This document shows positions 1 through 64,000 of a stretch of DNA of 64,000 nucleotides, piece after piece. Under the pieces are notes generated by a model. That model saw only the letters and a list, made by a program, of their open reading frames with translations. It had not been told where the DNA came from and did no database searches. Positions within the stretch are counted from its first letter, which is position 1. Every line of letters starts with the position of its first letter. Source of the stretch: Escherichia coli (lineage in GTDB: Bacteria; Pseudomonadota; Gammaproteobacteria; Enterobacterales; Enterobacteriaceae); NCBI RefSeq assembly GCF_044647545.1, contig NZ_CP172818.1. The stretch is one strand, 5' to 3'. The position numbers and the translations under genes are program-made.

Positions 1-2589
<2,589 letters not shown>

Positions 2590-2608
2590 TTAACGGCTCC
2601 TGTTTAAG

Positions 2609-3802
2609 TTAAGACTTGGACTGTTCAGGCTGAGCACCGCTTGCGGCTTGCTGGTTATTATCAGCGGTAACTTCTTGTGCTTTTACCTGGACACCAGGAC
2701 GCACTTTCTGCAGCCCACTTATTACTACGCGATCGCCTGCTTTCAGACCTTCTGTCACCAGCCACTTATCGCCGATAGCCTGGCTTGCAACGATCGGACG
2801 GGTTTCCACTTTGTCATCCGCGCCAACCACCAGTACGGTGGCATCGCCACGCGGCGTACGGGTTACGCCCTGTTGCGGGACTAAAATAGCGTTTGGATTA
2901 AGCCCTTCTTCCAGACGTGCACGTACGAACATACCCGGCAGCAGAGTGTGATCCGGGTTCGGGAAGATAGCGCGTAGGGTGATAGACCCGGTGGTCTGAT
3001 CAACGGTAACGTCAGAGAATTCCAGCGTACCGTCCTGCGGGAACTTAATGCCGTCACTGGTGATCAGCGACACTTTGGCTTTGCCGTTCTCTTGTTTCAG
3101 CGTGCCATTTGCCAGTTCCTGTTTCAGGCGCAGGAAGTCGTTGCTGGACTGGGTCACATCAACGTAGATCGGATCAAGTTGCTGCACGGTTGCCAGCGCA
3201 GTCGCCTGACCGTTCTGTACCAATGCGCCTTCTGTCACGTTCGACTTACCAATGCGACCGCTAATCGGAGAGGTGACTTTGGTGTAAGCCAGATTGATCC
3301 GCGCAGTTTCAACGGCAGCTTTCGCCGCAGTGACCGCAGCATTCGCCTGTTGCGCATCAGCCAGAGCCTGATCGTACTCTTGTTTACTGATGTACTGAGT
3401 ACCGAGCAGTTTCTGATAACGATTCACCGTCAATTGCGCGATATTTGCTGCAGCCTGGGCTTTCGCCAGATCACCTTTCGCACTGTCGTATGCCGCCTGA
3501 TAGGTCGCAGGATCAATCTGATAGAGAGAGACACCTGCTTCGATGTCGCTACCTTCTTTGAAATTACGCTTCAGGATAATCCCGCTAACTTGAGGACGAA
3601 CTTCTGCGATCCGGTAGGCACTGGTGCGACCCGGAAGCTCGGTTGTGATCTGCAGAGGTTCAGTTTTGACTGTTACTACGCCAACGGCGGGCATCTGCTG
3701 GCCACCTTGTTGGGCCTGTTTGTCGTCACATCCTGTTAGGGCTAAGCTGCCTGAGAGCATCAGAACGACCGCCAGAGGCGTAAACCCTCTGTTTTTGTTC
3801 AT
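2609..3802 (-). CDS. acrA: RND efflux periplasmic adaptor (membrane fusion lipoprotein) AcrA
   Basis: Track ORF 2609..3838 trimmed to internal ATG at 3802; MNKNRGFTPLAVVLMLSGSLALTGC lipoprotein signal and full-length match to AcrA as recalled; directly upstream of acrB. Confidence 0.95.
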   Translation of the reverse strand: MNKNRGFTPLAVVLMLSGSLALTGCDDKQAQQGGQQMPAVGVVTVKTEPLQITTELPGRTSAYRIAEVRPQVSGIILKRNFKEGSDIEAGVSLYQIDPATYQAAYDSAKGDLAKAQAAANIAQLTVNRYQKLLGTQYISKQEYDQALADAQQANAAVTAAKAAVETARINLAYTKVTSPISGRIGKSNVTEGALVQNGQATALATVQQLDPIYVDVTQSSNDFLRLKQELANGTLKQENGKAKVSLITSDGIKFPQDGTLEFSDVTVDQTTGSITLRAIFPNPDHTLLPGMFVRARLEEGLNPNAILVPQQGVTRTPRGDATVLVVGADDKVETRPIVASQAIGDKWLVTEGLKAGDRVVISGLQKVRPGVQVKAQEVTADNNQQAASGAQPEQSKS

Positions 3803-3891
3803 ATGTAAACCTCGAGTGTCCGATTTCAAATTGGTCAATGGTCAAAAGTTAATAAACCCATTGCTGCGTTTATATTATCGTCGTGCTATGG

Positions 3892-3915
3892 TACATACAT
3901 TCACAAATGTATGTA
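3892..3915. promoter_or_regulatory. AcrR operator, 24-bp perfect palindrome in the divergent acrR/acrAB promoter region
   Basis: TACATACATTCACAAATGTATGTA read directly; lies between the acrA start (3802) and the acrR start (3944). Confidence 0.85.
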
Positions 3916-3943
3916 AATCTAACGCCTGTAAATTCACGAACAT

Positions 3944-4591
3944 ATGGCACGAAAAACCAAACAAGAAGCGCAAGAAACGCGCCAACACATCCTCGATGTG
4001 GCTCTACGTCTTTTCTCACAGCAGGGGGTATCATCCACCTCGCTGGGTGAGATTGCAAAAGCAGCTGGCGTTACGCGCGGTGCAATCTACTGGCATTTTA
4101 AAGACAAGTCGGATTTGTTCAGTGAGATCTGGGAACTGTCAGAATCCAATATTGGTGAACTAGAGCTTGAGTATCAGGCAAAATTCCCTGGCGATCCACT
4201 CTCAGTATTAAGAGAGATATTAATTCATGTTCTTGAATCCACGGTGACAGAAGAACGGCGTCGATTATTGATGGAGATTATATTCTACAAATGCGAATTT
4301 GTCGGAGAAATGGCTGTTGTGCAACAGGCACAACGTAATCTCTGTCTGGAAAGTTATGACCGTATAGAACAAACGTTAAAACATTGTATTGAAGCGAAAA
4401 TGTTGCCTGCGGATTTAATGACGCGTCGCGCAGCAATTATTATGCGCGGCTATATTTCCGGCCTGATGGAAAACTGGCTCTTTGCCCCGCAATCTTTTGA
4501 TCTTAAAAAAGAAGCCCGCGATTACGTCGCCATCTTACTGGAGATGTATCTCCTGTGCCCCACGCTTCGTAATCCTGCCACTAACGAATAA
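3944..4591 (+). CDS. acrR: TetR-family repressor of acrAB, AcrR
   Basis: 215-aa [27 protein letters not shown] with N-terminal TetR HTH; divergent from acrA. Confidence 0.95.
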
Positions 4592-4718
4592 CCCTGAATC
4601 TAACTCCAGGATTTTTCCTGGACATTTTCGTCGTTGCTATTCTGGTTCACTGCGTCGTGATATTCTTGCGGTTTGACTTTTTCAGGTCGTTCTTCAGGTT
4701 CAGAAACCTTCATTCATC

Positions 4719-7700
4719 ATGACTATGTTCCAGTATTACAAACGATCACGGCATTTTGTTTTTTCAGCATTTATTGCTTTTGTTTTTGTCTTGTTATGCC
4801 AGAACACGGCGTTTGCGCGGGCGTCATCGAATGGTGATCTGCCGACAAAAGCGGACCTGCAGGCACAACTTGACTCACTGAATAAACAAAAAGATCTTTC
4901 TGCTCAGGACAAACTGGTGCAGCAGGATCTGACAGATACATTAGCCACCCTCGATAAAATCGATCGCGTAAAAGAAGAGACAGTTCAGCTACGGCAAAAA
5001 GTCGCTGAAGCGCCGGAAAAAATGCGCCAGGCGACCGCGGCGTTAACAGCACTTAGCGATGTCGATAACGACGAAGAAACGCGCAAAATTCTGAGCACGC
5101 TTTCGTTGCGCCAGCTGGAAACTCGCGTTGCCCAGGCGCTGGACGATTTGCAAAACGCACAAAACGATCTGGCGTCTTATAACAGCCAGCTGGTTTCGTT
5201 ACAGACGCAGCCCGAACGCGTGCAAAATGCGATGTATAACGCTTCGCAGCAGCTGCAACAAATTCGCAGTCGTCTGGACGGGACTGATGTCGGCGAGACT
5301 GCCTTACGTCCCAGCCAGAAAGTGTTAATGCAGGCTCAGCAGGCTTTGCTGAATGCCGAGATTGACCAGCAGCGTAAAAGCCTGGAAGGGAACACCGTCT
5401 TGCAGGATACCTTGCAAAAGCAACGTGATTACGTGACGGCGAACAGCGCCCGTCTGGAGCACCAGTTGCAGCTGTTGCAAGAAGCAGTAAACAGCAAGCG
5501 TCTGACTTTAACCGAAAAAACGGCGCAGGAAGCCGTCTCCCCGGATGAAGCCGCGCGTATTCAGGCTAATCCGCTGGTGAAGCAGGAACTGGAAATTAAC
5601 CAGCAGTTAAGTCAGCGTCTGATTACCGCGACTGAAAACGGTAATCAGTTGATGCAGCAAAACATTAAAGTCAAAAACTGGCTGGAGCGGGCGCTGCAAT
5701 CGGAACGCAATATTAAAGAGCAGATTGCCGTCCTGAAGGGCAGCCTGCTGTTGTCTCGTATCCTTTACCAGCAACAACAAACGCTGCCCTCGGCGGATGA
5801 ACTGGAAAACATGACCAACCGCATCGCGGATTTGCGTCTCGAACAGTTTGAAGTTAACCAGCAGCGTGATGCACTCTTCCAGAGCGATGCGTTCGTCAAC
5901 AAACTGGAAGAAGGTCACACCAACGAAGTCAACAGCGAAGTTCACGATGCGTTATTGCAAGTAGTTGATATGCGTCGCGAATTGCTGGATCAGCTTAACA
6001 AACAGTTGGGTAACCAGCTGATGATGGCCATTAACCTGCAAATCAACCAGCAGCAGTTAATGAGTGTGTCGAAAAACCTGAAATCCATCCTGACTCAGCA
6101 AATCTTTTGGGTGAACAGTAACCGTCCAATGGACTGGGACTGGATCAAAGCGTTCCCGCAAAGCCTGAAAGATGAATTTAAGTCGATGAAAATCACGGTG
6201 AACTGGGAAAAAGCCTGGCCTGCCGTTTTTATCGCTTTCCTCGCCGGTTTGCCGCTGCTGTTGATTGCCGGGCTGATCCACTGGCGTCTGGGCTGGCTGA
6301 AAGCGTATCAACAAAAACTGGCTTCCGCTGTGGGTTCCCTGCGTAACGACAGCCAGCTCAACACACCAAAAGCGATCCTTATCGACCTGATCCGTGCGCT
6401 GCCGGTGTGCCTGATTATTCTCGCGGTTGGCCTGATTCTGTTGACCATGCAGCTCAACATCAGCGAACTGCTATGGTCGTTCAGTAAAAAACTGGCGATT
6501 TTCTGGCTGGTGTTTGGCCTGTGCTGGAAAGTGTTGGAGAAAAACGGCGTTGCCGTGCGTCACTTCGGCATGCCGGAACAGCAGACCAGCCACTGGCGTC
6601 GGCAAATTGTCCGCATCAGTCTCGCATTGCTGCCTATCCATTTCTGGTCTGTGGTGGCAGAACTTTCCCCGCTGCATCTGATGGATGATGTGCTGGGGCA
6701 GGCGATGATTTTCTTCAACTTGCTGCTGATTGCCTTCCTGGTGTGGCCGATGTGCCGCGAAAGCTGGCGTGATAAAGAGTCGCACACCATGCGACTGGTC
6801 ACCATTACCGTACTGTCGATTATCCCGATTGCGTTGATGGTGCTGACCGCCACGGGTTATTTCTACACCACGCTGCGCCTCTCCGGGCGTTGGATTGAAA
6901 CCGTTTATTTGGTGATCATCTGGAACCTGCTGTACCAGACGGTATTGCGCGGCTTAAGCGTAGCGGCGCGGCGTATCGCCTGGCGTCGTGCGCTGGCGCG
7001 TCGGCAGAATCTGGTGAAAGAGGGCGCAGAAGGTGCCGAACCGCCGGAAGAACCCACCATTGCACTGGAGCAAGTTAACCAGCAGACGCTGCGTATTACC
7101 ATGTTGCTGATGTTTGCGCTGTTCGGTGTCATGTTCTGGGCAATTTGGTCCGATTTGATCACCGTGTTCAGCTATCTCGACAGCATTACGCTCTGGCATT
7201 ACAACGGTACTGAAGCTGGTGCTGCGGTGGTGAAAAACGTCACCATGGGCAGTCTGTTGTTTGCGATTATCGCCTCAATGGTGGCCTGGGCGTTGATTCG
7301 CAACCTGCCTGGTTTGCTGGAAGTGCTGGTGCTCTCGCGACTGAATATGCGCCAGGGCGCGTCGTATGCCATTACTACCATCCTTAACTACATCATTATT
7401 GCCGTTGGTGCGATGACGGTGTTCGGATCGCTGGGCGTCTCTTGGGATAAACTCCAGTGGCTGGCAGCAGCATTATCCGTAGGTCTTGGTTTTGGTTTAC
7501 AAGAAATTTTCGGTAACTTCGTCTCCGGTTTGATCATTCTGTTCGAACGTCCGGTGCGCATTGGCGATACGGTAACCATTGGTAGCTTCTCGGGGACGGT
7601 AAGTAAGATCCGTATTCGTGCGACAACGATTACCGATTTCGATCGCAAAGAAGTGATCATCCCGAACAAAGCGTTTGTTACCGAGCGTCTGATCAACTGG

Positions 7701-8081
7701 TCGTTGACTGACACGACTACGCGTCTGGTGATCCGTCTCGGCGTGGCCTATGGCTCCGATCTGGAAAAAGTGCGTAAAGTGTTACTGAAGGCGGCGACTG
7801 AGCACCCAAGGGTGATGCACGAACCAATGCCGGAAGTCTTCTTTACGGCGTTTGGTGCCAGCACGTTGGATCATGAGCTGCGTCTGTATGTGCGTGAACT
7901 GCGTGACCGTAGCCGTACTGTCGATGAGCTGAACCGTACTATCGATCAGCTGTGCCGTGAAAACGACATCAACATTGCCTTTAACCAGCTTGAAGTGCAT
8001 CTGCACAACGAGAAGGGCGATGAGGTGACGGAAGTCAAACGCGACTACAAAGGCGACGATCCGACACCAGCGGTAGGGTAA
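4719..8081 (+). CDS. mscK: Potassium-dependent mechanosensitive channel MscK (KefA/AefA)
   Basis: 1120-aa ORF; signal peptide, long coiled-coil Q/L-rich periplasmic region, multiple TM helices and C-terminal MscS-like domain; recognised as MscK. Confidence 0.95.
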   Translation: MTMFQYYKRSRHFVFSAFIAFVFVLLCQNTAFARASSNGDLPTKADLQAQLDSLNKQKDLSAQDKLVQQDLTDTLATLDKIDRVKEETVQLRQKVAEAPEKMRQATAALTALSDVDNDEETRKILSTLSLRQLETRVAQALDDLQNAQNDLASYNSQLVSLQTQPERVQNAMYNASQQLQQIRSRLDGTDVGETALRPSQKVLMQAQQALLNAEIDQQRKSLEGNTVLQDTLQKQRDYVTANSARLEHQLQLLQEAVNSKRLTLTEKTAQEAVSPDEAARIQANPLVKQELEINQQLSQRLITATENGNQLMQQNIKVKNWLERALQSERNIKEQIAVLKGSLLLSRILYQQQQTLPSADELENMTNRIADLRLEQFEVNQQRDALFQSDAFVNKLEEGHTNEVNSEVHDALLQVVDMRRELLDQLNKQLGNQLMMAINLQINQQQLMSVSKNLKSILTQQIFWVNSNRPMDWDWIKAFPQSLKDEFKSMKITVNWEKAWPAVFIAFLAGLPLLLIAGLIHWRLGWLKAYQQKLASAVGSLRNDSQLNTPKAILIDLIRALPVCLIILAVGLILLTMQLNISELLWSFSKKLAIFWLVFGLCWKVLEKNGVAVRHFGMPEQQTSHWRRQIVRISLALLPIHFWSVVAELSPLHLMDDVLGQAMIFFNLLLIAFLVWPMCRESWRDKESHTMRLVTITVLSIIPIALMVLTATGYFYTTLRLSGRWIETVYLVIIWNLLYQTVLRGLSVAARRIAWRRALARRQNLVKEGAEGAEPPEEPTIALEQVNQQTLRITMLLMFALFGVMFWAIWSDLITVFSYLDSITLWHYNGTEAGAAVVKNVTMGSLLFAIIASMVAWALIRNLPGLLEVLVLSRLNMRQGASYAITTILNYIIIAVGAMTVFGSLGVSWDKLQWLAAALSVGLGFGLQEIFGNFVSGLIILFERPVRIGDTVTIGSFSGTVSKIRIRATTITDFDRKEVIIPNKAFVTERLINWSLTDTTTRLVIRLGVAYGSDLEKVRKVLLKAATEHPRVMHEPMPEVFFTAFGASTLDHELRLYVRELRDRSRTVDELNRTIDQLCRENDINIAFNQLEVHLHNEKGDEVTEVKRDYKGDDPTPAVG

Positions 8082-8089
8082 GGACAATA

Positions 8090-8119
8090 AAGGGCGACAT
8101 GATGCGCCCTTTATTTTTT
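8090..8119. terminator. Rho-independent terminator between convergent mscK and ybaM
   Basis: Stem AAGGGCG ... CGCCCTT followed by TTTATTTTTT immediately after the mscK stop. Confidence 0.7.
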
Positions 8120-8282
8120 ACTCGCTTTGTGAAGTCTCATCGCTCTGTAACTTCTTTTCATAATCGCGTTTTACAATATCCAGCGCGCGCAGCACGGTGC
8201 GGGCTGGGATCTGATTTTCTTCCAGCAGCACAATTAAATCGACGGCCAGTTTGACATCGTCGGGGGCATTTTCCAGTGACAT
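8118..8282 (-). CDS. ybaM: Small protein YbaM (DUF2496)
   Basis: Manual translation of minus strand from ATG at 8282: [54 protein letters not shown]; below the track's size cutoff. Confidence 0.8.
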
Positions 8283-8295
8283 ACTCTCTCCATTG

Positions 8296-8823
8296 CTAGC
8301 GGGTTAAACGCGCTAACCTGTTTTCGATTTTTTCCAGCGCATGGCGACACCGCGCCAGGCGCGCTTCATAGGCTTCCACTTCACGATGCAGCGTTTGCTG
8401 TTCCACGAGATCGGTCACCCGCGCCAGGCGGGCTCGACGTTCGGCTACCATCTCACGTAGCCGCCGCTCAAAATCCTGATGCTGAATACGTTTACGCTGC
8501 CAGCGGGCAATTTTCGGTGGTGCGCTATCCCACTCGCGTAGCGACCAGGCTGTGGCTTCACGCGCTATAGCCTCCAGTTGCGCCGCCAGATGTTCTGCCA
8601 GCCAGGCGGCTTGCGGCAGCTGTTGCTGCTCAACCGCATGACGAAGCGCAGCCAGGTTATCGCCTGCCTCATCGAGACAAGCCTGCAGTGTTGTCGCACG
8701 GGTCTGAAAAAGGTGCCTGTCAAAACGGGCACTTAGCGTGGCAAATTGCGCTACCGGGGCACAACGCTGACGCAGCGTGGCGAGCTGTCCTTCCAGTTTT
8801 TCCAGCAGCAGGGTGGTTTTCAC
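8296..8823 (-). CDS. priC: Primosomal replication protein N'' (PriC)
   Basis: 175-aa [33 protein letters not shown] recognised as PriC. Confidence 0.92.
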
Positions 8824-8892
8824 GATAAGACCTCAATGAAAATGATAATTGTTATGCTAAAGTAGCCACTCTGTAAGCTGACAACACTCAAT

Positions 8893-9270
8893 ATGCAACG
8901 AATCATTTTAATCATCATTGGCTGGCTGGCGGTAGTGCTGGGTACGCTGGGCGTGGTATTACCGGTATTACCGACGACGCCGTTTATCCTGCTGGCGGCC
9001 TGGTGCTTTGCCCGTTCTTCCCCGCGCTTTCACGCCTGGTTGCTGTACCGCTCATGGTTTGGCAGCTATCTACGTTTCTGGCAGAAACATCATGCGATGC
9101 CGCGCGGCGTCAAACCGCGGGCGATTATGCTTATTTTGCTCACGTTTGCCATTTCTCTGTGGTTCGTCCAGATGCCATGGGTGCGCATCATGTTGCTGGT
9201 AATTCTCGCCTGTTTGCTTTTTTATATGTGGCGAATTCCGGTGATTGATGAAAAGCAAGAAAAGCACTGA
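8893..9270 (+). CDS. ybaN: Inner membrane protein YbaN (DUF454)
   Basis: 125-aa hydrophobic [34 protein letters not shown]; divergent from priC. Confidence 0.9.
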
Positions 9271-9422
9271 AGCACAACAATCGCAGTTGCAATTATTGCG
9301 TACAGCCAGTACATTCTGGCGTTTTCGAGCACAGGCGCAGGCGGTCAAAGGTTAAACAACTGTTACTTTTGATACGTTTAAAACGCGCCGTGAGTACCAC
9401 CGTAACAAGCAGGCATACACTT

Positions 9423-9974
9423 ATGACCGCGACTGCACAGCAGCTTGAGTATCTCAAAAATAGCATCAAAAGCATTCAGGACTACCCAAAACCCGGCATT
9501 CTTTTCCGCGATGTCACCAGCTTACTGGAAGACCCGAAAGCTTACGCTCTCAGCATCGACTTGCTGGTTGAGCGTTACAAAAATGCGGGCATTACCAAAG
9601 TGGTCGGCACCGAAGCGCGTGGCTTCTTGTTTGGCGCTCCGGTAGCTCTGGGTCTGGGCGTTGGCTTTGTACCGGTCCGTAAACCGGGCAAACTGCCGCG
9701 TGAAACCATCAGTGAAACTTACGACCTGGAATACGGCACCGATCAGCTGGAAATCCACGTTGATGCCATCAAACCGGGCGACAAAGTTCTGGTGGTGGAC
9801 GACCTGCTGGCAACCGGCGGCACTATCGAAGCGACCGTTAAACTGATCCGTCGTCTGGGTGGTGAAGTGGCTGATGCTGCGTTCATTATCAACCTGTTCG
9901 ATCTCGGCGGCGAACAGCGTCTCGAAAAACAGGGCATTACCAGCTACAGCCTTGTTCCGTTCCCGGGCCATTAA
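9423..9974 (+). CDS. apt: Adenine phosphoribosyltransferase
   Basis: Track ORF 9369..9974 trimmed to ATG at 9423 ([32 protein letters not shown]); PRTase motif [13 protein letters not shown] present. Confidence 0.94.
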
Positions 9975-10102
9975 TTATCGCCAGTCTTGTGCTGCCCACG
10001 CTACGGACAGCACAAGATGTGCATTCAGCCTCGCCGTTCTGACGGGGCTGTGTTAGCATTACCCCTTCGTGAATCCACCTTCCAGCGTTTCAGAGCCTGC
10101 CA

Positions 10103-12034
10103 ATGAGTTATCAGGTCTTAGCCCGAAAATGGCGCCCACAAACCTTTGCTGACGTCGTCGGCCAGGAACATGTGCTGACCGCACTGGCGAACGGCTTGTC
10201 GTTAGGGCGTATTCATCATGCTTATCTTTTTTCCGGTACCCGTGGCGTCGGAAAAACCTCTATCGCCCGACTGCTGGCGAAGGGGCTAAACTGCGAAACC
10301 GGCATTACCGCGACGCCGTGCGGCGTGTGCGATAACTGTCGTGAAATCGAGCAGGGGCGCTTTGTCGATCTGATTGAAATCGACGCCGCCTCGCGTACCA
10401 AAGTCGAAGATACCCGCGACCTGCTGGATAACGTCCAGTACGCTCCGGCGCGTGGTCGTTTCAAAGTTTATCTCATCGACGAAGTGCATATGCTGTCGCG
10501 TCACAGCTTTAACGCACTGTTAAAAACCCTTGAAGAGCCGCCAGAGCACGTTAAGTTTTTGCTGGCGACGACCGATCCACAGAAATTGCCGGTGACGATT
10601 TTGTCACGCTGTTTGCAATTTCATCTCAAGGCGCTGGATGTCGAGCAAATTCGCCATCAGCTTGAGCACATCCTCAACGAAGAACATATCGCTCACGAGC
10701 CGCGGGCGTTGCAATTACTGGCGCGCGCCGCTGAAGGCAGCCTGCGAGATGCCTTAAGTCTGACCGACCAGGCGATTGCCAGCGGTGACGGCCAGGTTTC
10801 AACCCAGGCGGTCAGTGCGATGCTGGGTACGCTTGACGACGATCAGGCGCTGTCGCTGGTTGAAGCGATGGTCGAGGCCAACGGCGAGCGCGTAATGGCG
10901 CTGATTAATGAAGCCGCTGCCCGTGGTATCGAGTGGGAAGCGTTGCTGGTGGAAATGCTCGGCCTGTTGCATCGTATTGCGATGGTACAACTTTCGCCTG
11001 CTGCACTTGGCAACGACATGGCCGCCATCGAGCTGCGGATGCGTGAACTGGCGCGCACCATACCGCCGACGGATATTCAGCTTTACTATCAGACGCTGTT
11101 GATTGGTCGCAAAGAATTACCGTATGCGCCGGACCGCCGTATGGGCGTTGAGATGACGCTTCTGCGCGCGCTGGCGTTCCATCCACGTATGCCGCTGCCT
11201 GAGCCAGAAGTGCCACGCCAGTCCTTTGCGCCCGTCGCGCCAACGGCAGTAATGACGCCAACCCAGGTGCCGCCGCAACCGCAATCAGCGCCGCAGCAGG
11301 CACCGACTGTACCGCTCCCGGAAACCACCAGCCAGGTGCTGGCGGCGCGCAAGCAGTTGCAGCGCGTGCAGGGAGCAACCAAAGCAAAAAAGAGTGAACC
11401 GGCAGCCGCTACCCGCGCGCGGCCGGTGAATAACGCTGCGCTGGAAAGACTGGCTTCGGTCACCGATCGCGTTCAGGCGCGCCCGGTGCCATCGGCGCTG
11501 GAAAAAGCGCCAGCCAAAAAAGAAGCGTATCGCTGGAAGGCGACCACTCCAGTGATGCAGCAAAAAGAAGTGGTCGCCACGCCGAAGGCGCTGAAAAAAG
11601 CGCTGGAACATGAAAAAACGCCGGAACTGGCGGCGAAGCTGGCGGCAGAAGCCATTGAGCGCGACCCGTGGGCGGCTCAGGTGAGTCAACTTTCGCTACC
11701 AAAACTGGTCGAACAGGTGGCGTTAAATGCCTGGAAAGAGGAGAGCGACAACGCAGTATGTCTGCATTTGCGCTCCTCTCAGCGGCATTTGAACAACCGC
11801 GGCGCACAGCAAAAACTGGCTGAAGCGTTGAGCACGTTAAAAGGTTCAACGGTTGAACTGACTATCGTTGAAGATGATAATCCCGCGGTGCGTACGCCGC
11901 TGGAATGGCGTCAGGCGATATACGAAGAAAAACTTGCGCAGGCGCGCGAGTCCATTATTGCGGATAATAATATTCAGACCCTGCGTCGATTCTTCGATGC
12001 GGAGCTGGATGAAGAAAGTATCCGCCCCATTTGA
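10103..12034 (+). CDS. dnaX: DNA polymerase III subunits tau (full length) and gamma (via -1 frameshift)
   Basis: 643-aa ORF MSYQVLARKWRPQTFADVVGQEHVL with Walker A GTRGVGKTS; recognised as DnaX. Confidence 0.97.
   Translation: MSYQVLARKWRPQTFADVVGQEHVLTALANGLSLGRIHHAYLFSGTRGVGKTSIARLLAKGLNCETGITATPCGVCDNCREIEQGRFVDLIEIDAASRTKVEDTRDLLDNVQYAPARGRFKVYLIDEVHMLSRHSFNALLKTLEEPPEHVKFLLATTDPQKLPVTILSRCLQFHLKALDVEQIRHQLEHILNEEHIAHEPRALQLLARAAEGSLRDALSLTDQAIASGDGQVSTQAVSAMLGTLDDDQALSLVEAMVEANGERVMALINEAAARGIEWEALLVEMLGLLHRIAMVQLSPAALGNDMAAIELRMRELARTIPPTDIQLYYQTLLIGRKELPYAPDRRMGVEMTLLRALAFHPRMPLPEPEVPRQSFAPVAPTAVMTPTQVPPQPQSAPQQAPTVPLPETTSQVLAARKQLQRVQGATKAKKSEPAAATRARPVNNAALERLASVTDRVQARPVPSALEKAPAKKEAYRWKATTPVMQQKEVVATPKALKKALEHEKTPELAAKLAAEAIERDPWAAQVSQLSLPKLVEQVALNAWKEESDNAVCLHLRSSQRHLNNRGAQQKLAEALSTLKGSTVELTIVEDDNPAVRTPLEWRQAIYEEKLAQARESIIADNNIQTLRRFFDAELDEESIRPI
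11386..11397 (+). other. dnaX: dnaX programmed -1 ribosomal frameshift site (A AAA AAG heptamer, then -1 frame GAG TGA ending gamma)
   Basis: Heptamer AAAAAAG at 11386..11392 in the correct phase (codons AAA AAG at 11387..11392), -1 frame stop TGA at 11395..11397, and a GC-rich hairpin CCGGCAGCC...GCGCGCGGCCGG starting about 6 nt downstream. Confidence 0.9.
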
Positions 12035-12071
12035 TCGTAAGCACAGCTTACGTTCGTCATCCTTAACGTGA

Positions 12072-12415
<344 letters not shown>

Positions 12416-12416
<1 letters not shown>

Positions 12417-13021
12417 TGCAAACCAGCCCGCTGTTAACACAGCTTATGGAAGCACTGCGCTGTCTGCCGGGCGTTGGCCCGAAGTCGGCGCAGCGTATGG
12501 CGTTCACGCTGCTTCAGCGCGATCGTAGCGGCGGGATGCGTCTGGCGCAGGCGCTCACCCGGGCGATGTCGGAAATCGGCCACTGCGCCGATTGCCGCAC
12601 TTTCACCGAACAGGAAGTCTGTAACATCTGTTCGAATCCGCGTCGTCAGGAAAACGGTCAAATCTGCGTGGTGGAGAGTCCGGCGGACATTTACGCCATT
12701 GAGCAGACGGGGCAGTTTTCAGGTCGTTATTTTGTGTTGATGGGGCACCTGTCGCCGCTGGACGGCATCGGTCCGGATGACATCGGCCTTGATCGCCTGG
12801 AACAGCGTCTGGCAGAGGAAAAAATCACTGAAGTGATCCTCGCCACCAACCCCACGGTTGAAGGTGAAGCTACCGCTAACTACATTGCCGAGCTTTGTGC
12901 GCAATATGACGTGGAAGCCAGCCGAATCGCTCATGGCGTACCGGTTGGCGGCGAACTGGAAATGGTCGATGGCACCACGCTGTCACATTCCCTTGCCGGG
13001 CGTCATAAGATTCGTTTTTAA
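12416..13021 (+). CDS. recR: Recombination protein RecR
   Basis: 201-aa [33 protein letters not shown] with C4 zinc finger and Toprim region; start overlaps ybaB stop (TGATG). Confidence 0.96.
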
Positions 13022-13026
13022 GCAAA

Positions 13027-13048
13027 CGAGAGCAGGATCACCTGCTCT
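13027..13048 (+). terminator. Hairpin downstream of recR (possible terminator or attenuator; no T-run)
   Basis: GAGAGCAGG-ATCA-CCTGCTCTC perfect 9-bp stem 6 nt after the recR stop. Confidence 0.4.
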
Positions 13049-13050
13049 CG

Positions 13051-13079
13051 CTTGAAATTATTCTCCCTTGTCCCCATCT
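13051..13079 (+). promoter_or_regulatory. Sigma-32 (heat-shock) promoter of htpG
   Basis: CTTGAAA (13051..13057), 14-bp spacer, CCCCATCT (13072..13079); matches the sigma-32 consensus CTTGAAA-N13-15-CCCCATNT, about 50 bp upstream of the htpG ATG. Confidence 0.8.
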
Positions 13080-13130
13080 CTCCCTCATCCTGTTTTTAAC
13101 CTTAAAATGGCATTATTGAGGTAGACCTAC

Positions 13131-15005
13131 ATGAAAGGACAAGAAACTCGTGGTTTTCAGTCAGAAGTGAAGCAGCTTCTGCACCTGATGATCCATTCTC
13201 TCTATTCCAATAAAGAAATCTTCCTGCGTGAGCTTATCTCTAACGCCTCCGATGCGGCGGACAAGCTGCGTTTCCGCGCGCTTTCTAACCCGGACCTGTA
13301 CGAAGGTGATGGCGAACTGCGCGTTCGTGTCTCTTTCGATAAAGACAAGCGCACGCTGACCATCTCCGATAACGGCGTGGGGATGACCCGCGACGAAGTG
13401 ATTGACCATCTGGGGACTATCGCTAAATCCGGCACCAAATCATTCCTCGAATCCCTGGGTTCTGACCAGGCGAAAGACAGCCAGCTGATCGGTCAGTTTG
13501 GTGTTGGTTTCTACTCTGCGTTTATCGTGGCCGACAAAGTGACCGTGCGTACTCGCGCGGCAGGCGAAAAACCAGAAAACGGTGTTTTCTGGGAATCGGC
13601 TGGTGAAGGTGAATACACCGTTGCCGACATCACCAAAGAAGATCGTGGTACTGAAATCACCCTGCATCTGCGTGAAGGCGAAGACGAGTTCCTCGATGAC
13701 TGGCGCGTGCGTTCCATCATCAGCAAATACTCCGACCATATCGCGCTGCCGGTAGAGATCGAAAAACGCGAAGAGAAAGACGGCGAAACCGTTATCTCCT
13801 GGGAGAAAATCAACAAAGCGCAGGCGCTGTGGACTCGTAACAAGTCGGAAATCACCGATGAAGAGTACAAAGAGTTCTATAAACACATCGCCCACGACTT
13901 TAACGATCCGCTGACCTGGAGCCACAACCGCGTTGAAGGTAAGCAGGAGTACACCAGCCTGCTGTACATTCCGTCTCAGGCACCGTGGGATATGCGGAAC
14001 CGCGATCATAAACACGGTCTGAAACTGTATGTTCAGCGTGTGTTCATCATGGACGACGCAGAACAGTTCATGCCGAATTATCTGCGCTTCGTGCGTGGTC
14101 TGATTGACTCCAGCGATCTGCCGCTGAACGTTTCCCGTGAAATCCTCCAGGACAGCACGGTAACGCGTAACCTGCGCAATGCGCTGACCAAGCGTGTGCT
14201 GCAAATGCTGGAAAAACTGGCGAAAGACGACGCGGAAAAATACCAGACCTTCTGGCAACAGTTTGGCCTGGTACTGAAAGAAGGTCCGGCGGAAGATTTC
14301 GCTAACCAGGAAGCGATCGCCAAACTGCTGCGTTTTGCTTCTACCCATACCGATTCTTCTGCGCAGACCGTATCTCTGGAAGACTACGTTTCCCGCATGA
14401 AAGAAGGGCAGGAGAAAATCTACTACATCACCGCAGACAGCTATGCGGCAGCGAAGAGCAGCCCGCACCTGGAACTGCTGCGTAAGAAAGGCATCGAAGT
14501 TCTGCTGCTTTCCGACCGCATCGATGAGTGGATGATGAACTATCTGACTGAGTTCGACGGTAAACCGTTCCAGTCGGTGTCTAAAGTTGACGAGTCGCTG
14601 GAAAAACTGGCTGACGAAGTTGATGAGAGCGCGAAAGAAGCGGAGAAAGCACTGACTCCGTTCATCGACCGTGTGAAAGCCCTGCTCGGCGAGCGCGTGA
14701 AAGATGTCCGTCTGACTCACCGTCTGACCGATACGCCAGCGATTGTCTCTACCGACGCGGACGAAATGAGCACCCAGATGGCGAAACTGTTTGCCGCAGC
14801 GGGCCAGAAAGTGCCGGAAGTGAAATACATCTTCGAACTGAACCCGGATCACGTACTGGTGAAACGTGCGGCAGATACTGAAGATGAAGCCAAGTTCAGC
14901 GAGTGGGTAGAACTGCTGCTGGATCAGGCGCTGCTGGCAGAACGCGGCACGCTGGAAGATCCGAACCTGTTTATTCGTCGTATGAACCAGCTGCTGGTTT
15001 CCTGA
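13131..15005 (+). CDS. htpG: Hsp90-family chaperone HtpG
   Basis: 624-aa [45 protein letters not shown] (GHKL ATPase N-domain). Confidence 0.97.
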
Positions 15006-15010
15006 TGTCA

Positions 15011-15048
15011 TGCCGGATGACCTTTTTGTCATCCGGCATTTTTCTTTT
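15011..15048 (+). terminator. Rho-independent terminator of htpG
   Basis: TGCCGGATGAC-CTTTTT-GTCATCCGGCA followed by TTTTTCTTTT starting 6 nt after the htpG stop. Confidence 0.8.
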
Positions 15049-15113
15049 CATCATCTGCACTTTCCGCAAATTATCTCGCCATTAACCGTTTCAGCCCCAG
15101 GTGCCTTTCTTGA

Positions 15114-15830
<717 letters not shown>

Positions 15831-15958
15831 TCAAGCCGCAGCAGATCTCTCGGGCAGGTCTGCTCATCCTCCTCAGGCAATACCTCTTACAGCAATTAGT
15901 TCTTCTTCTTCACTTTTCCGCTACAATTATCAACAAGTTGAATCGATAAGAGGCGGTA

Positions 15959-16921
15959 ATGCGTCAAACAAAAACCGGTATCCTGCTGGCAAACCTGGGT
16001 ACGCCCGATGCCCCCACACCTGAAGCGGTAAAACGCTATCTGAAACAATTTTTAAGCGACAGACGTGTGGTTGATACCTCACGGTTGTTATGGTGGCCAT
16101 TGCTGCGCGGCGTGATTTTGCCGCTGCGTTCGCCGCGTGTGGCGAAGCTGTATGCTTCTGTCTGGATGGAAGGTGGCTCGCCACTGATGGTTTACAGCCG
16201 CCAGCAACAGCAGGCGCTGGCGCAACGTTTACCGGAGACGCCCGTGGCGCTGGGAATGAGCTACGGCTCGCCATCACTGGAAAGCGCCGTAGATGAACTT
16301 CTGGCAGAGCATGTAGATCATATTGTGGTGCTGCCGCTTTATCCGCAATACTCCTGTTCAACGGTCGGTGCGGTATGGGATGAACTGGCACGCATTCTGG
16401 CGCGCAAACGTAGCATTCCGGGGATATCGTTTATTCGTGATTACGCCGATAACCACGATTATATTAATGCACTGGCGAACAGCGTACGTGCTTCTTTTGC
16501 CAAACATGGCGAACCGGATCTGCTGTTGCTCTCTTATCATGGCATTCCCCAGCGTTATGCAGATGAAGGCGATGATTACCCGCAACGTTGTCGCACAACG
16601 ACTCGCGAACTGGCTTCCGCACTGGGGATGGCACCGGAAAAAGTGATGATGACCTTTCAGTCGCGCTTTGGGCGGGAACCCTGGCTGATGCCTTATACCG
16701 ACGAAACGCTGAAAATGCTCGGAGAAAAAGGTGTAGGTCATATTCAGGTGATGTGCCCGGGCTTTGCTGCGGATTGTCTGGAGACGCTGGAAGAGATTGC
16801 CGAGCAAAACCGTGAGGTCTTCCTCGGTGCGGGCGGGAAAAAATACGAATATATTCCGGCACTTAATGCCACGCCGGAACATATTGAAATGATGGCTAAT
16901 CTTGTTGCCGCGTATCGCTAA
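15959..16921 (+). CDS. hemH: Ferrochelatase
   Basis: 320-aa [41 protein letters not shown]. Confidence 0.96.
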
Positions 16922-17877
16922 AGCTGAGCGGTAAAGAACTGAGCGCCGTCGCGAAGAGCCTCGTCGGCGGTTTTCATCATCCGTGAATAATGCAAAAAGG
17001 CGTGCAGCGTGCCTGGGTAGAGTTTGAACTCACAGGGCTGCTGATGCGCCGCTAACGTCTGGTAAAGCAGACGGCTGTCATCCAGCAGCGGATCGAACTC
17101 CGCCCCGGCAATAAAACAGGGCGGAACTTCGCGAGTGAGATCATTATTAAACAGGCAGTAATACGGCGACTCGCGGTCCGCGTCGTTGCTTAAATACGCC
17201 TCTTCATACATCTGTAAATCCTGTTGCGTTAAGCCATCCCAGACACCGCCCAACAGACGACGAGTCACGGAATCCCGTAATCCGTAAAGCCCATACCACA
17301 GCAAAACGCCCGCAACTTTACCGCAATCGATCTGTTTATCACGCAACCACAACGCACTGGCGAGCGCCAACATGGCACCTGCGGAATCACCGGCAAAGCC
17401 AATGCGGGACATATTGATTTGATAATCTTCCGCCTGCTGGTGGAAATAACAACAGGCAGCCACAATTTCCTCTATCGCTTGCGGAAAACACGCTTCAGGT
17501 GAAAGGGTGTAATCAATGCCAATCACCGTACATTGGCTGTAGCTTGCCAGCAGGCGCATGATGCGATCGTGGGTATCAAGATTGCCGAGAATAAAACCGC
17601 CGCCATGCAAATAAAATAGCGTCGCCGGGCTATCTGGCTGCGGACAAAAGAGACGTGTTTCCACCTGCCCATATTTTGTTGGAACCATGTAAGCTCTGGT
17701 TGCCATTTCTGGAGCGCCCGCATTCCAGAATCGGCGCTCAAGCGTGTAATGCTGTCGTTGCTCAGCAATCGTTCCCGTTGCGGGCCAGGGCGGTAAATCC
17801 GGCTGAAGAGTATTCACAACGGTCTTCATTTCAGCAGAAATAAGGTCCAGAACGGGTAATTTGTTTTCCGGCTTCAT
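16918..17877 (-). CDS. aes: Acetyl esterase Aes (alpha/beta hydrolase, HSL family)
   Basis: 319-aa ORF with HGGGF oxyanion motif and GDSAG nucleophile motif; 3' end overlaps hemH by 4 nt (convergent). Confidence 0.95.
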
Positions 17878-18028
17878 GCAAAAACTCCTTTCAAATTACG
17901 TCATTGTAAGGAACCACTGCCATGAAAATGCGATCCCGCCTGCTGATATTGAAACTGGCTGCGTCTCGCGCGCTCCCGTCAGATTGTGTTAACATTCGCC
18001 GCTCAGTTAACCACCCGTAAAAACAACC

Positions 18029-19333
18029 ATGAAATTTCCCGGCAAACGTAAATCCAAACATTATTTTCCCGTAAACGCACGCGATCCGCTGCTTCAGCAA
18101 TTCCAGCCAGAAAACGAAACCAGCGCTGCCTGGGTAGTGGGTATCGATCAAACGCTGGTCGATATTGAAGCGAAAGTGGATGATGAATTTATTGAGCGTT
18201 ATGGATTAAGCGCCGGGCATTCACTGGTGATTGAGGATGACGTAGCCGAAGCGCTTTATCAGGAACTAAAACAGAAAAACCTGATTACCCATCAGTTTGC
18301 GGGTGGCACCATTGGTAACACCATGCACAACTACTCGGTGCTCGCGGACGACCGTTCGGTGCTGCTGGGCGTCATGTGCAGCAATATTGAAATTGGCAGC
18401 TATGCCTATCGTTACCTGTGTAACACTTCCAGCCGTACCGATCTTAACTATCTACAAGGCGTGGATGGCCCGATTGGTCGTTGCTTTACGCTGATTGGCG
18501 AGTCCGGGGAACGTACCTTTGCTATCAGCCCCGGCCACATGAACCAGCTGCGGGCTGAAAGTATTCCGGAAGATGTGATTGCCGGAGCCTCGGCTCTGGT
18601 TCTCACCTCTTATCTGGTGCGTTGCAAGCCGGGTGAACCCATGCCGGAAGCAACCATGAAAGCTATTGAGTACGCGAAGAAATATAACGTACCGGTGGTG
18701 CTGACGCTGGGCACCAAGTTTGTCATTGCCGAGAATCCGCAGTGGTGGCAGCAATTCCTCAAAGACCACGTCTCTATCCTTGCGATGAACGAAGATGAAG
18801 CCGAAGCGTTGACCGGAGAAAGCGATCCGTTGTTGGCATCTGACAAGGCGCTGGACTGGGTTGATCTGGTGCTGTGTACCGCAGGGCCAATCGGCTTGTA
18901 TATGGCGGGCTTTACCGAAGACGAAGCGAAACGTAAAACCCAGCATCCGCTGCTGCCGGGTGCTATAGCGGAATTTAACCAGTATGAGTTTAGCCGCGCC
19001 ATGCGCCACAAGGATTGCCAGAATCCGTTGCGTGTCTATTCGCACATTGCGCCGTACATGGGCGGGCCGGAAAAAATTATGAATACCAACGGAGCAGGGG
19101 ATGGCGCACTGGCAGCGTTGCTGCATGACATTACCGCCAACAGCTACCACCGTAGCAACGTACCAAACTCCAGCAAACATAAATTCACCTGGTTAACTTA
19201 TTCATCGTTAGCGCAGGTGTGTAAATATGCTAACCGTGTGAGCTATCAGGTACTGAACCAGCATTCACCTCGTTTAACGCGCGGCTTGCCGGAGCGTGAA
19301 GACAGCCTGGAAGAGTCTTACTGGGATCGTTAA
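18029..19333 (+). CDS. gsk: Inosine-guanosine kinase
   Basis: 434-aa ORF MKFPGKRKSKHYFPVNARDPLLQQFQPENETSAAWVVGIDQTLVD (PfkB/ribokinase fold). Confidence 0.95.
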   Translation: MKFPGKRKSKHYFPVNARDPLLQQFQPENETSAAWVVGIDQTLVDIEAKVDDEFIERYGLSAGHSLVIEDDVAEALYQELKQKNLITHQFAGGTIGNTMHNYSVLADDRSVLLGVMCSNIEIGSYAYRYLCNTSSRTDLNYLQGVDGPIGRCFTLIGESGERTFAISPGHMNQLRAESIPEDVIAGASALVLTSYLVRCKPGEPMPEATMKAIEYAKKYNVPVVLTLGTKFVIAENPQWWQQFLKDHVSILAMNEDEAEALTGESDPLLASDKALDWVDLVLCTAGPIGLYMAGFTEDEAKRKTQHPLLPGAIAEFNQYEFSRAMRHKDCQNPLRVYSHIAPYMGGPEKIMNTNGAGDGALAALLHDITANSYHRSNVPNSSKHKFTWLTYSSLAQVCKYANRVSYQVLNQHSPRLTRGLPEREDSLEESYWDR

Positions 19334-19351
19334 GTTATCGACAACCAGAAT

Positions 19352-19396
19352 GGCATCCGTAGGCCGGATAAGATGCGTCAGCATCGCATCCGGCAA
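19352..19396. repeat. REP (repetitive extragenic palindrome) element between gsk and ybaL
   Basis: GGCATCCGTAGGCCGGATAAGATGCGTCAGCATCGCATCCGGCAATG with the characteristic GCCGGATG...CATCCGGC dyad. Confidence 0.7.
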
Positions 19397-19409
19397 TGGA
19401 ATCAATGTT

Positions 19410-21086
19410 TTACCCCGTCACCACCTCACCCGCCGGTGGCGTTTCCAGCAGTTCCAGCATAGTACGGGCAATTTCACGCTCACCCATCACTACCTGATTC
19501 GCACCACGTTCGGTGATATACGCCACTTCATCGTCATAATGGGCGCGGGCAATAATCTCAATATCCGGATTTTTCGCGCGGGCAGATGCCACAATCTCGC
19601 CCGCTTCATAACCGTTGGGAATCGTCAGGATCAGCCATTTTGCACATTCCAGATGCGCCAGTTGCATAATTTCTTCGTTCGCCGCATTGCCCAATACTGC
19701 GCGGACCCCGCGCTCTCGCAGTTCATCAACACGGGTTCGTGACGTCTCAATCACCACCAGCGGAATATCAGAGGCGAGCAATTTCTCCCCCAGCAGGCTG
19801 CCTACACGACCGTAACCTACCAGTAGCGCATGGTTGCAAATATCCACTGGGATCTGCTTCTCTTCTTCGATAGCCTCTTCCAGCGTCTGCTCTTCCAGCG
19901 TTTCGGTCTTCGCCAGATATTTCTCCAGCAGCGCAAACAGGACCGGGTTGAGCATAATCGACAAAATCGCCCCTGCCAGTACCAGGTTCTGCCCGGCTTG
20001 CGGCAATAGATCCAGCGCCATGCCCAGTCCCGCCAGGATAAACGCGAACTCACCAATTTGCGCCAGGCTGGCGGCGATAGTTAATGCCGTACGTTGGGAG
20101 TGACCAAACAGTCGCACCAGGAAAAACGCGGCTAACGACTTACCAAACAGAATAATCGCCAGCGTCGCCAGCACTGCCAGCGGTTGCTGAATCAGAATTA
20201 ACGGATCAAACAACATCCCGACGGAGACAAAAAACAGCACCGCAAACGCGTCGCGCAATGGCAGCGTATCGTGGGCGGCACGGTGACTCAGTTCAGACTC
20301 GTTCAGTACCATCCCGGCAAAGAACGCACCGAGTGCAAAGGAGACATCAAACAGCTCCACCGCACCAAAGGCAATCCCTAACGCCAGCGCCAGCACCGAC
20401 AGGGTAAACAGCTCGCGGGAACCGGTTGCTGCGCTACGTGCCATAATCCACGGCACCAGACGGCGACCTACCAGCATCATAATGGCGATAAATGCGATCA
20501 CCTTGCCGATGGTGATCCCCATATCGACAGCAAGAGTGGCAAAGCCCACATCGCCTTGTTCCATCATTCCTGCCACTGCGGGCAGCAACACCAGCGTCAG
20601 AACCATGACCAGGTCTTCCACAATCAACCAACCGATGGCGATTTGCCCACGCTGACTGTCAATTAATTGCCGTTCTTCAAGTGCGCGCAGTAACACCACG
20701 GTACTGGCGGTGGAAAGGCATAAGCCGAACACGATACCGGTCATTAACGACCAGCCCAGCACGGCGGAGAGCGCCATACCCAGCAGCGTAGCCACGGCTA
20801 TCTGGGCGATCGCGCCGGGAATGGCGATGGCCTTTACCGCCATCAAATCCTTGAGCGAAAAGTGCAAACCGACGCCAAACATCAACAGAATGACGCCCAG
20901 TTCAGCCAGTTCCGGCGCAAGCTTGGTATCGGCAACAAAGCCCGGAGTGAATGGTCCTGCCAGCACACCCGCTAACAGATATCCCACCAGAGGAGAAATA
21001 CGTAGTTTATTGGCCAGCATGCCGAGGATAAAGGCGAGCACAAGGCCGCCAACAATGGTGGTGATAAGCGGGGTGGCGTGATGCAT
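19410..21086 (-). CDS. ybaL: CPA2-family cation/proton antiporter YbaL (KefB-like, C-terminal TrkA-N domain)
   Basis: 558-aa polytopic membrane ORF with C-terminal Rossmann GYGRVG motif. Confidence 0.94.
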   Translation of the reverse strand: MHHATPLITTIVGGLVLAFILGMLANKLRISPLVGYLLAGVLAGPFTPGFVADTKLAPELAELGVILLMFGVGLHFSLKDLMAVKAIAIPGAIAQIAVATLLGMALSAVLGWSLMTGIVFGLCLSTASTVVLLRALEERQLIDSQRGQIAIGWLIVEDLVMVLTLVLLPAVAGMMEQGDVGFATLAVDMGITIGKVIAFIAIMMLVGRRLVPWIMARSAATGSRELFTLSVLALALGIAFGAVELFDVSFALGAFFAGMVLNESELSHRAAHDTLPLRDAFAVLFFVSVGMLFDPLILIQQPLAVLATLAIILFGKSLAAFFLVRLFGHSQRTALTIAASLAQIGEFAFILAGLGMALDLLPQAGQNLVLAGAILSIMLNPVLFALLEKYLAKTETLEEQTLEEAIEEEKQIPVDICNHALLVGYGRVGSLLGEKLLASDIPLVVIETSRTRVDELRERGVRAVLGNAANEEIMQLAHLECAKWLILTIPNGYEAGEIVASARAKNPDIEIIARAHYDDEVAYITERGANQVVMGEREIARTMLELLETPPAGEVVTG

Positions 21087-21282
21087 TCCGTCTCCTTTTC
21101 CTGGTGGTTATTGTCCATTTTTGGCCGGGAAAACCAAAATTACAGGTAATAGTTTATGACAATTTCATTGATGATGTTTATGAATAATTGTTGAATTTTG
21201 CAGAAAAATGGAATTAGCTGCAAAAAAAGCACGGATCGGAAAACAGAAGGCGGTTTAACAGAGGAAAGGCTTATGGCGACTG

Positions 21283-21316
21283 TAAAACGATGCAGCCAAA
21301 GTTTGCCTTTGGCTGC
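21283..21316 (-). terminator. Rho-independent terminator of fsr
   Basis: Minus-strand hairpin GCAGCCAAAG-GCAAA-CTTTGGCTGC followed by a T-rich tract (reverse complement of AAAACGA), 8 nt after the fsr stop. Confidence 0.7.
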
Positions 21317-21323
21317 AATGAAA

Positions 21324-22544
21324 TCAGTCTTTATGCCGGTTATCAGGCAGGAATATGGTCAACATCCCCAATAGTGGCAGGAAAGCACAGATTTTATAGA
21401 CTAACTCGATGCTGGTGTGATCGGCGATAAGCCCCAGAACTGCCGCTCCCAGACCTCCCATGCCAAAAGCAAAACCGAAAAAGAATCCAGAAACCATACC
21501 GATACGTCCCGGAAGTAGCTCCTGAGCGTAGACCAGAATGGCAGAGAATGCCGAAGCGAGGATAAATCCAATAATCACCGTTAAAACCCCCGTCCAGTGC
21601 AGGCTGGCGTAGGGTAAAATCAGCGTAAACGGCGCAACGCCGAGGATAGAGCCCCAAATCACATATTTCCGTCCAATTTTATCCCCTACAGGCCCGCCGA
21701 TCACCGTACCTGCCGCAACGGCAAACAGGAAGGCAAACAGATGAAGCTGGGCATTCTGGATAGATAATCCGAATTTTTGCATCAGATAAAAGGTGTAATA
21801 GCTGCTGATGCTCGCCATATAGAAATATTTCGAGAAAATGAGGATTAACAGAATGCTGACCGCCAGTACCACTTTGTTGCGCGGCAGTGGATTGATAATC
21901 GTCGCTTTGGGTTTTCCTTTATTCATTCGGTGCTGTGCCGAGTACCAACGGCTGATTTGCGCCAGCACCACGATCGCCAGCAGTGCCGCAAGCACAAACC
22001 AGGCAACGTTGCCTTTGCCATAAGGCGCGATAATCACCGCCGCCAGCAAGGGTCCCAGGGAACTGCCAAAGTTGCCGCCGACCTGAAAGATAGATTGTGC
22101 CAGGCCATGCCGCCCGCCGGACGCCATACGGGCCACGCGAGAAGATTCCGGATGAAAGACCGATGAACCGGTACCGACCAGCGCCGCCGCCAGCAGAACT
22201 GCGCCAAAACTGCCCGCCAGCGCCAGCAGCACCAGACCACTTAAGGTAAAGCACATGCCAATTGGCAACGACCACGGCATCGGATATTTATCGGTCCAGT
22301 AGCCGACAACTGGTTGCAGTAGCGAAGAGGCGAGCTGGAAGGTGAGGGTTATCATGCCAATCTGCATAAATGTCAGAGAAAACTCTGACTGAAGCAGCGG
22401 ATAAATCGCCAGAATCAGCGATTGGATCATGTCGTTCAGCAGATGTGAGAGGCTGATAGCACCTAAAATACCAAACGATGTTCGGGCCTTGGTCGTTGAC
22501 GCAGCCGCGCCCGCCACAGGCTGGGTTTGTTCACTCATTGCCAT
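21324..22544 (-). CDS. fsr: MFS transporter Fsr (fosmidomycin resistance)
   Basis: 406-aa ORF, 12-TM MFS profile, MAMSEQTQPVAGAAASTTKARTSFGILGAISLSHLLNDMIQS. Confidence 0.94.
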   Translation of the reverse strand: MAMSEQTQPVAGAAASTTKARTSFGILGAISLSHLLNDMIQSLILAIYPLLQSEFSLTFMQIGMITLTFQLASSLLQPVVGYWTDKYPMPWSLPIGMCFTLSGLVLLALAGSFGAVLLAAALVGTGSSVFHPESSRVARMASGGRHGLAQSIFQVGGNFGSSLGPLLAAVIIAPYGKGNVAWFVLAALLAIVVLAQISRWYSAQHRMNKGKPKATIINPLPRNKVVLAVSILLILIFSKYFYMASISSYYTFYLMQKFGLSIQNAQLHLFAFLFAVAAGTVIGGPVGDKIGRKYVIWGSILGVAPFTLILPYASLHWTGVLTVIIGFILASAFSAILVYAQELLPGRIGMVSGFFFGFAFGMGGLGAAVLGLIADHTSIELVYKICAFLPLLGMLTIFLPDNRHKD

Positions 22545-22761
22545 AGGAAAGTCACTTTTTCAGGGTTGCGATGTAAAGAATGATCTTATTTGTGATTATT
22601 ACCCGACTAACATACCTGTATGCGCCGCCTGAAGGAAGTCTCAACGCTGAATACAGAATTTCTAATCTGGATGCAGATTTATCTTCACCGGACGCAGACT
22701 TGTCTATGATGTCGCGTCATACTATTTTTCAACACGTTGAAATCAGGTCAGGGAGAGAAGT

Positions 22762-24414
22762 ATGAAATTATTGCAGCGGGGCGTGGCGTTAGCACTGTTA
22801 ACCACATTTACACTGGCGAGTGAAACTGCTCTGGCGTACGAGCAGGATAAAACCTACAAAATTACAGTTCTGCACACCAATGATCATCATGGGCATTTTT
22901 GGCGCAATGAATATGGTGAATATGGTCTGGCGGCGCAAAAAACGCTGGTGGATGGTATCCGCAAAGAGGTTGCGGCTGAAGGCGGTAGCGTGCTGCTACT
23001 TTCCGGTGGCGACATTAACACTGGCGTGCCCGAGTCCGACTTACAGGATGCCGAACCTGATTTTCGCGGTATGAATCTGGTGGGCTATGACGCGATGGCG
23101 ATCGGTAATCATGAATTTGATAACCCGCTCACCGTATTACGCCAGCAGGAAAAGTGGGCTAAGTTCCCGTTGCTTTCCGCCAATATCTACCAGAAAAGTA
23201 CCGGCGAGCGCCTGTTTAAACCATGGGCGCTGTTTAAGCGTCAGGATCTGAAAATTGCCGTTATTGGCCTGACGACGGATGACACAGCCAAAATTGGTAA
23301 TCCGGAATATTTCACTGATATCGAATTTCGTAAGCCCGCTGATGAAGCGAAGCTGGTGATTCAGGAGCTGCAACAGACAGAAAAGCCAGACATTATTATC
23401 GCGGCGACCCATATGGGGCATTACGACAATGGTGAGCACGGCTCTAACGCACCGGGCGATGTGGAGATGGCACGCGCGCTGCCTGCCGGATCGCTGGCGA
23501 TGATCGTCGGTGGTCACTCGCAAGATCCGGTCTGTATGGCGGCAGAAAACAAAAAACAGGTCGATTACGTGCCGGGTACGCCATGCAAACCGGATCAACA
23601 AAACGGCATCTGGATTGTGCAGGCGCATGAGTGGGGCAAATACGTGGGACGGGCTGATTTTGAGTTTCGTAATGGCGAAATGAAAATGGTTAACTACCAG
23701 CTGATTCCGGTGAACCTGAAGAAGAAAGTGACCTGGGAAGACGGGAAAAGCGAGCGCGTGCTGTACACCCCTGAAATCGCTGAAAACCAGCAAATGATCT
23801 CGCTGTTATCACCGTTCCAGAACAAAGGCAAAGCGCAGCTGGAAGTGAAAATAGGCGAAACCAATGGTCGTCTGGAAGGCGATCGTGACAAAGTGCGTTT
23901 TGTACAGACCAATATGGGGCGGTTGATTCTGGCAGCACAAATGGATCGCACTGGTGCCGACTTTGCGGTGATGAGCGGAGGCGGAATTCGTGATTCTATC
24001 GAAGCAGGTGATATCAGCTATAAAAACGTACTGAAAGTGCAGCCATTCGGCAATGTGGTGGTGTATGCCGACATGACCGGTAAAGAGGTGATTGATTACT
24101 TGACCGCCGTCGCGCAGATGAAGCCAGATTCAGGTGCCTACCCGCAATTTGCCAACGTTAGCTTTGTGGCGAAAGACGGTAAACTGAACGACCTGAAAAT
24201 CAAAGGCGAACCGGTCGATCCGGCGAAAACTTACCGCATGGCGACATTAAACTTCAATGCCACCGGCGGGGATGGCTATCCGCGCCTTGATAACAAACCG
24301 GGCTATGTGAATACCGGCTTTATTGATGCCGAAGTGCTGAAAGCGTATATCCAGAAAAGCTCGCCGCTGGATGTGAGTGTTTATGAACCGAAAGGTGAGG
24401 TGAGCTGGCAGTAA
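22762..24414 (+). CDS. ushA: Periplasmic UDP-sugar hydrolase / 5'-nucleotidase UshA
   Basis: 550-aa ORF with signal peptide and metallophosphoesterase motifs (HTNDHHGH, GNHEFD). Confidence 0.96.
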   Translation: MKLLQRGVALALLTTFTLASETALAYEQDKTYKITVLHTNDHHGHFWRNEYGEYGLAAQKTLVDGIRKEVAAEGGSVLLLSGGDINTGVPESDLQDAEPDFRGMNLVGYDAMAIGNHEFDNPLTVLRQQEKWAKFPLLSANIYQKSTGERLFKPWALFKRQDLKIAVIGLTTDDTAKIGNPEYFTDIEFRKPADEAKLVIQELQQTEKPDIIIAATHMGHYDNGEHGSNAPGDVEMARALPAGSLAMIVGGHSQDPVCMAAENKKQVDYVPGTPCKPDQQNGIWIVQAHEWGKYVGRADFEFRNGEMKMVNYQLIPVNLKKKVTWEDGKSERVLYTPEIAENQQMISLLSPFQNKGKAQLEVKIGETNGRLEGDRDKVRFVQTNMGRLILAAQMDRTGADFAVMSGGGIRDSIEAGDISYKNVLKVQPFGNVVVYADMTGKEVIDYLTAVAQMKPDSGAYPQFANVSFVAKDGKLNDLKIKGEPVDPAKTYRMATLNFNATGGDGYPRLDNKPGYVNTGFIDAEVLKAYIQKSSPLDVSVYEPKGEVSWQ

Positions 24415-24421
24415 TCCGAAA

Positions 24422-24445
24422 GTGCCGGATGTTCGCATCCGGCAC
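24422..24445. terminator. Bidirectional hairpin between convergent ushA and ybaK
   Basis: GTGCCGGATG-TTCG-CATCCGGCAC, perfect 10-bp stem, 8 nt after the ushA stop. Confidence 0.65.
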
Positions 24446-24450
24446 AATGC

Positions 24451-24930
24451 TTAATCGCGACGGGCGATATCAGCAAATTTGGCATCGAGTATCTTTGCCA
24501 GGTCGCTTGCCGCCAGTTCGATATCCAGACCGCGCTTGCCGCCGGAAACATAAATAGTGGCAAATTCTTGTGCGGGGGTGTCGATAATCGTTGGCAGACG
24601 TTTTTTCTGCCCCAGTGGGCTAATCCCTCCAACCAGATATCCCGTCGAACGCTGCGCGACCATCGGATCGGCCATCTCAACTTTCTTGGCACCCAGCGCT
24701 TTTGCTACTTTTTTAAGATCCAGTTGACCTGCGACCGGCGTAACGGCCACGGCAAGGTGTTTCATATCACCGTTCACTGCGACCAGCAGCGTTTTGTAGA
24801 CCTGATCCGGATTCAAACCTAATTTTTTGACGACTTCATCGCCAAAATTGGTTTCAGCCGGATCGTGCTCGTAGGTGTGGATTTGAAACGAAATCTTGTT
24901 TTTTTCGAGTAATTTAACTGCGGGTGTCAT
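24451..24930 (-). CDS. ybaK: Cys-tRNA(Pro)/Cys-tRNA(Cys) deacylase YbaK
   Basis: 159-aa [42 protein letters not shown]. Confidence 0.95.
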
Positions 24931-25051
24931 GGTAATTTTCCTGCCTTAAACAAAAAAACGAAGCAAGCATACGCCTGATGGCGGTCCAAAAAAAAGAGTC
25001 ATCTTGCCTAAGAGTATTGGCAGGATGGTGAGATTGAGCGACAATCGAGTT

Positions 25052-25135
25052 ACACCGTCGCTTAAAGTGACGGCATAATAATAAAAAAATGAAATTCCTC
25101 TTTGACGGGCCAATAGCGATATTGGCCATTTTTTT
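25052..25135 (+). ncRNA. chiX: Hfq-dependent sRNA ChiX (MicM/SroB/RybC)
   Basis: ACACCGTCGCTTAAAGTGACGGCATAATAATAAAAAAATGAAATTCCTCTTTGACGGGCCAATAGCGATATTGGCCATTTTTTT recognised as ChiX; ends in hairpin GGCCAAT/ATTGGCC plus T-run; located between ybaK and ybaP as in K-12. Confidence 0.85.
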
Positions 25136-25928
25136 AGCGCAACATCTGCGGCAAATTCCCTTCTCCATACAGGTGTAGTGCACCAACCGCGACCACATAT
25201 CGCCCCGGCGGCATGGCGCGTAATTTGTCCCGCCAGGCGAGATTTCGCTGATGCATCAGCACATCGTACAGCGACTGACTGAACGTATTAGGCAGCGTTA
25301 TTTCATTATTTTGTGGCGGTGTATTCAGCCACCAGCTCATCATTTGTTGCAGCAACCGTGCGTTGGTGTGCCAGTGGGTCAGCGTATCGTCCAGCAGCGC
25401 CAGTCCGTTGTCAGGGAGCTGGAGCAACATGGCAATCTGGTTTTCTGCCCCTTCCAGTTCAATCACGGGTTTATGTTGTTGCTTCGCCGCCTGCAATAGC
25501 TGGTAATCGATACCGTATTCTGCCCGCAGCCCCAGTTTTTGTGCCTGCGTCGCCTGAAGAACCATCGCGATTTGCCACAGCGGTTGGGTAGAAAAGAGTG
25601 AGGTAGAAATGCCCATCTCCTGGCTAATGTGCTGCAGGTTTTGTAATTGCTCCTCGCTAATGCGCTCTTCCAGCGCCTCGCAGGCAGGCAAATTAGCAAA
25701 AGGCGTATCGCTGGTGGAAACATCCGCCTCGACGATCAGCGCATCGGCGTTTTTGAGCTTTTTGAGCAAACGGGTGGGCAGGGGAGCCATATCGTGGCTA
25801 CCCATATGAATACTGCCGAGCAGATGAAAATGGCGATTGCCGGGAAGAGAGATATCGATAGCAGGCCAGGTGTAATGATTACCGCGCAGCGCGGCCCAAA
25901 GCGTTTTTACCCGATACAACAGATCCAT
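25134..25928 (-). CDS. ybaP: TraB/GumN-family protein YbaP
   Basis: 264-aa ORF MDLLYRVKTLWAALRGNHYTWPAIDISLPGNRHFHLLGSIHMG. Confidence 0.92.
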   Translation of the reverse strand: MDLLYRVKTLWAALRGNHYTWPAIDISLPGNRHFHLLGSIHMGSHDMAPLPTRLLKKLKNADALIVEADVSTSDTPFANLPACEALEERISEEQLQNLQHISQEMGISTSLFSTQPLWQIAMVLQATQAQKLGLRAEYGIDYQLLQAAKQQHKPVIELEGAENQIAMLLQLPDNGLALLDDTLTHWHTNARLLQQMMSWWLNTPPQNNEITLPNTFSQSLYDVLMHQRNLAWRDKLRAMPPGRYVVAVGALHLYGEGNLPQMLR

Positions 25929-26089
25929 ACGACCTCCCTTTGTGAAATATCATGCTAGCGCGCGGGGAGGGATGGCGCAAATGGAGTTGTTGTCGCACTT
26001 GTGCACAGTGCTTGTGTGCATTACAATAATTAAACAATGGACAAGGAGATGAGAATGGAATGGCTCAAAAGAATAATATAAGGAGTTTT

Positions 26090-26347
26090 CGTGATCCTGC
26101 TGGCTGATTTTTTTTTCCATTCAACCCCACATCAAAAAATCCCTCTAAAATCCATACCACTTATCACAAAAGTGGACATCATTAATCCCCCCCCTTCTCT
26201 CCGTTTTCCCCCCCCCCCGAAACGAAAAAAAAAGTTTTGGAAAAAAAAAGAAATTTCCCCAAAAAAAAAAAAAAAAAAAAAAAAAAATAAAAAAGGGAAA
26301 AAAAAAAAGGAAAAAAAATTTTTTTAAAAAAAAAAAAAAAAAAAAAC
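26090..26347. other. Anomalous homopolymer-rich low-complexity tract (probable sequence/assembly artefact); not coding
   Basis: A runs longer than 25 nt, C runs of 8-10 nt and T runs; composition unlike any flanking E. coli sequence; the track ORFs here are poly-K and poly-F. Confidence 0.6.
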
Positions 26348-26379
26348 ATAGCTGTCGTATTGACGAGAAAGGTAAAACC

Positions 26380-26751
26380 ATGAAACAGGCAACAAGAAAA
26401 CCGACGACACCCGGAGATATTCTTCTCTATGAATATCTGGAACCGCTCGATTTGAAAATCAATGAGTTAGCAGAGTTACTGCATGTTCATCGTAATAGCG
26501 TCAGTGCACTGATCAATAATAATCGTAAACTCACCACTGAAATGGCATTCCGTCTGGCGAAAGTTTTTGATACCACAGTCGATTTTTGGCTAAACCTCCA
26601 GGCGGCAGTTGATCTTTGGGAAGTTGAAAACAACATGCGTACCCAGGAAGAATTGGGACGGATTGAAACAGTGGCTGAATATTTGGCACGCCGTGAAGAG
26701 CGTGCAAAAAAGGTCGCGTATATGCGCCACCCTAAAGCAGTGCATCCGTAA
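26380..26751 (+). CDS. ybaQ: XRE-family HTH protein YbaQ (HigA antitoxin-like)
   Basis: 123-aa ORF MKQATRKPTTPGDILLYEYLEPLDLKINELAELLHVHRNSVSALINNNRKLTTEMAFRLAKVFDTTVDFWLNLQAAVDLW; pattern typical of HigA-family HTH. Confidence 0.9.
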   Translation: MKQATRKPTTPGDILLYEYLEPLDLKINELAELLHVHRNSVSALINNNRKLTTEMAFRLAKVFDTTVDFWLNLQAAVDLWEVENNMRTQEELGRIETVAEYLARREERAKKVAYMRHPKAVHP

Positions 26752-26759
26752 TGATGTAC

Positions 26760-29264
26760 TTATTCCTTCGGTTTAAATCGCAGCAATCGGTTGGCGTTAC
26801 TCACTACGGTAATCGACGAGAGCGCCATTGCCGCTCCGGCAACCACCGGGTTAAGCAGCGTACCGGTGAACGGCCACAAAATACCGGCGGCGACCGGAAT
26901 ACCAATGCTGTTGTAGATAAACGCACCGAGCAGGTTCTGCTTCATATTGCGCAGCGTTGCGCGGGAAATCGCGAGCGCATCTGCAACACCCATCAGGCTA
27001 TGGCGCATCAGGGTAATCGCCGCGGTTTCAATGGCAACATCACTGCCGCCACCCATCGCAATACCGACATCCGCCTGAGCCAGCGCTGGCGCGTCGTTAA
27101 TGCCGTCGCCCACCATTGCCACCTGACGTCCTTCACTTTGCAGACGTTTGATCGCTTCGGCTTTACCGTCCGGTAGCACCCCGGCTATCACCTCATCAAT
27201 CCCTGCTTCTTTGGCGATCGCATTGGCGGTGGTTGGGTTATCCCCGGTTAGCATCACCAGACGATATCCCGCTTTATGCAGGCGTTGCAGCGCCGCCACG
27301 CTATCACTACGCAACGGATCGCGTACAGCCAGCAGGGCTACCGCTTTCCCGTCAACCGCCAGCAGCACAGGCGTTGCCCCTTGCGATGCCTGAGCTGAAA
27401 TATCTGCCTCAATCGCTTTAGTATCAACTTGCTGGTCATTTAACAGCGCCTGATTACCCAGCAATAACGCATGACCTTCAGCTTCACCGCTCACGCCCAG
27501 CCCGCGCAATGTGCGGAAACCGTTGACCTGCGGCAGCTGCATATCACCTGCTTTATCGAGGATCGCTCGTGCCAGCGGATGGCTGGAACCTTGCTCCAGT
27601 GCCGCCGCCAGACGCAATGCCTGCGCTTCATCAACATCAGCAAACGTTTTCACTGCGACAACCTGCGGCTTCCCTTCGGTCAGCGTCCCGGTTTTATCGA
27701 ACACGACGGTGTCGAGCGTACTGGCGCGTTGCAGCGCGTCAGCGTCCCGCACCAGCACGCCAAACTCAGCCGCCCGCCCGACGCCCGAAATAATCGACAT
27801 CGGCGTCGCCAGTCCCAGCGCACACGGACAGGCAATAATCAGCACCGTGGTGGCAATCACCAGGGTATAGACAATTTGCGGTGCCGGACCAAAGAAATAC
27901 CAGATTGCCGCACTGACAAGCGCAATAACCACTACTACCGGCACAAATACGGCTGAGATTTTATCCGCCAGTTGACCGATTTCTGGCTTGCTGCTCTGGG
28001 CCTGTCGCACCATGCGAATGATCCGTGACAGCGTAGTATGGCTGCCGACCGCACTGGCGCGAAACAGCACACTGCCGTCCTGTACCACTGTCCCGGCATG
28101 GACGCTATCGCCTTCGCCTTTTTGCTGCGGGATTGGTTCGCCCGTCAGCATCGCTTCATCCAGCCACGCTTCGCCCTGGGTAATTTCACCATCTACCGGC
28201 ACCCGATCACCCGTCGTCAGGCGCAGCAACATACCTGGCTGAACATCTGCCAGCGGCACGTTTTTTTCACCTTCGTTGGTGACCAGGCGCGCCGTCGGTG
28301 GGGTTAAATCGAGTAATTTCTCCAGCGCCTTAGAAGAACGCTGACGTGCGCGCGCTTCCAGCATATGACCGAGATTAATCAGACCGATAATCATCGCACT
28401 GGCTTCATAGTAAAGATGTCGCGCTTCCATCGGGAACCACTGCGGCCACAGGTTGACGCTCATTGAATAGAGCCACGCCACGCCCGTACCCAGCGCCACC
28501 AGCGTATCCATCGTCGCTGCACCGTTCAGCAGGCTTTTCCATGCGCTGCGGTAAAAATGGCCGCCGGCGAAAACCATTACCGCCAGGGTTATCAGGCCGA
28601 TAACCAACCACAGGCTGCGGTTGTCGGCGGTGACCATCATGTTATCGCCGATCATCCCCCAGACCATCACCGGGATACCCACCGCCAGTGCGACAATCGC
28701 CTGCCAGCGGAAGCGCTTCATCGTAGCGACGGCGGTTTCTTGCTGGCGCTCGCGGCGTTTAGCGTCATCTTCAATCGCTTCCGCGCCGTAGCCCGCTTTT
28801 TCCACCGCCTGCACTAAATCTTGTGGGGAGGCACTGCCCATCACCAGCGCAGTACGCTCCGCCAGGTTTACCCGTGCCTGAGTGACGCCCGGTACGCTTT
28901 GCAACGCATTTTGTACGCGGGTGACACAGCTGGCGCAGCTCATGCCGCTCAGCAGCAACTGCTGGCTGTCATCGTCATCGGCGGTCGCTGCCGGAAGCGC
29001 CTCAGAAACCGCTGTCAGTGCTTCCGACGGGATTGATGACTCCGCCAGCGGTTTAGCCTTTGGGTGGCTTACAGATGCGTCATAACCCGCTTGTTTGATG
29101 GTTTCGATCAGCTGTTCTGCACTGGCAGTCCCGGTAACGTGCGCTTCAGTGACAGACACATCCGCCTGCTCAACATCCGGGCGCTGTTCGAGACTTTCTT
29201 TCACGCGTTTAACGCAGTGACCGCAGGACAGGCCGTCCAGGGTCAGGTCGATAGTTTGTGACAT
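26760..29264 (-). CDS. copA: Cu(I)-exporting P1B-type ATPase CopA
   Basis: 834-aa ORF with two N-terminal GxxCxxC metal-binding domains (GLSCGHC, GMSCASC), CPC transmembrane motif and DKTGTLT phosphorylation site. Confidence 0.97.
29053..29064 (-). other. copA: copA programmed -1 frameshift site giving the CopA(Z) metallochaperone (slippery C CCA AAG, -1 frame GGC TAA)
   Basis: mRNA-sense CACCCAAAGGCTAAACCG at codons 67-72 of copA (plus-strand CTTTGGG at 29058..29064); -1 frame stop TAA lies immediately after the slip site. Confidence 0.75.
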
Positions 29265-29312
29265 AAAACACTCCTTTTAAGACAGTTTTGACTGGCTGTG
29301 ATAAAGGTTAAA

Positions 29313-29331
29313 CCTTCCAGCAAGGGGAAGG
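29313..29331 (-). promoter_or_regulatory. CueR (MerR-family) operator dyad within the copA promoter
   Basis: CCTTCC-N7-GGAAGG inverted repeat; on the copA strand it sits inside a 19-bp spacer following -35 TTGACC (reverse complement of 29331..29336), typical of MerR-type promoters. Confidence 0.85.
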
Positions 29332-29526
29332 TCAAGAAATTAATAAACCAGGCGGGTAAAAGTACGTAAAGATTAAAAAATCGGCTCGATTTGCATCAGG
29401 ATTAGACATTTATCTCTTTGTTTTCCTGTAGTTAAGTTGCGGGTGCTAAGTTAAATCAGGATGCCTGAAAATTGGCACCGGGGTGAGGAATTACCTCCCG
29501 CATCTATAAAAAGGAGTTAACAAAAG

Positions 29527-30459
29527 ATGTTAGATGCAAACAAATTACAGCAGGCAGTGGATCAGGCTTACACCCAATTTCACTCACTTAACGGCGGACA
29601 AAATGCCGACTACATTCCCTTTCTGGCGAATGTACCTGGTCAACTGGCAGCAGTGGCTATTGTGACCTGCGATGGCAACATCTATCGCGCGGGTGATAGT
29701 GATTACCGCTTTGCGCTGGAATCCATCTCGAAAGTCTGTACGTTAGCCCTTGCGTTAGAAGATGTCGGCCCGCAGGCGGTACAGGACAAAATTGGCGCTG
29801 ACCCGACCGGATTGCCCTTTAACTCAGTTATCGCCTTAGAGTTGCATGGCGGCAAACCGCTGTCGCCACTGGTAAATGCTGGCGCTATTGCCACCACCAG
29901 CCTGATTAACGCTGAAAATACTGAACAACGCTGGCAGCGAATTTTACATATCCAACAACAACTGGCTGGTGAGCAGGTAGCGCTCTCTGACGAAGTCAAC
30001 CAGTCGGAACAAACAACCAACTTCCATAACCGGGCCATTGCCTGGCTGCTGTACTCCGCCGGATATCTCTATTGTGATGCAATGGAAGCCTGTGACGTGT
30101 ACACCCGTCAGTGCTCCACGCTCATCAATACTGTTGAACTGGCAACGCTTGGCGCGACGCTGGCGGCGGGTGGTGTGAATCCGCTGACGCATAAACGCGT
30201 TCTTCAGGCCGACAACGTGCCGTACATTCTGGCTGAAATGATGATGGAAGGGCTGTATGGTCGCTCCGGTGACTGGGCGTATCGCGTTGGTTTACCGGGC
30301 AAAAGCGGTGTAGGTGGCGGTATTCTGGCGGTCGTCCCTGGCGTGATGGGAATTGCCGCGTTCTCACCACCGCTGGACGAAGAAGGCAACAGTGTTCGCG
30401 GTCAAAAAATGGTGGCATCGGTCGCTAATCAACTCGGCTATAACGTGTTTAAGGGCTGA
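29527..30459 (+). CDS. glsA: Glutaminase 1 (acid-resistance glutaminase YbaS)
   Basis: 310-aa ORF MLDANKLQQAVDQAYTQFHSLNGGQNADYIPFLANV. Confidence 0.95.
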   Translation: MLDANKLQQAVDQAYTQFHSLNGGQNADYIPFLANVPGQLAAVAIVTCDGNIYRAGDSDYRFALESISKVCTLALALEDVGPQAVQDKIGADPTGLPFNSVIALELHGGKPLSPLVNAGAIATTSLINAENTEQRWQRILHIQQQLAGEQVALSDEVNQSEQTTNFHNRAIAWLLYSAGYLYCDAMEACDVYTRQCSTLINTVELATLGATLAAGGVNPLTHKRVLQADNVPYILAEMMMEGLYGRSGDWAYRVGLPGKSGVGGGILAVVPGVMGIAAFSPPLDEEGNSVRGQKMVASVANQLGYNVFKG

Positions 30460-30461
30460 TC

Positions 30462-31754
30462 ATGATGAACACGGAAGGTAATAACGATAACAAACCCCTC
30501 GGTCTATGGAACGTCGTTTCCATCGGTATTGGGGCAATGGTGGGGGCGGGGATCTTCGCGCTGCTGGGGCAGGCTGCGTTGCTAATGGAAGCCTCGACCT
30601 GGGTCGCCTTTGCTTTTGGCGGTATTGTGGCGATGTTTTCCGGTTATGCCTATGCGCGCCTGGGGGCGAGCTATCCCAGCAATGGCGGTATTATCGACTT
30701 CTTTCGTCGCGGATTAGGCAACGGCGTCTTTTCGCTGGCACTCTCGTTATTGTACCTGTTGACGCTGGCGGTGAGCATCGCCATGGTCGCCCGTGCTTTT
30801 GGCGCTTATGCCGTGCAGTTTTTGCATGAAGGCAGTCAGGAGGAGCACCTTATATTGCTCTACGCGTTGGGGATCATTGCGGTGATGACGCTTTTCAACT
30901 CCTTAAGCAACCATGCGGTAGGGCGGCTGGAAGTGATCCTCGTCGGCATTAAAATGATGATCCTGTTATTGCTGATCATTGCCGGTGTCTGGTCGCTGCA
31001 ACCGGCGCATATTTCCGTCTCTGCGCCCCCCAGCTCCGGTGCGTTCTTCTCCTGTATCGGGATAACCTTCCTTGCCTATGCGGGCTTTGGCATGATGGCG
31101 AACGCGGCGGATAAAGTGAAAGATCCGCAGGTCATTATGCCACGGGCGTTTCTGGTGGCGATTGGCGTTACCACGTTGCTTTATATCTCGCTGGCGCTGG
31201 TTTTGCTTAGCGATGTATCGGCATTAGAGTTAGAAAAATATGCCGATACCGCCGTAGCGCAGGCAGCTTCTCCGCTGCTCGGGCATGTGGGTTATGTGAT
31301 CGTCGTCATCGGCGCTTTACTGGCGACGGCTTCAGCCATCAACGCGAACCTGTTCGCCGTGTTTAACATCATGGACAACATGGGCAGCGAACGCGAACTG
31401 CCGAAGCTAATGAATAAATCCCTGTGGCGGCAGAGTACCTGGGGCAACATCATTGTCGTGGTGCTGATTATGCTGATGACGGCGGCGCTGAATTTAGGCT
31501 CACTCGCCAGCGTTGCCAGCACCACCTTTTTGATCTGCTATCTGGCGGTGTTTGTGGTGGCGATCCGCCTACGTCATGATATTCACGCCTCGTTGCCGAT
31601 TCTTATCGTTGGTACGTTGGTGATGTTGTTGGTGATCGTTGGCTTTATCTACAGCCTGTGGTCCCAGGGCAGCCGTGCGTTGATATGGATTATTGGTGCA
31701 ATCTTACTCAGCCTTATTGTGGCAATGGTCATGAAGCGCAATAAAACCGTATAA
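30462..31754 (+). CDS. ybaT: APC-family amino acid transporter YbaT
   Basis: 430-aa polytopic ORF starting 2 nt after the glsA stop (operon). Confidence 0.93.
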   Translation: MMNTEGNNDNKPLGLWNVVSIGIGAMVGAGIFALLGQAALLMEASTWVAFAFGGIVAMFSGYAYARLGASYPSNGGIIDFFRRGLGNGVFSLALSLLYLLTLAVSIAMVARAFGAYAVQFLHEGSQEEHLILLYALGIIAVMTLFNSLSNHAVGRLEVILVGIKMMILLLLIIAGVWSLQPAHISVSAPPSSGAFFSCIGITFLAYAGFGMMANAADKVKDPQVIMPRAFLVAIGVTTLLYISLALVLLSDVSALELEKYADTAVAQAASPLLGHVGYVIVVIGALLATASAINANLFAVFNIMDNMGSERELPKLMNKSLWRQSTWGNIIVVVLIMLMTAALNLGSLASVASTTFLICYLAVFVVAIRLRHDIHASLPILIVGTLVMLLVIVGFIYSLWSQGSRALIWIIGAILLSLIVAMVMKRNKTV

Positions 31755-31878
31755 CATCTCTCTGTGCGCAGTACTTCCTGTATTATTGTGGTGGCGGTCG
31801 ATATTCGCACTGGCAAAAAAACGTGCTTGAATATTTGTTGAAACCCTTTAACAAAGCACAGGAGGCGTTGCGCGAACG

Positions 31879-32286
31879 ATGAACATTAGCGATGTAGCAA
31901 AAATTACCGGCCTGACCAGCAAAGCCATTCGCTTCTATGAAGAGAAGGGGCTGGTGACGCCGCCGATGCGCAGCGAAAACGGTTATCGCACCTACACGCA
32001 GCAGCATCTCAACGAACTGACCTTACTGCGCCAGGCACGCCAGGTGGGCTTTAACCTGGAGGAGAGCGGCGAACTGGTGAATCTGTTTAACGATCCGCAG
32101 CGTCATAGTGCCGACGTCAAACGTCGTACGCTGGAGAAGGTGGCGGAGATCGAACGGCATATCGAAGAACTGCAATCCATGCGCAACCAGCTACTGGCGC
32201 TGGCGAATGCCTGCCCTGGCGATGACAGCGCCGACTGCCCGATTATCGAAAATCTCTCCGGCTGCTGTCATCATCGGGCGGGGTGA
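31879..32286 (+). CDS. cueR: Cu-responsive MerR-family activator CueR
   Basis: 135-aa [42 protein letters not shown] with C-terminal [10 protein letters not shown] metal site. Confidence 0.96.
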
Positions 32287-32756
32287 TTAAAAGAAAAAAA
32301 GGCGATGACCGCACGGATAATCAGCGTTATCCCTTCTATCGCAATCACCTCAACATGCGTACCTGCACTGAGATCCTCGCTGGCGCTGACAGGCCATGAA
32401 CTGTCACCGACGCGCATATGACCACGCCCGTTGACCAGCGGAGATTCCAGAACAAAACGTCGGCCAATCAACTGCTGCCCGCGCTGGTTTAAATGACTGT
32501 CGCTGTGCTTTTGTTCGCGCACCCGCCGCGACAACCATTTCCACCACAGCCAGGCGGCGAGCAGCGTCAGGACGGCAAACATTACCCCTTGCCACTCCCA
32601 ACCCAGCGGCAGCAACCAGACCACCAGACCGGTAATCACCGCTGCCACGCCGCTCCACAACAGATAACCATTGCCGCCCAACATCTCGGCTGCCAGCAGC
32701 AAACCGCCGAGACTTAGCCAGAAAATATGTGGATGAACGACCATTAACTCCATCAT
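32271..32756 (-). CDS. ybbJ: NfeD-like inner membrane protein YbbJ (partner of QmcA)
   Basis: 161-aa ORF; start ATG overlaps the qmcA stop (ATGA); 3' end overlaps the cueR 3' end by 16 nt. Exact start not verified. Confidence 0.85.
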
Positions 32757-33670
32757 GGCTGAGTCCGTTTGTTGGCGCTGTCTTTCACCAGCTCGGCAAT
32801 CCCGGCAATCGACCCCATCAGGCTGCTGGCCTCTAATGGCATCATCACTACTTTGCTGTTACTGGACGAACCGATCTGCTGTAACGCTTCGGTGTATTTC
32901 TGTGCGACGAAGTAGTTCACCGCCTGAATATCACCGGAGGCAATGGCTTCAGATACCATTTTGGTGGCGCGGGCTTCTGCTTCGGCAGAACGTTCACGCG
33001 CTTCGGCCTGTAAGAATGCCGATTGACGTTCACCTTCCGCTTTCAGGATTTGCGACTGTTTTTCACCTTCAGCTTTGAGGATTTCCGCCTGACGGATCCC
33101 TTCCGCTTCAAGGATGTAAGCGCGTTTGGTACGTTCCGCTTTCATCTGCGCGTTCATTGAAGAGATAAGCTCTGCCGGTGGGCGCACGTCGCGAATTTCA
33201 ATACGGGTGACTTTAATCCCCCACGGGTTGGTGGCTTCATCGACAATACGCAGCAGGCGTGAGTTGATGCTGTCGCGCTGAGAGAGCATTTCGTCAAGTT
33301 CCATTGAACCCAGCACGGTACGGATGTTAGTCATGGTCAGGTTGATGATCGCCAGCTCCAGATTGCTGACTTCATAAGCCGCGCGCGGCGCGTCAATCAC
33401 CTGAATAAAGCACACGGCGTCGATGGTAACGTTGGCGTTATCTTTCGAGATAACTTCCTGGGAAGGGATATCGAGCACTTGCTCCATCATATTGATCTTG
33501 CGACCAATGCGATCCATAAACGGCACCACCAGACTGAGCCCCGGCTGTAACGTTTTGGTATAGCGACCAAAACGTTCTACTGTCCACTGATAGCCCTGCG
33601 GCACGATTTTGACGCCCGCGCCGACAATGACCAGCGCGACAAAAATGAGAATCGGGATAAAGATAAGCAT
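32753..33670 (-). CDS. qmcA: SPFH/stomatin-family membrane protein QmcA (YbbK)
   Basis: 305-aa [40 protein letters not shown]. Confidence 0.95.
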
Positions 33671-33815
33671 CGGAAAAACCTCCTGTTGTACCGTCCATAA
33701 TCAGCAAAATTGCTGCTTGATTAAACAAATTATACCTGATTACTGAAAGAGAGTTCCCCCTTATTCCTGCGAAGGATAAACTGTTTTTAGTAAAAATCAG
33801 AAAAAGGGAACAGTG

Positions 33816-34493
33816 ATGCAGGAAAATAGTCCTTTGCTTCAGCTACAAAACGTAGGATATCTGGCGGGTGATGCGAAGATTCTTAATAACATCAATTTTT
33901 CGCTGCGTGCTGGCGAATTTAAGTTAATTACCGGTCCTTCTGGTTGTGGCAAAAGTACGCTGCTAAAAATAGTTGCTTCATTGATCAGCCCAACCAGCGG
34001 AACGTTACTGTTTGAAGGTGAGGATGTCAGCACACTAAAGCCAGAAATCTACCGCCAGCAAGTCTCTTATTGCGCCCAGACGCCGACGCTGTTTGGCGAC
34101 ACGGTATACGATAATCTGATCTTTCCTTGGCAGATCCGTAACCAGCAGCCTGACCCAGCCATTTTTCTCGATTTTCTCGAACGCTTCGCCTTACCGGACA
34201 CCATTTTGACGAAGAATATCGCCGAGCTATCTGGTGGGGAAAAACAACGCATCTCATTGATTCGTAACCTGCAATTTATGCCGAAGGTTTTATTGCTGGA
34301 TGAAATAACCAGTGCGCTGGACGAAAGTAATAAACATAACGTTAATGAGATGATCCACCGTTATGTGCGCGAGCAAAATATTGCCGTGCTGTGGGTGACA
34401 CACGATAAAGACGAAATTAATCATGCGGATAAAGTGATTACACTGCAACCGCATGCCGGAGAAATGCAGGAAGCACGCTATGAACTCGCATAA
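33816..34493 (+). CDS. fetA: ABC transporter ATP-binding protein FetA (YbbL), iron export
   Basis: Track ORF 33813 (GTG) trimmed to ATG at 33816; Walker A GPSGCGKST and signature LSGGEKQR. Confidence 0.93.
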   Translation: MQENSPLLQLQNVGYLAGDAKILNNINFSLRAGEFKLITGPSGCGKSTLLKIVASLISPTSGTLLFEGEDVSTLKPEIYRQQVSYCAQTPTLFGDTVYDNLIFPWQIRNQQPDPAIFLDFLERFALPDTILTKNIAELSGGEKQRISLIRNLQFMPKVLLLDEITSALDESNKHNVNEMIHRYVREQNIAVLWVTHDKDEINHADKVITLQPHAGEMQEARYELA

Positions 34494-35259
34494 TATTACT
34501 AACGAATCATTAGCACTGGCATTGATGCTGGTGGTGGTGGCAATCTTAATTAGCCATAAAGAAAAACTGGCGCTGGAGAAAGATATTCTCTGGAGCGTCG
34601 GGCGCGCGATAATCCAGCTGATTATTGTCGGCTATGTGCTGAAGTATATTTTCAGCGTGGATGATGCCAGCCTGACATTATTGATGGTGTTATTTATCTG
34701 CTTTAATGCGGCGTGGAATGCGCAAAAACGCAGTAAATATATTGCTAAAGCTTTTATCTCATCGTTTATTGCCATTACGGTCGGGGCGGGAATTACCCTG
34801 GCGGTGCTGATTCTCTCAGGGTCGATTGAATTTATCCCGATGCAGGTGATCCCTATCGCCGGGATGATAGCCGGTAACGCCATGGTAGCGGTGGGGTTGT
34901 GTTACAACAATTTAGGGCAACGGGTGATTAGCGAACAGCAACAGATTCAGGAGAAACTGAGTCTTGGCGCGACGCCGAAACAGGCTTCAGCGATATTGAT
35001 TCGCGACAGTATTCGCGCTGCTTTAATTCCGACGGTCGATTCAGCAAAAACGGTAGGCTTAGTGAGTTTACCAGGAATGATGTCCGGGCTGATATTTGCC
35101 GGGATTGATCCGGTGAAGGCGATTAAATATCAGATTATGGTGACCTTTATGCTGCTCTCAACCGCCAGCCTGTCGACCATTATTGCCTGCTATTTAACCT
35201 ATCGTAAGTTTTACAATTCGCGCCACCAGTTGGTGGTGACGCAATTGAAGAAGAAATGA
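34480..35259 (+). CDS. fetB: ABC transporter permease FetB (YbbM)
   Basis: Track ORF 34453..35259 trimmed to ATG at 34480 (MNSHNITNESLALALMLVVVAIL); overlaps fetA 3' end by 14 nt. Confidence 0.9.
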   Translation: MNSHNITNESLALALMLVVVAILISHKEKLALEKDILWSVGRAIIQLIIVGYVLKYIFSVDDASLTLLMVLFICFNAAWNAQKRSKYIAKAFISSFIAITVGAGITLAVLILSGSIEFIPMQVIPIAGMIAGNAMVAVGLCYNNLGQRVISEQQQIQEKLSLGATPKQASAILIRDSIRAALIPTVDSAKTVGLVSLPGMMSGLIFAGIDPVKAIKYQIMVTFMLLSTASLSTIIACYLTYRKFYNSRHQLVVTQLKKK

Positions 35260-35265
35260 TGCAAT

Positions 35266-35291
35266 GCCGGATGCGCAGCATCGCATCCGGC
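35266..35291. repeat. REP-like palindromic hairpin between fetB and cnoX
   Basis: GCCGGATGCG-CAGCAT-CGCATCCGGC, perfect 10-bp stem. Confidence 0.7.
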
Positions 35292-35321
35292 GTTGTGGTT
35301 CATGTGCCGATCAACGGAAAC

Positions 35322-36218
<897 letters not shown>

Positions 36219-36236
36219 TTAAGCGCGCGCTTCAAC

Positions 36237-37046
36237 TCACCCCTGCAATATTTTGTCCATCACGCGCCCCGGCAGCAGGCGCTTAAGCACCATTACTGCC
36301 CAGGTCACCAGCGTTACCGGATAGCGCATCTTCGGCTTCTCGCTAATAAAAGCATGGCGCACTTTGTCGACCACCGCTTCCGGTCCTAACGTAAAGCGGG
36401 CGGCGATGCCGGGATTTTCGACTGGTTTATCACTTTGCGTCTGGTTGACGTTGTCGGTGAAGCGAGTACGAATGGGACCAGGTTCGATCAGGCTGACTTT
36501 AATTCCGCTGTGGCGCAGCTCCATGCGCAGTGCGTCTGACCACGCCTCCAGCGCATATTTACTGGCCGCGTAAGCGCCACGACCCGGTGTGGAGATTAAT
36601 CCCATCACCGATGAGGTCATCACAATACGCCCTTCACCGTGCGGCAACATCGCGGGTAACAGGCGCATGGTGAGCTGGTGTGCGCCGAAAAAGTTGGCGG
36701 AAAACTGCTGTTCCATCTGCGCACGGCTGATGGTGGAAAGGGGGCCATACATGCCGAATCCGGCATTGTTAAAGATCCCATACAGACAATTATCGGTCAG
36801 GGCGATCACTTCGTCGGCTGCGCGATCAACACATTCTGGCGAATCCAGATCGATCAACACGCCGGTAAATCCCATGCTGTTCATGCGCTCAACATCATCC
36901 GCTTTCCGGCAACCTGCCAGCACATGAAAACCCTGGCGTTTTAATTCGAGCGCGCTTTCCAGGCCAATTCCACTGGAACATCCGGTAATTAAGACCGATT
37001 TTTGCATAACTTTACCTGTCAGGATCTCCGTTGCTTTATGAGTCAT
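36237..37046 (-). CDS. ybbO: Short-chain dehydrogenase/reductase YbbO
   Basis: 269-aa ORF with TGCSSGIG Rossmann motif and YAASK catalytic motif. Confidence 0.93.
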   Translation of the reverse strand: MTHKATEILTGKVMQKSVLITGCSSGIGLESALELKRQGFHVLAGCRKADDVERMNSMGFTGVLIDLDSPECVDRAADEVIALTDNCLYGIFNNAGFGMYGPLSTISRAQMEQQFSANFFGAHQLTMRLLPAMLPHGEGRIVMTSSVMGLISTPGRGAYAASKYALEAWSDALRMELRHSGIKVSLIEPGPIRTRFTDNVNQTQSDKPVENPGIAARFTLGPEAVVDKVRHAFISEKPKMRYPVTLVTWAVMVLKRLLPGRVMDKILQG

Positions 37047-37662
37047 GATTTACTAAAGGCTGCAACTGCTTCGCCATCCAGTCGGCAATAAACGGCTGGG
37101 CGTCGCGGTTGGGATGAATACCGTCATCCTGCATCCATTGTGGTTTGAGGTAGACCTCTTCCATAAAAAAGGGCAGCAGCGGAACATCAAACTCTTTGGC
37201 GAGTTTGGGGTAAATGGCGCTAAAGGCTTCATTATAACGGCGACCATAGTTTGCAGGCAGACGTATTTGCATTAACAATGGTTCAGCGTTGGTGGCTTTG
37301 ACCTCCTGCAAAATCTGGCGCAGCGTTTGCTCGGTTTGTTGTGGCTGAAAACCACGCAAACCGTCATTGCCGCCCAGTTCAACCAGCACCCAACGCGGCT
37401 GATGCTGTTTCAGCAGAGCCGGAAGGCGCGCCAGCCCTTGTTGCGAGGTGTCGCCGCTGATGCTGGCATTGACTACCGACGTTTTACTCTGCCACTTATC
37501 ATTCAACAAGGCAGGCCAGGCCGCGCTGGCAGACATTCGATACCCGGCGCTCAGGCTATCACCCAGAATCAATAACGTGTCCGCTGCAGCGGCACGGAAG
37601 GTTAACAGGACCAGGAACAGGAAGGGCAAATGCCAGCGGAAAACATTGTTGAAGTTCATCAT
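37036..37662 (-). CDS. tesA: Periplasmic acyl-CoA thioesterase I / lysophospholipase L1 (SGNH hydrolase) TesA
   Basis: Track ORF 37036..37692 trimmed to ATG at 37662 (MMNFNNVFRWHLPFLFLVLLTFRAAAADTLLILGDSLSAGY, GDSL motif). Confidence 0.94.
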   Translation of the reverse strand: MMNFNNVFRWHLPFLFLVLLTFRAAAADTLLILGDSLSAGYRMSASAAWPALLNDKWQSKTSVVNASISGDTSQQGLARLPALLKQHQPRWVLVELGGNDGLRGFQPQQTEQTLRQILQEVKATNAEPLLMQIRLPANYGRRYNEAFSAIYPKLAKEFDVPLLPFFMEEVYLKPQWMQDDGIHPNRDAQPFIADWMAKQLQPLVNHDS

Positions 37663-38312
37663 CTTAAGAAGTCCGTCGGTCAGGGGGAGCATGAACTCTC
37701 CATCCTCACCGGAGTTGAGCTGGTTGTCAAACGTGGCGAGACCATCGCGCTGGTGGGCGAGTCGGGATCGGGTAAGTCAACCTTGCTGGCGATCCTCGCC
37801 GGGCTGGATGACGGCAGCAGTGGCGAAGTAAATCTGGTGGGACAACCGCTACATAATATGGACGAAGAAGCGCGGGCAAAGTTACGCGCGAAGCACGTAG
37901 GTTTTGTTTTTCAGTCATTTATGTTAATTCCTACCCTTAACGCGCTGGAAAACGTCGAGCTTCCGGCGCTGCTGCGCGGTGAAAGTAGCGTGGAAAGTCG
38001 TAACGGGGCAAAAGCGTTGCTCGAACAGTTAGGACTGGGTAAACGTCTGGATCATCTTCCGGCACAGCTTTCCGGCGGCGAACAGCAACGAGTGGCGCTG
38101 GCGCGAGCTTTTAATGGTCGGCCTGATGTGCTGTTTGCCGACGAACCCACCGGCAATCTTGACCGCCAGACGGGCGATAAAATTGCCGACCTGCTGTTTT
38201 CCCTCAACCGTGAACATGGCACCACGTTGATTATGGTGACCCACGACCTGCAACTGGCGGCACGCTGCGACCGCTGCTTACGGCTGGTGAACGGGCAGTT
38301 GCAGGAGGAAGC

Positions 38313-38316
<4 letters not shown>
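37630..38316 (+). CDS. ybbA: ABC transporter ATP-binding protein YbbA
   Basis: 228-aa ORF with Walker A GESGSGKST and signature LSGGEQQR; 5' end overlaps the divergent tesA 5' end by 33 nt. Confidence 0.94.
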
Positions 38317-42182
<3,866 letters not shown>

Positions 42183-42235
42183 TCAAATCAGCTTGCGCGC
42201 TATTTTACGCGCCAACGCGCAAGGAAACTTGATTT

Positions 42236-43162
42236 TTAACTGCGTGGGTTGCCGAAAATTTCTAAAAATCCGCTGATTTCCGGCCTGCGCTGGGTAAACA
42301 AGGTCACAATATCTTCTATCGCTTTGCCGCTGCCAAATTTGCGCCATGCCAGACTCAATGGTGAAGGAGGGCGCATCGTTGGGATTACCCGGCTGACCAG
42401 TTGTTGATTATCGATCATTGACTGGCAAAGTGATTTTGGCAAAAAACCAATGCCAACGCCCGCCAGATGGGCGGCGATTTTCGTTTCCATATCGGGAACA
42501 ATAATCTCTTTTTGCCCCGGCAATCGCCAGGCGACGCGTTTGGTTAGTGTGCGGGCGCTGTCTTCAATATTAACCGCCGGAAAGCGCCGCAACTGTGCTT
42601 CTGTTAGCGGCTCTTCAACGTTCGCCAGCGGATGATCCGCCGCCATGACAAAGCGCCATTGCACCGATCCTAAGGGATCAAGACTAAAGGTATTTGCCAG
42701 CGCCTCGGTTCCCGTGACGCCGATAGCCAGTGAAAAACCTTCGTATAATAGCGAATCCCAGACGCCCATATAGATTTGTCGGGAGATGTGAAACTGGGTA
42801 AAGGGGTAACGCTCATTCAGCCACGCCAGCAACTGGGCGACGGCCTGGGGGTTATAGAGCAGGTTGTTGATGACAATATTCACCTGGCGTTCCACGCCAT
42901 CATTCACCTGTTGCAGCTCGCTTGGCATACTTTCCAGCCAGCTCAGCCAGTCTCTGGCCTGGGAAAGTAGATGCTCGCCAGCCGCTGTCAACGTCACGCT
43001 GCGAGTCGTGCGGAAAAACAGCGCCACTCCGGTGTTCTCTTCCAGAAGTTTAATGCGATAACTGATCGTCGCCGTGGTTTTACATAATCGTTCTGCCGCT
43101 TTTGAAAAACTTCCTGTTTCAGCAACCGCAATGAAAGTCCGTAAGGTTTCTGGATCGAACAT
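42236..43162 (-). CDS. allS: LysR-family activator of allantoin utilisation, AllS
   Basis: 308-aa [45 protein letters not shown] (LysR HTH). Confidence 0.94.
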
Positions 43163-43269
43163 CTTCAGGTATCCCCTTTTAAATCCGCAAGTTGCGTGAT
43201 TTTCTTATCCTCTGATTTATCAGTATTTTTACATGATAACCCTGTTCAATTTGTGGACTAAATCTAGTT

Positions 43270-43286
43270 TTGGAAAAATATTCCAA
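43270..43286. promoter_or_regulatory. AllR operator palindrome in the allS/allA divergent promoter region
   Basis: TTGGAAAAATATTCCAA (TTGGAA-N5-TTCCAA) read directly. Confidence 0.75.
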
Positions 43287-43391
43287 CTTTTGTATTGATG
43301 TTGTTCTCTTAAGGTTTTAGATTGCCTGTTATTGAAACCAAGCTGACCGGTCGGCGGTGGTTGAACGGAATTATGTTACAAGGACAAAAAG

Positions 43392-43874
43392 ATGAAACTT
43401 CAGGTATTACCGTTAAGTCAGGAAGCCTTTAGTGCTTATGGCGACGTAATCGAAACGCAGCAACGGGATTTTTTCCATATTAACAATGGCCTGGTGGAGC
43501 GTTACCACGATTTGGCGCTGGTTGAGATTCTTGAGCAAGACCGTACGCTTATCAGCATTAACCGAGCGCAACCGGCGAATCTGCCGCTGACCATTCACGA
43601 ACTCGAACGTCATCCGCTGGGTACTCAGGCCTTTATCCCGATGAAAGGTGAAGTGTTTGTGGTAGTCGTGGCGTTAGGTGACGACAAACCAGACCTGTCA
43701 ACGCTGCGGGCGTTTATTACCAACGGTGAACAGGGGGTGAATTACCATCGTAACGTCTGGCATCACCCACTTTTCGCCTGGCAGCGCGTCACCGATTTTC
43801 TGACCATCGATCGCGGCGGCAGTGACAACTGTGATGTTGAAAGTATTCCTGAACAGGAACTCTGTTTTGCGTGA
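43392..43874 (+). CDS. allA: Ureidoglycolate lyase AllA
   Basis: 160-aa [44 protein letters not shown]. Confidence 0.95.
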
Positions 43875-43951
43875 CGCCTGCAACCGACTTGCATAAGATA
43901 AACGAATTGTTCATTGTTTATGCTCACTTGTAGGTCGGAGTTAACGTAGGT

Positions 43952-44767
43952 ATGACGGAAGTTAGACGGCGCGGCAGGCCAGGACAGGCGGAGCCTGTGG
44001 CACAGAAGGGCGCACAGGCGTTAGAGCGGGGAATTGCGATTCTGCAATATCTGGAAAAAAGTGGGGGAAGTTCGTCGGTTAGCGATATTTCTCTCAATCT
44101 GGATTTGCCGCTCTCCACGACCTTTCGCTTGCTGAAGGTTTTACAGGCAGCGGATTTTGTCTATCAGGACAGTCAGTTAGGCTGGTGGCATATAGGATTA
44201 GGTGTCTTTAACGTCGGTGCAGCGTACATCCATAACCGCGATGTCCTCTCCGTCGCCGGGCCGTTTATGCGCCGCCTGATGTTACTTTCCGGCGAAACGG
44301 TCAATGTCGCGATCCGTAACGGCAATGAAGCAGTATTAATTGGTCAGTTAGAGTGTAAATCGATGGTCAGGATGTGTGCGCCACTGGGCAGTCGTCTGCC
44401 GCTGCATGCTTCCGGTGCGGGCAAGGCGTTGCTTTATCCGCTGGCGGAAGAGGAGTTGATGAGCATCATTCTGCAAACCGGTTTGCAGCAGTTTACGCCA
44501 ACGACGCTTGTGGATATGCCCACCTTGCTGAAGGACCTGGAACAAGCGCGTGAACTGGGCTATACCGTAGATAAAGAAGAGCATGTTGTAGGTCTGAATT
44601 GCATAGCTTCAGCAATTTACGATGATGTCGGTAGCGTTGTTGCCGCTATCTCCATCTCCGGGCCTTCATCAAGACTGACAGAAGATCGTTTTGTCAGTCA
44701 GGGTGAGCTGGTCAGAGACACCGCCCGCGATATCAGCACGGCGTTGGGACTGAAAGCACATCCATAG
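43952..44767 (+). CDS. allR: IclR-family repressor of the allantoin regulon, AllR
   Basis: 271-aa [37 protein letters not shown]. Confidence 0.95.
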
Positions 44768-44779
44768 TGTCTGTCGCAT

Positions 44780-44804
44780 CCCGCTCTGCGGAGCGGGTTT
44801 TTTT
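44780..44804 (+). terminator. Rho-independent terminator of allR
   Basis: CCCGCTC-TGCG-GAGCGGG followed by TTTTTTT, 13 nt after the allR stop. Confidence 0.8.
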
Positions 44805-44819
44805 GACAAAATTTGAAAG

Positions 44820-44836
44820 TTGGAAAATTTTTCCAA
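44820..44836. promoter_or_regulatory. AllR operator palindrome in the gcl promoter
   Basis: TTGGAAAA-T-TTTTCCAA perfect dyad about 20 bp upstream of the gcl ATG. Confidence 0.8.
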
Positions 44837-44856
44837 TTAATAGAGGTAGGAATAAA

Positions 44857-46638
44857 ATGGCAAAAATGAGAGCCGTTGACGCGGCAATGTATGTGCTGGA
44901 GAAAGAAGGTATCACCACCGCCTTCGGCGTTCCGGGAGCTGCAATCAATCCGTTCTACTCAGCGATGCGTAAGCACGGCGGTATTCGTCACATTCTGGCG
45001 CGTCATGTGGAAGGTGCTTCGCACATGGCGGAAGGTTATACCCGCGCAACGGCAGGGAATATCGGCGTATGTCTGGGGACTTCCGGTCCTGCGGGCACGG
45101 ACATGATCACCGCGCTCTATTCCGCTTCTGCTGATTCCATTCCTATTCTGTGCATTACCGGCCAGGCTCCGCGCGCCCGTCTGCATAAAGAAGATTTCCA
45201 GGCCGTTGATATTGAAGCAATTGCTAAACCGGTCAGCAAAATGGCGGTTACAGTTCGTGAAGCGGCGCTGGTGCCTCGTGTGCTGCAACAGGCATTTCAC
45301 CTGATGCGTTCTGGTCGTCCGGGTCCGGTACTGGTGGATTTACCGTTCGACGTTCAGGTTGCGGAAATCGAGTTTGATCCTGACATGTACGAACCGCTGC
45401 CGGTCTACAAACCTGCTGCCAGCCGTATGCAGATCGAAAAAGCTGTAGAAATGTTAATCCAGGCCGAACGTCCGGTGATTGTTGCCGGGGGCGGGGTAAT
45501 TAATGCTGACGCAGCTGCACTGTTACAACAGTTTGCTGAACTGACCAGCGTTCCGGTGATCCCAACGCTGATGGGCTGGGGCTGTATCCCGGACGATCAT
45601 GAACTGATGGCCGGGATGGTGGGTCTGCAAACCGCGCATCGTTACGGTAATGCAACGCTGCTGGCGTCCGACATGGTGTTTGGTATCGGTAACCGTTTTG
45701 CTAACCGTCATACCGGTTCGGTAGAGAAATACACCGAAGGGCGCAAAATCGTTCATATCGATATTGAGCCGACGCAAATTGGCCGCGTGCTGTGTCCGGA
45801 TCTCGGCATTGTCTCTGATGCTAAAGCGGCGCTGACGCTGCTGGTTGAAGTGGCGCAGGAGATGCAAAAAGCGGGTCGTCTGCCGTGTCGTAAAGAATGG
45901 GTCGCCGACTGCCAGCAGCGCAAACGCACTTTGCTGCGCAAAACCCATTTCGACAATGTGCCGGTGAAACCGCAGCGCGTGTATGAAGAGATGAACAAAG
46001 CCTTTGGTCGCGATGTTTGTTATGTCACCACCATTGGTCTGTCACAAATCGCTGCGGCACAAATGCTGCATGTCTTTAAAGACCGCCACTGGATCAACTG
46101 TGGGCAGGCAGGCCCGTTGGGCTGGACCATTCCGGCGGCGCTGGGCGTGTGTGCCGCTGATCCAGAGCGCAATGTGGTGGCGATTTCCGGTGACTTCGAC
46201 TTCCAGTTCCTGATTGAAGAATTAGCCGTTGGCGCACAGTTCAACATTCCGTACATCCATGTACTGGTCAATAACGCCTATCTCGGTCTGATTCGCCAGT
46301 CGCAGCGCGCGTTTGATATGGATTACTGCGTACAGCTCGCGTTCGAAAATATTAACTCCAGCGAAGTGAACGGTTACGGCGTCGACCACGTAAAAGTAGC
46401 GGAAGGTTTAGGTTGTAAAGCGATTCGCGTTTTCAAACCGGAAGATATTGCACCGGCCTTTGAACAGGCGAAAGCCTTAATGGCGCAATATCGGGTACCG
46501 GTAGTCGTGGAAGTTATTCTCGAGCGTGTGACCAATATTTCGATGGGCAGCGAACTGGATAACGTCATGGAATTTGAAGATATCGCCTATAACGCAGTGG
46601 ACGCACCGACTGAAACCTGCTTCATGCACTATGAATAA
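44857..46638 (+). CDS. gcl: Glyoxylate carboligase (tartronate-semialdehyde synthase)
   Basis: Track ORF 44767..46638 trimmed to ATG at 44857 ([34 protein letters not shown], ThDP enzyme) preceded by AGAGGTAGGAATAAA. Confidence 0.95.
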
Positions 46639-46650
46639 GGGAGATAAATA

Positions 46651-47427
46651 ATGTTACGTTTCTCTGCTAATTTATCGATGTTATTTGGTGAATATGATTT
46701 TCTCGCCCGTTTTGAGAAAGCTGCGCAGTGTGGTTTTCGCGGCGTTGAATTTATGTTCCCTTATGACTACGACATTGAAGAATTAAAACAGGTGCTGGCG
46801 AGTAATAAACTCGAACATACGCTGCACAATTTACCGGCAGGTGACTGGGCGGCGGGCGAGCGGGGTATTGCTTGTATTCCTGGCCGTGAAGAAGAGTTTC
46901 GGGATGGCGTAGCAGCAGCGATTCGTTATGCTCGTGCGCTGGGTAATAAAAAAATTAACTGTCTGGTCGGTAAAACGCCGACTGGTTTCAGCAGTGAACA
47001 GATTCACGCAACGCTTGTAGAAAACCTGCGTTATGCCGCGAATATGCTGATGAAAGAAGATATCTTATTACTGATTGAACCTATCAACCATTTTGATATT
47101 CCTGGTTTCCATCTCACCGGAACCCGGCAGGCACTGAAACTGATTGATGATGTTGGTTGCTGCAATTTGAAAATTCAGTATGACATTTATCATATGCAGC
47201 GGATGGAAGGTGAATTAACCAACACTATGACTCAATGGGCCGATAAAATTGGTCACCTGCAAATTGCCGATAATCCGCATCGCGGCGAACCGGGAACCGG
47301 AGAAATTAATTACGAGTATCTCTTTACGGTAATTGAAAATTCTGACTACAACGGTTGGGTTGGGTGTGAATATAAACCCCAAACCACCACGGAAGCCGGT
47401 TTACGCTGGATGGATCCGTATCGTTAA
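46651..47427 (+). CDS. hyi: Hydroxypyruvate isomerase
   Basis: 258-aa ORF MLRFSANLSMLFGEYDFLARFEKAAQCGFRGVEF. Confidence 0.95.
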   Translation: MLRFSANLSMLFGEYDFLARFEKAAQCGFRGVEFMFPYDYDIEELKQVLASNKLEHTLHNLPAGDWAAGERGIACIPGREEEFRDGVAAAIRYARALGNKKINCLVGKTPTGFSSEQIHATLVENLRYAANMLMKEDILLLIEPINHFDIPGFHLTGTRQALKLIDDVGCCNLKIQYDIYHMQRMEGELTNTMTQWADKIGHLQIADNPHRGEPGTGEINYEYLFTVIENSDYNGWVGCEYKPQTTTEAGLRWMDPYR

Positions 47428-47526
47428 AACGTAACGCTATTCAGACAATGCTTTTTTAGGTCGCTAAGTCGGCAGGGGATCGTGTTGTCTGAATTCAGGA
47501 AAAGCGAAATTTAAAAGAGGTTAATT

Positions 47527-48405
47527 ATGAAACTGGGATTTATTGGCTTAGGCATTATGGGTACACCGATGGCCATTAATCTGGCGCGTGCCGGTCATCA
47601 ACTGCATGTCACAACCATTGGTCCGGTTGCTGATGAATTACTGTCACTGGGTGCCGTCAGCGTTGAAACTGCGCGCCAGGTAACGGAAGCATCGGACATC
47701 ATTTTTATTATGGTGCCGGATACGCCACAGGTTGAAGAAGTTCTGTTTGGTGAAAATGGTTGTACCAAAGCCTCGTTGAAGGGCAAAACCATTGTTGATA
47801 TGAGCTCCATTTCCCCGATCGAAACTAAACGTTTCGCTCGTCAGGTGAATGAACTGGGCGGTGATTATCTCGATGCGCCCGTCTCCGGCGGTGAAATCGG
47901 CGCGCGTGAAGGGACGTTGTCGATTATGGTTGGCGGTGACGAAGCGGTATTTGAACGTGTTAAACCGCTGTTTGAACTGCTCGGTAAAAATATCACCCTC
48001 GTGGGCGGTAACGGCGACGGTCAAACCTGCAAAGTAGCAAATCAGATTATCGTAGCGCTCAATATTGAAGCGGTTTCTGAAGCCCTGCTATTTGCTTCAA
48101 AAGCCGGAGCGGATCTGGTACGTGTGCGCCAGGCGCTGATGGGCGGCTTTGCTTCCTCACGTATTCTGGAAGTTCACGGTGAGCGCATGATTAAACGCAC
48201 CTTTAATCCAGGTTTTAAAATTGCGCTGCACCAGAAAGATCTCAACCTGGCACTGCAAAGTGCGAAAGCACTGGCGCTGAACCTGCCAAACACCGCGACC
48301 TGCCAGGAATTGTTTAATACCTGTGCGGCAAACGGTGGCAGCCAGTTGGATCACTCTGCGTTAGTGCAGGCGCTGGAATTAATGGCTAACCATAAACTGG
48401 CCTGA
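47527..48405 (+). CDS. glxR: Tartronate semialdehyde reductase 2
   Basis: 292-aa ORF MKLGFIGLGIMGTPMAINLARAGHQLHV (NAD-binding GxGxxG). Confidence 0.95.
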   Translation: MKLGFIGLGIMGTPMAINLARAGHQLHVTTIGPVADELLSLGAVSVETARQVTEASDIIFIMVPDTPQVEEVLFGENGCTKASLKGKTIVDMSSISPIETKRFARQVNELGGDYLDAPVSGGEIGAREGTLSIMVGGDEAVFERVKPLFELLGKNITLVGGNGDGQTCKVANQIIVALNIEAVSEALLFASKAGADLVRVRQALMGGFASSRILEVHGERMIKRTFNPGFKIALHQKDLNLALQSAKALALNLPNTATCQELFNTCAANGGSQLDHSALVQALELMANHKLA

Positions 48406-48574
48406 TACCCGCAATAAAAATGGCCGATATCAGAAAATGAATCGGCCAGCAATATTAAAAAAAGAAAGCAGCCAAAGATGTTGCTTCAGTATTAAAAATA
48501 ATATTTTTATTTTATTTGTTCCTCATAGCTAGATTAAAAAGACGTTATTCGATACGTGAAATTAAGAGGGATTT

Positions 48575-50029
48575 ATGGAACATCAGAGAAAACTATTCCA
48601 GCAACGCGGCTATAGCGAAGATCTATTGCCGAAAACGCAAAGCCAGCGGACCTGGAAAACATTTAACTATTTTACCTTATGGATGGGTTCGGTTCATAAC
48701 GTTCCCAATTATGTGATGGTCGGTGGCTTTTTTATTCTCGGCTTGTCTACCTTTAGTATTATGCTGGCAATTATCCTCAGCGCCTTTTTCATTGCCGCGG
48801 TAATGGTATTAAACGGTGCTGCGGGCAGTAAATACGGCGTACCGTTTGCCATGATCCTGCGTGCTTCTTATGGCGTACGTGGCGCACTGTTTCCCGGATT
48901 ATTAAGAGGCGGGATTGCTGCCATTATGTGGTTTGGCCTGCAATGTTACGCCGGATCGCTGGCCTGCTTGATCCTGATTGGCAAAATCTGGCCGGGATTT
49001 TTAACTCTCGGTGGTGATTTCACTCTGTTAGGCCTTTCTCTACCGGGCTTAATTACTTTCTTACTCTTCTGGCTGGTCAACGTTGGTATAGGTTTTGGCG
49101 GTGGCAAAGTTTTAAATAAATTCACTGCCATTCTTAACCCGTGCATCTATATCGTTTTCGGCGGTATGGCGATTTGGGCGATTTCGCTGGTCGGGCTCGG
49201 TCCAATCTTTGACTACATTCCGAGCGGTATTCAGAAAGCAGAAAACAGTGGATTCTTGTTCCTGGTGGTGATTAACGCGGTAGTTGCGGTCTGGGCGGCA
49301 CCGGCGGTGAGCGCATCCGACTTTACGCAAAACGCCCACTCGTTTCGTGAGCAAGCGCTGGGGCAAACGCTGGGTTTAGTTGTGGCCTATATTCTGTTTG
49401 CGGTCGCCGGGGTATGTATTATTGCCGGAGCCAGTATTCACTACGGCGCTGACACCTGGAACGTGCTGGATATTGTTCAGCGTTGGGACAGCCTGTTTGC
49501 CTCGTTCTTTGCGGTACTGGTTATTCTGATGACGACCATTTCCACTAACGCCACCGGTAATATTATTCCGGCCGGTTATCAGATTGCCGCTATTGCACCG
49601 ACGAAACTGACCTATAAAAACGGCGTACTGATTGCCAGTATTATCAGCCTGGTGATCTGCCCGTGGAAATTAATGGAAAATCAGGACAGTATTTATCTGT
49701 TCCTCGATATTATCGGCGGAATGCTGGGTCCGGTAATTGGTGTCATGATGGCGCATTATTTTATGGTGATGCGCGGACAAATTAATCTTGATGAACTGTA
49801 TACCGCAGCAGGTGATTTCAAATATTACGATAACGGCTTTAACCTTACCGCGTTCTCAGTAACTTTGGTCGCCGTTATTTTATCTCTCGGTGGTAAATTT
49901 ATTCCGTTCATGGAGCCTTTATCACGCGTTTCATGGTTTGTCGGCGTTATTGTCGCATTCGCTGCCTACGCGTTATTAAAAAAACGTACAGCAGCAGAAA
50001 AAACAGGAGAACAAAAAGTCACAGGTTAA
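48575..50029 (+). CDS. ybbW: NCS1-family allantoin permease YbbW
   Basis: 484-aa polytopic ORF MEHQRKLFQQRGYSEDLLPKTQSQRTWKTFNYFTLWMGSVHN. Confidence 0.94.
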   Translation: MEHQRKLFQQRGYSEDLLPKTQSQRTWKTFNYFTLWMGSVHNVPNYVMVGGFFILGLSTFSIMLAIILSAFFIAAVMVLNGAAGSKYGVPFAMILRASYGVRGALFPGLLRGGIAAIMWFGLQCYAGSLACLILIGKIWPGFLTLGGDFTLLGLSLPGLITFLLFWLVNVGIGFGGGKVLNKFTAILNPCIYIVFGGMAIWAISLVGLGPIFDYIPSGIQKAENSGFLFLVVINAVVAVWAAPAVSASDFTQNAHSFREQALGQTLGLVVAYILFAVAGVCIIAGASIHYGADTWNVLDIVQRWDSLFASFFAVLVILMTTISTNATGNIIPAGYQIAAIAPTKLTYKNGVLIASIISLVICPWKLMENQDSIYLFLDIIGGMLGPVIGVMMAHYFMVMRGQINLDELYTAAGDFKYYDNGFNLTAFSVTLVAVILSLGGKFIPFMEPLSRVSWFVGVIVAFAAYALLKKRTAAEKTGEQKVTG

Positions 50030-50089
50030 TTAATCCCGATATTGAACATTGAGTTAAAAAACCAATCTGTATTTTACAAGGAGTTTGTT

Positions 50090-51451
50090 ATGTCTTTTGA
50101 TTTAATCATTAAAAACGGCACCGTTATTTTAGAAAACGAAGCTCGCGTTGTAGATATCGCCGTTAAAGGCGGAAAAATTGCTGCTATCGGTCAGGATCTG
50201 GGCGATGCAAAAGAAGTGATGGATGCGTCTGGTCTGGTGGTTTCTCCAGGCATGGTTGATGCGCACACCCATATTTCTGAGCCGGGTCGTAGCCACTGGG
50301 AAGGTTATGAAACTGGTACTCGCGCAGCGGCAAAAGGTGGTATCACCACCATGATCGAAATGCCGCTCAACCAGCTGCCAGCAACGGTTGACCGCGCTTC
50401 AATTGAACTGAAGTTCGATGCCGCTAAAGGCAAGCTGACTATCGATGCGGCACAACTCGGTGGCCTGGTGTCTTACAACATCGACCGTCTGCATGAGCTG
50501 GATGAAGTGGGCGTTGTCGGCTTCAAATGCTTCGTTGCGACCTGTGGCGATCGCGGTATCGACAACGACTTCCGTGATGTAAACGACTGGCAGTTCTTCA
50601 AAGGTGCGCAGAAGCTGGGCGAACTGGGGCAGCCGGTGCTGGTGCACTGCGAAAACGCGCTGATCTGTGACGAACTGGGCGAAGAAGCGAAGCGTGAAGG
50701 TCGCGTAACTGCTCATGACTATGTGGCTTCGCGTCCGGTATTTACCGAAGTGGAAGCGATTCGCCGCGTGCTGTATCTGGCGAAAGTTGCCGGTTGCCGT
50801 CTGCACGTTTGCCATATCAGCAGCCCGGAAGGCGTTGAAGAAGTGACTCGTGCACGTCAGGAAGGTCAGGACGTTACTTGTGAATCCTGCCCGCATTACT
50901 TTGTACTTGATACCGATCAGTTCGAAGAAATCGGTACTCTGGCGAAGTGTTCACCGCCGATCCGCGATCTGGAAAACCAGAAAGGCATGTGGGAAAAACT
51001 GTTTAACGGTGAAATCGACTGCCTGGTTTCCGACCACTCTCCATGTCCGCCGGAAATGAAAGCCGGCAATATCATGAAAGCATGGGGTGGTATCGCCGGT
51101 CTGCAAAGCTGCATGGACGTGATGTTCGATGAAGCGGTACAGAAACGCGGTATGTCTCTGCCGATGTTCGGCAAATTAATGGCGACTAACGCAGCAGATA
51201 TTTTCGGTCTGCAGCAAAAAGGCCGTATCGCCCCAGGAAAAGATGCCGACTTCGTCTTCATTCAGCCGAATAGCAGCTATGTTCTTACCAATGACGATCT
51301 GGAATATCGCCACAAAGTCAGCCCGTATGTTGGCCGTACCATTGGCGCGCGTATCACGAAAACCATCTTACGTGGTGATGTGATTTACGACATCGAACAG
51401 GGCTTCCCTGTTGCGCCGAAAGGTCAATTTATCCTTAAACATCAGCAGTAA
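50090..51451 (+). CDS. allB: Allantoinase
   Basis: Track ORF 50042..51451 trimmed to ATG at 50090 ([34 protein letters not shown]) preceded by CAAGGAG; amidohydrolase motif DAHTH. Confidence 0.95.
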
Positions 51452-51507
51452 TCTGGCCCCTGCAATGCCCGTCCTTGCGGCGGGCATTCTCCGGTTAAGG
51501 TGTTTTT

Positions 51508-52809
51508 ATGTTCAATTTTGCAGTCAGCCGCGAAAGCCTGTTATCAGGATTTCAGTGGTTTTTCTTTATTTTTTGCAACACGGTTGTGGTTCCTCCTACG
51601 CTACTTTCTGCTTTTCAGTTGCCGCAAAGTAGCCTGCTTACGCTCACGCAATATGCTTTTCTTGCTACCGCACTGGCCTGCTTCGCTCAGGCGTTCTGCG
51701 GTCATCGTCGCGCTATTATGGAGGGGCCGGGCGGCCTGTGGTGGGGAACCATCCTGACTATCACCCTTGGCGAAGCATCGCGCGGGACACCGATCAACGA
51801 TATCGCTACCAGTCTGGCGGTGGGAATTGCGCTCTCCGGCGTGCTGACGATGTTGATTGGTTTTAGCGGATTAGGCCATCGCCTGGCACGGTTATTTACG
51901 CCGTCGGTGATGGTCTTGTTTATGTTGATGCTGGGCGCGCAGCTGACCACTATCTTTTTCAAAGGTATGCTCGGGCTGCCGTTTGGCATAGCCGACCCGA
52001 ATTTTAAAATTCAGTTACCGCCGTTCGCGCTTTCGGTCGCGGTGATGTGCCTGGTACTGGCGATGATTATCTTTCTGCCGCAACGTTTTGCCCGTTATGG
52101 CCTGCTGGTCGGTACCATAACCGGCTGGTTGTTGTGGTACTTTTGCTTTCCTTCTTCGCATTCGCTCTCCGGTGAGTTGCACTGGCAGTGGTTCCCGCTC
52201 GGCAGTGGCGGTGCTTTGTCGCCGGGGATTATTCTGACGGCGGTGATTACAGGTCTGGTAAATATCAGCAATACCTACGGTGCGATTCGTGGCACGGATG
52301 TTTTTTATCCGCAGCAGGGCGCGGGGAATACACGTTATCGTCGCAGCTTTGTGGCGACCGGATTTATGACACTGATAACCGTGCCGCTGGCGGTAATTCC
52401 ATTTTCACCGTTTGTTTCATCCATTGGTTTATTAACCCAGACTGGCGATTACACGCGGCGTTCGTTTATTTATGGCAGCGTTATTTGCCTGCTGGTGGCA
52501 CTGGTTCCGGCACTCACGCGACTGTTTTGCAGTATCCCCTTACCGATGAGTAGCGCGGTCATGCTGGTTTCTTATCTGCCTTTACTCTTTTCCGCGCTGG
52601 TGTTTAGCCAGCAAATCACGTTTACCGCTCGCAATATTTATCGACTCGCATTGCCGTTATTTGTCGGCATATTTTTAATGGCATTACCGCCTGTGTATCT
52701 GCAAGACCTTCCATTAACGCTTCGTCCTCTGCTCAGTAACGGCTTACTGGTCGGAATTTTACTGGCTGTTCTTATGGATAATCTTATTCCGTGGGAACGC
52801 ATCGAATAA
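51508..52809 (+). CDS. ybbY: NCS2-family putative purine/uracil permease YbbY
   Basis: 433-aa polytopic membrane ORF. Confidence 0.92.
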   Translation: MFNFAVSRESLLSGFQWFFFIFCNTVVVPPTLLSAFQLPQSSLLTLTQYAFLATALACFAQAFCGHRRAIMEGPGGLWWGTILTITLGEASRGTPINDIATSLAVGIALSGVLTMLIGFSGLGHRLARLFTPSVMVLFMLMLGAQLTTIFFKGMLGLPFGIADPNFKIQLPPFALSVAVMCLVLAMIIFLPQRFARYGLLVGTITGWLLWYFCFPSSHSLSGELHWQWFPLGSGGALSPGIILTAVITGLVNISNTYGAIRGTDVFYPQQGAGNTRYRRSFVATGFMTLITVPLAVIPFSPFVSSIGLLTQTGDYTRRSFIYGSVICLLVALVPALTRLFCSIPLPMSSAVMLVSYLPLLFSALVFSQQITFTARNIYRLALPLFVGIFLMALPPVYLQDLPLTLRPLLSNGLLVGILLAVLMDNLIPWERIE

Positions 52810-52830
52810 TTTGTTGAAAAAGGATTGATA

Positions 52831-53976
52831 ATGAAGATTGTCATTGCGCCAGACTCGTTTAAAGAGAGCTTAAGTGCAGAAAAATGTTGTCAGGCAATTA
52901 AAGCCGGGTTTTCGACCCTCTTTCCCGATGCGCACTATATCTGTTTACCGATAGCGGATGGCGGCGAAGGGACAGTGGATGCGATGGTCGCCGCGACGGG
53001 CGGCAACATCGTGACGCTTGAAGTCTGCGGGCCGATGGGCGAAAAAGTGAATGCTTTTTATGGCATTACCGGCGACGGGAAAACGGCGGTGATTGAGATG
53101 GCTGCGGCAAGCGGCCTGATGCTGGTCGCGCCTGAAAAGCGTAATCCGTTGCTGGCCTCCAGTTTTGGTACGGGGGAGTTAATTCGCCATGCGCTGGATA
53201 ACGGCATTCGCCATATTATTCTCGGCATTGGTGGTAGCGCGACGGTTGACGGCGGTATGGGCATGGCGCAGGCGCTCGGTGTGCGTTTCCTTGATGCCTA
53301 CGGTCAGGTGCTGGCGGCTAACGGCGGCAATTTAGCACGCGTGGCAAGTATTGAGATGGATGAATGCGATCCGCGTCTGGCGAACTGCCATATTGAAGTC
53401 GCATGTGATGTTAATAATCCGCTGGTAGGGGCACGCGGCGCGGCGGCGGTGTTCGGCCCGCAAAAAGGGGCAACGCCGGAAATGGTCGAAGAGCTGGAGC
53501 AGGGGCTGCAAAATTACGCCCGTGTTTTACAACAGCAAACTGAAATCAACGTCTGCCAGATGGCGGGTGGTGGCGCGGCGGGCGGTATGGGCATTGCGGC
53601 GGCGGTATTCCTCAATGCGGATATTAAACCGGGTATTGAGATTGTGTTGAATGCGGTCAATCTTGCGCAGGCAGTGCAGGGTGCAGCACTGGTGATCACC
53701 GGGGAAGGGCGCATCGACTCGCAAACGGCAGGCGGTAAAGCGCCGCTGGGCGTGGCGTCGGTGGCGAAGCAGTTTAATGTCCCGGTGATTGGGATTGCTG
53801 GCGTATTGGGTGATGGCGTGGAAGTGGTGCACCAGTACGGCATTGATGCGGTATTCAGCATTTTGCCACGTCTGGCTCCTTTAGCCGAAGTGCTCGCCAG
53901 CGGTGAAACCAATCTCTTCAACAGTGCGCGAAATATTGCCTGCGCCATTAAAATAGGTCAGGGAATTAAAAACTGA
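52831..53976 (+). CDS. glxK: Glycerate 2-kinase GlxK
   Basis: Track ORF 52825 (TTG) trimmed to ATG at 52831 ([27 protein letters not shown]). Confidence 0.94.
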
Positions 53977-54021
53977 CTATTACCTTTAAAGCGGATGCGA
54001 TTTATATCGCATATTGACTAC

Positions 54022-54048
54022 AAAAAAAGCCACGGAATAAACCGTGGC
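54022..54048 (-). terminator. Rho-independent terminator of allE (minus strand)
   Basis: Minus-strand GCCACGG-TTTATT-CCGTGGC followed by TTTTTTT, about 40 nt after the allE stop. Confidence 0.75.
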
Positions 54049-54090
54049 AAAATCCAACATAGCTAAAAATAATCAGGCGAGTGGTATGAC

Positions 54091-54876
54091 TTAAATCTCT
54101 ACGTCGCGGTTGCAATCTTTCGAGTAAATATAGCTGAACGCTTCACCACGCCCTACGCCATAACCAGCCTGTAAAGAATAAGCGCCCATAAAGATGTAAT
54201 CGCCTTTTTTCACCGGGATCCAGTTATTGTCGAGGTTATAAACCCCCTGACCGGAAAGAATATAGGCACCGTGTTCCTGAACGTGGGTTTCGATATAACC
54301 GTGGCTGGCACCTGGTGCAAAAGAGAGGATATGCATGTTCATATCAAAACCTAACTCTTTGGGCAGAAAATCCAGCAGAATAACATCGTCCATGCCTTCA
54401 TAATGAATGCGTTCCAGTTCGCTGGCATTGCCAGAAACCAGCCACGGCGCATGACCTTCGACCGGAATATAGCGACGCTTATATAAAAAGATTTGGCTGT
54501 CTTCGGCCTGGGCGTTAACAAACGTCATTAAGGAGCCTGGCGGGCAATAAAGATAGCCACCTTCACTTAAGGTAAATGTTTTCCCTTCGGCTTTGGCAGT
54601 GATATTTCCAGAGATCACATACAGGAACGTTTCAATTCCTTCACCACCGAAGCCCTGTTGGTTGCCGCCGTTTTGATGTAGTGTGACCAGATAATCAACA
54701 AAAGAGGCCCCCAGCTTTGGCGTGGAGAGGATTGTCGCGTCACAATTTTCAAAGCCCGGAATAATATTTTTTACCAGACCGTCCGGGGTTAGCAGCGCGA
54801 AATTACCGTGTTTCACAATCGCACGGTTAGCCAGTAAATCATCGCGGTAACCGGTGACGTTATTTAAATATCCCAT
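54091..54876 (-). CDS. allE: (S)-ureidoglycine aminohydrolase AllE (YlbA, bicupin)
   Basis: 261-aa ORF MGYLNNVTGYRDDLLANRAIVKHGNFALLTPDGLVKN. Confidence 0.94.
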   Translation of the reverse strand: MGYLNNVTGYRDDLLANRAIVKHGNFALLTPDGLVKNIIPGFENCDATILSTPKLGASFVDYLVTLHQNGGNQQGFGGEGIETFLYVISGNITAKAEGKTFTLSEGGYLYCPPGSLMTFVNAQAEDSQIFLYKRRYIPVEGHAPWLVSGNASELERIHYEGMDDVILLDFLPKELGFDMNMHILSFAPGASHGYIETHVQEHGAYILSGQGVYNLDNNWIPVKKGDYIFMGAYSLQAGYGVGRGEAFSYIYSKDCNRDVEI

Positions 54877-54886
54877 TTATAACTCC

Positions 54887-56122
54887 TTATTTCTGCCAGG
54901 CAAGTTGATAAAGCATGAGTGCCAACGTTTTGACCCCTTCGGCAAGGTCGGTAATATTGGTGCGTTCCGCCGGGTTATGGCTGATCCCGTTGATGCTGGG
55001 AATGAAAATCATGCAGGTCGGCACGCGAGGCGCGAAAATTTGTGCGTCGTGCCCGGCACCACTGTGCATTACCCGGTAATTCAGTTTTTCGCTTTCACAC
55101 AATTCTGTCAGGGTGGCGACAAGCTCCTTGTTCATCGGCACGGGTTCTTCGTCCATCCATAAATCGATATCAATACCAATGTCCATTTCATCGCAAATCG
55201 CCCGCATGTCGTTTTCTAACTGTTGGGTAAAATCGCGCAACACGGCAGTGTCGGTATGACGACAATCAATAGTGAACGTGGTTTTACCCGGCACTACATT
55301 CACCGTATTCGGGCGCGGCTCCACCTTGCCAAAGGTCAGCACCAGCGGATCGCCCATCTTTTTCGCTTTCTCAACTGACTGATGGCAAATGCGACTGAAA
55401 GCGTAAACCGTATCACGACGATAACCCATCGGCGTGGTGCCTGCATGGTTTGATTCGCCGTTCAGCGTCACCGTATAGCGACGTTGTCCGACAATTGCAT
55501 TCACCACGCCAATTGACTGACCATTACTTTCCAGCACACAACCCTGTTCGATATGCAGTTCGACAAAGGCTTTAATATCCTGACGCGGAGTTAGTGGGGC
55601 GTTCGGCAGAGTAAATCCGCAAGCCTTCATTGCATCGACAAAACTATTTCCTTTGGCATCACAGATATTCCGCACGTCGTCAGGATTCGCCAGCCCAAAG
55701 ATATTTTTACTGCCCCAGAAGACATACGGGAAGCGGCTGCCTTCTTCTTCCGCCATTGCCACCACTTCGACCGTTCGCAGCGGCGCGCCGTATTGCGTTT
55801 TCAGCCAGTCAATCGCCAGCCACGCCGCCAGTGCGCCGAATTGTCCGTCGAGGTTACCGCCGTTAACCACGGTATCAATATGCGAACCGCTCAGAATCAC
55901 TTCCTGAGGGTATTCGCTGCCGTTCAGGCGGCCGTATAAATTCCCCACTTCATCGAAACGTGTTTCCAGCCCACTTGCTGCCATTCTTTTTTTAAATTGC
56001 TGCTGGGTTTCCAGCCACTCCGGCGAATAAAGTAAACGGGTCATTCCACCCGTTGGGTCAGCACCAAAAGAGGAAAGCCAGGGCAGCGTTTCTTCTATGG
56101 CTTGACGGAAATGTGTAATCAT
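54887..56122 (-). CDS. allC: Allantoate amidohydrolase AllC (M20 peptidase family)
   Basis: Track ORF 54887..56143 trimmed to ATG at 56122 (MITHFRQAIEETLPWLSSFGADPTGGMTRLLYSPEW). Confidence 0.93.
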   Translation of the reverse strand: MITHFRQAIEETLPWLSSFGADPTGGMTRLLYSPEWLETQQQFKKRMAASGLETRFDEVGNLYGRLNGSEYPQEVILSGSHIDTVVNGGNLDGQFGALAAWLAIDWLKTQYGAPLRTVEVVAMAEEEGSRFPYVFWGSKNIFGLANPDDVRNICDAKGNSFVDAMKACGFTLPNAPLTPRQDIKAFVELHIEQGCVLESNGQSIGVVNAIVGQRRYTVTLNGESNHAGTTPMGYRRDTVYAFSRICHQSVEKAKKMGDPLVLTFGKVEPRPNTVNVVPGKTTFTIDCRHTDTAVLRDFTQQLENDMRAICDEMDIGIDIDLWMDEEPVPMNKELVATLTELCESEKLNYRVMHSGAGHDAQIFAPRVPTCMIFIPSINGISHNPAERTNITDLAEGVKTLALMLYQLAWQK

Positions 56123-56143
56123 AAGAAAGTCCTGTCTCAACAA

Positions 56144-57193
56144 TTATTGCGCAAAGGGATTTTTCGTTTCGTATGACGTGTTATAAAGCGCGTCGGAAAT
56201 TAAATACTGGTAAATATCATCAACAATTTCGATGCCTTCGACGGCGGTTTTGCGTTGTTTAATATCCTGATCCTGTCCGGGATAATAAACCTGGTTAAAA
56301 CCGGGCGCGGGGGTAATGGCATTTAATTCGCGCATGGTCTGGCTAAGATGTTGACGGAATAATTCGCTGGAGGAGAAAAAGTTCGGATTAATAACTACAT
56401 GTAATTGCCCCAAATTACGTCCGGCGTGTAAATCGTCATACATCGAACTGACCTGACGCCCGAACGGTAAGCCGAGTAAGACGCCTGAGAGGACGTCGAT
56501 CATCATCATCAGGCCATAACCTTTCGGTCCGGCAGCCGGGAGCAGGGCGTTAACCGCGAAGGGATCGGTTGTTGGTGCACCGTTTTTATCGACCGCCCAG
56601 GTATCCGGGATAGACATATTACGCGAGCGGGCGTCGAGCACTTTTCCCCATGCCTGTACGGTAGTCGCCATATCAAAGGTAAGAATCTCGTCGCCTTTTC
56701 CCGGCGCGGCAAAGGCCAGTGGGTTAGTGCCGTAGTAAATTTCCGCGCCGCCAAACGGCACCACCATTGGATCGGACTGGCACATCGAAATGCCAATCAA
56801 TCCGGCGCGGGCTGCCTGCTGCACAAAATAAGAGATTGCGCCGCTGTGACCCATCCGGCTGATACCGACCACTGCAACGCCATTTTGCTGGGCAGTTTTG
56901 ATGGCATGTTCCATGCCCATTTTCGCCGCGACCTGTCCGGCGGCATTGTCGGCATGCAAAATTGCTGAACATGGCCCGGTTTCTTCAAGACGAAACTCCG
57001 GTTCGCGGTTGGTGCCGCCTTTTGAAATGCGTTCTGCGTAGTATTCAACGCGCACCGCGCCATGAGAGTGGATCCCTCTGGCATCGGCGTAAACCAATAC
57101 TTCAGCCACGGTTGCAGCGTGCTCACGTTTTAACCCAGCCTGGCAGAGTTTATTCTCGATTAGCTGGTGGAGTGTTTCCCGACTGATTTTCAT
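56144..57193 (-). CDS. allD: Ureidoglycolate dehydrogenase AllD
   Basis: 349-aa ORF MKISRETLHQLIENKLCQAGLKREHAATVAEVLVYADARGIHSHG. Confidence 0.95.
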   Translation of the reverse strand: MKISRETLHQLIENKLCQAGLKREHAATVAEVLVYADARGIHSHGAVRVEYYAERISKGGTNREPEFRLEETGPCSAILHADNAAGQVAAKMGMEHAIKTAQQNGVAVVGISRMGHSGAISYFVQQAARAGLIGISMCQSDPMVVPFGGAEIYYGTNPLAFAAPGKGDEILTFDMATTVQAWGKVLDARSRNMSIPDTWAVDKNGAPTTDPFAVNALLPAAGPKGYGLMMMIDVLSGVLLGLPFGRQVSSMYDDLHAGRNLGQLHVVINPNFFSSSELFRQHLSQTMRELNAITPAPGFNQVYYPGQDQDIKQRKTAVEGIEIVDDIYQYLISDALYNTSYETKNPFAQ

Positions 57194-57509
57194 CTGTCTT
57201 CCTTTTTAACGACGGTGTGAAGCATGACTGCAATTAACATACAGGGAAAATATCTGGATTATGTGATCCAGACAGGCAAAAAAATATAGTTAGAATTTAT
57301 TTGATAATCCGCTCGCTTTTAACCTGGTTTTTAAAACAACTATGCTTATTAAAAAATAACGCGTAATAGTCTGGCGGTTATTTGAATTCTTTTGTTAATA
57401 ATCCCTGTGTGATATTCATCACCTTATTTACTCGTTGTCATCGATACCGTAATCGCCACATTAACACTGCTCGTGCAATTGCCATGGGTGCAATTTTTAA
57501 GGAGTTGTT

Positions 57510-59177
57510 ATGATCCACGCCTTTATTCAAAAAGGGTGTTTTCAGGATTCGGTCAGTTTAATGATTATTTCACGAAAACTCAGCGAATCAGAAAATGTTG
57601 ATGATGTTTCCGTAATGATGGGTACGCCCGCCAATAAAGCGTTATTAGATACCACAGGTTTCTGGCATGACGATTTTAATAACGCCACGCCGAACGATAT
57701 TTGCGTGGCAATTCGTAGCGAAGCGGCGGATGCGGGGATCGCGCAGGCGATTATGCAGCAGCTTGAAGAGGCGCTAAAACAACTGGCGCAGGGGTCAGGC
57801 AGCAGCCAGGCGTTGACGCAGGTGCGTCGCTGGGACAGTGCCTGTCAGAAATTACCCGACGCCAGTCTGGCGCTGATTTCAGTGGCTGGCGAGTATGCGG
57901 CGGAGGTTGCGAACCAGGCGCTGGATCGCAACCTCAACGTGATGATGTTCTCCGATAACGTCACGCTGGAAGATGAAATCCAGCTCAAAACCCGCGCACG
58001 CGATAAAGGCTTGCTGGTGATGGGGCCAGACTGCGGTACGTCGATGATTGCCGCCACGCCGCTGGCTTTTGCTAACGTGATGCCGGAAGGCAACATTGGC
58101 GTCATTGGCGCTTCCGGTACCGGGATTCAGGAACTGTGCTCGCAGATTGCGCTTGCAGGGGAGGGAATTACCCACGCGATTGGTCTTGGCGGGCGCGACC
58201 TCAGCCGTGAAGTGGGCGGCATCAGTGCGCTAACGGCGCTGGAAATGTTATGCACCGATGCGAAAAGCGAAGTGCTGGCATTTGTTTCAAAACCACCTGC
58301 CGAAGTTGTGCGTCTGAAAATTGTTAATGCCATGAAAGCAACCGGCAAACCGACGGTGGCGCTGTTTTTAGGTTATACCCCGGCGGTGGCCCGCGACGAG
58401 AATGTCTGGTTTGCCTCCTCGCTTGATGAGGCCGCACGCCTGGCTTGCCTGCTTTCACGCGTCACGGCGCGACGTAACGCAATAGCACCTGTCAGCAGCG
58501 GATTTATTTGCGGTTTGTATACCGGCGGTACGCTGGCTGCTGAAGCGGCGGGATTACTTGCCGGACACCTTGGCGTGGAAGCCGACGATACCCATCAACA
58601 TGGCATGATGCTCGACGCCGACGGACATCAGATCCTCGACCTGGGCGATGATTTTTACACCGTCGGGCGTCCCCATCCGATGATCGACCCGACCTTACGC
58701 AACCTGTTAATTGCCGATCTCGGCGCTAAACCGCAAGTGCGCGTGTTGCTGCTTGATGTCGTGATTGGCTTCGGTGCGACTGCCGATCCTGCCGCCTCGC
58801 TGGTGAGCGCCTGGCAAAAAGCCTGTGCCGCGCGTCCAGACAATCAACCACTGTATGCCATTGCCACGGTGACAGGCACCGAACGTGACCCGCAATGCCG
58901 CTCGCAACAAATCGCCACGCTGGAAGATGCGGGGATCGCGGTCGTGAGTTCGCTGCCGGAAGCCACCTTGCTGGCGGCAGCGTTAATTCATCCGCTCTCG
59001 CCTGCCACACAGCAACACACACCGTCATTACTGGAAAACGTCGCCGTGATTAACATCGGATTACGCAGCTTTGCGCTGGCGCTACAAAGCGCCAGCAAAC
59101 CGGTTGTGCATTACCAATGGTCGCCAGTCGCCGGCGGCAATAAAAAACTGGCTCGTTTATTAGAACGTTTGCAATAA
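57510..59177 (+). CDS. fdrA: FdrA (succinyl-CoA synthetase alpha-like; proposed oxamate carbamoyltransferase component)
   Basis: 555-aa ORF MIHAFIQKGCFQDSVSLMIISRKLSESENVDDVSVMMGTPANK. Confidence 0.93.
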   Translation: MIHAFIQKGCFQDSVSLMIISRKLSESENVDDVSVMMGTPANKALLDTTGFWHDDFNNATPNDICVAIRSEAADAGIAQAIMQQLEEALKQLAQGSGSSQALTQVRRWDSACQKLPDASLALISVAGEYAAEVANQALDRNLNVMMFSDNVTLEDEIQLKTRARDKGLLVMGPDCGTSMIAATPLAFANVMPEGNIGVIGASGTGIQELCSQIALAGEGITHAIGLGGRDLSREVGGISALTALEMLCTDAKSEVLAFVSKPPAEVVRLKIVNAMKATGKPTVALFLGYTPAVARDENVWFASSLDEAARLACLLSRVTARRNAIAPVSSGFICGLYTGGTLAAEAAGLLAGHLGVEADDTHQHGMMLDADGHQILDLGDDFYTVGRPHPMIDPTLRNLLIADLGAKPQVRVLLLDVVIGFGATADPAASLVSAWQKACAARPDNQPLYAIATVTGTERDPQCRSQQIATLEDAGIAVVSSLPEATLLAAALIHPLSPATQQHTPSLLENVAVINIGLRSFALALQSASKPVVHYQWSPVAGGNKKLARLLERLQ

Positions 59178-59186
59178 GGGGTTCCC

Positions 59187-60446
59187 ATGTTTACATCAGT
59201 GGCGCAAGCCAATGCTGCGGTTATCGAACAAATTCGTCGTGCTCGTCCACACTGGCTGGATGTGCAACCGGCTTCTTCACTTATCAGCGAACTAAACGAG
59301 GGCAAAACACTGCTTCACGCCGGGCCGCCAATGCGCTGGCAGGAGATGACCGGACCCATGAAAGGGGCATGTGTGGGCGCATGTCTGTTTGAAGGCTGGG
59401 CGAAAGATGAAGCGCAGGCGCTGGCAATGCTGGATCAGGGGGAAGTGAACTTCATTCCTTGTCACCATGTGAATGCCGTCGGGCCAATGGGCGGCATTAC
59501 TTCTGCCAGTATGCCGATGCTGGTGGTCGAGAACGTGACCGACGGCAACCGGGCGTACTGCAACCTCAACGAAGGTATCGGCAAAGTGATGCGTTTTGGC
59601 GCTTACGGCGAAGATGTTCTGACTCGCCATCGCTGGATGCGCGATGTGTTAATGCCAGTATTAAGCGCGGCGCTGGGGCGCATGGAGCGCGGTATCGATC
59701 TCACCGCGATGATGGCGCAGGGCATTACCATGGGCGATGAGTTCCATCAACGCAATATTGCTTCCTCAGCACTGTTAATGCGTGCGCTGGCCCCACACAT
59801 TGCTCGCCTCGATCATGATAAACAGCACATCGCGGAAGTGATGGATTTCCTCAGCGTGACCGATCAGTTCTTCCTTAACCTCGCGATGGCTTACTGCAAG
59901 GCGGCGATGGATGCTGGTGCGATGATCCGCGCAGGCAGCATCGTCACGGCTATGACCCGCAACGGCAATATGTTCGGGATTCGGGTAAGCGGGCTGGGCG
60001 AACGCTGGTTTACTGCGCCTGTAAACACTCCCCAAGGGCTGTTTTTCACCGGCTTCTCGCAGGAGCAGGCGAACCCGGATATGGGCGATAGCGCAATTAC
60101 CGAAACCTTTGGTATTGGCGGTGCGGCGATGATCGCAGCGCCTGGCGTAACGCGCTTTGTCGGTGCGGGTGGCATGGAAGCGGCCAGAGCGGTATCTGAA
60201 GAGATGGCGGAAATCTTCCTTGAACGCAATATGCAGTTGCAGATCCCCGGCTGGGATTTCCAGGGCGCGTGCCTGGGGCTGGATATTCGTCGCGTGGTAG
60301 AAACCGGCATTACGCCGCTCATCAATACCGGAATCGCCCATAAAGAGGCGGGGATCGGGCAGATTGGCGCAGGCACTGTGCGGGCACCGTTGGCCTGCTT
60401 TGAACAAGCGCTGGAAGCACTGGCTGAAAGCATGGGGATAGGTTGA
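59187..60446 (+). CDS. ylbE: DUF1116 protein YlbE, intact 419-aa reading frame
   Basis: 419-aa uninterrupted [51 protein letters not shown]; 9 nt after the fdrA stop. Confidence 0.9.
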
Positions 60447-60456
60447 GGAACGCGCA

Positions 60457-61272
60457 ATGACGATCATCCATCCTCTGCTTGCCAGCCGTAGCGCACCGAA
60501 TTATCGCCAGTCCTGGCGGTTAGCGGGCGTGTGGCGGCGGGCGATTAACCTGATGACGGAAAGCGGCGAACTGTTAACGCTGCATCGTCAGGGTAGTGGT
60601 TTCGGCCCCGGAGGATGGGTGCTTCGCCGCGCGCAATTCGATGCGTTATGCGGTGGATTATGCGGCAATGAACGACCACAGGTTGTGGTTCAAGGGATTC
60701 GCCTCGGGCGTTTCACGGTTAAACAGCCACAGCGTTATTGTTTGCTGCGTATTACGCCGCCTGCGCATCCTCAACCGCTTGCAGCGGCATGGATGCAACG
60801 CGCGGAGGAAACCGGGCTTTTCGGGCCGCTGGCGTTGGCGGCAAGCGATCCGCTGCCTGCTGAATTACGCCAGTTTCGTCACTGTTTTCAGGCCGCGCTC
60901 AATGGCGTTAAGACCGACTGGCGGCACTGGCTGGGTAAAGGCCCCGGATTAACGCCAAGTCATGATGACACGCTGAGCGGAATGCTGCTGGCGGCCTGGT
61001 ATTATGGCGCTTTAGATGCGCGCTCCGGTCGCCCGTTTTTTGCCTGTTCCGACAATCTTCAACTCGTTACCACAGCGGTGAGCGTTAATTATTTACGTTA
61101 TGCCGCGCAAGGATATTTCGCCTCGCCACTCCTGCACTTTGTTCATGCTCTGAGTTGCCCGAAACGTACCGCAGCGGCGATCGATTCGCTGCTGGCGCTG
61201 GGGCATACGTCAGGGGCCGATACGCTGCTGGGGTTCTGGCTTGGCCAACAATTATTACAAGGAAAACCATGA
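60457..61272 (+). CDS. ylbF: DUF2877 protein YlbF
   Basis: 271-aa [51 protein letters not shown]; stop overlaps the ybcF start (ATGA). Confidence 0.9.
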
Positions 61273-62162
61273 AAACACTGGTTGTGGCTCTTGGGGGCAA
61301 CGCCTTACTCCAGCGCGGTGAGGCGCTGACGGCAAAAAATCAATATCGCAATATTGCCAGTGCTGTGCCCGCGCTGGCGCGCCTGGCCCGTTCTTATCGT
61401 CTGGCGATTGTTCACGGCAACGGGCCGCAGGTGGGGCTGCTGGCGTTACAGAATCTGGCGTGGAAAGAGGTAGAACCGTATCCGCTGGATGTACTGGTGG
61501 CGGAAAGCCAGGGGATGATTGGCTATATGCTGGCGCAGAGCTTGAGCGCACAGCCGCAGATGCCGCCTGTCACGACGGTGCTGACGCGCATTGAGGTTTC
61601 GCCTGATGATCCGGCGTTTTTGCAGCCAGAGAAGTTTATTGGTCCGGTTTATCAGCCAGAAGAACAAGAGGCACTGGAAGCGGCTTACGGCTGGCAGATG
61701 AAACGTGATGGTAAATATTTACGCCGGGTGGTGGCGTCTCCGCAACCGCGTAAAATTCTCGACAGCGAAGCCATCGAGTTGTTGCTCAAAGAGGGGCATG
61801 TGGTGATTTGCAGTGGCGGCGGCGGTGTGCCTGTGACGAAAGACGGGGTAGGGAGTGAAGCAGTGATTGATAAAGATCTCGCCGCTGCGTTGCTCGCCGA
61901 GCAGATTAATGCCGATGGACTGGTGATCCTCACCGATGCTGATGCGGTATATGAAAACTGGGGAACGCCGCAGCAACGTGCCATTCGCCATGCCACACCG
62001 GATGAGTTAGCGCCATTTGCCAAAGCCGATGGTTCGATGGGGCCGAAGGTAACGGCGGTGAGTGGCTATGTCAGAAGCCGTGGTAAACCTGCGTGGATTG
62101 GGGCGTTATCGCGGATTGAAGAGACGCTGGCGGGCGAAGCGGGGACCTGTATTTCGCTGTAG
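61269..62162 (+). CDS. ybcF: Carbamate kinase-like protein YbcF (ArcC family)
   Basis: Track ORF 61155..62162 trimmed to ATG at 61269 ([39 protein letters not shown]). Confidence 0.93.
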
Positions 62163-62191
62163 TGATGGGCACCAGGCAATTGGCACATCTA

Positions 62192-62378
62192 GCCTGATGC
62201 GATGCTGGCGCGTCTTATCAGGTCTACAGGCGGTGTCGGAACGGTAGGCCGGATAAGGCGTTCACGCCGCATCCGGCAATCGGCACACCATGCCTGATGC
62301 GATGCTGGCGCATCTTATCAGGCCTACAGTCGGTGTTGGAACGGTAGGCCGGATAAGGCGTTCACGCCGCATGCGGCA
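62192..62378. repeat. BIME: two tandem copies of a REP-pair unit (about 87 bp each, period about 100 bp)
   Basis: Unit 1 at 62192..62278 and unit 2 at 62292..62378, each GCCTGATGCGATGCTGGCGC.TCTTATCAGG.CTACAG.CGGTGT.GGAACGGTAGGCCGGATAAGGCGTTCACGCCGCAT.CGGCA, differing at only a few positions. Confidence 0.85.
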
Positions 62379-62394
62379 AGAAAATGAGCATCAA

Positions 62395-63462
62395 TTAACT
62401 GAACTTGCTCTGCGCCCAAATCACGCCGCTAGCATATTCTGGCGGCAGCAGCGGGATTAAGGCTTCCAGCGTCGCGGTCAGACGCGATGTGTCGCTGTCG
62501 GTCAAATTTAAATGCCCCACTTTACGCCCCGGACGGACTTCTTTGTCGTACCAGTGCAGATGCACCAGCGGCAGTTTCAGCCAGTCATAATTCACATCGC
62601 TACCAATCAGGTTGATCATCACCGACGGACTATTCACCACCGGTTGTGGTAACGGCAGATCGGTAATCGCCCGCAGATGCAGCTCAAACTGGCTGATGCT
62701 GGCACCGTTTTGCGTCCAGTGCCCACTGTTATGCACACGCGGAGCCAGTTCGTTGATCAGCAGACCTTGTGGGGTGACAAAACACTCCATCGCCATCACG
62801 CCCACATAGCCCAGCTCCTGCATAATCGCCGACAGCATCTCTTCGGCCTGCGCCTGCTGCTGCGCGTTGGCCTGCGGGAAAGCGACGCTGGTGCGCAAAA
62901 TACCGTCCTGATGCAGGTTATGCGTCAGCGGATAAAACACGGTACTACCATCAAAGCCGCGCGCGCCAACCAGCGACACTTCACCAGAGAAGTTTATGCC
63001 CTGCTCGACAATACATTCGCCGTAGCATTCAGTCGGTAACTGTTCGGTTTCATCGGCGCGTAAACGCCATTGACCGCGTCCGTCATAGCCACCAGTGCGA
63101 CGCTTAACAATCGCCAGCTCACCTAAACGCTTAAACACCGCAGGCCACTCGCTGCGATCGGCAAGTAACTGCCACGGTGCGGTCGGCAGGTGGAGCTTAT
63201 CGAAAAGCTGCTTCTGAGTCAGACGGTCAGCAATAATCGGGAACACATCGCGGTTCACAAAGGCCGGATGGCGCGCCAGCTCGCGGGTTAATGCGGTTTC
63301 CGGCCAGCGTTCGATCTCAGCGGTAATCACACTTTGTTGAAAAGGCACCGCCGCCGGTTCAGCGTCCAGCCCGACTGGCCAGACAGCAATGCCTAACGGT
63401 TCGCCTGCCTGACGCAGCATACGGCCTAACTGCCCGTTCCCGAGGACGCAAACCTGTTTCAT
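62395..63462 (-). CDS. purK: N5-carboxyaminoimidazole ribonucleotide synthase
   Basis: 355-aa [39 protein letters not shown] (ATP-grasp); start overlaps the purE stop (ATGA). Confidence 0.96.
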
Positions 63463-63968
63463 GCCGCACCTCGCGGGTCCGGGTTTTCCAGCACTTCGTC
63501 AGTCTGGGCTTTGCGCCAGTCATTCAGACGCTGGTGCAGTTCTTTATCATGAGTCGCAAGAATTTGTGCTGCCAGTAACGCCGCGTTTGCCGCGCCAGCT
63601 TTACCAATCGCCAGCGTACCCACCGGAATGCCGCGCGGCATTTGTACGATGGAGTAGAGACTATCGACACCGCTCAGTGCGGCGCTCTGTACTGGCACGC
63701 CCAGCACTGGCACCAGCGTTTTGGTGGCAATCATGCCAGGCAGGTGCGCTGCGCCGCCTGCGCCCGCAATAATCACCTGATAACCGTTCTCTTCGGCGCT
63801 TTCGGCGAAGCTGAACAGTTTATCGGGGGTGCGGTGAGCAGAAACCACTTCAACGTGGTGCGGGACATTCAGGATTTCGAAGATTTCGGCGGCGAACTGC
63901 ATGGTAGCCCAGTCGCTTTTGGACCCCATCACGATGGCGACACGCGCCGGATTATTGCGGGAAGACAT
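63459..63968 (-). CDS. purE: N5-carboxyaminoimidazole ribonucleotide mutase
   Basis: Track ORF 63459..63995 trimmed to ATG at 63968 ([52 protein letters not shown]). Confidence 0.95.
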
Positions 63969-64000
63969 GCGTCTTAAAACTCCTGTGGTACACAACTCTC

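Follow-up and report, generated by a model that had tools for sequence, protein, structure and literature searches.

An intact dnaX site for programmed -1 ribosomal frameshifting in an Escherichia coli chromosomal sequence

Results

We analyzed a 64,000-nucleotide stretch of Escherichia coli chromosome (hereafter the window) and confirmed that one site within it is a textbook case, the E. coli dnaX site for programmed -1 ribosomal frameshifting, which is intact, ordinary and already known. We put the probability that this cassette yields both gamma and tau from dnaX by programmed -1 ribosomal frameshifting at roughly 97%. It is the combined cassette, rather than the slippery heptamer or the hairpin energy alone, that exceeds chance, and the decisive observation is its match to Rfam family RF00382, the DnaX ribosomal frameshifting element. 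The match occupies positions 11367-11431 on the + strand (the strand of all dnaX features of the window described below), scores 96.8 bits (E = 5.8e-20) against a gathering score of 35, and spans model positions 1-65 of 65. The gene, the heptamer phase, the -1 stop, the AGGGAG element, the stem-loop and the covariance score are all those of a member of this family.

The earlier note on this DNA, written by a first-stage reader to whom the recoding signal was recognisable from the raw sequence, had called it the classic dnaX site and proposed a comparison with the published cassette. That comparison gives 65 of 65 nucleotides identical to K-12 MG1655: the AGGGAG element, the 10-nt spacer, the heptamer A AAA AAG, the GAG UGA codons and the interrupted 11-bp hairpin are all the same, the codon numbers and the 431-aa product are shared, and the two genes differ only outside the cassette. 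Over the whole of dnaX there are 28 nucleotide differences from K-12, which produce two residue changes (Q417K and M578T); none of the 28 falls within 11352-11481. Of 5423 complete E. coli genomes, 5372 carry the 65-nt cassette at an identity of 99% or more, and RefSeq already labels it a 'DnaX frameshifting element' there. Several E. coli genomes have a dnaX that is 100% identical to the one in the window, and in NZ_CP033850, where this is also the case, PGAP annotates the same 65-nt span as 'DnaX frameshifting element'. Neither an out-of-phase heptamer nor a missing stem, the two findings that the note had named as fatal to its reading, emerged on computation.

The host gene can be assigned by its sequence to dnaX, which encodes DNA polymerase III tau/gamma. 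The tau open reading frame runs from ATG to TGA at 10103-12034 (1932 nt including the stop, 643 aa), and its product scores 982 bits on the NCBIfam model NF005942, 'DNA polymerase III subunit gamma/tau' (cut-off 613). The tau chain of PDB entry 8gj0 (8gj0_B) aligns to this product along its full length. The gene order at the locus is priC, ybaN, apt, dnaX, ybaB, recR, htpG. The window as a whole is E. coli chromosome, colinear with K-12 MG1655 from position 481818 onward at about 98% identity, and strain FDAARGOS_497 is near-identical to it.

A AAA AAG, the slippery heptamer, occupies 11386-11392 and comprises the third base of codon 428, the AAA of codon 429 and the AAG of codon 430. The earlier note had placed it in phase at codons 429-430, and both direct reading and a script bear this out: relative to the ATG at 10103, the heptamer starts at a third codon position (offset mod 3 = 2), as the X XXY YYZ phase demands. 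Only one of the six X XXY YYZ heptamers in dnaX, the one at 11386-11392, is in this phase. Two further copies of AAAAAAG in the gene, at 11516 and 11594, were set aside; there the frame reads AAA AAA G, out of slippery phase. The heptamer by itself is not significant, because AAAAAAG occurs 26 times in the window against about 15 copies expected.

In the -1 frame, the heptamer is followed by GAG (11392-11394; Glu431 of gamma) and a UGA stop (11395-11397), so that gamma ends one residue past the shift; the note had read these two codons in this way, and direct reading and the script agree. The gamma coding region thus extends over 10103-11397, in the zero frame up to 11392 and with base 11392 re-read in the -1 frame, and specifies 431 aa. 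Script translation of the predicted -1 product gives 431 aa with the C-terminus RVQGATKAKKE before the stop. The gamma chain in PDB (8giy_B, 431 aa, ending in KAKKE and including Glu431) is the same as this predicted product except for the strain polymorphism Q417K. Residue 431 is informative about the frame: it is Glu in the -1 frame only, and the zero frame encodes Ser431. The two-piece joined gamma CDS of the K-12 RefSeq record is 1295 nt long, and its last base is equivalent to position 11397 of the window. The annotation of the window should accordingly list, beside tau, a gamma CDS in two pieces, 10103-11392 joined to 11392-11397.

Downstream of the heptamer lies the stimulatory hairpin (11398-11427), with 11 base pairs and three unpaired bases in both the Rfam consensus and the minimum free energy (MFE) fold. 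Its 5' arm, ACCGGCAGCCGC, occupies 11398-11409, its loop, UACCC, 11410-11414, and its 3' arm, GCGCGCGGCCGGU, 11415-11427. A lower helix of 6 bp pairs 11398-11403 with 11422-11427, and an upper helix of 5 bp pairs 11405-11409 with 11415-11417 and 11419-11420, leaving A11404, C11418 and G11421 unpaired. Counting from the heptamer, 5 nt precede the A-U closing pair and 6 nt the first C-G pair; the claim in the note of a GC-rich stem beginning about 6 nt downstream is therefore sound, with both arms found and a spacer of 5-6 nt. The 30-nt hairpin has an MFE of -18.0 kcal/mol, and the structure given by RNAfold is the Rfam consensus structure.

Folding energy gives a less distinct picture. The note had proposed folding of 11393-11440, and in these 48 nt the stem does form, but with an energy no better than that of shuffled sequences (z = -0.73). 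For the 30-nt hairpin, z = -2.06 and 8 of 200 shuffles are equally good. As a significance test, energy alone is uninformative in so GC-rich a region, and for this reason we relied on the covariance model and on comparative data.

The third signal is an internal Shine-Dalgarno-like element, AGGGAG, found at 11370-11375 inside the RF00382 match and separated from the heptamer by exactly 10 nt (11376-11385). AGGGAG is reported to act as a frameshift stimulator (PMC5389563, PMC5009743). The earlier note was right in each of the features that it gave for the site, but it omitted this third known stimulator, which lies upstream of the interval it had described.

To compare the cassette across species, we scanned one genome per species with the pattern AGGGAG-N10-AAAAAAGAGTGA, which returned at least 120 loci. 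Because the pattern itself fixes AGGGAG, the heptamer and GAGTGA, the hairpin region is the sole unbiased test of conservation. At least 77 loci come from other enterobacterial species and have the heptamer in phase within a homologue of dnaX whose amino-acid identity is 67-99%; among the in-phase dnaX matches listed, the genera include Citrobacter, Enterobacter, Kosakonia, Kluyvera, Pluralibacter, Pantoea, Erwinia, Mixta, Serratia and Buttiauxella. Among the matches listed, 43 loci are not dnaX and were discarded as unrelated; most are from Collinsella. In that genus (loci L005, L006, L015 and others) the pattern occurs in at least about 35 near-identical species bins, where it consists of a Shine-Dalgarno sequence and the GTG with which an unrelated ORF of about 450 aa (VPKKSESTG...) begins.

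The hairpin is present at the same offset in 61 of the 62 unique cassettes among the matches listed, with energies from -18 to -30 kcal/mol. When the E. coli structure is imposed on the aligned sequences, 86.6% of cells are paired, compared with no more than 52.6% after a shift of the 3' partners by 1-3 columns, and none of 500 column shuffles matches the observed covariation score. The lower helix, CCGGC/GCCGG, shows essentially no variation in the 70 enterobacterial sequences among the matches listed. Its closing pair is A-U or G-C in a ratio of 45:22 of the 70 sequences among the matches listed, and a Mixta species shows one double change, from G-C to A-U, within this helix. Within the lower helix, the synonymous third positions 11401, 11422 and 11425 do not vary in any of the 70 sequences among the matches listed; at unpaired third positions nearby, the majority frequency averages 0.64. 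This invariance of synonymous hairpin sites indicates selection on RNA structure over and above the coding sequence.

The other Enterobacterales (Citrobacter, Enterobacter, Kosakonia, Pantoea, Erwinia, Serratia, Mixta and Buttiauxella) share with E. coli the Shine-Dalgarno-like element, the heptamer and the -1 stop, and they carry the lower helix CCGGC/GCCGG at the E. coli offset. They also differ from it. The closing pair is G-C in the Pantoea/Erwinia group, whereas it is A-U in E. coli. The upper helix is a bulged 5-bp helix in the Escherichia group, closed in E. coli by a UACCC loop; elsewhere it takes the form GCGC/GCGC, and its loops measure 3-8 nt. This change of register between genera explains why, in about half of them, pairs 41-51 and 42-50 of the E. 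coli register count as unpaired.

One cassette departs from the common form. In Candidatus Pantoea persica (locus L055, about 2954-3045 on the - strand) the canonical hairpin is mostly deleted, so that GCCGGCAGCGUCGGC remains, and AGGGAG, A AAA AAG and the -1 UGA are still in place. It is the sole cassette without the standard stem, one of the 62 unique cassettes among the matches listed.

A longer helix appears when 91 nt around the site are folded as a single sequence: 11360-11369 (CAGCGCG-GC) pairs with 11435-11443 (GC-UGCGCUG), enclosing the cassette (z = -1.9). This helix is missing from the RNAalifold consensus of the 70 enterobacterial sequences among the matches listed, and in the Pantoea/Erwinia group its 5' side is unrelated sequence. 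It would also be expected to clash with a shifting ribosome, because its 5' strand abuts the duplex between the Shine-Dalgarno-like element and the anti-Shine-Dalgarno sequence. On these three grounds we rejected it as part of the signal. That it might be an undescribed extra control on the tau:gamma ratio seems to us highly improbable; if it were one, it could tune the availability of the hairpin or of the Shine-Dalgarno-like element in dnaX mRNAs of the Escherichia/Citrobacter type.

Discussion

The identity of the cassette to that of K-12, together with published experiments (PMC5009743, PMC5389563, PMC7282821), supports the view that both tau and gamma are probably made in this strain. In the mechanism that we favor, a ribosome on A AAA AAG would hold two tRNA-Lys, with AAA in the P site and AAG in the A site. 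The hairpin (11398-11427) would then stand at the mRNA entry channel and hinder translocation, and AGGGAG would pair with 16S rRNA at its anti-Shine-Dalgarno end. A large share of the ribosomes would slip back by one base, with both tRNAs re-pairing on AAA AAA; for these, GAG (Glu) would be the next codon and UGA the stop, giving the 431-aa gamma. Ribosomes that do not slip would stay in the zero frame and produce the 643-aa tau with its extra C-terminal domains. Nothing in the sequence speaks against this mechanism.

For this strain, we infer the slip, its efficiency and its kinetic route from experiments that others have published with an identical sequence. In E. coli a single tRNA-Lys, whose U34 is modified, reads AAA as well as AAG, making A AAA AAG especially slippery, and about 50% of ribosomes shift in vivo, terminating one codon later (PMC5009743). 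Frameshifting in vitro is 84% with the three signals intact, about 2% when the heptamer is changed to G AAG AAG, about 20% when the hairpin is deleted and about 50% when AGGGAG is mutated (PMC5389563); another study reports an in vitro shift of about 60% with the hairpin versus about 25% without it (PMC7282821). Slippage takes place mainly while both tRNA-Lys are being translocated, and a slower, one-tRNA route is used under aminoacyl-tRNA limitation (PMC6771820).

Could gamma arise instead before translation, through RNA polymerase slipping on the stretch of A residues, with mRNAs carrying an extra or a missing A then being read normally? The cassette does contain a run of six A (11386-11391), and transcriptional slippage is the documented route to gamma in Thermus: dnaX of Thermus thermophilus likewise gives tau and a shorter gamma, but by this other means (PMC5009743). 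Productive transcriptional slippage, however, is described for A or T runs with a length of about 9 (PMC5009743), and the run of 6 in the dnaX of the window is too short. A conserved hairpin and a Shine-Dalgarno-like element at fixed spacings are directed at the ribosome and would have no role in polymerase slippage. Moreover, defined dnaX mRNAs translated in vitro give 60-84% frameshift product (PMC7282821, PMC5389563). We regard this origin of gamma as very unlikely here. Still less credible is a cassette that is conserved yet idle in this strain, with gamma absent or produced by proteolysis of tau, as it is in Caulobacter crescentus, whose dnaX likewise gives tau and a shorter gamma (PMC5009743): the sequence is identical to the K-12 cassette with demonstrated frameshifting (PMC5009743), the hairpin's synonymous sites are invariant across genera, which argues for selection at the RNA level, and the structural gamma chain 8giy_B ends in Glu431, a frameshift-specific end, since the zero frame would leave Ser431 at that place.

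Ribosomal frameshifting at dnaX sets the tau:gamma ratio in the clamp-loader of DNA polymerase III, and the dnaX site is a main model system for -1 programmed frameshifting. An intact copy in one more E. coli strain adds no new knowledge about it.

Other features of the window

The window contains a second known recoding site, in copA (26760-29264, - strand). Its heptamer, C CCA AAG at 29064-29058 (- strand), is in X XXY YYZ phase, and the -1 frame leads to the 70-aa CopA(Z) copper chaperone, which ends in HPKG followed by the stop, in agreement with the joined CDS annotated in K-12. Like dnaX, copA is a cellular E. coli gene in which an in-phase heptamer, a -1 slip and an early stop give a truncated second product; unlike dnaX, it has C CCA AAG as its heptamer, a shift near the 5' end and a product of only 70 aa.

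Between ybaP and ybaQ, at 26090-26350 (+ strand), the sequence decays progressively into poly-A, poly-C and poly-T, and a perfect match resumes abruptly at about 26347. Alignment with FDAARGOS_497 places this interval over a gene for a RelE/ParE-family (HigB-like) toxin just upstream of ybaQ (HigA antitoxin); K-12 is without this toxin gene. Within the first 32 kb, 82 of the 115 differences from FDAARGOS_497 are in this interval, which looks like low-quality sequence or an assembly artefact over the toxin gene and not like biology. Small deletions of 2-19 nt relative to FDAARGOS_497, all intergenic, are found at 8099-8104, 15846, 19342-19349 and 26720-26721, and may reflect compressions during the sequencing of REP-like, GC-rich repeats. 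Otherwise, besides these small deletions, the sole difference from FDAARGOS_497 is one substitution, at 28340.

At 40701-40990 the window lacks the rhsD-ybbC-ylbH-ybbD region that K-12 has at 522804-530048 (about 7.2 kb), and ybbP nearly adjoins selU/mnmH, as it does in FDAARGOS_497. At 32286-32300, between cueR and ybbJ, FDAARGOS_497 has an island of about 2.5 kb encoding a YadA-family adhesin and hypothetical proteins; this island is absent from both the window and K-12. Three RNA families also score above their Rfam gathering scores, all on the + strand: sroB (the ChiX sRNA of K-12) at 25052-25135, STnc480 at 54018-54084, and naRNA4, a REP-derived nucleoid-associated RNA, at 62247-62324.

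Follow-up and report, generated by a model that had tools for sequence, protein, structure and literature searches.

The plus-strand segment 25052-25135 of the window (the whole stretch of 64,000 nucleotides of Escherichia coli DNA that was analysed) is almost certainly the chiX gene, which encodes an 84-nt, Hfq-dependent class II small RNA. The segment is rightly identified as ChiX, a known and ordinary gene: the K-12 chiX allele at its usual place. No data contradicting this identification were found. ChiX is a textbook case of small RNA control, being a constitutive and catalytic silencer of a chitoporin that is inactivated by an mRNA decoy, as well as the strongest known Hfq competitor. 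Its presence confirms that the window is an ordinary segment of the E. coli chromosome. The analysis yields nothing new on ChiX itself, and its by-products are a correction of the seed position and the finding that the overlap between the terminator and the ybaP stop codon is ancestral. The gene and its neighbours are located as follows:

24451-24930, minus strand: ybaK, Cys-tRNA(Pro) deacylase, the upstream neighbour, divergent from chiX (ORF, Pfam, RefSeq)
25052-25135, plus strand: ChiX (MicM/SroB/RybC) small RNA, 84 nt (RF00368, identity to K-12, survey of E. coli genomes)
25134-25928, minus strand: ybaP, TraB/GumN family, the downstream neighbour, convergent with chiX (ORF, Pfam, RefSeq)

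Read directly on the plus strand, the sequence of 25052-25135 is ACACCGUCGCUUAAAGUGACGGCAUAAUAAUAAAAAAAUGAAAUUCCUCUUUGACGGGCCAAUAGCGAUAUUGGCCAUUUUUUU. The whole window was searched with Rfam 15 (cmscan, gathering thresholds), which gave four matches in total. The match to RF00368 (sroB) spans exactly 25052-25135 on the plus strand and is full-length (model positions 1-83 of 83), with a score of 82.1 bits, far over the gathering score of 44, and an E-value of 1.8e-10. SroB, RybC, MicM and ChiX are synonyms for one RNA (PMC4098024). Alignment of the window to K-12 MG1655 gave 84 identical positions out of 84 with chiX (b4585, NC_000913.3 507204-507287). The original prediction, made from the letters alone, that this stretch is ChiX is thus upheld by both the covariance-model search and the alignment to K-12 chiX. 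The 121-nt spacer between ybaK and chiX is wholly identical to K-12 as well, and the first difference between the window and K-12 is a single base inside ybaP, 16 nt past the end of ChiX and at synonymous level. The K-12 record lists 'ncRNA chiX, b4585' at 507204-507287, flanked by ybaK (506603-507082, minus strand) and ybaP (507286-508080, minus strand). K-12 chiX therefore has the same 84 nt, promoter spacer, flanking genes, orientation and 2-nt stop overlap as the window, with no difference within the gene. The 3' end of the 84-nt RNA is set by the K-12 annotation together with the T-run. In a survey of complete E. coli genomes, the 84-mer is present as a single copy, at the same locus, in 5422 of 5426, with an identity of at least 99% in 5011, and a 1.4-kb piece of the window (24400-25800) is also found in 5422 of the 5426 genomes, 100% identical in many of them.

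The placement between ybaK and ybaP is confirmed by the open reading frames, by Pfam (tRNA_edit for YbaK, E 1.5e-22; TraB_PrgY_gumN for YbaP, E 1.5e-43) and by the K-12 annotation, and ChiX has been recorded as flanked by these two genes (PMC3384567). The gene had also been expected to escape annotation based on open reading frames, and this is indeed the case: the RefSeq/PGAP record of a strain that is identical over 24400-25800 lists only ybaK and ybaP, with no ncRNA feature at the locus, and the non-K-12 RefSeq/PGAP records that were checked have none at the chiX locus. Annotation of the ORF-based or PGAP type leaves chiX unmarked in most strains.

Two predicted transcription signals enclose the RNA:

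25017-25045, plus strand: putative promoter-like site, with the -35 element TTGGCA at 25017-25022, a 17-bp spacer and the -10 element GACAAT at 25040-25045 (scan)
25108-25135, plus strand: predicted Rho-independent terminator, with the stem GGCCAAUA/UAUUGGCC at 25108-25127, the loop GCGA and U7 at 25129-25135 (scan, fold)

The RNA starts at 25052, 7 nt beyond the putative -10 element. TTGGCA-17-GACAAT is the sole sigma-70-like match on either strand between 24600 and 25600 and agrees with the consensus at 9 of 12 positions. This count of one is at chance level, as 1.2 matches are expected in shuffled sequences, and support for the promoter therefore comes from its position and conservation and not from the scan. 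The (G)ACAAT motif also precedes the hairpin at the loci of Enterobacter, Citrobacter, Pluralibacter and Superficieibacter. At the other end, an intrinsic terminator had been proposed and is borne out: the terminator scan called a plus-strand stem at 25108-25127 (8 bp, of which 4 are GC) that is followed by ATTTTTTT. Both signals of an independent transcription unit, a promoter of its own and a Rho-independent terminator, are thus predicted for chiX.

The hairpin lies directly beyond the stop codon of ybaP and overlaps it, and the stretch could for this reason be seen as only the 3' end of ybaP or a bidirectional terminator, not as an independent RNA gene. This reading is extremely improbable. 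No minus-strand terminator was called by the scan at the ChiX hairpin, because the stem on this strand is followed by CGUCAAAGAGG and not by a U-run, whereas the plus strand has a promoter-like site, the U7 tract and a full-length match to a curated small RNA family. Furthermore, an independent ncRNA is annotated here in K-12, and plus-strand ChiX is observed in very large numbers in published RIL-seq data. In the spacer between ybaK and chiX (24931-25051), the scan found nothing on the minus strand that resembles a sigma-70 promoter for ybaK, so that ybaK may in part be co-transcribed with ybaP across chiX. The only terminator-like element on the minus strand of this spacer is a weak 5-bp hairpin at 24977-24964.

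The independent gene chiX encodes an RNA whose predicted structure has a free energy of -24.1 kcal/mol (z = -3.9 relative to dinucleotide shuffles): a hairpin at the 5' end (nt 4-22) is joined by an open, A-rich stretch to the terminator hairpin (nt 57-76). Its inner elements are:

25055-25073, plus strand: 5' stem-loop, nt 4-22, 8 bp (fold, pairing probabilities)
25077-25088, plus strand: four consecutive AAN triplets AAUAAUAAAAAA, nt 26-37, in the A-rich linker nt 24-44 (direct reading)
25096-25109, plus strand: target-pairing (seed) region UCCUCUUUGACGGG, nt 45-58, anti-Shine-Dalgarno (complementarity, Rfam consensus)

In the base-pairing ensemble, nt 4-10 and nt 16-22 are paired with a probability of about 1, and the unpaired probability of nt 23-31 and nt 41-45 is at least 0.87 and mostly at least 0.96. 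The AAN tract AAUAAUAAAAAA is unpaired in the fold. An (AAN)n tract and a U7 3' tail, the sequence features of a class II Hfq small RNA, are therefore both present here, with the AAN/ARN motif defined as in PMC7987339 and PMC5575007. This agrees with the published descriptions: 'ChiX contains four AAN motifs', and deletion of AAN motifs weakens its competition for Hfq (PMC7987339), and the (ARN)x motif of MicM has been placed at nt 26-44, with a stem-loop on either side (PMC5575007).

The identification of the RNA came with a proposal that ACACCGUCGCUUAAAGUGACGGC (nt 1-23) is its C-rich seed, and this part is not borne out, as the segment forms a base-paired 5' stem-loop that lacks any complementarity of at least 7 nt to the targets. 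Judged by complementarity, the actual seed is the anti-Shine-Dalgarno segment at 25096-25109 and not the 5' segment. As chiP and chb are outside the window, the K-12 chiP leader and the K-12 chbB-chbC spacer served as targets, and pairing was assessed from exact complementary runs and unpaired probabilities. RNAduplex on the full-length RNAs was also tried, which resulted in over-extended and uninformative duplexes that ignore intramolecular structure, and it was replaced by the exact-run search. This search showed that nt 45-56 (UCCUCUUUGACG) are a perfect 12-nt complement of CGUCAAAGAGGA in chiP, at positions -19 to -8 from the AUG, a site that covers the Shine-Dalgarno sequence. In addition, nt 47-58 (CUCUUUGACGGG) are a perfect 12-nt complement of the site CCCGUCAAAGAG in the chbB-chbC spacer, to which nt 38-44 of ChiX are complementary as well. 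By our own arithmetic, about 6e-4 perfect 12-nt matches per target are expected by chance at these RNA lengths. The segment nt 45-58 is mostly unpaired in the ensemble.

Many enterobacterial small RNAs, such as RybB and MicA, have their seed at the 5' end, and a 5'-terminal seed ACACCGUCGCUUAAAGUGACGGC that contacts the targets would be in keeping with this common arrangement. It is very unlikely for ChiX, since nt 4-22 are base-paired at a probability near 1, and the exact-run search found no complementary stretch as long as 7 nt between the 5' hairpin and chiP or chbBC; nt 45-58, by contrast, match each of the two targets perfectly over 12 nt. Moreover, the 5' segment varies between genera (CCGAAGGUCUCCUUCGG in Enterobacter and CCGGAGUUCGCUCCGG in Superficieibacter) while the hairpin is retained, and the Rfam RF00368 consensus is lower-case (variable) in the 5' hairpin and upper-case (highly conserved) across AAAUUCCUCUUUGAC. 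A structure that is kept while its sequence varies would be expected of a structural or protective element, which is the opposite of a seed.

A further alternative for this part of the RNA is that it encodes a small protein from the AUG at 25089 (MKFLFDGPIAILAIF...), as the AUG at nt 38-40 opens a frame of 29 codons. The chance of this is close to nil: the frame has no stop within the 84-nt RNA and reaches its first stop only at 25176-25178, beyond the terminator; upstream of the AUG there is no Shine-Dalgarno sequence, only an A-tract; and the AUG is not conserved, with AAC at this position in Pantoea and AAG in Serratia.

The regulatory role of the non-coding ChiX has been described in published work on the identical K-12 RNA, and for the present strain it is inferred from this identity. 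ChiX would be made constitutively; in K-12, expression is constitutive and deletion of chiX raises chiP reporters 30- to 74-fold (10.1101/2021.05.11.443692). The RNA would bind Hfq with its U tail at the proximal face and its AAN tract at the distal face, in agreement with the contacts reported for the poly-U tail and the A-rich region, respectively (PMC5006887, PMC9068810). Pairing with the chiP ribosome-binding site would then block translation and lead to decay of the mRNA. It would also cause Rho-dependent termination within chiP-chiQ, keeping the chitoporin off, and ChiX at the chiP ribosome-binding site has been described to expose a rut site for Rho (PMC6582626). Induction of the chb operon by chitosugars would supply a decoy, the chbB-chbC spacer, for the seed that also recognises chiP, and the resulting decay of ChiX would de-repress chiP. 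Repression of chiP by ChiX has been reported, and so has the decoy role of the chb mRNA, which binds ChiX by base pairing and brings about its degradation (PMC4098024). Abundant ChiX would in addition titrate Hfq from other RNAs, and the class II small RNA ChiX, which binds two faces of Hfq, is known to outcompete other RNAs for Hfq (PMC5006887, PMC9068810, PMC7987339). RIL-seq data contain abundant chimeras of plus-strand ChiX (507237-507289) with chbC.chbB.IGT, chiZ (the chiP 5' UTR) and proQ (PMC10954441 supplement). The chiP 5' UTR is annotated in K-12 as the small RNA ChiZ (b4808; L003 4237-4334, K-12 708236-708333), which contains the ChiX pairing site and is abundant in RIL-seq chimeras with ChiX.

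A similar architecture is known from MgrR, CyaR and McaS, which like ChiX have an (AAN/ARN)n tract flanked by stem-loops and a U-rich 3' tail; this class II architecture binds both the proximal and the distal face of Hfq (PMC5575007, PMC9068810, 10.1101/2021.05.11.443692). The sequences and targets of these three RNAs are unrelated to those of ChiX. Among class II RNAs, ChiX stands out as constitutive and catalytic, and its control lies with an mRNA decoy and not with its own transcription (PMC5006887, PMC4098024).

Homologues of ChiX were collected by scanning species-representative genomes once with the exact pattern AAATTCCTCTTTGAC N18-26 TTTTTT, which resulted in at least 120 loci. Among the matches listed, about 111 loci belong to Enterobacterales and have the ChiX architecture, with genera including Escherichia, Salmonella, Citrobacter, Klebsiella, Enterobacter, Kluyvera and Serratia, as well as Yersinia, Rahnella, Hafnia, Pantoea, Erwinia, Proteus and others. 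About nine of the matches listed are chance matches in unrelated taxa without this architecture (Clostridia, Bacillota, Bacilli, Coriobacteriales, Desulfobacteraceae, Alcaligenaceae/Bordetella and one unclassified proteobacterial MAG) and were dropped. The seed core is fixed in the scan pattern, and its invariance in the sample is therefore by construction and not evidence; only the Rfam consensus supports seed conservation independently. All 12 of the most distant loci that were tested are full-length matches to RF00368 (61-86 bits), and the Salmonella arizonae locus (L096) scores 84.9 bits. A tblastn search with YbaK and YbaP of the window showed that the order ybaK(-)/chiX(+)/ybaP(-) is kept in nearly every locus listed that has enough flanking sequence. 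ChiX of Salmonella enterica and other Enterobacterales shares the seed, the terminator, the A-rich linker, the synteny and the Rfam family with the RNA of E. coli, from which the ChiX RNAs of other Enterobacterales differ in the sequence of the 5' hairpin and at a few linker positions.

Conservation of structure was studied in a MAFFT alignment of 97 distinct homologues among the matches listed. As the 5' hairpin is too divergent to align, column-wise covariation was counted for the terminator stem only, and each 5' region was folded individually. In the terminator stem, 99.1% of the cells are paired across these 97 homologues, and two pairs have a compensatory AU-to-GC change on both sides. 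Of the distinct 5' regions among the matches listed, 69 of 86 form a hairpin with a z-score below -1.5, with quite different stem sequences.

The end of the ChiX terminator coincides with the end of the convergent gene:

25134-25136, minus strand: TAA stop codon of ybaP, which shares 25134-25135 with the final two T's of the ChiX tail (ORF)

An overlap of the terminator T-run with the stop codon of the convergently transcribed ybaP had been noticed from the sequence, and it holds, with 2 nt shared and the TAA at 25134-25136. The same 2-nt overlap is annotated in K-12, where chiX ends at 507287 and ybaP starts at 507286. In a survey of 108 species loci among the matches listed, in which each ybaP frame was walked to its stop, the 2-nt overlap (the T-run plus A giving TAA) was observed in 81 loci, across 32 genus-level labels and at YbaP identities from 54% to 98%. 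Five Pantoea loci have an overlap of 1 nt, and 18 of the 108 loci listed have a gap between the ybaP stop and the terminator. Unlike in E. coli, the stop of ybaP often lies apart from the terminator in Pantoea, Buttiauxella, Rouxiella and Hafnia. Where the T-run is followed by a G, as in Kosakonia sp. S29 (L078) and Enterobacter sp. ENT03 (L039), the shared TAA is lost and ybaP extends 17 nt into the terminator. In Phytobacter massiliensis (L045), which also has a G after the T-run, ybaP extends 87 nt over the whole small RNA gene, which may be an artefact of frame or annotation. The C-termini of YbaP vary (MLR* in E. coli, MLK* in Enterobacter and PQG* in Serratia) while the position of the stop is retained.

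The overlap between the terminator and the ybaP stop is ancestral to much of the Enterobacterales. Its conservation is not evidence of a regulatory link, and the overlap is most likely an ancestral tight convergent packing that has been frozen by the conserved terminator and has no known regulatory role. The literature search found no study of the ChiX/ybaP overlap, only annotation remarks.

It is unlikely that the sharing of sequence between the ybaP stop and the ChiX U-tail is functional and not mere packing, acting through a ChiX sponge or polymerase collision. As the scan called no minus-strand intrinsic terminator directly beyond the ybaP stop and no promoter-like site for ybaK, ybaP transcripts may read through chiX. 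A read-through RNA would contain the exact antisense sequence of ChiX, with the chiP-like site CGUCAAAGAGGA in it, and could then act as a cis-encoded sponge of ChiX. As an alternative to the sponge, strong constitutive transcription of chiX might throttle ybaP and ybaK via polymerase collision. RIL-seq has recovered minus-strand Hfq-associated fragments at K-12 507215-507289, named 'ybaP.EST3UTR' and chimeric with ArcZ and SdsR (PMC10954441 supplement); these fragments were 'considered to be ChiX' by the authors of that work. Their counts in the RIL-seq tables are roughly 0.2% of those of ChiX, a level in line with antisense artefacts that a highly abundant RNA leaves in such libraries. The fragments are either such a strand artefact or a real ybaP read-through transcript, and the existence of a real read-through RNA antisense to ChiX is doubtful. 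As the overlap is ancestral, the question of an antisense ybaP read-through is cheap to test.

Several observations were made elsewhere in the window. A gene for a RelE/ParE-family (HigB-like) toxin is located at 26085-26347, upstream of ybaQ/higA, and is intact in otherwise identical strains. In the window it decays into homopolymers, with poly-A of up to about 28, poly-C of about 11 and a progressive loss of G. The best match of 26085-26347 in a complete E. coli genome is 84.9%, with flanks that are 100% identical, and the decay appears to stem from faulty sequencing or assembly of the source record and not from biology. At about 26729-26751, ybaQ (the higA antitoxin) lacks approximately 20 nt of its 3' end compared with NZ_CP033850.1; this loss removes the normal stop, and the open reading frame 26380-26751 therefore encodes 123 aa instead of 113 aa. 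Finally, Rfam matches above the gathering score were obtained for the DnaX programmed-frameshift element at 11367-11431 (96.8 bits), the small RNA STnc480 at 54018-54084 (84.1 bits) and naRNA4/CssrE, a REP-type element, at 62247-62324 (83.1 bits).

Follow-up and report, generated by a model that had tools for sequence, protein, structure and literature searches.

A homopolymer-rich tract between ybaP and ybaQ in one Escherichia coli record: a corrupted copy of the higB-1 toxin gene and very probably a consensus-calling artefact

Does the block of A, C and T homopolymers that separates ybaP from ybaQ in a single Escherichia coli record represent DNA of the cell, or did it arise when the record was made? 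We addressed this question in the whole stretch of 64,000 nucleotides in which the block lies (hereafter the window, whose coordinates are used unless stated otherwise). The window sequence contains a tract dominated by runs of A, C and T from position 26096 to 26346, as the initial annotation had described, and between 26108 and 26346 we counted ten mononucleotide runs of at least 7 nt:

26108–26116, homopolymer run T9
26187–26194, homopolymer run C8
26208–26218, homopolymer run C11
26225–26233, homopolymer run A9
26241–26249, homopolymer run A9
26261–26287, homopolymer run A27
26298–26308, homopolymer run A11
26311–26318, homopolymer run A8
26319–26325, homopolymer run T7
26326–26346, homopolymer run A21

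The C runs, given in the earlier description as 8–10 nt, measure 8 and 11 nt. When we computed, in 100-bp windows, how often a base repeats the one before it, the fraction reached 0.84 in the tract, compared with a window-wide mean of 0.263 (sd 0.052). Because the expected number of A runs of at least 21 nt in 64 kb is approximately 3e-9, the tract lies far beyond chance. The open reading frames that cross it, namely a poly-Lys frame on the + strand (26091–26327) and two poly-Phe frames on the – strand (26145–26381 and 26182–26349), had been regarded as compositional artefacts, and we agree: both types exist in the window, and neither product was found in a collection of 15 billion proteins. 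A search of NCBIfam with the 78-aa GTG ORF of the window matched no family.

The tract was not found in any of 5,426 complete E. coli genomes, in accordance with the earlier opinion that it is not a feature of E. coli chromosomes. Among these genomes, 1,266 matched only its first 115–135 nt, with 80–90% identity, and the matches were located in a toxin gene. An exact 48-mer from the tract was likewise absent from 100,044 species-representative genomes, which is a weak test as each species is represented by one genome. The 123-aa YbaQ protein encoded beside the tract corresponds to WP_400165133.1, which is present on exactly one public contig of 4,499,902 bp; the window therefore comes from a record that was actually deposited, and its peculiarity is confined to this one record.

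We next considered what the tract would be in related strains. Over the 18 kb to its left, the window showed 99.9% identity to a group of complete E. coli genomes, strain ST648 among them; we take this lineage to be phylogroup F. As the lineage reference we used NZ_CP033850.1, which was aligned over all 64 kb of the window (a 70.5-kb reference region). In the closest relatives, ybaP and ybaQ are parted by a 303-bp gene, which is found in 1,265 of the 5,426 complete genomes overall and is annotated as a RelE/ParE-family toxin (WP_000057541.1). In Pfam, its native product matched HigB-like_toxin (PF05015, E = 3e-32, model positions 2–91 of 91), and in NCBIfam it gave RelE/YoeB matches, all of which were below threshold. 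The toxin gene that lies upstream of ybaQ in phylogroups B2 and F has been named higB-1; it is repressed by YbaQ, its promoter carries a YbaQ-binding motif, and ybaQ has been reported to be essential in strains that bear higB-1 (Rousset et al., bioRxiv 10.1101/2020.05.25.114553). In K-12, the spacer between ybaP and ybaQ is only 137 bp long and contains no toxin gene.

The alignment with NZ_CP033850.1 showed that the tract is collinear, base for base and from end to end, with the 303-bp higB-1 gene, and that the flanks are 100% identical. The locus can accordingly be divided into the following features:

25134–25928, – strand: ybaP (TraB/GumN family), intact left neighbour; a 264-aa ORF, annotated as ybaP in NZ_CP033850.1
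25929–26059, + strand: sequence upstream of higB-1, the expected site of the higB-1/ybaQ promoter and operator, from the lineage alignment
26060–26095, + strand: first 36 nt of higB-1 (12 codons, MAQKNNIRSFRD), error-free by alignment and translation
26096–26342, + strand: corrupted body of higB-1, corresponding to the homopolymer tract, with 62 substitutions, 19 deleted bases and 1 inserted base
26060–26344, + strand: whole higB-1 remnant, 285 nt compared with 303 nt in the native gene, from the lineage alignment
26348–26379, + strand: higB-1/ybaQ spacer, error-free in the lineage and three-way alignments
26380–26751, + strand: ybaQ (HigA-family antitoxin/regulator), artificially extended to 123 aa, with 20 bp missing at 26721

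No differences from the lineage reference were recorded in the ybaP stretch. We sought an intact ORF with a recognizable HigB-like domain in the higB-1 of the window and found none; the original frame reads MAQKNNIRSFRD and then continues into three internal stops and poly-Lys, and the positions of the native TAA stop (26342–26344) are occupied by AAA. Judged from this alignment, the tract is no new element but the ordinary higB-1 toxin gene in corrupted form. The initial annotation had assigned it to the ybaP–ybaQ intergenic region. It is not filler of a spacer, however, but a collinear, corrupted ORF at 26060–26344, since in the ST648-type lineage a toxin gene occupies this place. The suggestion that the tract may partly replace the ybaQ promoter region also fails. 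The promoter shared by higB-1 and ybaQ lies upstream of higB-1 (bioRxiv 10.1101/2020.05.25.114553), and the interval from 25929 to 26059 differs from the lineage only by the loss of 1 bp at 25990, exactly where blastn homology to K-12 ends.

The pattern of errors within the gene is directional. The first difference from native higB-1 occurs at 26096 and the last at 26342 (the T of the TAA stop), and from 26348 the sequence is again identical to that of the lineage. Identity to higB-1 in successive 25-bp segments was 1.00, 0.93, 0.96, 0.81, 0.89, 0.84, 0.61, 0.63, 0.63, 0.44, 0.62 and 0.60, and then 1.00; in other words, the error density climbs from left to right across the tract and ends abruptly. 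Of the 62 substitutions, 53 copy an adjacent native base, compared with an expectation of 27.8 ± 3.7 and a maximum of 41 in 2000 randomizations. Substitutions to A account for 51 of the 62 (17 each of G>A, C>A and T>A), the number of G residues is 21 compared with 56 in the native sequence, and 19 bases were deleted while 1 was inserted. In the A-rich 3΄ half, every one of the 31 non-A bases is in register with, and identical to, the native gene, while the same holds for only 49 of 97 A's, and the alignment score of this half corresponds to z = 7.8 against base shuffles and z = 7.4 against run-order shuffles. The 3΄ half thus appears to be the native gene with approximately half of its positions overwritten by A.

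The predominance of A raises the possibility of targeted hypermutation, either of the adenine-directed DGR type or by deaminase editing, since 51 of 62 substitutions involving A superficially resemble the differences between a DGR template and its variable repeat. However, the direction is wrong for a DGR, because here other bases become A, and C-smears and 19 deletions are also present. A deaminase would be restricted to C>T and G>A changes, but in the tract C>A and T>A occur as often as G>A. When the window was compared with the reference, a second copy of the gene was not found, the sole repetition being a short one near 62.2 kb; the annotated genes of the syntenic reference, all of them ordinary chromosomal genes, include no reverse transcriptase. 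Because the substitution spectrum does not fit and no pair of template and variable repeats was found, we rejected hypermutation, to which we attach a practically negligible probability. The repeat just mentioned lies in the ybcF–purK spacer (62169–62379), where the sequence recurs at an offset of approximately 100 bp (111 bp aligned, 90% identity).

It could also be proposed that the tract is a real, hypermutable simple-sequence locus, which arose by decay of higB-1 or took its place and thereby inactivated the toxin. Natural inactivation of higB-1 is known, in that the CFT073 gene is truncated by a stop codon and most phylogroups lack higB-1 (bioRxiv 10.1101/2020.05.25.114553), and the sequence does stand in the public record. 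However, such a locus would have to combine 82 differences in approximately 250 bp with only two SNPs in approximately 63 kb of flanking DNA. It would also have to show a monotonic left-to-right gradient that ends at a boundary of reference homology, and we know of no mutational process that gives such a gradient. Runs such as A27 and A21 would be unstable in E. coli owing to replication slippage. Together with the absence of the tract from the 5,426 complete genomes, and with other garbled or missing stretches in the same record that stand in the same relation to K-12 (described below), these points make a real locus very improbable. If it were real, E. coli would possess a simple-sequence locus without precedent, and the toxin would have been inactivated by a new route.

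We then compared the remainder of the window with the lineage reference. Outside the tract, only two isolated SNPs were observed, at 28340 and 63725. The G at 28340 is the K-12 allele, and may therefore be a residue of a backbone sequence; the T at 63725 differs from both K-12 and the lineage, and thus represents either a true strain SNP or an error. The other differences form tight clusters of small indels, mostly deletions, which were located by the lineage alignment as follows:

8100–8105, deletion cluster, non-coding
15847, deletion cluster, non-coding
19343–19350, deletion cluster, non-coding
25990, 1-bp deletion, non-coding
26721, 20-bp deletion at the end of ybaQ
41043–41056, four inserted bases
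54013, 14-bp deletion, non-coding

Non-coding sequence makes up 8.6% of the region, and all seven clusters are located within it or at its margin. The deletion clusters at 8100–8105, 15847, 19343–19350, 25990 and 54013 measure 1–14 bp, and several of these small deletions fall in terminator hairpins (the loop of the mscK/rsmS terminator, the stem of the adk terminator and the T-run that follows the glxK terminator). The 20 bp lost at 26721 are exactly one of the segments that K-12 lacks, and with them ybaQ loses its stop codon, so that the frame extends to 123 aa; WP_400165133.1 is thus probably an artefactual protein, which has entered RefSeq and UniRef.

Two larger defects were also found. 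A second garbled tract at 40702–41031, which is G/A-rich and T-poor, provides 330 bp in place of the native 593-bp ybbP–mnmH spacer and makes ybbP read through to 957 aa. It begins at 40702, the first base past the end of blastn homology to K-12. At 32287–32299, a 13-bp A-rich filler (TTAAAAGAAAAAA) stands in place of a 2,560-bp lineage island that follows cueR and contains genes for hypothetical proteins and a YadA-family adhesin, and the filler alters the 3΄ end of ybbJ. Neither the second garbled tract nor the junction at 32287 was present in any of the 5,426 complete E. coli genomes. We considered that this junction could be a natural island-less allele and rejected the possibility: genomes that lack the island read TGATTAAGACGAGAC at this point, and the best full-length matches are 89–90% identical. 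An 11-mer, AACATAGCTGT, is common to the native sequences at the right parts of both garbled tracts (26347–26357 and 40954–40964); it is probably a coincidence, with a chance of approximately 0.09 by a rough estimate.

Comparison with K-12 accounted for the positions at which these defects fall. By blastn, nine lineage segments in the window have no counterpart in K-12 (57, 53, 75, 403, 20, 2560, 599, 20 and 30 bp), and every indel or garbling defect lies in eight of these nine. The sequence that does have homology to K-12, approximately 63 kb, departs from the lineage by the two SNPs only. The ninth, of 30 bp, is intact in the window at 62236–62265; it belongs to the ybcF–purK spacer and is the sole segment of the lineage, absent from K-12, that the window reproduces without error. 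Two segments, at positions 27635–27654 (20 bp) and 33220–35779 (2,560 bp) of the lineage reference, were removed to the exact base. For the defects at 54013 and 41032–41056, we predicted the lack of a K-12 counterpart before K-12 was examined, and both predictions held.

At the tract itself, the segment that K-12 lacks is the one of 403 bp, which extends over 25990–26373, and blastn homology to K-12 picks up again only at 26374. In a three-way alignment, we read the diverged K-12 spacer as homologous on its left side to the higB-1 promoter and on its right side to CATAGCTGTCGTATTGACGAGAAAGG. This alignment suggests that homology to a K-12-type backbone resumes at 26348 (from CATAGCTG onward), which is the abrupt right edge of the tract; because blastn resumes only at 26374, the position 26348 is our own reading of a diverged alignment. 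The same alignment suggests an insertion relative to K-12 from approximately 26037–26060 to 26347, ending exactly where the tract ends.

Sequence of K-12 type was also detected within the window. At 40995–41020, a 26-nt run (CATATCAAAACCGGTAACTCTCAACC) occurs in K-12 but nowhere in the 70.5-kb lineage reference, and it is followed, up to approximately 41060, by a base-by-base blend of K-12 and lineage sequence. This hybrid was not found in any complete E. coli genome. The K-12-type structure near mnmH is common to more than 3,000 genomes; the backbone can therefore be called only K-12-type. In addition, the 4.50-Mb contig is shorter than both K-12 (4.64 Mb) and the closest relatives (4.69–5.31 Mb), which is as expected if regions found only in the backbone were deleted and strain-specific islands were not recovered.

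We examined two other causes that could act across the window and rejected both. Coverage drop-outs biased by GC content would be expected at troughs of low GC, but most of the 34 troughs (101-bp GC <0.38) are without a defect, as are all of those at 0.24–0.27 outside the missing island. Errors in hairpins or terminators were not retained as the primary cause, because the absence of a K-12 counterpart explains all of the sites, including those not in hairpins, together with their exact boundaries.

A further alternative is that the tract is the low-quality tail of a read, either Sanger-like or from a poor long read, which a de novo or gap-closed assembly, made without a reference genome, incorporated where two contigs meet. 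A one-directional gradient, smearing by neighbouring bases, an excess of deletions and an abrupt recovery all fit such a tail, and Sanger compressions occur in hairpins, where several of the small defects are found. However, this explanation does not account for the confinement of every defect in 64 kb to segments without a K-12 counterpart, the removal of two segments to the exact base, the K-12-only sequence blended into the window, the replacement of a 2.5-kb island by 13 bp or a contig approximately 0.5 Mb shorter than those of relatives. We therefore consider a read tail unlikely. Contig or read ends, which the initial annotation had proposed to check, explain the defects less well; their positions follow the segments missing from a K-12-type reference, and one of them contains blended K-12 sequence.

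The earlier view of the tract as a probable artefact is borne out. We regard it as highly probable that the tract is an artefact of consensus calling, guided by a K-12-type backbone that lacks higB-1, and that it does not represent DNA in the cell. Both the type of pipeline and the mechanism of column voting set out below are inferred by us. The isolate belongs to the ST648-type lineage (phylogroup F), which has higB-1 between ybaP and ybaQ, and its reads appear to have been placed on a K-12-type reference from which a consensus was called, with no de novo assembly. Sequence shared with the reference would be converted cleanly to the alleles of the isolate, whereas sequence absent from the reference would have to be rebuilt as an insertion, and it is this rebuilding that would have failed. 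Short segments would then acquire a few deletions, segments of 20 bp would be dropped and the 2.5-kb island would vanish, while the higB-1 insertion of approximately 310 bp would be rebuilt with errors that become more frequent the farther they lie from its left anchor. If the inserted bases of noisy reads were put to a vote in each column and the reads were not realigned to one another, the reads would drift out of register, and each column would return whichever base was commonest locally or set as default, mostly A but C where the sequence is C-rich. The smear would stop when the alignment re-anchors on the reference at 26348.

To evaluate this mechanism, we simulated left-justified column voting with indel noise of 1–3%. 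With 1.5% indels, the first error appeared approximately 65–76 nt into the insertion, compared with approximately 60 nt observed, and the gradient was reproduced. The simulated fraction of bases identical to the previous base was 0.53–0.67 (0.58 observed). However, the simulated A fraction was 0.35–0.43 compared with 0.49 observed, so that the excess of A was not reproduced, and neither were the near-loss of G and the 18-bp shortening. The simulated consensuses were only marginally closer to the tract (0.77–0.78) than the true gene was (0.75). Because the simulation missed the A excess, the loss of G and the shortening, the detailed mechanism is incomplete; candidates for an additional base-specific bias are a default or tie-break base, the behaviour of a neural polisher, or one dominant poor read.

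Biologically, the tract is of no matter, and its value is that of a data-quality warning on one public E. coli record. This 4.50-Mb record, which appears to be a reference-guided consensus, silently lacks strain-specific islands, and it contains garbled insertions and at least one artefactual protein. An analysis of the pangenome or of gene essentiality would score higB-1 as absent in this record, which matters because ybaQ has been reported to be essential in higB-1 strains. Such records may be flagged by their pattern of accuracy, in that they are clean wherever a common reference has a counterpart and damaged only elsewhere.

Finally, the tract can be compared with known systems. The higB-1/ybaQ locus of phylogroups B2 and F shares with the window its position between ybaP and ybaQ, its flanks, the first 12 codons and the antitoxin, but the higB-1 of the window differs in that it is unreadable, with three stops followed by poly-Lys. 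On our reading, this is a property of the record and not of the strain, which almost certainly carries an ordinary higB-1/ybaQ toxin–antitoxin pair. The contingency loci of Neisseria, Haemophilus and Campylobacter also have long mononucleotide runs next to or inside a gene. However, a contingency locus consists of a single tract, conserved in position across strains and variable in length, whereas the present tract comprises ten different runs that occur in no other genome and together trace a known gene; recurrence with length polymorphism at the same locus, as is characteristic of contingency loci, was observed in none of the 5,426 complete E. coli genomes. With the decaying tail of a Sanger or long read, the tract shares a one-directional loss of accuracy, miscalls toward neighbouring bases and under-calling, but such a tail predicts neither boundaries at breaks in K-12 homology nor backbone sequence in the sister tract, and both were observed. 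With genomes built by reference-guided consensus, the record has several features in common: defects occur only in segments that the backbone lacks while shared sequence is clean, sequence found only in the backbone is cleanly deleted, bases of the backbone appear blended with those of the isolate, a large island has been lost, and the overall length comes close to that of the backbone but falls short of it. In such genomes an insertion is usually missing or replaced by a run of N, whereas here an insertion of approximately 310 bp was partly rebuilt, and the tract is distinguished from them by its graded homopolymer smear and its strong bias toward A.

Follow-up and report, generated by a model that had tools for sequence, protein, structure and literature searches.

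The ybaQ locus in an Escherichia coli genome record: a known higB-1/ybaQ module whose toxin gene is probably garbled by a sequence artefact

Background

In one genome record of Escherichia coli, the antitoxin-like gene ybaQ stands without an intact toxin gene beside it, and the position immediately upstream, where a HigB-type toxin gene would be expected, is taken up by homopolymer runs. Is this a solitary antitoxin gene of the kind known from K-12, or has upstream information been lost from the sequence? A preliminary description of the window (the whole analysed stretch of 64,000 nucleotides, a piece of the chromosome extending from acrB to purK) had put forward both possibilities. Here we argue, with a probability that we place at roughly 90%, that the locus is the known higB-1/ybaQ module and that its toxin gene has been overwritten by a technical sequence artefact. 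The artefact call rests on the pattern of the sequence and on comparison with close relatives, which are isolates other than the one recorded here.

Results and discussion

The ybaQ gene and its altered 3' end

The open reading frame in question starts with ATG, lies on the plus strand at 26380-26751 and encodes 123 amino acids, with the sequence given in the preliminary description. Its product matches the NCBIfam profile TIGR02607 ('HigA family addiction module antitoxin') over residues 6-84 with 105 bits against a cut-off of 47.7 (E=1.4e-30) and Pfam HTH_3 with 43.2 bits against a cut-off of 23 (E=4e-11), and residues 1-113 are identical to the YbaQ structure PDB 2EBY at 113 of 113 positions. 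YbaQ thus belongs to the HigA family, as the preliminary description had proposed from the HTH pattern of the protein.

Alignment to the complete genome of strain FDAARGOS_497 (NZ_CP033850.1) shows that codons 1-113 are identical in DNA sequence to the gene for WP_000806442.1. In that genome, ybaQ consists of 113 codons followed by a TAG stop, whereas at 26720/26721 of the window 19 nt are missing that its own lineage has. The TAG is lost with them, so that ten further codons are read through and the open reading frame comes to 123 rather than 113 amino acids. The resulting deletion junction, searched as one contiguous match, was found in none of 5426 complete E. coli genomes. The two parts of the reading frame can be described as follows.

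26380..26718, plus strand: the 113 codons of ybaQ itself, encoding an HTH antitoxin and repressor of the HigA family (TIGR02607, HTH_3, 2EBY, WP_000806442.1)
26719..26751, plus strand: C-terminal read-through, most likely artefactual, of ten codons (YMRHPKAVHP) from the ybaQ-copA spacer, followed by TAA (19-nt loss)

Most likely, then, the true ybaQ extends from 26380 to 26718 and ends in a stop codon that the window has lost, and the end at 26751 is artefactual; judging from the alignment, the source DNA would carry TAG directly after codon 113, followed by AATAATTTCCCTATAACGG. The preliminary assignment of the gene to 26380-26751 therefore holds for its start and sequence and fails for its end, which lies in the read-through past the lost TAG. 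The C-terminal tail of YbaQ has been described and used as a ClpXP/ClpAP degron (PMC12239797), and a ten-residue extension, if real, would bury it.

The toxin gene in clean genomes of the same lineage

Positions 1-25000 of the window are approximately 100.0% identical to many ST648-type complete genomes, including those of strains ST648, IMT16316, MS6198 and FDAARGOS_497. When the segment 25100-27000 was compared with the 5426 complete E. coli genomes, the locus was present in almost all of them, and in 1265 the whole query was covered and a RelE/ParE toxin coding sequence lay between ybaP and ybaQ; about 77% of complete genomes are missing this gene, higB-1. In NZ_CP033850.1 the toxin is encoded by 303 nt (100 aa, WP_000057541.1), ends 35 nt upstream of ybaQ and is annotated as a 'type II toxin-antitoxin system RelE/ParE family toxin'; PGAP annotates both this gene and ybaQ already. 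The protein matches Pfam PF05015 (HigB-like_toxin) with 111.5 bits against a cut-off of 27 (E=2.7e-32), over profile positions 2-91 of 91, and its nearest solved structure is 6F8S chain B (E=2e-15).

In the clean same-lineage genomes, ybaQ thus occupies the position typical of HigA, directly 3' of a HigB-type toxin gene in the reversed toxin-antitoxin order, and the expectation of such a gene immediately upstream of ybaQ proved correct. At the same position in the window there is a garbled, collinear remnant of the toxin gene. Of the two alternatives in the preliminary description, it is the loss of upstream information that agrees with these data, since clean sequence from the lineage holds an intact gene for a 100-aa HigB-like toxin; a clean interval consisting of a short promoter region with no toxin remnant, which would have spoken against a lost partner, is the opposite of what was seen. 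The other alternative, an orphan antitoxin as in K-12, is right about K-12, which has no toxin gene here, and wrong about the lineage of this genome, which carries one.

The promoter-operator region

The sequence between the divergent ybaP gene, whose start codon ends at 25928, and the beginning of higB-1 is nearly intact.

25929..26059, plus strand: predicted higB-1/ybaQ promoter-operator region (sequence; promoter-like site at 26002-26030; identical to FDAARGOS_497 except for a 1-nt gap)

The promoter-like site includes a TACAAT -10-like hexamer at 26022-26027, and an AAGGAG ribosome-binding site follows at 26043-26048. An 8-bp palindrome, TGTGCACA, was spotted by eye at 26000-26007, enclosed in a near-palindrome, GCACTTGTGCACAGTGC, at 25995-26011; a search for repeats in the promoter region returned no inverted repeats at a seed of 6 and one weak direct repeat. 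As the palindrome overlaps the promoter-like site, it is a plausible candidate for the YbaQ operator, and a YbaQ binding motif has been reported in the higB-1 promoter (bioRxiv 10.1101/2020.05.25.114553). The single gap is an A missing after 25989, where GAGTTGATTG of the lineage references reads GAGTTGTTG; the missing base, at 25989/25990, is exactly the one at which homology to K-12 stops.

The garbled tract

Downstream of the promoter, the window retains the beginning of the toxin gene and then departs from it progressively.

26060..26345, plus strand: what is left of the toxin gene higB-1, which in intact references spans 303 nt and encodes 100 aa (collinear alignment to the NZ_CP033850.1 coding sequence for WP_000057541.1; tblastn)

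The ATG is at 26060 and the first 11 codons match FDAARGOS_497 exactly. From about 26096, 36 nt into the gene, single-base losses and changes set in, the early ones affecting G almost exclusively, and the reading frame is shifted. The remnant can be read as far as about 26184 (some 125 nt, to about codon 42), with 87-97% identity per 30-nt bin, and from about 26185 to 26342 it consists of homopolymer runs, identity falling to about 45% before it jumps back to 100% at the toxin stop codon; the numbers of identical bases in successive 30-nt bins are 30, 29, 27, 26, 27, 19, 19, 19, 13, 16, 20 and then 30. Between 26108 and 26346 there are runs of A27, A21, C11 and A11, among others, which bears out the earlier observation that the interval is filled by a homopolymer tract; elsewhere in the window, runs of at least 8 are confined to one cluster near 40.8-40.9 kb and an A8 at 24988. 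The tract contains some 62 substitutions and 19 deleted bases within 250 nt, and the length is nearly kept (248 nt for the garbled stretch against 265 nt in the reference). Each of the 67 substitutions scored in the remnant yields the same base as one beside it, and in 51 cases the new base is A.

A tblastn search of the interval with the intact lineage toxin recovered the remnant in two frames, residues 1-35 from 26060 (E=4e-10) and residues 15-78 in another frame (E=5e-12), and against the whole window the remnant was found at about 1e-6. Hence the statement that ybaQ lacks a toxin partner is accurate in that the window has no intact toxin ORF, and inaccurate in that a garbled, collinear higB-1 remnant lies at 26060-26345. 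A 78-aa open reading frame at 26091-26327 gave no PF05015 match and no significant NCBIfam match in profile searches, and the window as written encodes no functional toxin. The exact tract sequence is found in 0 of the 5426 complete E. coli genomes, and an exact 46-nt piece of it in none of 100,044 species-representative genomes.

A structured RNA in the tract was also considered and ruled out, the only Rfam match in the window being to the small RNA ChiX (RF00368 sroB, 82 bits). This gene, at 25052-25135 on the plus strand, is intact between ybaK and the 3' end of ybaP, as it is in K-12.

Distribution of differences along the window

Over 62.7 kb, the window differs from NZ_CP033850.1 by nine clusters of differences and a missing 2.5-kb island. 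The sole isolated SNP relative to FDAARGOS_497 in about 62 kb is at 28340 (G in the window, A in the reference), inside copA. With a single lone SNP over such a distance, the roughly 62 substitutions and 19 deleted bases of the tract do not represent divergence. The comparison with K-12, which covered the first 40.7 kb of the window, yielded homology blocks at 1-8081, 8137-15831, 15882-19340, 19409-25989, 26374-26720 and 26722-40701. The gaps between blocks make up about 1.4% of the compared stretch, and seven of the eight error clusters up to 40.7 kb fall in these gaps or at block edges, the eighth being the copA SNP. The damage thus tracks DNA that is not shared with K-12, which points to the way in which the sequence was produced rather than to selection.

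Several of these sites deserve mention in their own right. A second and larger garbled stretch occupies 40701-41056 in the ybbP-mnmH intergenic region, where about 356 nt stand in place of the 614 nt of the lineage reference, with 264 scattered deleted bases, 59 substitutions and runs of G, A and C (G8 at 40799, A12 at 40929); since this is where K-12 carries the rhsD cluster, the segment is again a strain-variable one. Smaller base losses relative to ST648-type genomes are found at 8099-8104 (2 nt), 15846 (3 nt), 19342-19349 (7 nt) and 54012 (14 nt), the first three just past the stop codons of mscK, adk and gsk, respectively, in intergenic DNA that differs from K-12. The missing 2.5-kb island lies between cueR and ybbJ in ST648-type genomes and encodes a YadA-family autotransporter adhesin together with two hypothetical proteins; in its stead the window has a junction at 32286-32300 that reads TGATTAAAAGAAAAAAAGG, K-12-like at its start and then A-rich. 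This absence may be either a real strain difference or the work of the same artefact.

Competing explanations

The substitutions copy neighbouring bases, the register is kept and the lineage is otherwise without divergence, and for these reasons we consider the tract an artefact. Bases, G first, would have been lost or replaced by a neighbour, progressively, until only homopolymer runs were left, and the same kind of degradation would have removed the 19 nt at the ybaQ stop codon. No mutational process known to us would smear a gene into neighbour-base runs and leave its register intact. If the artefact reading is correct, the source DNA should contain an intact 303-nt higB-1 gene identical to that for WP_000057541.1 and, at 25989, GATTG instead of GTTG. 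Candidate sources of the artefact are low-quality read ends bridging variable segments, a reference-guided or mixed-strain consensus, and imputed sequence.

The tract could instead be real, with higB-1 destroyed in vivo as a pseudogene, ybaQ newly orphaned, and a genuine 19-nt deletion that adds ten residues to YbaQ and buries its degron. Loss of higB-1 does recur in nature, given the large fraction of complete genomes without it and the stop codon in strain CFT073, and the frameshifting single-base losses begin within otherwise good sequence. We nevertheless regard this scenario as unlikely: no known process yields collinear A27, A21 and C11 runs with length kept and every substitution copied from a neighbour, the lineage is otherwise one isolated SNP apart in 62 kb, like damage recurs at several sites and, over the 40.7 kb compared, its clusters all fall in DNA that K-12 does not have, and neither tract nor deletion junction occurs in any of the 5426 complete genomes. 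In a variant that we hold to be very unlikely, tract and deletion are both genuine and some process turns bases into their neighbours in strain-variable DNA, erasing higB-1, extending YbaQ by ten residues, masking the degron and stabilising a new orphan regulator. A foreign low-complexity insertion in place of the toxin gene, be it a mobile-element scar or a poly(A)-tailed retro-insertion, strikes us as extremely improbable. The A-rich runs superficially resemble retroelement tails, and ISApl1 is found at this locus in one strain; yet the register with the toxin gene is kept throughout, the islands GGG, TTTTTA and TTCC stay in place, and there are no repeats or target duplications, no RNA family match and nothing alike in the 5426 genomes. 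Natural divergence, a mobile-element scar and retro-insertion were accordingly rejected as origins of the tract, since it is strictly collinear with the gene, its substitutions copy neighbouring bases and no other divergence is seen.

Finally, the chance that ybaQ has been solitary all along, exactly as in K-12, with an upstream interval that never held a toxin gene, is practically nil. K-12 and most E. coli are indeed arranged in this manner; in the window, however, the ybaP-ybaQ spacer measures 451 nt rather than 137, positions 25929-26094 (166 nt) correspond to the toxin-bearing haplotype minus one base, toxin start and 11 codons included, and homology to K-12 ends at 25989 to resume at 26374. 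A solitary gene of the K-12 type has neither toxin gene nor remnant between ybaP and ybaQ, whereas nothing in K-12 corresponds to the segment 25990-26373 of the window, which is collinear with higB-1. A solitary ybaQ without a former toxin gene is thus refuted by the alignment, the K-12 comparison and the tblastn remnant.

Relation to known systems

The artefact reading places the locus, in all probability, with a described chromosomal type II toxin-antitoxin module, the higB-1/ybaQ pair of E. coli phylogroup B2/F strains, an assignment made by sequence comparison. The locus, the genes and their order (ybaP, higB-1, ybaQ, copA) are the same as in the strains studied by Rousset et al. (bioRxiv 10.1101/2020.05.25.114553), and for the window's lineage identity is 100% both in ybaQ and over the still legible 5' stretch of higB-1. 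The only differences in the window are that higB-1 is unreadable past about codon 42 and that the ybaQ stop codon is lost, both most likely artefacts. K-12 YbaQ, which was called a solitary antitoxin in 2007 by RASTA-Bacteria (PMC2374986), is identical to the window protein over all 113 residues; K-12 differs in having no toxin gene, an unrelated 137-nt ybaP-ybaQ spacer and REP elements downstream of ybaQ, whereas the window represents the toxin-bearing haplotype. A natural disruption near the module is seen in strain CFSAN061771 (NZ_CP042896.1), where an IS30-like ISApl1 element is inserted in the ybaP/higB-1 region and splits the match in two.

The closest solved relative of both partners is PDB 6F8S (E=2e-15 for the toxin with chain B, E=3e-10 for YbaQ with chain A), which we take to be the GraT/GraA complex of Pseudomonas putida; the entry itself labels the chains 'Putative Killer protein' and 'XRE family transcriptional regulator'. 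GraT has a disordered N-terminus and a cold-dependent phenotype. The two systems have in common the toxin-first gene order, a PF05015 HigB-like toxin and a HigA-type HTH antitoxin; they differ in genus, and the similarity of the toxins is clear but partial, with an alignment that spans residues 5-87 only. The HigB/HigA pair of plasmid Rts1 (Proteus vulgaris; PDB 4MCT, 4MCX, 4YPB) and HigBA-1 of Vibrio cholerae likewise combine a PF05015 toxin with a HigA-family partner in this gene order, and sequence similarity between Rts1 HigB and HigB-1 is marginal (E about 0.02-0.03). The higBA system that K-12 itself possesses (ygjNM) has a toxin of a different family, PF09907.

A model for the function of the module

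An intact module of this type would follow the usual HigBA layout, with a promoter, the toxin gene and the antitoxin gene in that order. HigB-1, a RelE-superfamily HigB-like toxin of 100 aa, would by family membership be a ribosome-dependent mRNA endonuclease. By analogy with Rts1 HigB and V. cholerae HigB-1, both of which cut mRNA at the A site of the ribosome (PMC11980606), it may act at the same place. YbaQ would bind the toxin directly and neutralise it, and it represses the shared promoter. It is presumably labile to proteolysis, and a tail that serves as a ClpXP/ClpAP degron would fit a labile antitoxin.

The published genetic data concern the same pair of genes (bioRxiv 10.1101/2020.05.25.114553). 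In that study, ybaQ was essential in 5 of 18 E. coli strains, and analysis of the locus suggested that these are B2 and F strains with higB-1 upstream. In CFT073, where higB-1 contains a premature stop, ybaQ is non-essential; in strain S88, knock-down of ybaQ led to strong derepression of higB-1; and most phylogroups, the one to which K-12 belongs included, are without higB-1.

Implications

Earlier publications already describe the higB-1/ybaQ pair and report that it is restricted to certain phylogroups, that ybaQ is conditionally essential and that K-12 has it in solitary form; the only novelty here is a warning about the quality of the record. The toxin gene of this locus is garbled rather than absent, so that what looks like an orphan antitoxin beside an anomalous tract is an effect of data quality laid over a known module, and the same corruption yields a false ten-residue extension of YbaQ. 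Since the errors sit in strain-variable segments that are not shared with K-12, accessory-gene calls made from this record are suspect. More broadly, a toxin that seems to be missing beside its antitoxin may owe its absence to local corruption of the sequence, which calls for caution when the presence or absence of such genes is scored.

Follow-up and report, generated by a model that had tools for sequence, protein, structure and literature searches.

The programmed -1 ribosomal frameshift cassette of Escherichia coli copA: sequence elements, conservation and pseudoknot covariation

Introduction

In Escherichia coli, the -1 frameshift in copA and the chaperone that arises from it were reported experimentally by Meydan et al. 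(2017, Mol Cell 65:207) and by Drees et al. (2017, Mol Microbiol 106:635). In copA of E. coli, the -1 shift is efficient and gives rise to a putative copper chaperone of 70 aa (PMC5009743), and the event is well supported by ribosome profiling and has been independently confirmed (PMC9548414). The frameshift is stimulated by the slippery sequence, a pseudoknot and the nascent chain (PMC7558416), and single-molecule assays have shown that ribosomes stall at the pseudoknot (PMC6182138). The shortened protein, CopA(Z), serves as a copper chaperone and protects cells from excess copper (PMC6771820); its role as a chaperone and in copper protection is likewise described elsewhere (PMC6747150). In the RefSeq record of K-12 MG1655, b0484 carries two CDS, one for the ATPase and a two-piece one for a 'soluble Cu(+) chaperone' (YP_009518752.1).

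The other -1 frameshift gene known in E. coli, dnaX (tau/gamma), resembles copA in several respects, including a chromosomal -1 shift on an N_NNA_AAG-type heptamer read by tRNA-Lys, a downstream RNA structure, a near-immediate -1 stop and a shortened product. The two differ in that dnaX combines A_AAA_AAG with an upstream Shine-Dalgarno-like AGGGAG and a simple stem-loop, whereas copA combines C_CCA_AAG with a pseudoknot. Unlike in dnaX, no Shine-Dalgarno-like element was seen upstream of the copA site, for which a nascent-peptide effect has been reported instead (PMC7558416). Viral and insertion-sequence cassettes (IBV 1a/1b, IS3 family) share with copA the X_XXY_YYZ heptamer, the short spacer and the H-type pseudoknot; however, their shifts extend the protein into a long overlapping ORF, while the copA shift ends translation after one codon. 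With respect to the product, CopZ of Enterococcus hirae and Bacillus subtilis likewise consists of one HMA domain, ~70 aa long and with a CxxC motif, and has a CopA pump as its partner. CopZ is encoded by its own gene, whereas the copA chaperone is the pump's own first domain, freed by recoding.

Here, we describe the copA frameshift site of an E. coli genome (GCF_044647545.1, NZ_CP172818.1) in a window of 64,000 nt, which is the whole stretch of DNA analysed, following a sequence-only reading that had proposed it. The feature is the already published copA -1 frameshift site, annotated in the reference genome; it is real and not new. What is mildly new is limited to the comparative evidence for the pseudoknot and to the changed position of the cassette in orthologues with more domains.

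Results

The copA locus and its identity with K-12

The window is a piece of E. coli chromosome and contains copA on the minus strand at 26760..29264. According to the ORF list and translation, it encodes a Cu(I)-exporting P1B-type ATPase with a zero-frame product of 834 aa, which matches NCBIfam NF007952 'copper-exporting P-type ATPase CopA' at 1747.6 bits (cut-off 1316). The gene order copA-glsA-ybaT-cueR is the one annotated in L001. The cueR gene, identified from the ORF list and the L001 annotation, lies on the plus strand at 31879..32286; its 135-aa product is of the MerR type and activates copA in response to Cu(I). The copA promoter, read from the sequence at 29305..29335 (minus strand), consists of TTGACC, a 19-nt spacer with the dyad ACCTTCC-N7-GGAAGGT, and TAACCT. 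This layout is of the MerR/CueR type, and we take the promoter to be controlled by CueR. It was not picked up by a generic sigma-70 scan because of its 19-nt spacer. The host gene is a CueR-regulated Cu(I) P1B-ATPase copA with N-terminal HMA domains and cueR nearby. The same window also holds dnaX, with A_AAA_AAG at 11386..11392 in a 643-aa ORF.

A 601-nt stretch around the frameshift site was found in 5422 of 5426 E. coli genomes, where the annotation was always copA, and is 100% identical to many complete E. coli genomes. In comparison with K-12 MG1655, the window shows no difference from gene nt 113 onward, across the heptamer, the -1 stop and both stems of the RNA structure. Three substitutions occur in the first 112 nt of copA, two of them synonymous and one exchanging Ile38 (K-12) for Val38 (window), and they leave the cassette untouched. 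YP_009518752.1, at 511168..511379 in MG1655 (212 nt), maps exactly onto 29053..29264 of the window. The locus, the 70-aa product length, the neighbours glsA/ybaT/cueR and the promoter are also shared with the K-12 system, and frameshifting on an identical sequence is on record from ribosome profiling and from biochemical work (PMC9548414, PMC5009743). The claim of the sequence-only reading that the site matches the reported CopA(Z) recoding event is therefore borne out by the identity of the cassette, by the joined CDS at equivalent coordinates and by the literature (PMC5009743).

Slippery heptamer, -1 stop and the 70-aa product

Around the site, the copA mRNA reads GUA AGC CAC CCA AAG GCU AAA CCG CUG. 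The slippery heptamer C_CCA_AAG (29058..29064, minus strand) spans codons 67-69 (H-P-K) and is placed at the end of the first metal-binding domain of CopA. The first C of CCCAAAG is the last base of codon 67 (gene nt 201, phase 2), which gives the heptamer the X_XXY_YYZ phase for a tandem -1 slip. After the slip, the -1 frame reads CCC AAA GGC UAA and translates as PKG*, with the UAA stop (29053..29055, minus strand) one codon (GGC, Gly70) past the slip. The CopA(Z) coding range at 29053..29264 (minus strand), the equivalent of the MG1655 joined CDS, hence comprises 69 zero-frame codons, the -1 shift, Gly and the stop, and the predicted short product consists of CopA residues 1-69 plus Gly (70 aa).

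These elements are as the sequence-only reading had described them. It had read C CCA AAG GCU AAA at codons 67-69, and the heptamer was confirmed at 29064..29058; it had called the heptamer present and in phase, with which the phase check agrees; it had derived CCC AAA GGC UAA from the slip, and the stop was located at 29055..29053; and it had expected termination just past the first metal-binding domain at about 70 aa, and the product indeed consists of 69 CopA residues plus Gly and amounts to one complete HMA domain. The interval 29040..29064 contains the heptamer, the -1 stop and the 5' arm of pseudoknot stem S1, and the full frameshift cassette extends to 28990. We take C_CCA_AAG to be the slippery site of copA, in agreement with the MG1655 annotation. 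The same heptamer is listed as highly shift-prone in E. coli (PMC5009743).

The 70-aa product matches the Pfam HMA family (PF00403) over profile positions 3-62 of 62 (E 8e-14) and includes GLSCGHC, the CxxC copper site. Its PDB matches include the CopZ chaperones 6ff2 and 1cpz, the 66-residue heavy-metal-binding protein 2roe, and metal-binding domains of Cu-ATPases. The short product is predicted from these matches to be a complete, soluble copper-binding HMA domain.

Chance expectation within the window

With 8 copies of CCCAAAG in the window and 8.7 +/- 2.9 in shuffles, the heptamer by itself shows no enrichment. Within ORFs of 150 aa or more, the window has 45 in-phase X_XXY_YYZ heptamers, only four of which end in AAAG, and a -1 stop follows within 3 codons in only two of these four, namely copA and dnaX. 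The heptamer/stop filter thus retains the two -1 frameshift genes known in E. coli and no others. The non-chance character of the copA site rests on conservation and not on motif count, and the comparative evidence is the decisive one.

Conservation among orthologues and within E. coli

Orthologue DNA was gathered by protein search and 12 contig look-ups; a scan of genome contigs with full-length CopA was dominated by the generic P-type ATPase motif MVGDGIND and gave three useful Enterobacterales loci. C_CCA_AAG was found in phase just past the first metal-binding domain in 12/12 two-domain orthologues ('PK' linker), ten of which had been picked after 'PK' was seen in the protein sequence. These orthologues came from Citrobacter, Enterobacter, Klebsiella, Cronobacter, Erwinia, Pantoea and six metagenomic or assembly contigs, and the 'PK' motif is present in every two-domain Enterobacterales N-terminus of the protein match list. 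Including multi-domain genes, the in-phase heptamer and a -1 URA stop at the same offset were found in 15/15 Enterobacterales orthologues, down to ~50% protein identity. The stop at this constant offset is UAA or UGA throughout, and the pattern in the twelve two-domain genes is CCC AAA GNC URA.

The nucleotides of the cassette are maintained where the encoded residues are not. Before Pro, the residues H, S, Y, L, P and F all occur across orthologues, yet the codon at this place always ends in C, and the zero-frame residues across the -1 stop vary among AK, AN, AD, PD, PE, SE, TK and TE. In a comparison of six genera, restricted to codon pairs sharing an amino acid, synonymous-codon identity was 274/295 (0.93) in codons 66-92 versus 393/744 (0.53) in codons 2-65; the pairs are non-independent, and the contrast is large. 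The conserved linker motifs (PK..PL, PEAL, LPA) could partly result from protein constraint.

Across E. coli genomes, an identity of 99% or more is reached by the 100 nt with the cassette in 5404/5422, by the 100 nt upstream of it in 2493/5422 and by the 100 nt downstream in 5371/5422. These population data are consistent with a conserved cassette but do not set it apart from the sequence that follows it. The most divergent E. coli sampled have their differences past the 3' end of the RNA structure. Beyond the Enterobacterales, 61 distant CopA loci, spanning other Gammaproteobacteria, Firmicutes and Chloroflexi, showed neither CCCAAAG at the homologous place nor a consistent alternative heptamer with a stop after the first domain. 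In the set of loci examined, the cassette is therefore confined to Enterobacterales-type genes.

A covarying pseudoknot downstream of the heptamer

An H-type pseudoknot is predicted downstream of the heptamer, with all arms on the minus strand and with stem coordinates predicted from the present sequences and not taken from the published drawing. Stem S1 is formed by the 5' arm AACCGCUGGCGG (29042..29053; RNAalifold, stem energies) and the 3' arm CUGACAGCGGUU (29007..29018; RNAalifold, pair counts), such that AACCGCUG(G)CGG (29053..29042) pairs with CUG(A)CAGCGGUU (29018..29007). The 5' arm of stem S2, GUCGGAAGC (29020..29028; RNAalifold 9-bp helix), lies inside the S1 loop, and its 3' arm, GCUUCCGGC (28990..28998; RNAalifold, compensatory variants), follows the 3' arm of S1. 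Measured from the heptamer, the conserved S1 core (CCGCUG) begins at a distance of 6 nt, as is usual for -1 frameshift stimulators. Nearest-neighbour energies, with each stem taken separately, are about -13 and -14 kcal/mol.

RNAalifold draws no pseudoknots, and the two stems were sought separately on natural, unedited gapless alignments. S2 was recovered as a 9-bp helix in ten species, and in the alignment without the S2 3' arm, S1 was recovered as 6+3 bp in 13 species, and 4/9 of its pairs showed compensatory changes. MAFFT applied to the whole cassette of 14 species misplaced the S2 3' arm where loop lengths differ, and a hand-anchored, loop-trimmed alignment of 15 species was used for this reason. 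In a joint count on that alignment, 89.3% of cells were paired versus 18-45% with partners slid by 1-3 columns, a pairing that is somewhat inflated because the structure was derived from the same sequences and because the alignment was anchored by hand with its loops trimmed. Nine of the 20 pseudoknot pairs are altered on both sides, and the observed covariation score was matched by 0/500 shuffles.

Compensatory variants are found in both stems. They include CCGUUG/CAACGG in Pantoea, ACGCUG/CAGCGU in Erwinia and CCACUG/..AGUGG in L090 for S1, and CCGGAAU/AUUCCGG in Yersinia, CCGGAAC/GUUCCGG in Photorhabdus and CUGGAA/UUCCAG in Proteus for S2. Several of these changes alter amino acids on both sides (e.g. 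E-A...L becomes E-Y...I in Yersinia), and such two-sided changes are hard to explain by protein constraint.

A single-sequence minimum free energy fold (z = -1.85) was set aside as a line of evidence; it cannot show a pseudoknot, and its long-range outer helix is absent from the ten-species consensus. A search of 28600..29500 with Rfam covariance models gave no match near the gathering score (best 15 bits, E above 2). Rfam 15 apparently lacks a copA frameshift family, and this null result thus says nothing against the element.

A relocated cassette in multi-domain orthologues

The CopA proteins of Yersinia, Photorhabdus and Proteus have three or four N-terminal metal-binding domains, and in these genes the cassette follows the second or third domain, always just before the last inter-domain linker. 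Where an Enterobacterales CopA lacks 'PK' after domain 1, it has additional domains, and 'PK[TS]EPL' follows its penultimate domain. In the three multi-domain orthologues, the heptamer takes the form C_CCA_AAA, the -1 stop is UGA at an unchanged offset, and both pseudoknot stems are retained, with compensatory changes. In the L087 lineage, a perfect 11-bp hairpin stands in place of the pseudoknot. If frameshifting occurs in Yersinia, Photorhabdus and Proteus, they might make tandem two- or three-HMA soluble chaperones of ~139 and 206 aa, a suggestion that we regard as tentative and somewhat doubtful.

Discussion

Mechanism

The site is almost certainly the programmed -1 ribosomal frameshift cassette of E. 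coli copA, producing CopA(Z) besides the pump. The statement of the sequence-only reading that copA encodes both the pump and a small copper chaperone holds, and is supported by the two copA CDS of MG1655, the conserved heptamer and stop, the suppression of synonymous change and the covarying pseudoknot. No sequence evidence against the frameshift reading was found.

We infer the mechanics at the level of the tRNAs as follows. In a ribosome at C_CCA_AAG, the P site would be occupied by tRNA-Pro paired with CCA and the A site by tRNA-Lys paired with AAG, while the downstream H-type pseudoknot, positioned at the mRNA entry channel, would hinder translocation. A fraction of ribosomes would then re-pair one base back, on CCC and AAA, in a tandem -1 slip. 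The slipped ribosomes would add one glycine (GGC), terminate at UAA and release CopA(Z), a 70-residue single HMA domain with CxxC that would act as a soluble CopZ-like Cu(I) chaperone, and the non-slipping ribosomes would make the 834-aa pump. Both products come from one CueR-controlled promoter, so their ratio would be fixed when copper rises. The elements in this scheme that can be read directly, that is, the sequence motifs, their phase and conservation, the covariation of the pseudoknot and the domain content of the product, are observations of the present work. The efficiency in vivo, the contribution of the nascent chain and the protection against copper are taken from the literature.

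Alternative explanations

All three alternatives considered are weak. The short protein could come mainly from a separate truncated transcript or from proteolysis of CopA, with the RNA structure serving termination, processing or stability, and a stable structure directly 3' of the short ORF fits such an origin. However, a transcript without a stop codon gives no defined product ending at Gly70, no intrinsic-terminator-like site was found on the copA strand from 28700 to 29264, and the conserved in-phase heptamer and -1 stop would be left without a role. The literature attributes the product to frameshifting (PMC9548414, PMC5009743, PMC6771820), and we consider this origin very improbable.

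It is extremely improbable that the frameshifting is non-adaptive noise yielding a functionless peptide, with the structure kept for a translational pause that helps CopA to fold during synthesis or to be targeted to the membrane. Such a pause behind the first domain might plausibly aid folding, but selection keeps the heptamer, stop and pseudoknot together even where the cassette has moved behind the second or third metal-binding domain. In addition, the product always consists of whole HMA domains, and a protective chaperone function has been reported (PMC6771820).

Finally, the idea that the heptamer is mere coding sequence of a conserved His-Pro-Lys linker, with a coincidental -1 stop and no recoding, agrees with the chance frequency of CCCAAAG in the window and with the conservation of the P-K residues and flanking linker motifs in the protein, yet deserves next to no credence: Pro-Lys has eight possible encodings and C followed by CCA AAG/AAA is used in 15/15 orthologues, the residue before Pro changes while its last base remains C, the -1 stop is retained under changing zero-frame residues, synonymous sites are frozen, compensatory changes alter amino acids on both sides (EY..I for EA..L in Yersinia), and the event is published and annotated, with a heptamer-dependent 70-aa product reported in the literature.

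Transcriptional slippage was also considered as a source of the frame change and rejected. Runs of three C or three A, as in the heptamer, are too short for it.

Significance

The routine PGAP annotation of one E. coli genome contains full-length copA only, whereas the curated MG1655 record lists the chaperone too, and the chaperone is presumably missing from most other routinely annotated E. coli genomes. Very few programmed -1 frameshift sites are known from bacterial chromosomes outside mobile elements, and the copA site is one of them. Its frozen synonymous sites, together with the covariation in both stems, provide independent evolutionary support for the pseudoknot. To our knowledge, E. 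coli has no copZ gene; the frameshift site explains the source of its copper chaperone and the fixed ratio of chaperone to pump.

Recoding signals elsewhere in the window and in copA

The window also carries dnaX (10103..12034, plus strand; 643 aa; NCBIfam NF005942, 982 bits), in which a slippery heptamer A_AAA_AAG at codon 429 (11386..11392, +) is preceded by an SD-like AGGGAG (11371..11376, +) and followed by an immediate UGA in the -1 frame and a GC-rich stem-loop at about 11399..11427 (+). These elements make up the classical dnaX -1 frameshift cassette. To our knowledge, copA and dnaX are the two known chromosomal -1 programmed frameshift genes of E. coli, and they lie less than 18 kb apart here. 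When E. coli genomes were searched with copA 5' segments, 2 of the 5423 matching places were on plasmids rather than chromosomes.

Besides C_CCA_AAG, copA contains a single in-phase X_XXY_YYZ heptamer, A_AAA_AAC at codon 334 (28260..28266, -), which is without sign of conservation or structure. The -1 extension from it spans 19 codons, and the heptamer is probably meaningless. Further afield, the distant CopA of Propionigenium maris has A_AAA_AAA at codon 61 of the match, exactly where the first HMA domain ends, with a -1 stop two codons further on. The genome is A-rich, and this arrangement may well be due to chance.

Annotation and assembly of copA

Only full-length copA is listed in the PGAP annotation of E. 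coli FDAARGOS_497, while the curated K-12 MG1655 record additionally lists a frameshifted 'soluble Cu(+) chaperone' CDS; with one routinely annotated genome checked, the frameshifted product is presumably missing from most such annotations. Further, copA has been called as two adjacent ORFs in several public assemblies (L083, L084, L085, L087, L089 and L090), the N-terminal one an HMA part 250-540 aa long and the C-terminal one the ATPase part, and fragments of this kind account for many of the database's N-terminal 'proteins'. The split ORFs could be assembly frameshifts or pseudogenes; their break points lie far downstream from the slippery site.

Variation and relocation of the cassette

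In one enterobacterial assembly, the copA orthologue (59% identity; L087:810-860) keeps C_CCA_AAG and the UGA and has a perfect 11-bp hairpin, CCGCUGUCAGC/GCUGACAGCGG, in place of the pseudoknot; S2 arms are absent from this segment.

The CopA orthologues of Yersinia kristensenii (L092:708), Photorhabdus caribbeanensis (L004:1911) and Proteus vulgaris (L093:909) have three or four HMA domains at the N-terminus, and the site is missing behind the first of these. C_CCA_AAA and a UGA at the same offset as in E. coli are found behind domain 2 or 3, together with the two-stem pseudoknot of E. coli copA, with compensatory changes. In every case, the relocated cassette lies ahead of the last linker, and the 'PK[TS]EPL' motif found there also occupies the corresponding place in Serratia and Providencia protein sequences. 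The heptamer, UGA and pseudoknot behind domain 2 or 3 predict that copA would yield tandem-HMA chaperones, of about 139 aa in Yersinia and Photorhabdus and about 206 aa in Proteus.

Follow-up and report, generated by a model that had tools for sequence, protein, structure and literature searches.

Where convergent genes in bacteria overlap, the usual form is four nucleotides, the two stop codons being shared tail-to-tail as YTAR. For Escherichia coli MG1655, the ExcludonFinder article (PMC12288877) describes 165 convergent excludons, among them cueR-ybbJ and hemH-aes, each of which is stated there to appear in half or more of 58 RNA-seq data sets. As a class, excludon pairs are described in that article as having higher synteny and less single-cell co-expression; the validation it presents is at class level, and p19 capture of double-stranded RNA is said not to be feasible for convergent pairs. 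Two Rho termination regions reported for K-12 bear on the same genes (Adams et al. 2021, PMC7815308 Supplementary file 2): one at 514,988 (+), antisense to qmcA, where the reads upstream and downstream are 61 and 5 when untreated and 68 and 86 with bicyclomycin (Rho score 15.4, p = 2.7e-12), and one with a Rho score of 4.07 that lies on the aes antisense strand at 499,332 (+). Wang et al. (bioRxiv 10.1101/2022.10.23.513370) describe bidirectional intrinsic terminators and the programmed head-on collision of RNA polymerases, a mechanism that depends on a stem-loop lying between the two genes, and REP elements lie between 207 of 704 convergent E. coli gene pairs (bioRxiv 10.64898/2026.03.23.713779).

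We have examined the junction of cueR and ybbJ in a window of E. coli DNA, that is, the whole 64,000-nucleotide stretch analysed (contig NZ_CP172818.1), where the coding ends of the two genes overlap by 16 bp. The evidence set out below makes it quite probable that this overlap is a recent, strain-private deletion scar at a naturally terminator-free junction, and that the 3' ends of the transcripts form beyond the junction.

Coding ends of cueR and ybbJ in the window

The features at the junction are as follows.

31879..32286, + strand: cueR CDS, 135 aa, Cu(I)-responsive MerR-family regulator (ORF list; stop TGA at 32284-32286)
32271..32756, - strand: ybbJ CDS, 161 aa, NfeD-family membrane protein (ORF list; stop TGA at 32273-32271)
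32753..33670, - strand: qmcA CDS, 305 aa, SPFH/PHB domain, upstream partner in the qmcA-ybbJ operon (ORF list; RefSeq annotation of relatives)
32271..32286, both strands: convergent coding overlap of cueR and ybbJ, 16 bp (ORF list and sequence)
32271..32300, - strand: private C-terminal extension of YbbJ, nine codons (FFSFNHPAR) and stop (frame reading, allele comparison, Pfam)
32287..32300, both strands: junction filler or scar, 14 nt, TTAAAAGAAAAAAA (border comparison with IMT16316; alignment with K-12 and SK1144)
about 31785-31882 (equivalent of locus L001 1486-1583), + strand: 98-nt RefSeq pseudogene (RefSeq annotation of other E. coli genomes)

The original prediction, that cueR and ybbJ share 16 bp of coding sequence, was confirmed: the ORFs occupy 31879-32286 (+) and 32271-32756 (-), and 32271-32286 belongs to both. 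Pfam domains and the existence of Enterobacteriaceae orthologues establish that these are two real genes, on opposite strands, with shared 3' coding ends. CueR matches MerR_1, MerR-DNA-bind and MerR, all above the Pfam thresholds, and the window cueR is 99.3% identical to the K-12 CueR locus; the NfeD domain, likewise above threshold, covers residues 94-148 of the 161-aa YbbJ. The shared segment holds the final four sense codons and stop of cueR (..H R A G *) and, on the other strand, the final four codons of the YbbJ extension with its stop (..H P A R *), and the adjoining scar, read on the - strand, supplies further codons of the private tail (..F F S F N..). At its other end, the start of ybbJ overlaps the qmcA stop by 4 nt (32753-32756), a typical operon arrangement.

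A check of the ybbJ stop against reference annotation, which had been proposed as a way to refute the overlap, gives a different answer for each reference. In K-12, cueR lies at 513,993-514,400 and ybbJ at 514,401-514,859, so that the stops abut as TGA|TTA with neither gap nor overlap (0 nt), and YbbJ is a protein of 152 aa with the C-terminus ..HIRAVSS. The 161-aa protein of the window is exactly RefSeq WP_400165134.1, 'NfeD family protein [Escherichia coli]', and the annotation of the source genome therefore includes the overlap.

Two further annotations lie close by. A sigma-70-like site on the - strand (32271..32242: ATGACA, an 18-nt spacer and GATAAT; 10/12 matches) begins exactly at the overlap, points antisense into cueR and is the sole such site in 2.5 kb, a count below the 1.9 expected by shuffling and so not significant. 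In many E. coli genomes, RefSeq places a 98-nt pseudogene, 'hypothetical protein, frameshifted, missing N-terminus', across the cueR start; this feature of the ybaT-cueR spacer is probably an annotation artefact.

Distribution and origin of the 16-bp overlap

The K-12-type junction is found in about 3,199 of 5,426 complete E. coli genomes, and about 2,200 of them have DNA inserted between cueR and ybbJ. A 91-nt probe for the window junction matched none of the 5,426, the best full-length match being 80%, and with A6 to A9 allowed in the probe there were no matches in 241 million metagenome records. YbbJ is 161 aa in the window and 152 aa in nearly all E. coli, and nearly all of the members listed for its cluster of 1,423 are of the latter length. 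Cluster lookup in a collection of about 15 billion proteins placed the exact 161-aa protein on a single contig; an exact-product lookup in the contig index returned no matches. That contig is 4,499,902 bp long, the relatives with identical flanks being 4.9 to 5.3 Mb, and the source strain may have lost many islands.

For a family-wide view, ybbJ loci were taken from 80 species-representative genomes and the stops were located by following each reading frame. Of the 80 loci, 55 have cueR convergent with ybbJ and less than 2.5 kb away, and in 50 of these 55 Enterobacteriaceae species with an adjacent pair the stop-to-stop spacing falls between -47 and +5 nt, as follows.

-4 nt: 35 species (TTAA, CTAA, TTAG and CTAG all seen)
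0 nt: 6 species
+3 nt: 6 species
+5 nt: 1 species
-9 nt: 1 species (Salmonella enterica subsp. arizonae)
-47 nt: 1 species (Enterobacter mori)

The four-nucleotide shared-stop overlap (YTAR) is thus the commonest form in the family (35/55 species), and by this comparison of genomes a lack of room for a terminator at cueR/ybbJ is the norm of the Enterobacteriaceae. Longer read-through overlaps have arisen independently at least twice elsewhere, in Enterobacter mori (L030, 47 nt) and Salmonella enterica subsp. arizonae (L082, 9 nt), where the junctions lie at about 2950-3000 of the respective loci and the YbbJ tails bear no relation to that of the window. Because these tails arose independently and are unrelated to the one described here, they suggest that C-terminal extensions of YbbJ are tolerated. 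As a conserved property of the pair, the 16-bp overlap failed the test: none of the other genomes searched has it, the spacing in K-12 is 0 nt, and the family values are -4, 0 and +3. The overlap reading is accordingly correct for the window genome, and does not hold as a general feature of cueR and ybbJ.

The near-zero spacing might be taken as a selected design, in which the overlap is kept as a means of mutual repression between cueR and qmcA-ybbJ, by polymerase collision or by RNase III cleavage of the RNA duplex; if true, copper sensing and membrane-protein quality control would thereby be coupled. The spacing is indeed kept in 50/55 species while the stops themselves vary between TTAA, CTAA, TTAG and CTAG, and the pair is on the K-12 excludon list, with the class-level trends in synteny and co-expression reported in that article. 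On the other hand, about 40% of complete E. coli genomes tolerate inserts of 0.8 to 2.6 kb at this junction, the 16-bp form is a singleton, and shared ancestry alone would suffice to retain the spacing. A literature search found no evidence for mutual repression, or other expression data, specific to cueR/ybbJ; it took in the text of the excludon article (PMC12288877). Mutual repression as a selected design is on this evidence quite unlikely, and the fuller version, in which the spacing would be a selected antisense switch coupling CueR levels to the QmcA/YbbJ membrane-protein quality-control module, with islands and scar as natural rewiring variants, is very unlikely.

The closest relatives point instead to the loss of an island. 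E. coli IMT16316, ECONIH1, 1428, ST648 and others match both 4-kb flanks of the junction (28287-32286 and 32301-36300) with 100.0% identity. Among the matches listed for both flanks, the two are 2,562 bp apart in IMT16316, 1428, ECONIH1, WP5-S18-ESBL-08, WP4-S18-ESBL-09 and 201609, and every genome with identical flanks among those listed carries a 2,558-bp island, which in IMT16316 encodes a hypothetical protein, a YadA-family autotransporter adhesin, a protein that carries the name lipoprotein in O157, and a further, small hypothetical protein. A REP element adjoins ybbJ in IMT16316, where the gene ends ..IIRAVIA and then TGA, this TGA being the start of the REP consensus (GCC TGA TGCGACGC..). 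The REP likewise supplies the ybbJ stop in E. albertii, E. whittamii and other Escherichia (L002 2810-2830; L006-L010 about 2950-2962; L088 about 672-680), so that in Escherichia of other than K-12 type a mobile repeat sets the C-terminus (..AVIA) of the conserved protein YbbJ.

The window ybbJ allele is that of the island-bearing relatives (..IIRAVIA). Starting from the base after the cueR TGA, 2,561 bp, comprising the 2,558-bp island and the ybbJ TGA, are replaced by the 14 nt of the scar, and the REP palindrome (GCCKGATGCGRCG...), which is present in relatives L002, L006-L010 and L088, is absent from the window junction (32271-32300). With the island and its TGA gone, the ybbJ frame stays open for nine more codons, FFSFNHPAR, until it meets a TGA that lies 16 nt inside cueR. 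The expected read-through after loss of a stop is about 21 codons, so that nine are unremarkable and the length of the overlap is within chance expectation. Placed past the parental ..IIRAVIA end, where it does not touch the NfeD domain, the extension is most probably neutral.

The source of the filler is less simple. A search of the closest relatives' 2,558-bp island for the 14 nt did not find them. In the SK1144-type insert, which is unrelated to that island, TTAA directly follows the cueR stop and AGAAAAAAAG stands 77 nt later; the shuffle frequency of this match was 0.0016 in a post hoc test. These matches would be compatible with one deletion plus filler, or with two deletions in another ancestor. 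The SK1144-type insert derives from a 409-aa ORF, which is intact in E. albertii (L009 3056-4285, between ybbJ and cueR) and survives as a frameshifted remnant in SK1144 (L002 1988-2666). In E. albertii the TAA of this ORF abuts the cueR TGA in the same TGA|TTA arrangement as ybbJ and cueR in K-12, and a Pfam search with the ORF gave no family.

Within E. coli, the cueR/ybbJ junction is a hot spot for insertions. The ST648-like genomes carry the 2.56-kb island with the YadA-family adhesin (IMT16316, L088 675-3232), and O157:H7 a larger island with the same kind of genes (L003 2542-4997). E. coli CUVET19-1426 (L004 1363-1537) shows a further rearrangement, in which 150 bp covering the 3' end of cueR and the junction are duplicated; the annotation calls the copy a partial 'heavy metal-responsive transcriptional regulator' pseudogene.

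The length of the overlap rests on a seven-base run in the junction (A7 on the + strand, T7 on the - strand). By computation, T8 on the - strand would make ybbJ stop at a TAA abutting the cueR TGA, with a product of 157 aa and no overlap, and T6 would give an overlap of 43 nt. A miscounted homopolymer, the true run being T8 and ybbJ ending as in K-12, is the less likely alternative to a private deletion scar, and we regard it as unlikely. One added base would indeed restore a stop at the K-12 position; the junction is known from a single assembly, as is the 161-aa protein; and the run belongs to the class of sequence that is the most indel-prone in long-read assemblies. There is, however, no direct sign of error, and the assembly would seem to be well polished, because both 4-kb flanks match several independent genomes at 100%. 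Even if the run length were wrong, the deletion and the terminator-less junction would stand.

Termination at the cueR/ybbJ and hemH/aes junctions

The following features bear on the 3' ends of the cueR and qmcA-ybbJ transcripts.

32287..32342, - strand: compound hairpin in the last ybbJ codons (32342..32301, -11.3 kcal/mol), then U7CU4 (fold and shuffle control)
32451..32750, + strand: C-rich, G-poor tract antisense to ybbJ, candidate Rho loading (rut) region (skew computation)
32845..32925, centre 32885, + strand: equivalent of K-12 Rho region 514,988, measured in K-12 and placed here by coordinate mapping (PMC7815308)

The claim that there is no room for a terminator between the two genes held up. 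A consensus terminator scan of 32100-32750 gave none; folds of both strands at the junction gave hairpins without a following U-tract; an inverted-repeat search at the junction found no convincing terminator; and an Rfam search of 31000-34000 returned only a chance miRNA match (E = 0.57). The junction thus failed the test for an intrinsic or bidirectional terminator.

It is conceivable that the scar itself created a new intrinsic terminator for qmcA-ybbJ, formed by the hairpin at 32342..32301 with U7CU4 one base later. The fold of -11.3 kcal/mol has a 7-bp basal stem followed by C and then U7, and alignment with K-12 and SK1144 shows the U-tract to be present in this genome only. Its stability is, however, like that of shuffled sequence (z = -0.82), 39 of 200 shuffles folding at least as well, and it was rejected on this control. 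The hairpin is moreover 41 nt long with large internal loops and was missed by the consensus scan; its position within the translated part of ybbJ, 27 nt short of the stop, would expose it to unfolding by ribosomes; and once the U-tract is included the preferred fold pairs the U's with an upstream AGAAGG. A terminator made by the scar is therefore extremely unlikely. A weak terminator-like site on the - strand in the 5' coding part of cueR (31922..31904; 8 pairs, 3 of them G-C, U5, z = -1.9) was set aside as inseparable from coding constraint.

The mechanism of 3' end formation had been called unclear from the sequence. For the cueR side this no longer applies, given the Rho data for K-12 (PMC7815308); for the ybbJ side the statement stands. 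The Rho region at 514,988 (+) is 588 nt beyond the cueR stop in K-12, and its equivalent is 599 nt beyond it in the window; all the transcript data come from K-12, the junction of which differs from that of the window by 11 nt and the ybbJ tail. Immediately upstream of the equivalent position, and downstream of the cueR stop where the RNA is untranslated, lies the tract at 32451-32750 (+), with 36% C and 21% G. Its skew, (C-G)/(C+G) = 0.26, ranks at the 99.4th percentile when every 300-nt window of the 64 kb is taken on either strand, and a C-over-G skew is likewise found downstream of cueR in K-12. In composition the tract resembles what is expected of a Rho loading site, being C-rich and G-poor over at least about 80 nt, and it may serve as one. 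Transcripts that start elsewhere than at the cueR promoter could account for part of the terminated reads at 514,988 (+).

The data of PMC7815308 assign neither a curated Term-seq 3' end nor a Rho region on the - strand to cueR, ybbJ, qmcA or ybaT. Most likely, termination of qmcA-ybbJ transcription is diffuse or Rho-dependent, in the antisense of cueR or ybaT, where the C-over-G skew is only moderate.

A second junction in the window offers a parallel.

15959..16921, + strand: hemH CDS, 320 aa (ORF list; K-12 comparison)
16918..17877, - strand: aes CDS, 319 aa (ORF list; K-12 comparison)
17200..17270, centre 17236, + strand: equivalent of K-12 Rho region 499,332 (+) (PMC7815308 and coordinate mapping)

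A 4-bp convergent overlap of hemH and aes at 16918-16921 had also been noted, and the ORF list bears it out: the shared letters are CTAA, giving TAA on the + strand and TAG on the - strand, and the overlap in K-12 is identical. The Rho region at 499,332, position 17236 of the window, is 315 nt past the hemH stop. A further Rho termination region in the same data, K-12 498,060 (about 15964 of the window, +; score 4.0), lies 5 nt inside the hemH start, where the adk 3' region ends. The 49 kb of K-12 that match most of the window contain nine convergent junctions, of which two, cueR/ybbJ and hemH/aes, have a spacing of zero or less; a third, chiX/ybaP, overlaps by 2 nt and is outside this count because chiX is a small RNA gene.

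Overall interpretation and comparison with known systems

The interpretation that we propose is as follows. In the Enterobacteriaceae, cueR and qmcA-ybbJ converge with almost no spacer, the stops typically forming a YTAR motif or abutting. In the closest relatives, a 2.56-kb island occupies the insertion hot spot, with a REP at its edge supplying the ybbJ TGA; and in the present genome, as comparison with those relatives suggests, island and TGA were lost together and 14 nt were left in their place. Deprived of a stop of its own, ybbJ is read on through FFSFNHPAR to the in-frame stop within cueR. On the cueR side, ribosomes would leave at the TGA and the RNA would continue, untranslated, as ybbJ antisense through the C-rich tract, to be terminated by Rho about 0.6 kb downstream in the antisense of qmcA, as measured in K-12 and presumed here. 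On the other side, the qmcA-ybbJ transcript would run antisense into cueR, with a Rho-dependent or diffuse end being most likely. With both 3' ends beyond the junction, the two transcription units would therefore overlap as a convergent excludon, which is what has been reported for K-12. The same logic would apply to hemH/aes.

Much of this is already documented: the terminator-less design, the transcript overlap, catalogued for K-12 at both junctions, and the Rho dependence of the cueR side make this an ordinary case. For E. coli, Rho acting in the antisense of the neighbouring gene is documented, genome-wide and for both of these pairs, as the way in which convergent junctions without a terminator are resolved. 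The case illustrates that a stop codon supplied by the edge of a mobile REP or island can vanish with the island, leaving a longer protein and an overlap that only seems designed. At strain level there remain the private nine-residue YbbJ tail, the missing island with its YadA-family adhesin, and the possible homopolymer error; beyond annotation, the overlap matters little.

Set against the known systems, hemH/aes (CTAA) is a direct example of the YTAR overlap, and cueR/ybbJ is one in 35/55 species, whereas in the window cueR/ybbJ overlaps by 16 bp, through loss of a stop codon, and the stops are not shared. Most Escherichia of other than K-12 type have a REP directly after ybbJ, as in the REP/BIME 3'UTR regulators (bioRxiv 10.64898/2026.03.23.713779), while the window has lost its REP. 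With the programmed collision of Wang et al. (bioRxiv 10.1101/2022.10.23.513370) the junction shares convergent units in which polymerases can meet, but the stem-loop required there is absent at cueR/ybbJ. Shared with the MG1655 excludons described in PMC12288877 are the same two pairs, the same orientation and no intergenic terminator, the transcripts of each side having been measured in K-12 to run into the neighbour. The K-12 coding ends of cueR and ybbJ, however, abut (0 nt), whereas those in the window overlap by 16 bp through the private YbbJ extension. A further known system is that of the Rho regions of Adams et al. (PMC7815308), where Term-seq curated no precise 3' end for the cueR-ybbJ and hemH-aes genes. 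Common to these regions and to the present junctions are untranslated RNA after the stop and a tract with C in excess of G; bicyclomycin-sensitive read-through about 0.3 to 0.6 kb downstream has been measured in K-12 only, and the K-12 regions concerned, 514,988 and 499,332, correspond to positions 32885 and 17236 of the window.

Follow-up and report, generated by a model that had tools for sequence, protein, structure and literature searches.

Do the divergent genes tesA and ybbA of Escherichia coli share coding sequence at their 5' ends, and if so, does this arrangement set the expression of one gene against that of the other? We examined this question in a window of E. coli DNA (the whole stretch analysed, 64,000 nucleotides long; all positions below refer to it unless another record is named). 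The locus lies on the chromosome around 37630-37662, in the order cnoX-ybbO-tesA on the minus strand and ybbA-ybbP on the plus strand. We found the region in 5418 of 5426 complete E. coli genomes, several of which matched it at 100% identity (e.g. FDAARGOS_497). Compared with K-12 MG1655, it was colinear across ybbO-tesA-ybbA, with 98.2% identity and no indels.

The ybbA coding sequence (37630..38316, plus strand) encodes the ABC ATPase of the YbbAP transporter (228 aa) and shares a 4-nt ATGA with ybbP at its 3' end. The tesA coding sequence (37036..37662, minus strand) encodes 208 aa in the K-12 annotation, or 207 aa when counted from 37659. TesA is a periplasmic lipid hydrolase and YbbA is the ATPase of its partner transporter; TesA binds YbbP, and TesA and YbbAP together form a type VII ABC transporter-hydrolase complex (PLoS Biol 2025, PMC12646458). 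The pairs tesA-ybbO and ybbA-ybbP are two functionally linked operons placed head-to-head.

Extent of the coding overlap and its start codons

The initial annotation described tesA and ybbA as overlapping head-to-head at their 5' ends over 33 nt. The overlap itself was confirmed by the sequence and by both the MG1655 and the RefSeq/PGAP annotation. The MG1655 reference places tesA at 519139..519765 (minus strand) and ybbA at 519733..520419 (plus strand), which gives an overlap of 33 nt (37630..37662 on both strands), with the first tesA ATG at 37662. For a strain that is 100% identical, RefSeq/PGAP places the tesA start at 37659, one codon further in, and the overlap is then 30 nt. The length of 33 nt therefore holds as the K-12 annotation but not as the conserved extent, because 18 of 83 species have ACG in place of the first tesA ATG (37662), which the other 65 keep. 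The conserved dual-coding core comprises 30 bp (37630..37659, both strands) and includes codons 1-10 of ybbA and codons 1-10 of tesA counted from 37659. With 5' coding ends that share 30 or 33 nt, tesA and ybbA form a divergent overlapping coding pair.

Read from 37630 on the plus strand, ybbA begins with ATG CCA GCG GAA AAC ATT GTT GAA GTT CAT CAT, and the reverse complement read from 37662 on the minus strand begins tesA with ATG ATG AAC TTC AAC AAT GTT TTC CGC TGG CAT. The two frames have common codon boundaries, in which position 1 faces position 3 and position 2 faces position 2, so that no site of the overlap is silent for both genes. Residues 1-26 of TesA form a cleaved signal peptide, of which the overlap encodes the n-region alone (MMNFNNVFRWH). 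Since all the solved TesA structures have their first residue at 26-28, the overlap codes only for a part of TesA that is cleaved off.

We compared the start codons in 83 enterobacterial genomes, which comprised one genome per species, Salmonella and a relative with 69% identity. The ybbA ATG at 37630 was present in all 83 genomes, the YbbA N-terminus MPAEN was invariant in 81 Enterobacteriaceae genomes, and 37630 is the first ybbA start codon past the upstream in-frame stop. The YbbA sequence matched chain YbbA of PDB 9GE6-9GE8, and the solved homologues LolD, MacB, MJ0796 and BceA aligned to YbbA from residues 5-9 onward; thus, no start further downstream in ybbA would give a complete ABC domain. 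The second tesA ATG (37659) was also found in 83 of the 83 genomes. This conservation supports 37659 as the probable tesA start, and this comparison-based support is added by the present analysis. From these comparisons, both start codons appear to be genuine and not mis-annotated. Neither tesA nor ybbA was found in the translation-start tables of Nakahigashi 2016.

The duplex energies with the anti-Shine-Dalgarno sequence, computed for each candidate start, were -7.0 kcal/mol for ybbA, -3.2 kcal/mol for tesA 37662/37659, -0.9 kcal/mol for a TTG at 37629 and -8.4 kcal/mol for an ATG at 37692. The last two are alternative tesA starts that would abolish or extend the overlap, and both are weighed below together with the transcript data.

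Signals embedded in the partner gene

As there is no intergenic DNA, each ribosome-binding site sits in the coding sequence of the partner gene. The ybbA Shine-Dalgarno sequence AGGAAGGG (37619..37626, plus strand) lies within the codons of the tesA signal-peptide h-region (PFLF), and the stretch 37612-37629 that holds it was almost invariant in 81 genomes. The tesA 5' UTR (37663..37694, minus strand; 32 nt) lies within ybbA codons 12-22, between the start site (37694) and the ATG (37662), and contains a weak Shine-Dalgarno core, GGA, at 37672-37674. This start site was mapped by Kim et al. 2012 (PMC3415461, supplement) at 519021 of U00096.2, with 45 reads and a 32-nt leader, which corresponds to 37694 in the window.

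In the 50 nt upstream of this start site we recognised a sigma-70 promoter, composed of a perfect -35 element TTGACA (37725..37730, minus strand) within ybbA codons 32-34 (GTT GTC AAA) and, after a spacing of 17 bp, a -10 element GAGGAT (37702..37707, minus strand) within ybbA codons 25-26. TTGACA was kept in 82 of the 83 species, and its ybbA codons (GTT GTC AAA) showed no variation at their third positions. The -10 element read AAGGAT in 57 species and GAGGAT in 25 (nAGGAT in 82 of 83). The conservation of both elements at ybbA synonymous sites shows that this promoter, although embedded in coding sequence, is under selection; for this promoter, within ybbA codons 25-34, the conservation-based support is a contribution of the present analysis. 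A promoter and terminator scan of 37300-38000 with a threshold of at least 4 of 6 matches per hexamer found nothing, including no terminator-like site; it missed the mapped tesA promoter because the -10 GAGGAT falls below that threshold. The RpoD genomic SELEX of Shimada 2014 mentions the ybbP-rhsD spacer alone and not the tesA/ybbA region.

We measured third-codon-position entropy in 79 full-length ybbA and 64 full-length tesA orthologues. In ybbA, it was 0.14 bits in codons 1-10 (opposite the tesA coding overlap), 0.53 bits in codons 11-21 (opposite the tesA 5' UTR) and 0.45 bits in codons 22-34 (opposite the tesA promoter), compared with 1.11-1.14 bits in the rest of the gene, which has nothing opposite. 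The suppression opposite the tesA 5' UTR was seen in ybbA codons 12-18. In tesA, it was likewise 0.14 bits in codons 1-10 (opposite the ybbA coding overlap), 0.61 bits in codons 11-17 (opposite the ybbA Shine-Dalgarno sequence) and about 1.0 bits in the rest, with nothing opposite. The first window of tesA and that of ybbA had the lowest entropy among all the equal-size windows in either gene. The overlap carries the signature of purifying selection on two frames, that is, the loss of synonymous variation. With this signature and its universal start codons, it is no artefact of a chance ORF.

Across 81 genomes, a near-invariant block extended from about 37612 to 37690. An Rfam search of 36900-41400 matched no family, and folding compared with shuffled sequence indicated no unusual RNA structure in the tesA 5' region (z = +0.81) or in the ybbA 5' region (z = -0.14). 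With no RNA element detected, dual coding and the two ribosome-binding sites explain this near-invariant block of 80 nt.

We also examined relatives through a representative search and contig look-ups, with gene starts taken from automatic calls. In every relative examined, the genes for the hydrolase and the ABC ATPase were divergently arranged. The start-to-start distance was -30 nt in Salmonella (TesA 88% identical to that of E. coli), -33 nt in the relative with 69% TesA identity, -2 nt (CATG) at 53%, 0 nt at 47%, +17 nt at 44%, +25 nt at 41% and +52 nt at 51%. Gaps from -33 to +52 nt are too small for two promoters, which suggests that the mutual embedding of signals is ancestral. The n-region of the TesA signal peptide is short in distant relatives (MIKRF..., MKKLF...) compared with the enterobacterial MMNFNNVFRWH, and the enterobacterial YbbA has 1-5 more residues before the Walker A motif than its distant relatives. 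From this we infer that the overlap probably arose by an outward movement of both start codons, which would have left TesA with an unusually long signal-peptide n-region and YbbA with some additional N-terminal residues. The tight divergent linkage of hydrolase and transporter is ancient, and the enterobacterial overlap is its end-point.

Overlapping transcripts and competing explanations

The initial annotation had proposed that each promoter lies within the coding sequence of the partner and that the 5' ends of the two mRNAs are complementary, had seen in this a mere possibility of antisense effects or transcriptional interference, and had pointed to start-site data as a check. Published start sites agree with the first proposal: tesA starts at 37694 (45 reads) from a promoter inside ybbA, and two weak start sites assigned to ybbA lie on the plus strand inside tesA, at 37475 (2 reads, 155-nt leader) and at 37243 (2 reads, 387-nt leader; Kim 2012, PMC3415461). 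An additional plus-strand start site, labelled 'antisense' by Dornenburg et al. and sequenced 6 times, is given at 37658, within the overlap, in Table S1 of Huang 2020 (PMC7373196); since this position is past the ybbA ATG, its RNA cannot encode YbbA. The published plus-strand 5' ends disagree (37062, 37243, 37475, 37568 and 37658), and synonymous-site conservation was found around none of them. A candidate ybbA -10 element, TATCAC at 37557-37562, was rejected: it coincides with the catalytic GDS codons, and neither of the two synonymous sites in it is well conserved. Neither tesA nor ybbA is mentioned in the SMRT-Cappable-seq supplement of Yan 2018, and KPN_00472 and KPN_00473 are absent from the K. 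pneumoniae start-site table.

The complementarity of the 5' ends is likewise well documented, and the transcripts of the two divergent units overlap in published data. The dsRNA MS-118 of Lybecker et al., captured with J2 and classed as 'Divergent' for tesA,ybbA, covers 125 bp on both strands (37568..37693), with a right-hand boundary at the tesA start site (as entered in Huang 2020 Table S1, PMC7373196). In stationary phase, the p19-captured RNase III dsRNA cluster 52 ("5' & Full") spans 37357..37630 on both strands, more siRNA duplexes reach down to 37167, and the paired duplexes measure 21-22 nt (Huang 2020, PMC7373196). Published p19 capture thus indicates that the overlap forms dsRNA that is processed by RNase III. 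The operon map of Conway et al. 2014, again as entered in Table S1 of PMC7373196, has a divergent operon overlap of 789 nt (37062..37851, both strands), in which the ybbAP unit on the plus strand begins at 37062 and the unit on the minus strand at 37851. Finally, ExcludonFinder (PMC12288877) places tesA-ybbA among 16 E. coli divergent excludons present in at least 50% of 58 transcriptomes, a membership that is based on coverage overlap only and not on anticorrelation.

The p19 reads over tesA amounted to 182-2396 RPM, compared with about 5-80 for the neighbouring genes, and total RNA over tesA comprised 48.7 RPM antisense against 29.7 RPM sense, with about 1 RPM antisense for other genes (Huang 2020, PMC7373196). 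In the same data, the antisense reads over tesA exceeded the ybbA sense reads per kb. These reads and the several plus-strand 5' ends would fit a separate antisense regulator of tesA, distinct from the ybbA mRNA, although neither an Rfam match nor a terminator-like site in 37300-38000 was seen for one.

Two of the alternatives that we weighed concern the start of tesA. Some gene callers choose the TTG at 37627..37629 (minus strand; Leu12), which would give a 197-aa TesA and zero overlap, so that the coding sequences would merely abut. That the overlap is such an annotation artefact seems to us highly improbable. Many database TesA entries do have 197 aa, KPN_00472 of K. pneumoniae MGH78578 is annotated with 594 nt vs 627 nt, and the Shine-Dalgarno pairing of 37659/37662 is weak; however, 11 of the 83 species have TGG, CTG or CTT in place of the TTG, compared with the universal ATG at 37659, the TTG is essentially without a Shine-Dalgarno sequence, and a start there would leave the signal peptide without its charged, basic n-region. 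We therefore rejected the TTG, and even if it were the true start, each gene would still harbour the promoter and the ribosome-binding site of the other. The other alternative start is the upstream in-frame ATG of a 218-aa ORF (37690..37692, minus strand), for which the initial annotation had suggested a still larger overlap. This suggestion did not find support: the codon is not conserved (ATG in 45, GTG in 27, CTG in 8, TTG in 2 and TGC in 1 of the 83 species), and with the mapped tesA start site just 2 nt further upstream, a 218-aa form is not to be expected from that transcript. With CTG or TGC in 9 of 83 species and codons that mirror the CAN (His/Gln) of ybbA codon 21, we rejected it as a general tesA start. 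In E. coli, this ATG has a good GGAG 5 nt upstream, which is specific to E. coli and missing from the main tesA transcript, and it could be used on longer transcripts there. The minus-strand start of Conway et al. at 37851 (Huang 2020 Table S1, PMC7373196) would imply a second, upstream tesA promoter whose transcripts include this GGAG-ATG, and an overlap of 63 nt with a 218-aa pre-TesA could then exist on some E. coli mRNAs. The anti-Shine-Dalgarno pairing of this ATG, the best of all the candidate starts, and an open frame with ATG, GTG or TTG in 74 of 83 species would fit such a form. We nevertheless consider it improbable, given that the main start site removes the Shine-Dalgarno sequence, that the start-like codons follow ybbA codon 21, that the three codons at the beginning of the extension vary freely at position 1, that GGAG becomes GGAA or GGAT in most relatives, and that an n-region of 21 residues is atypical.

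The remaining alternatives concern the effect of the overlapping transcripts. The tesA sense RNA was unchanged when RNase III was mutated (29.7 RPM in the wild type, 27.2 RPM in rnc-14 and 27.4 RPM in rnc-38; Huang 2020, PMC7373196), and TesA and YbbAP form one complex, for which co-expression is expected. For these reasons a mutually exclusive excludon switch seems to us less likely than mild tuning or dampening, or than neutrality. In a true switch, convergent transcription and RNase III would make the expression of tesA-ybbO and of ybbAP mutually exclusive. The ExcludonFinder listing, the capture of dsRNA from the locus with both J2 and p19, and antisense RNA as abundant as sense over tesA all speak for it; we still regard it as unlikely, since the two rnc alleles leave tesA sense RNA as it is, mutual exclusion would defeat the function of a hydrolase that binds YbbP and acts with YbbAP, and the listing does not include anticorrelation. 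Another reading, which we treat as possible but rather doubtful, is that genome compaction and drifting start codons produced the overlap as a neutral by-product without regulatory effect, with the dsRNA as noise of pervasive weak intragenic promoters. The overlap codes for a loosely constrained, cleaved n-region and for five YbbA residues that precede the ABC domain, relatives cope with gaps of -2 to +52 nt, the plus-strand start sites are weak and unconserved, and the rnc mutations are without effect. Sequence alone does not separate this reading from tuning; on the other hand, the tesA promoter in ybbA is clearly under selection, so that part of the embedded signals is functional, and the p19 signal of tesA is 20-100x that of its neighbours. 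Finally, the face-to-face promoters could be a selected device for the stoichiometry or timing of a complex, in which plus-strand transcription across all of tesA, at a level equal to that of the tesA mRNA, and RNase III cleavage would set the TesA:YbbAP ratio or couple it to an envelope or lipid signal. We give this idea little credence; if it were true, the excludon geometry would keep partners in balance instead of setting antagonists against each other.

The explanation that we consider probable as a whole is a conserved overlap with face-to-face promoters and dsRNA, which would at most tune or dampen expression. The common 30 (33) bp are read on opposite strands, as YbbA codons 1-10 and as codons 1-10 (1-11 in K-12) of the TesA signal peptide. 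According to this explanation, transcription into ybbAP begins at a weak plus-strand site, or several such sites, within tesA, so that the two promoter sets face each other and their transcripts overlap by at least about 125 nt, perhaps by about 790 nt. The overlapping transcripts pair into dsRNA, which RNase III then cuts. Interference and dsRNA cleavage would tune or dampen expression at most, chiefly that of the weaker ybbAP unit, and the pair would not act as an on/off excludon switch. We infer that the regulatory effect is small, on the basis of a single RNA-seq data set, obtained under one condition, and of reasoning from the protein complex.

Significance and relation to known systems

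The feature is already known and structurally rare. The overlap is part of the reference annotation, four or more genome-wide data sets already in print contain overlapping transcription and dsRNA at this locus, and the arrangement is mentioned in the 2025 YbbAP-TesA structure paper. The data sets on divergent overlaps that include tesA-ybbA itself are Lybecker 2014, Conway 2014, Huang 2020 and ExcludonFinder 2025. The structure paper (PMC12646458) treats the same genes and uses their arrangement only as evidence of functional linkage; start sites, dsRNA and synonymous constraint are not examined there. As a discovery, the locus thus carries little weight, because the overlap had been annotated and its overlapping transcription and dsRNA published.

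It does have practical consequences for strain construction. A deletion, an N-terminal tag or a codon optimisation of tesA or ybbA at the native locus alters the start, the ribosome-binding site or the promoter of the partner. The engineering of 'leaderless tesA' (TesA with its signal peptide deleted) at the native locus likewise alters ybbA signals, and the Keio tesA knockout takes out the upstream region of ybbA.

The excludon concept was reportedly defined by Sesto et al. in 2013 in Listeria monocytogenes. As in the Listeria excludons, a long transcript of one gene is antisense to its divergent neighbour at tesA/ybbA. The Listeria excludons link opposing functions with reciprocal expression, and the common function of tesA and ybbA argues against that. 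Among the E. coli divergent excludons, asd-yhgN, rsd-nudC and acrA-acrR resemble this pair, with divergent neighbours, 5' transcript overlap, dsRNA and RNase III products. In contrast to most of the listed E. coli divergent excludons, where only the 5' UTRs overlap, it is the coding sequences of tesA and ybbA that overlap, without intergenic DNA, and unlike the listed pairs their products are partners in one complex and not antagonists.

Short antiparallel coding overlaps in prokaryotes were reportedly the subject of work by Rogozin et al. in 2002. Like these overlaps, the one between tesA and ybbA would have been created by start-codon movement and kept by purifying selection on both frames, and it falls in their rarest class. 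In E. coli, only 2 of 663 overlapping pairs are divergent, and overlaps with a multiple-of-three length are also uncommon (Huvet & Stumpf 2014, PMC4161906). With about two divergent coding overlaps in all of E. coli, the tesA/ybbA pair offers a clean example of this rare class.

Plus-strand RNA across tesA and the ybbA start

In the total RNA-seq data of Huang 2020 (PMC7373196, Table S1c), tesA (37036-37662) was covered by 48.7 reads per million (RPM) in the antisense (+) orientation and by 29.7 RPM in the sense orientation, and these antisense counts should be read with caution given that the strand column of that table appears scrambled for neighbouring genes. The sense signal of ybbA was 21.7 RPM over 687 nt, which per kb is lower than the antisense reads over tesA (same table). 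Because the antisense signal over tesA exceeded both the tesA sense signal and, per kb, the ybbA sense signal, the counts suggest that some of the plus-strand RNA over tesA forms an antisense species of its own, or that this RNA is attenuated before ybbA. A start site reported by Dornenburg et al., sequenced 6 times, was located at 37658 (+), inside the tesA/ybbA overlap. As the ybbA ATG is 28 nt upstream of this site, RNA starting there cannot encode YbbA; the only parts of tesA to which it would be antisense are the 5' UTR and the start codon.

Sequence elements upstream of and within tesA

The ATG at 37692 (-), upstream of tesA, is non-conserved. In E. coli it is preceded by a good Shine-Dalgarno sequence (GGAG at 5-nt spacing, -8.4 kcal/mol; 37692-37701, minus strand), which shares bases with the -10/discriminator region of the tesA promoter. 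This sequence would be relevant only to mRNAs that start further upstream, for instance at the promoter of Conway at 37851. The frame upstream of tesA was shifted by 1 nt in a single case among the 83 enterobacterial genomes compared, Citrobacter amalonaticus AUH_CA_2023_1 (locus L038). The -35/-10 register of this genome was also 1 nt off, with TGACAA and AGGATG at the expected positions, and the shift probably derives from ybbA, through either an indel or an error in sequencing.

Towards the 3' end of tesA, we detected an island of low synonymous variation at 37082-37088 (codons 191-193, QPFIADWMA), where the 7-codon mean of third-position entropy was 0.42-0.49 bits vs 0.95. The ybbO start (37046) follows ~40 nt downstream of the island, and the plus-strand promoter position of Conway (37062) is ~20 nt upstream of it; the island could represent a signal for ybbO translation or part of an embedded promoter.

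An unmatched segment between ybbP and mnmH

A segment of 354 nt (40702-41055), located between the ybbP 3' end and mnmH, had no counterpart in any of the 5426 complete E. coli genomes searched, while its flanks matched such genomes at 99-100%. At this position, the closest genome carries a 613-nt spacer rich in REP/terminator sequences. The segment is of low complexity, purine- and G-rich (gggagagagcaagagggcgggggcagcgaaaaaggggggg... plus an A12 run), and the Rfam search gave no match for it. Only its final ~60 nt (40990-41051) were similar to a short unannotated repeat that occurs in chromosomes of E. coli and in plasmids of enterobacteria. Altogether, the segment has the appearance of an error of assembly or of inserted DNA, either foreign or synthetic. 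With the segment in place, ybbP lacks its final 9 codons and stop codon (...GKALFRQFAG*), so that its ORF stays open as far as 41186 (957 aa vs 804).

Co-directional overlaps

The tesA stop and the ybbO start overlap by 11 nt (37036-37046), and the ybbA stop and the ybbP start by 4 nt (ATGA, 38313-38316). Both are ordinary co-directional overlaps, typical of translationally coupled operon genes.
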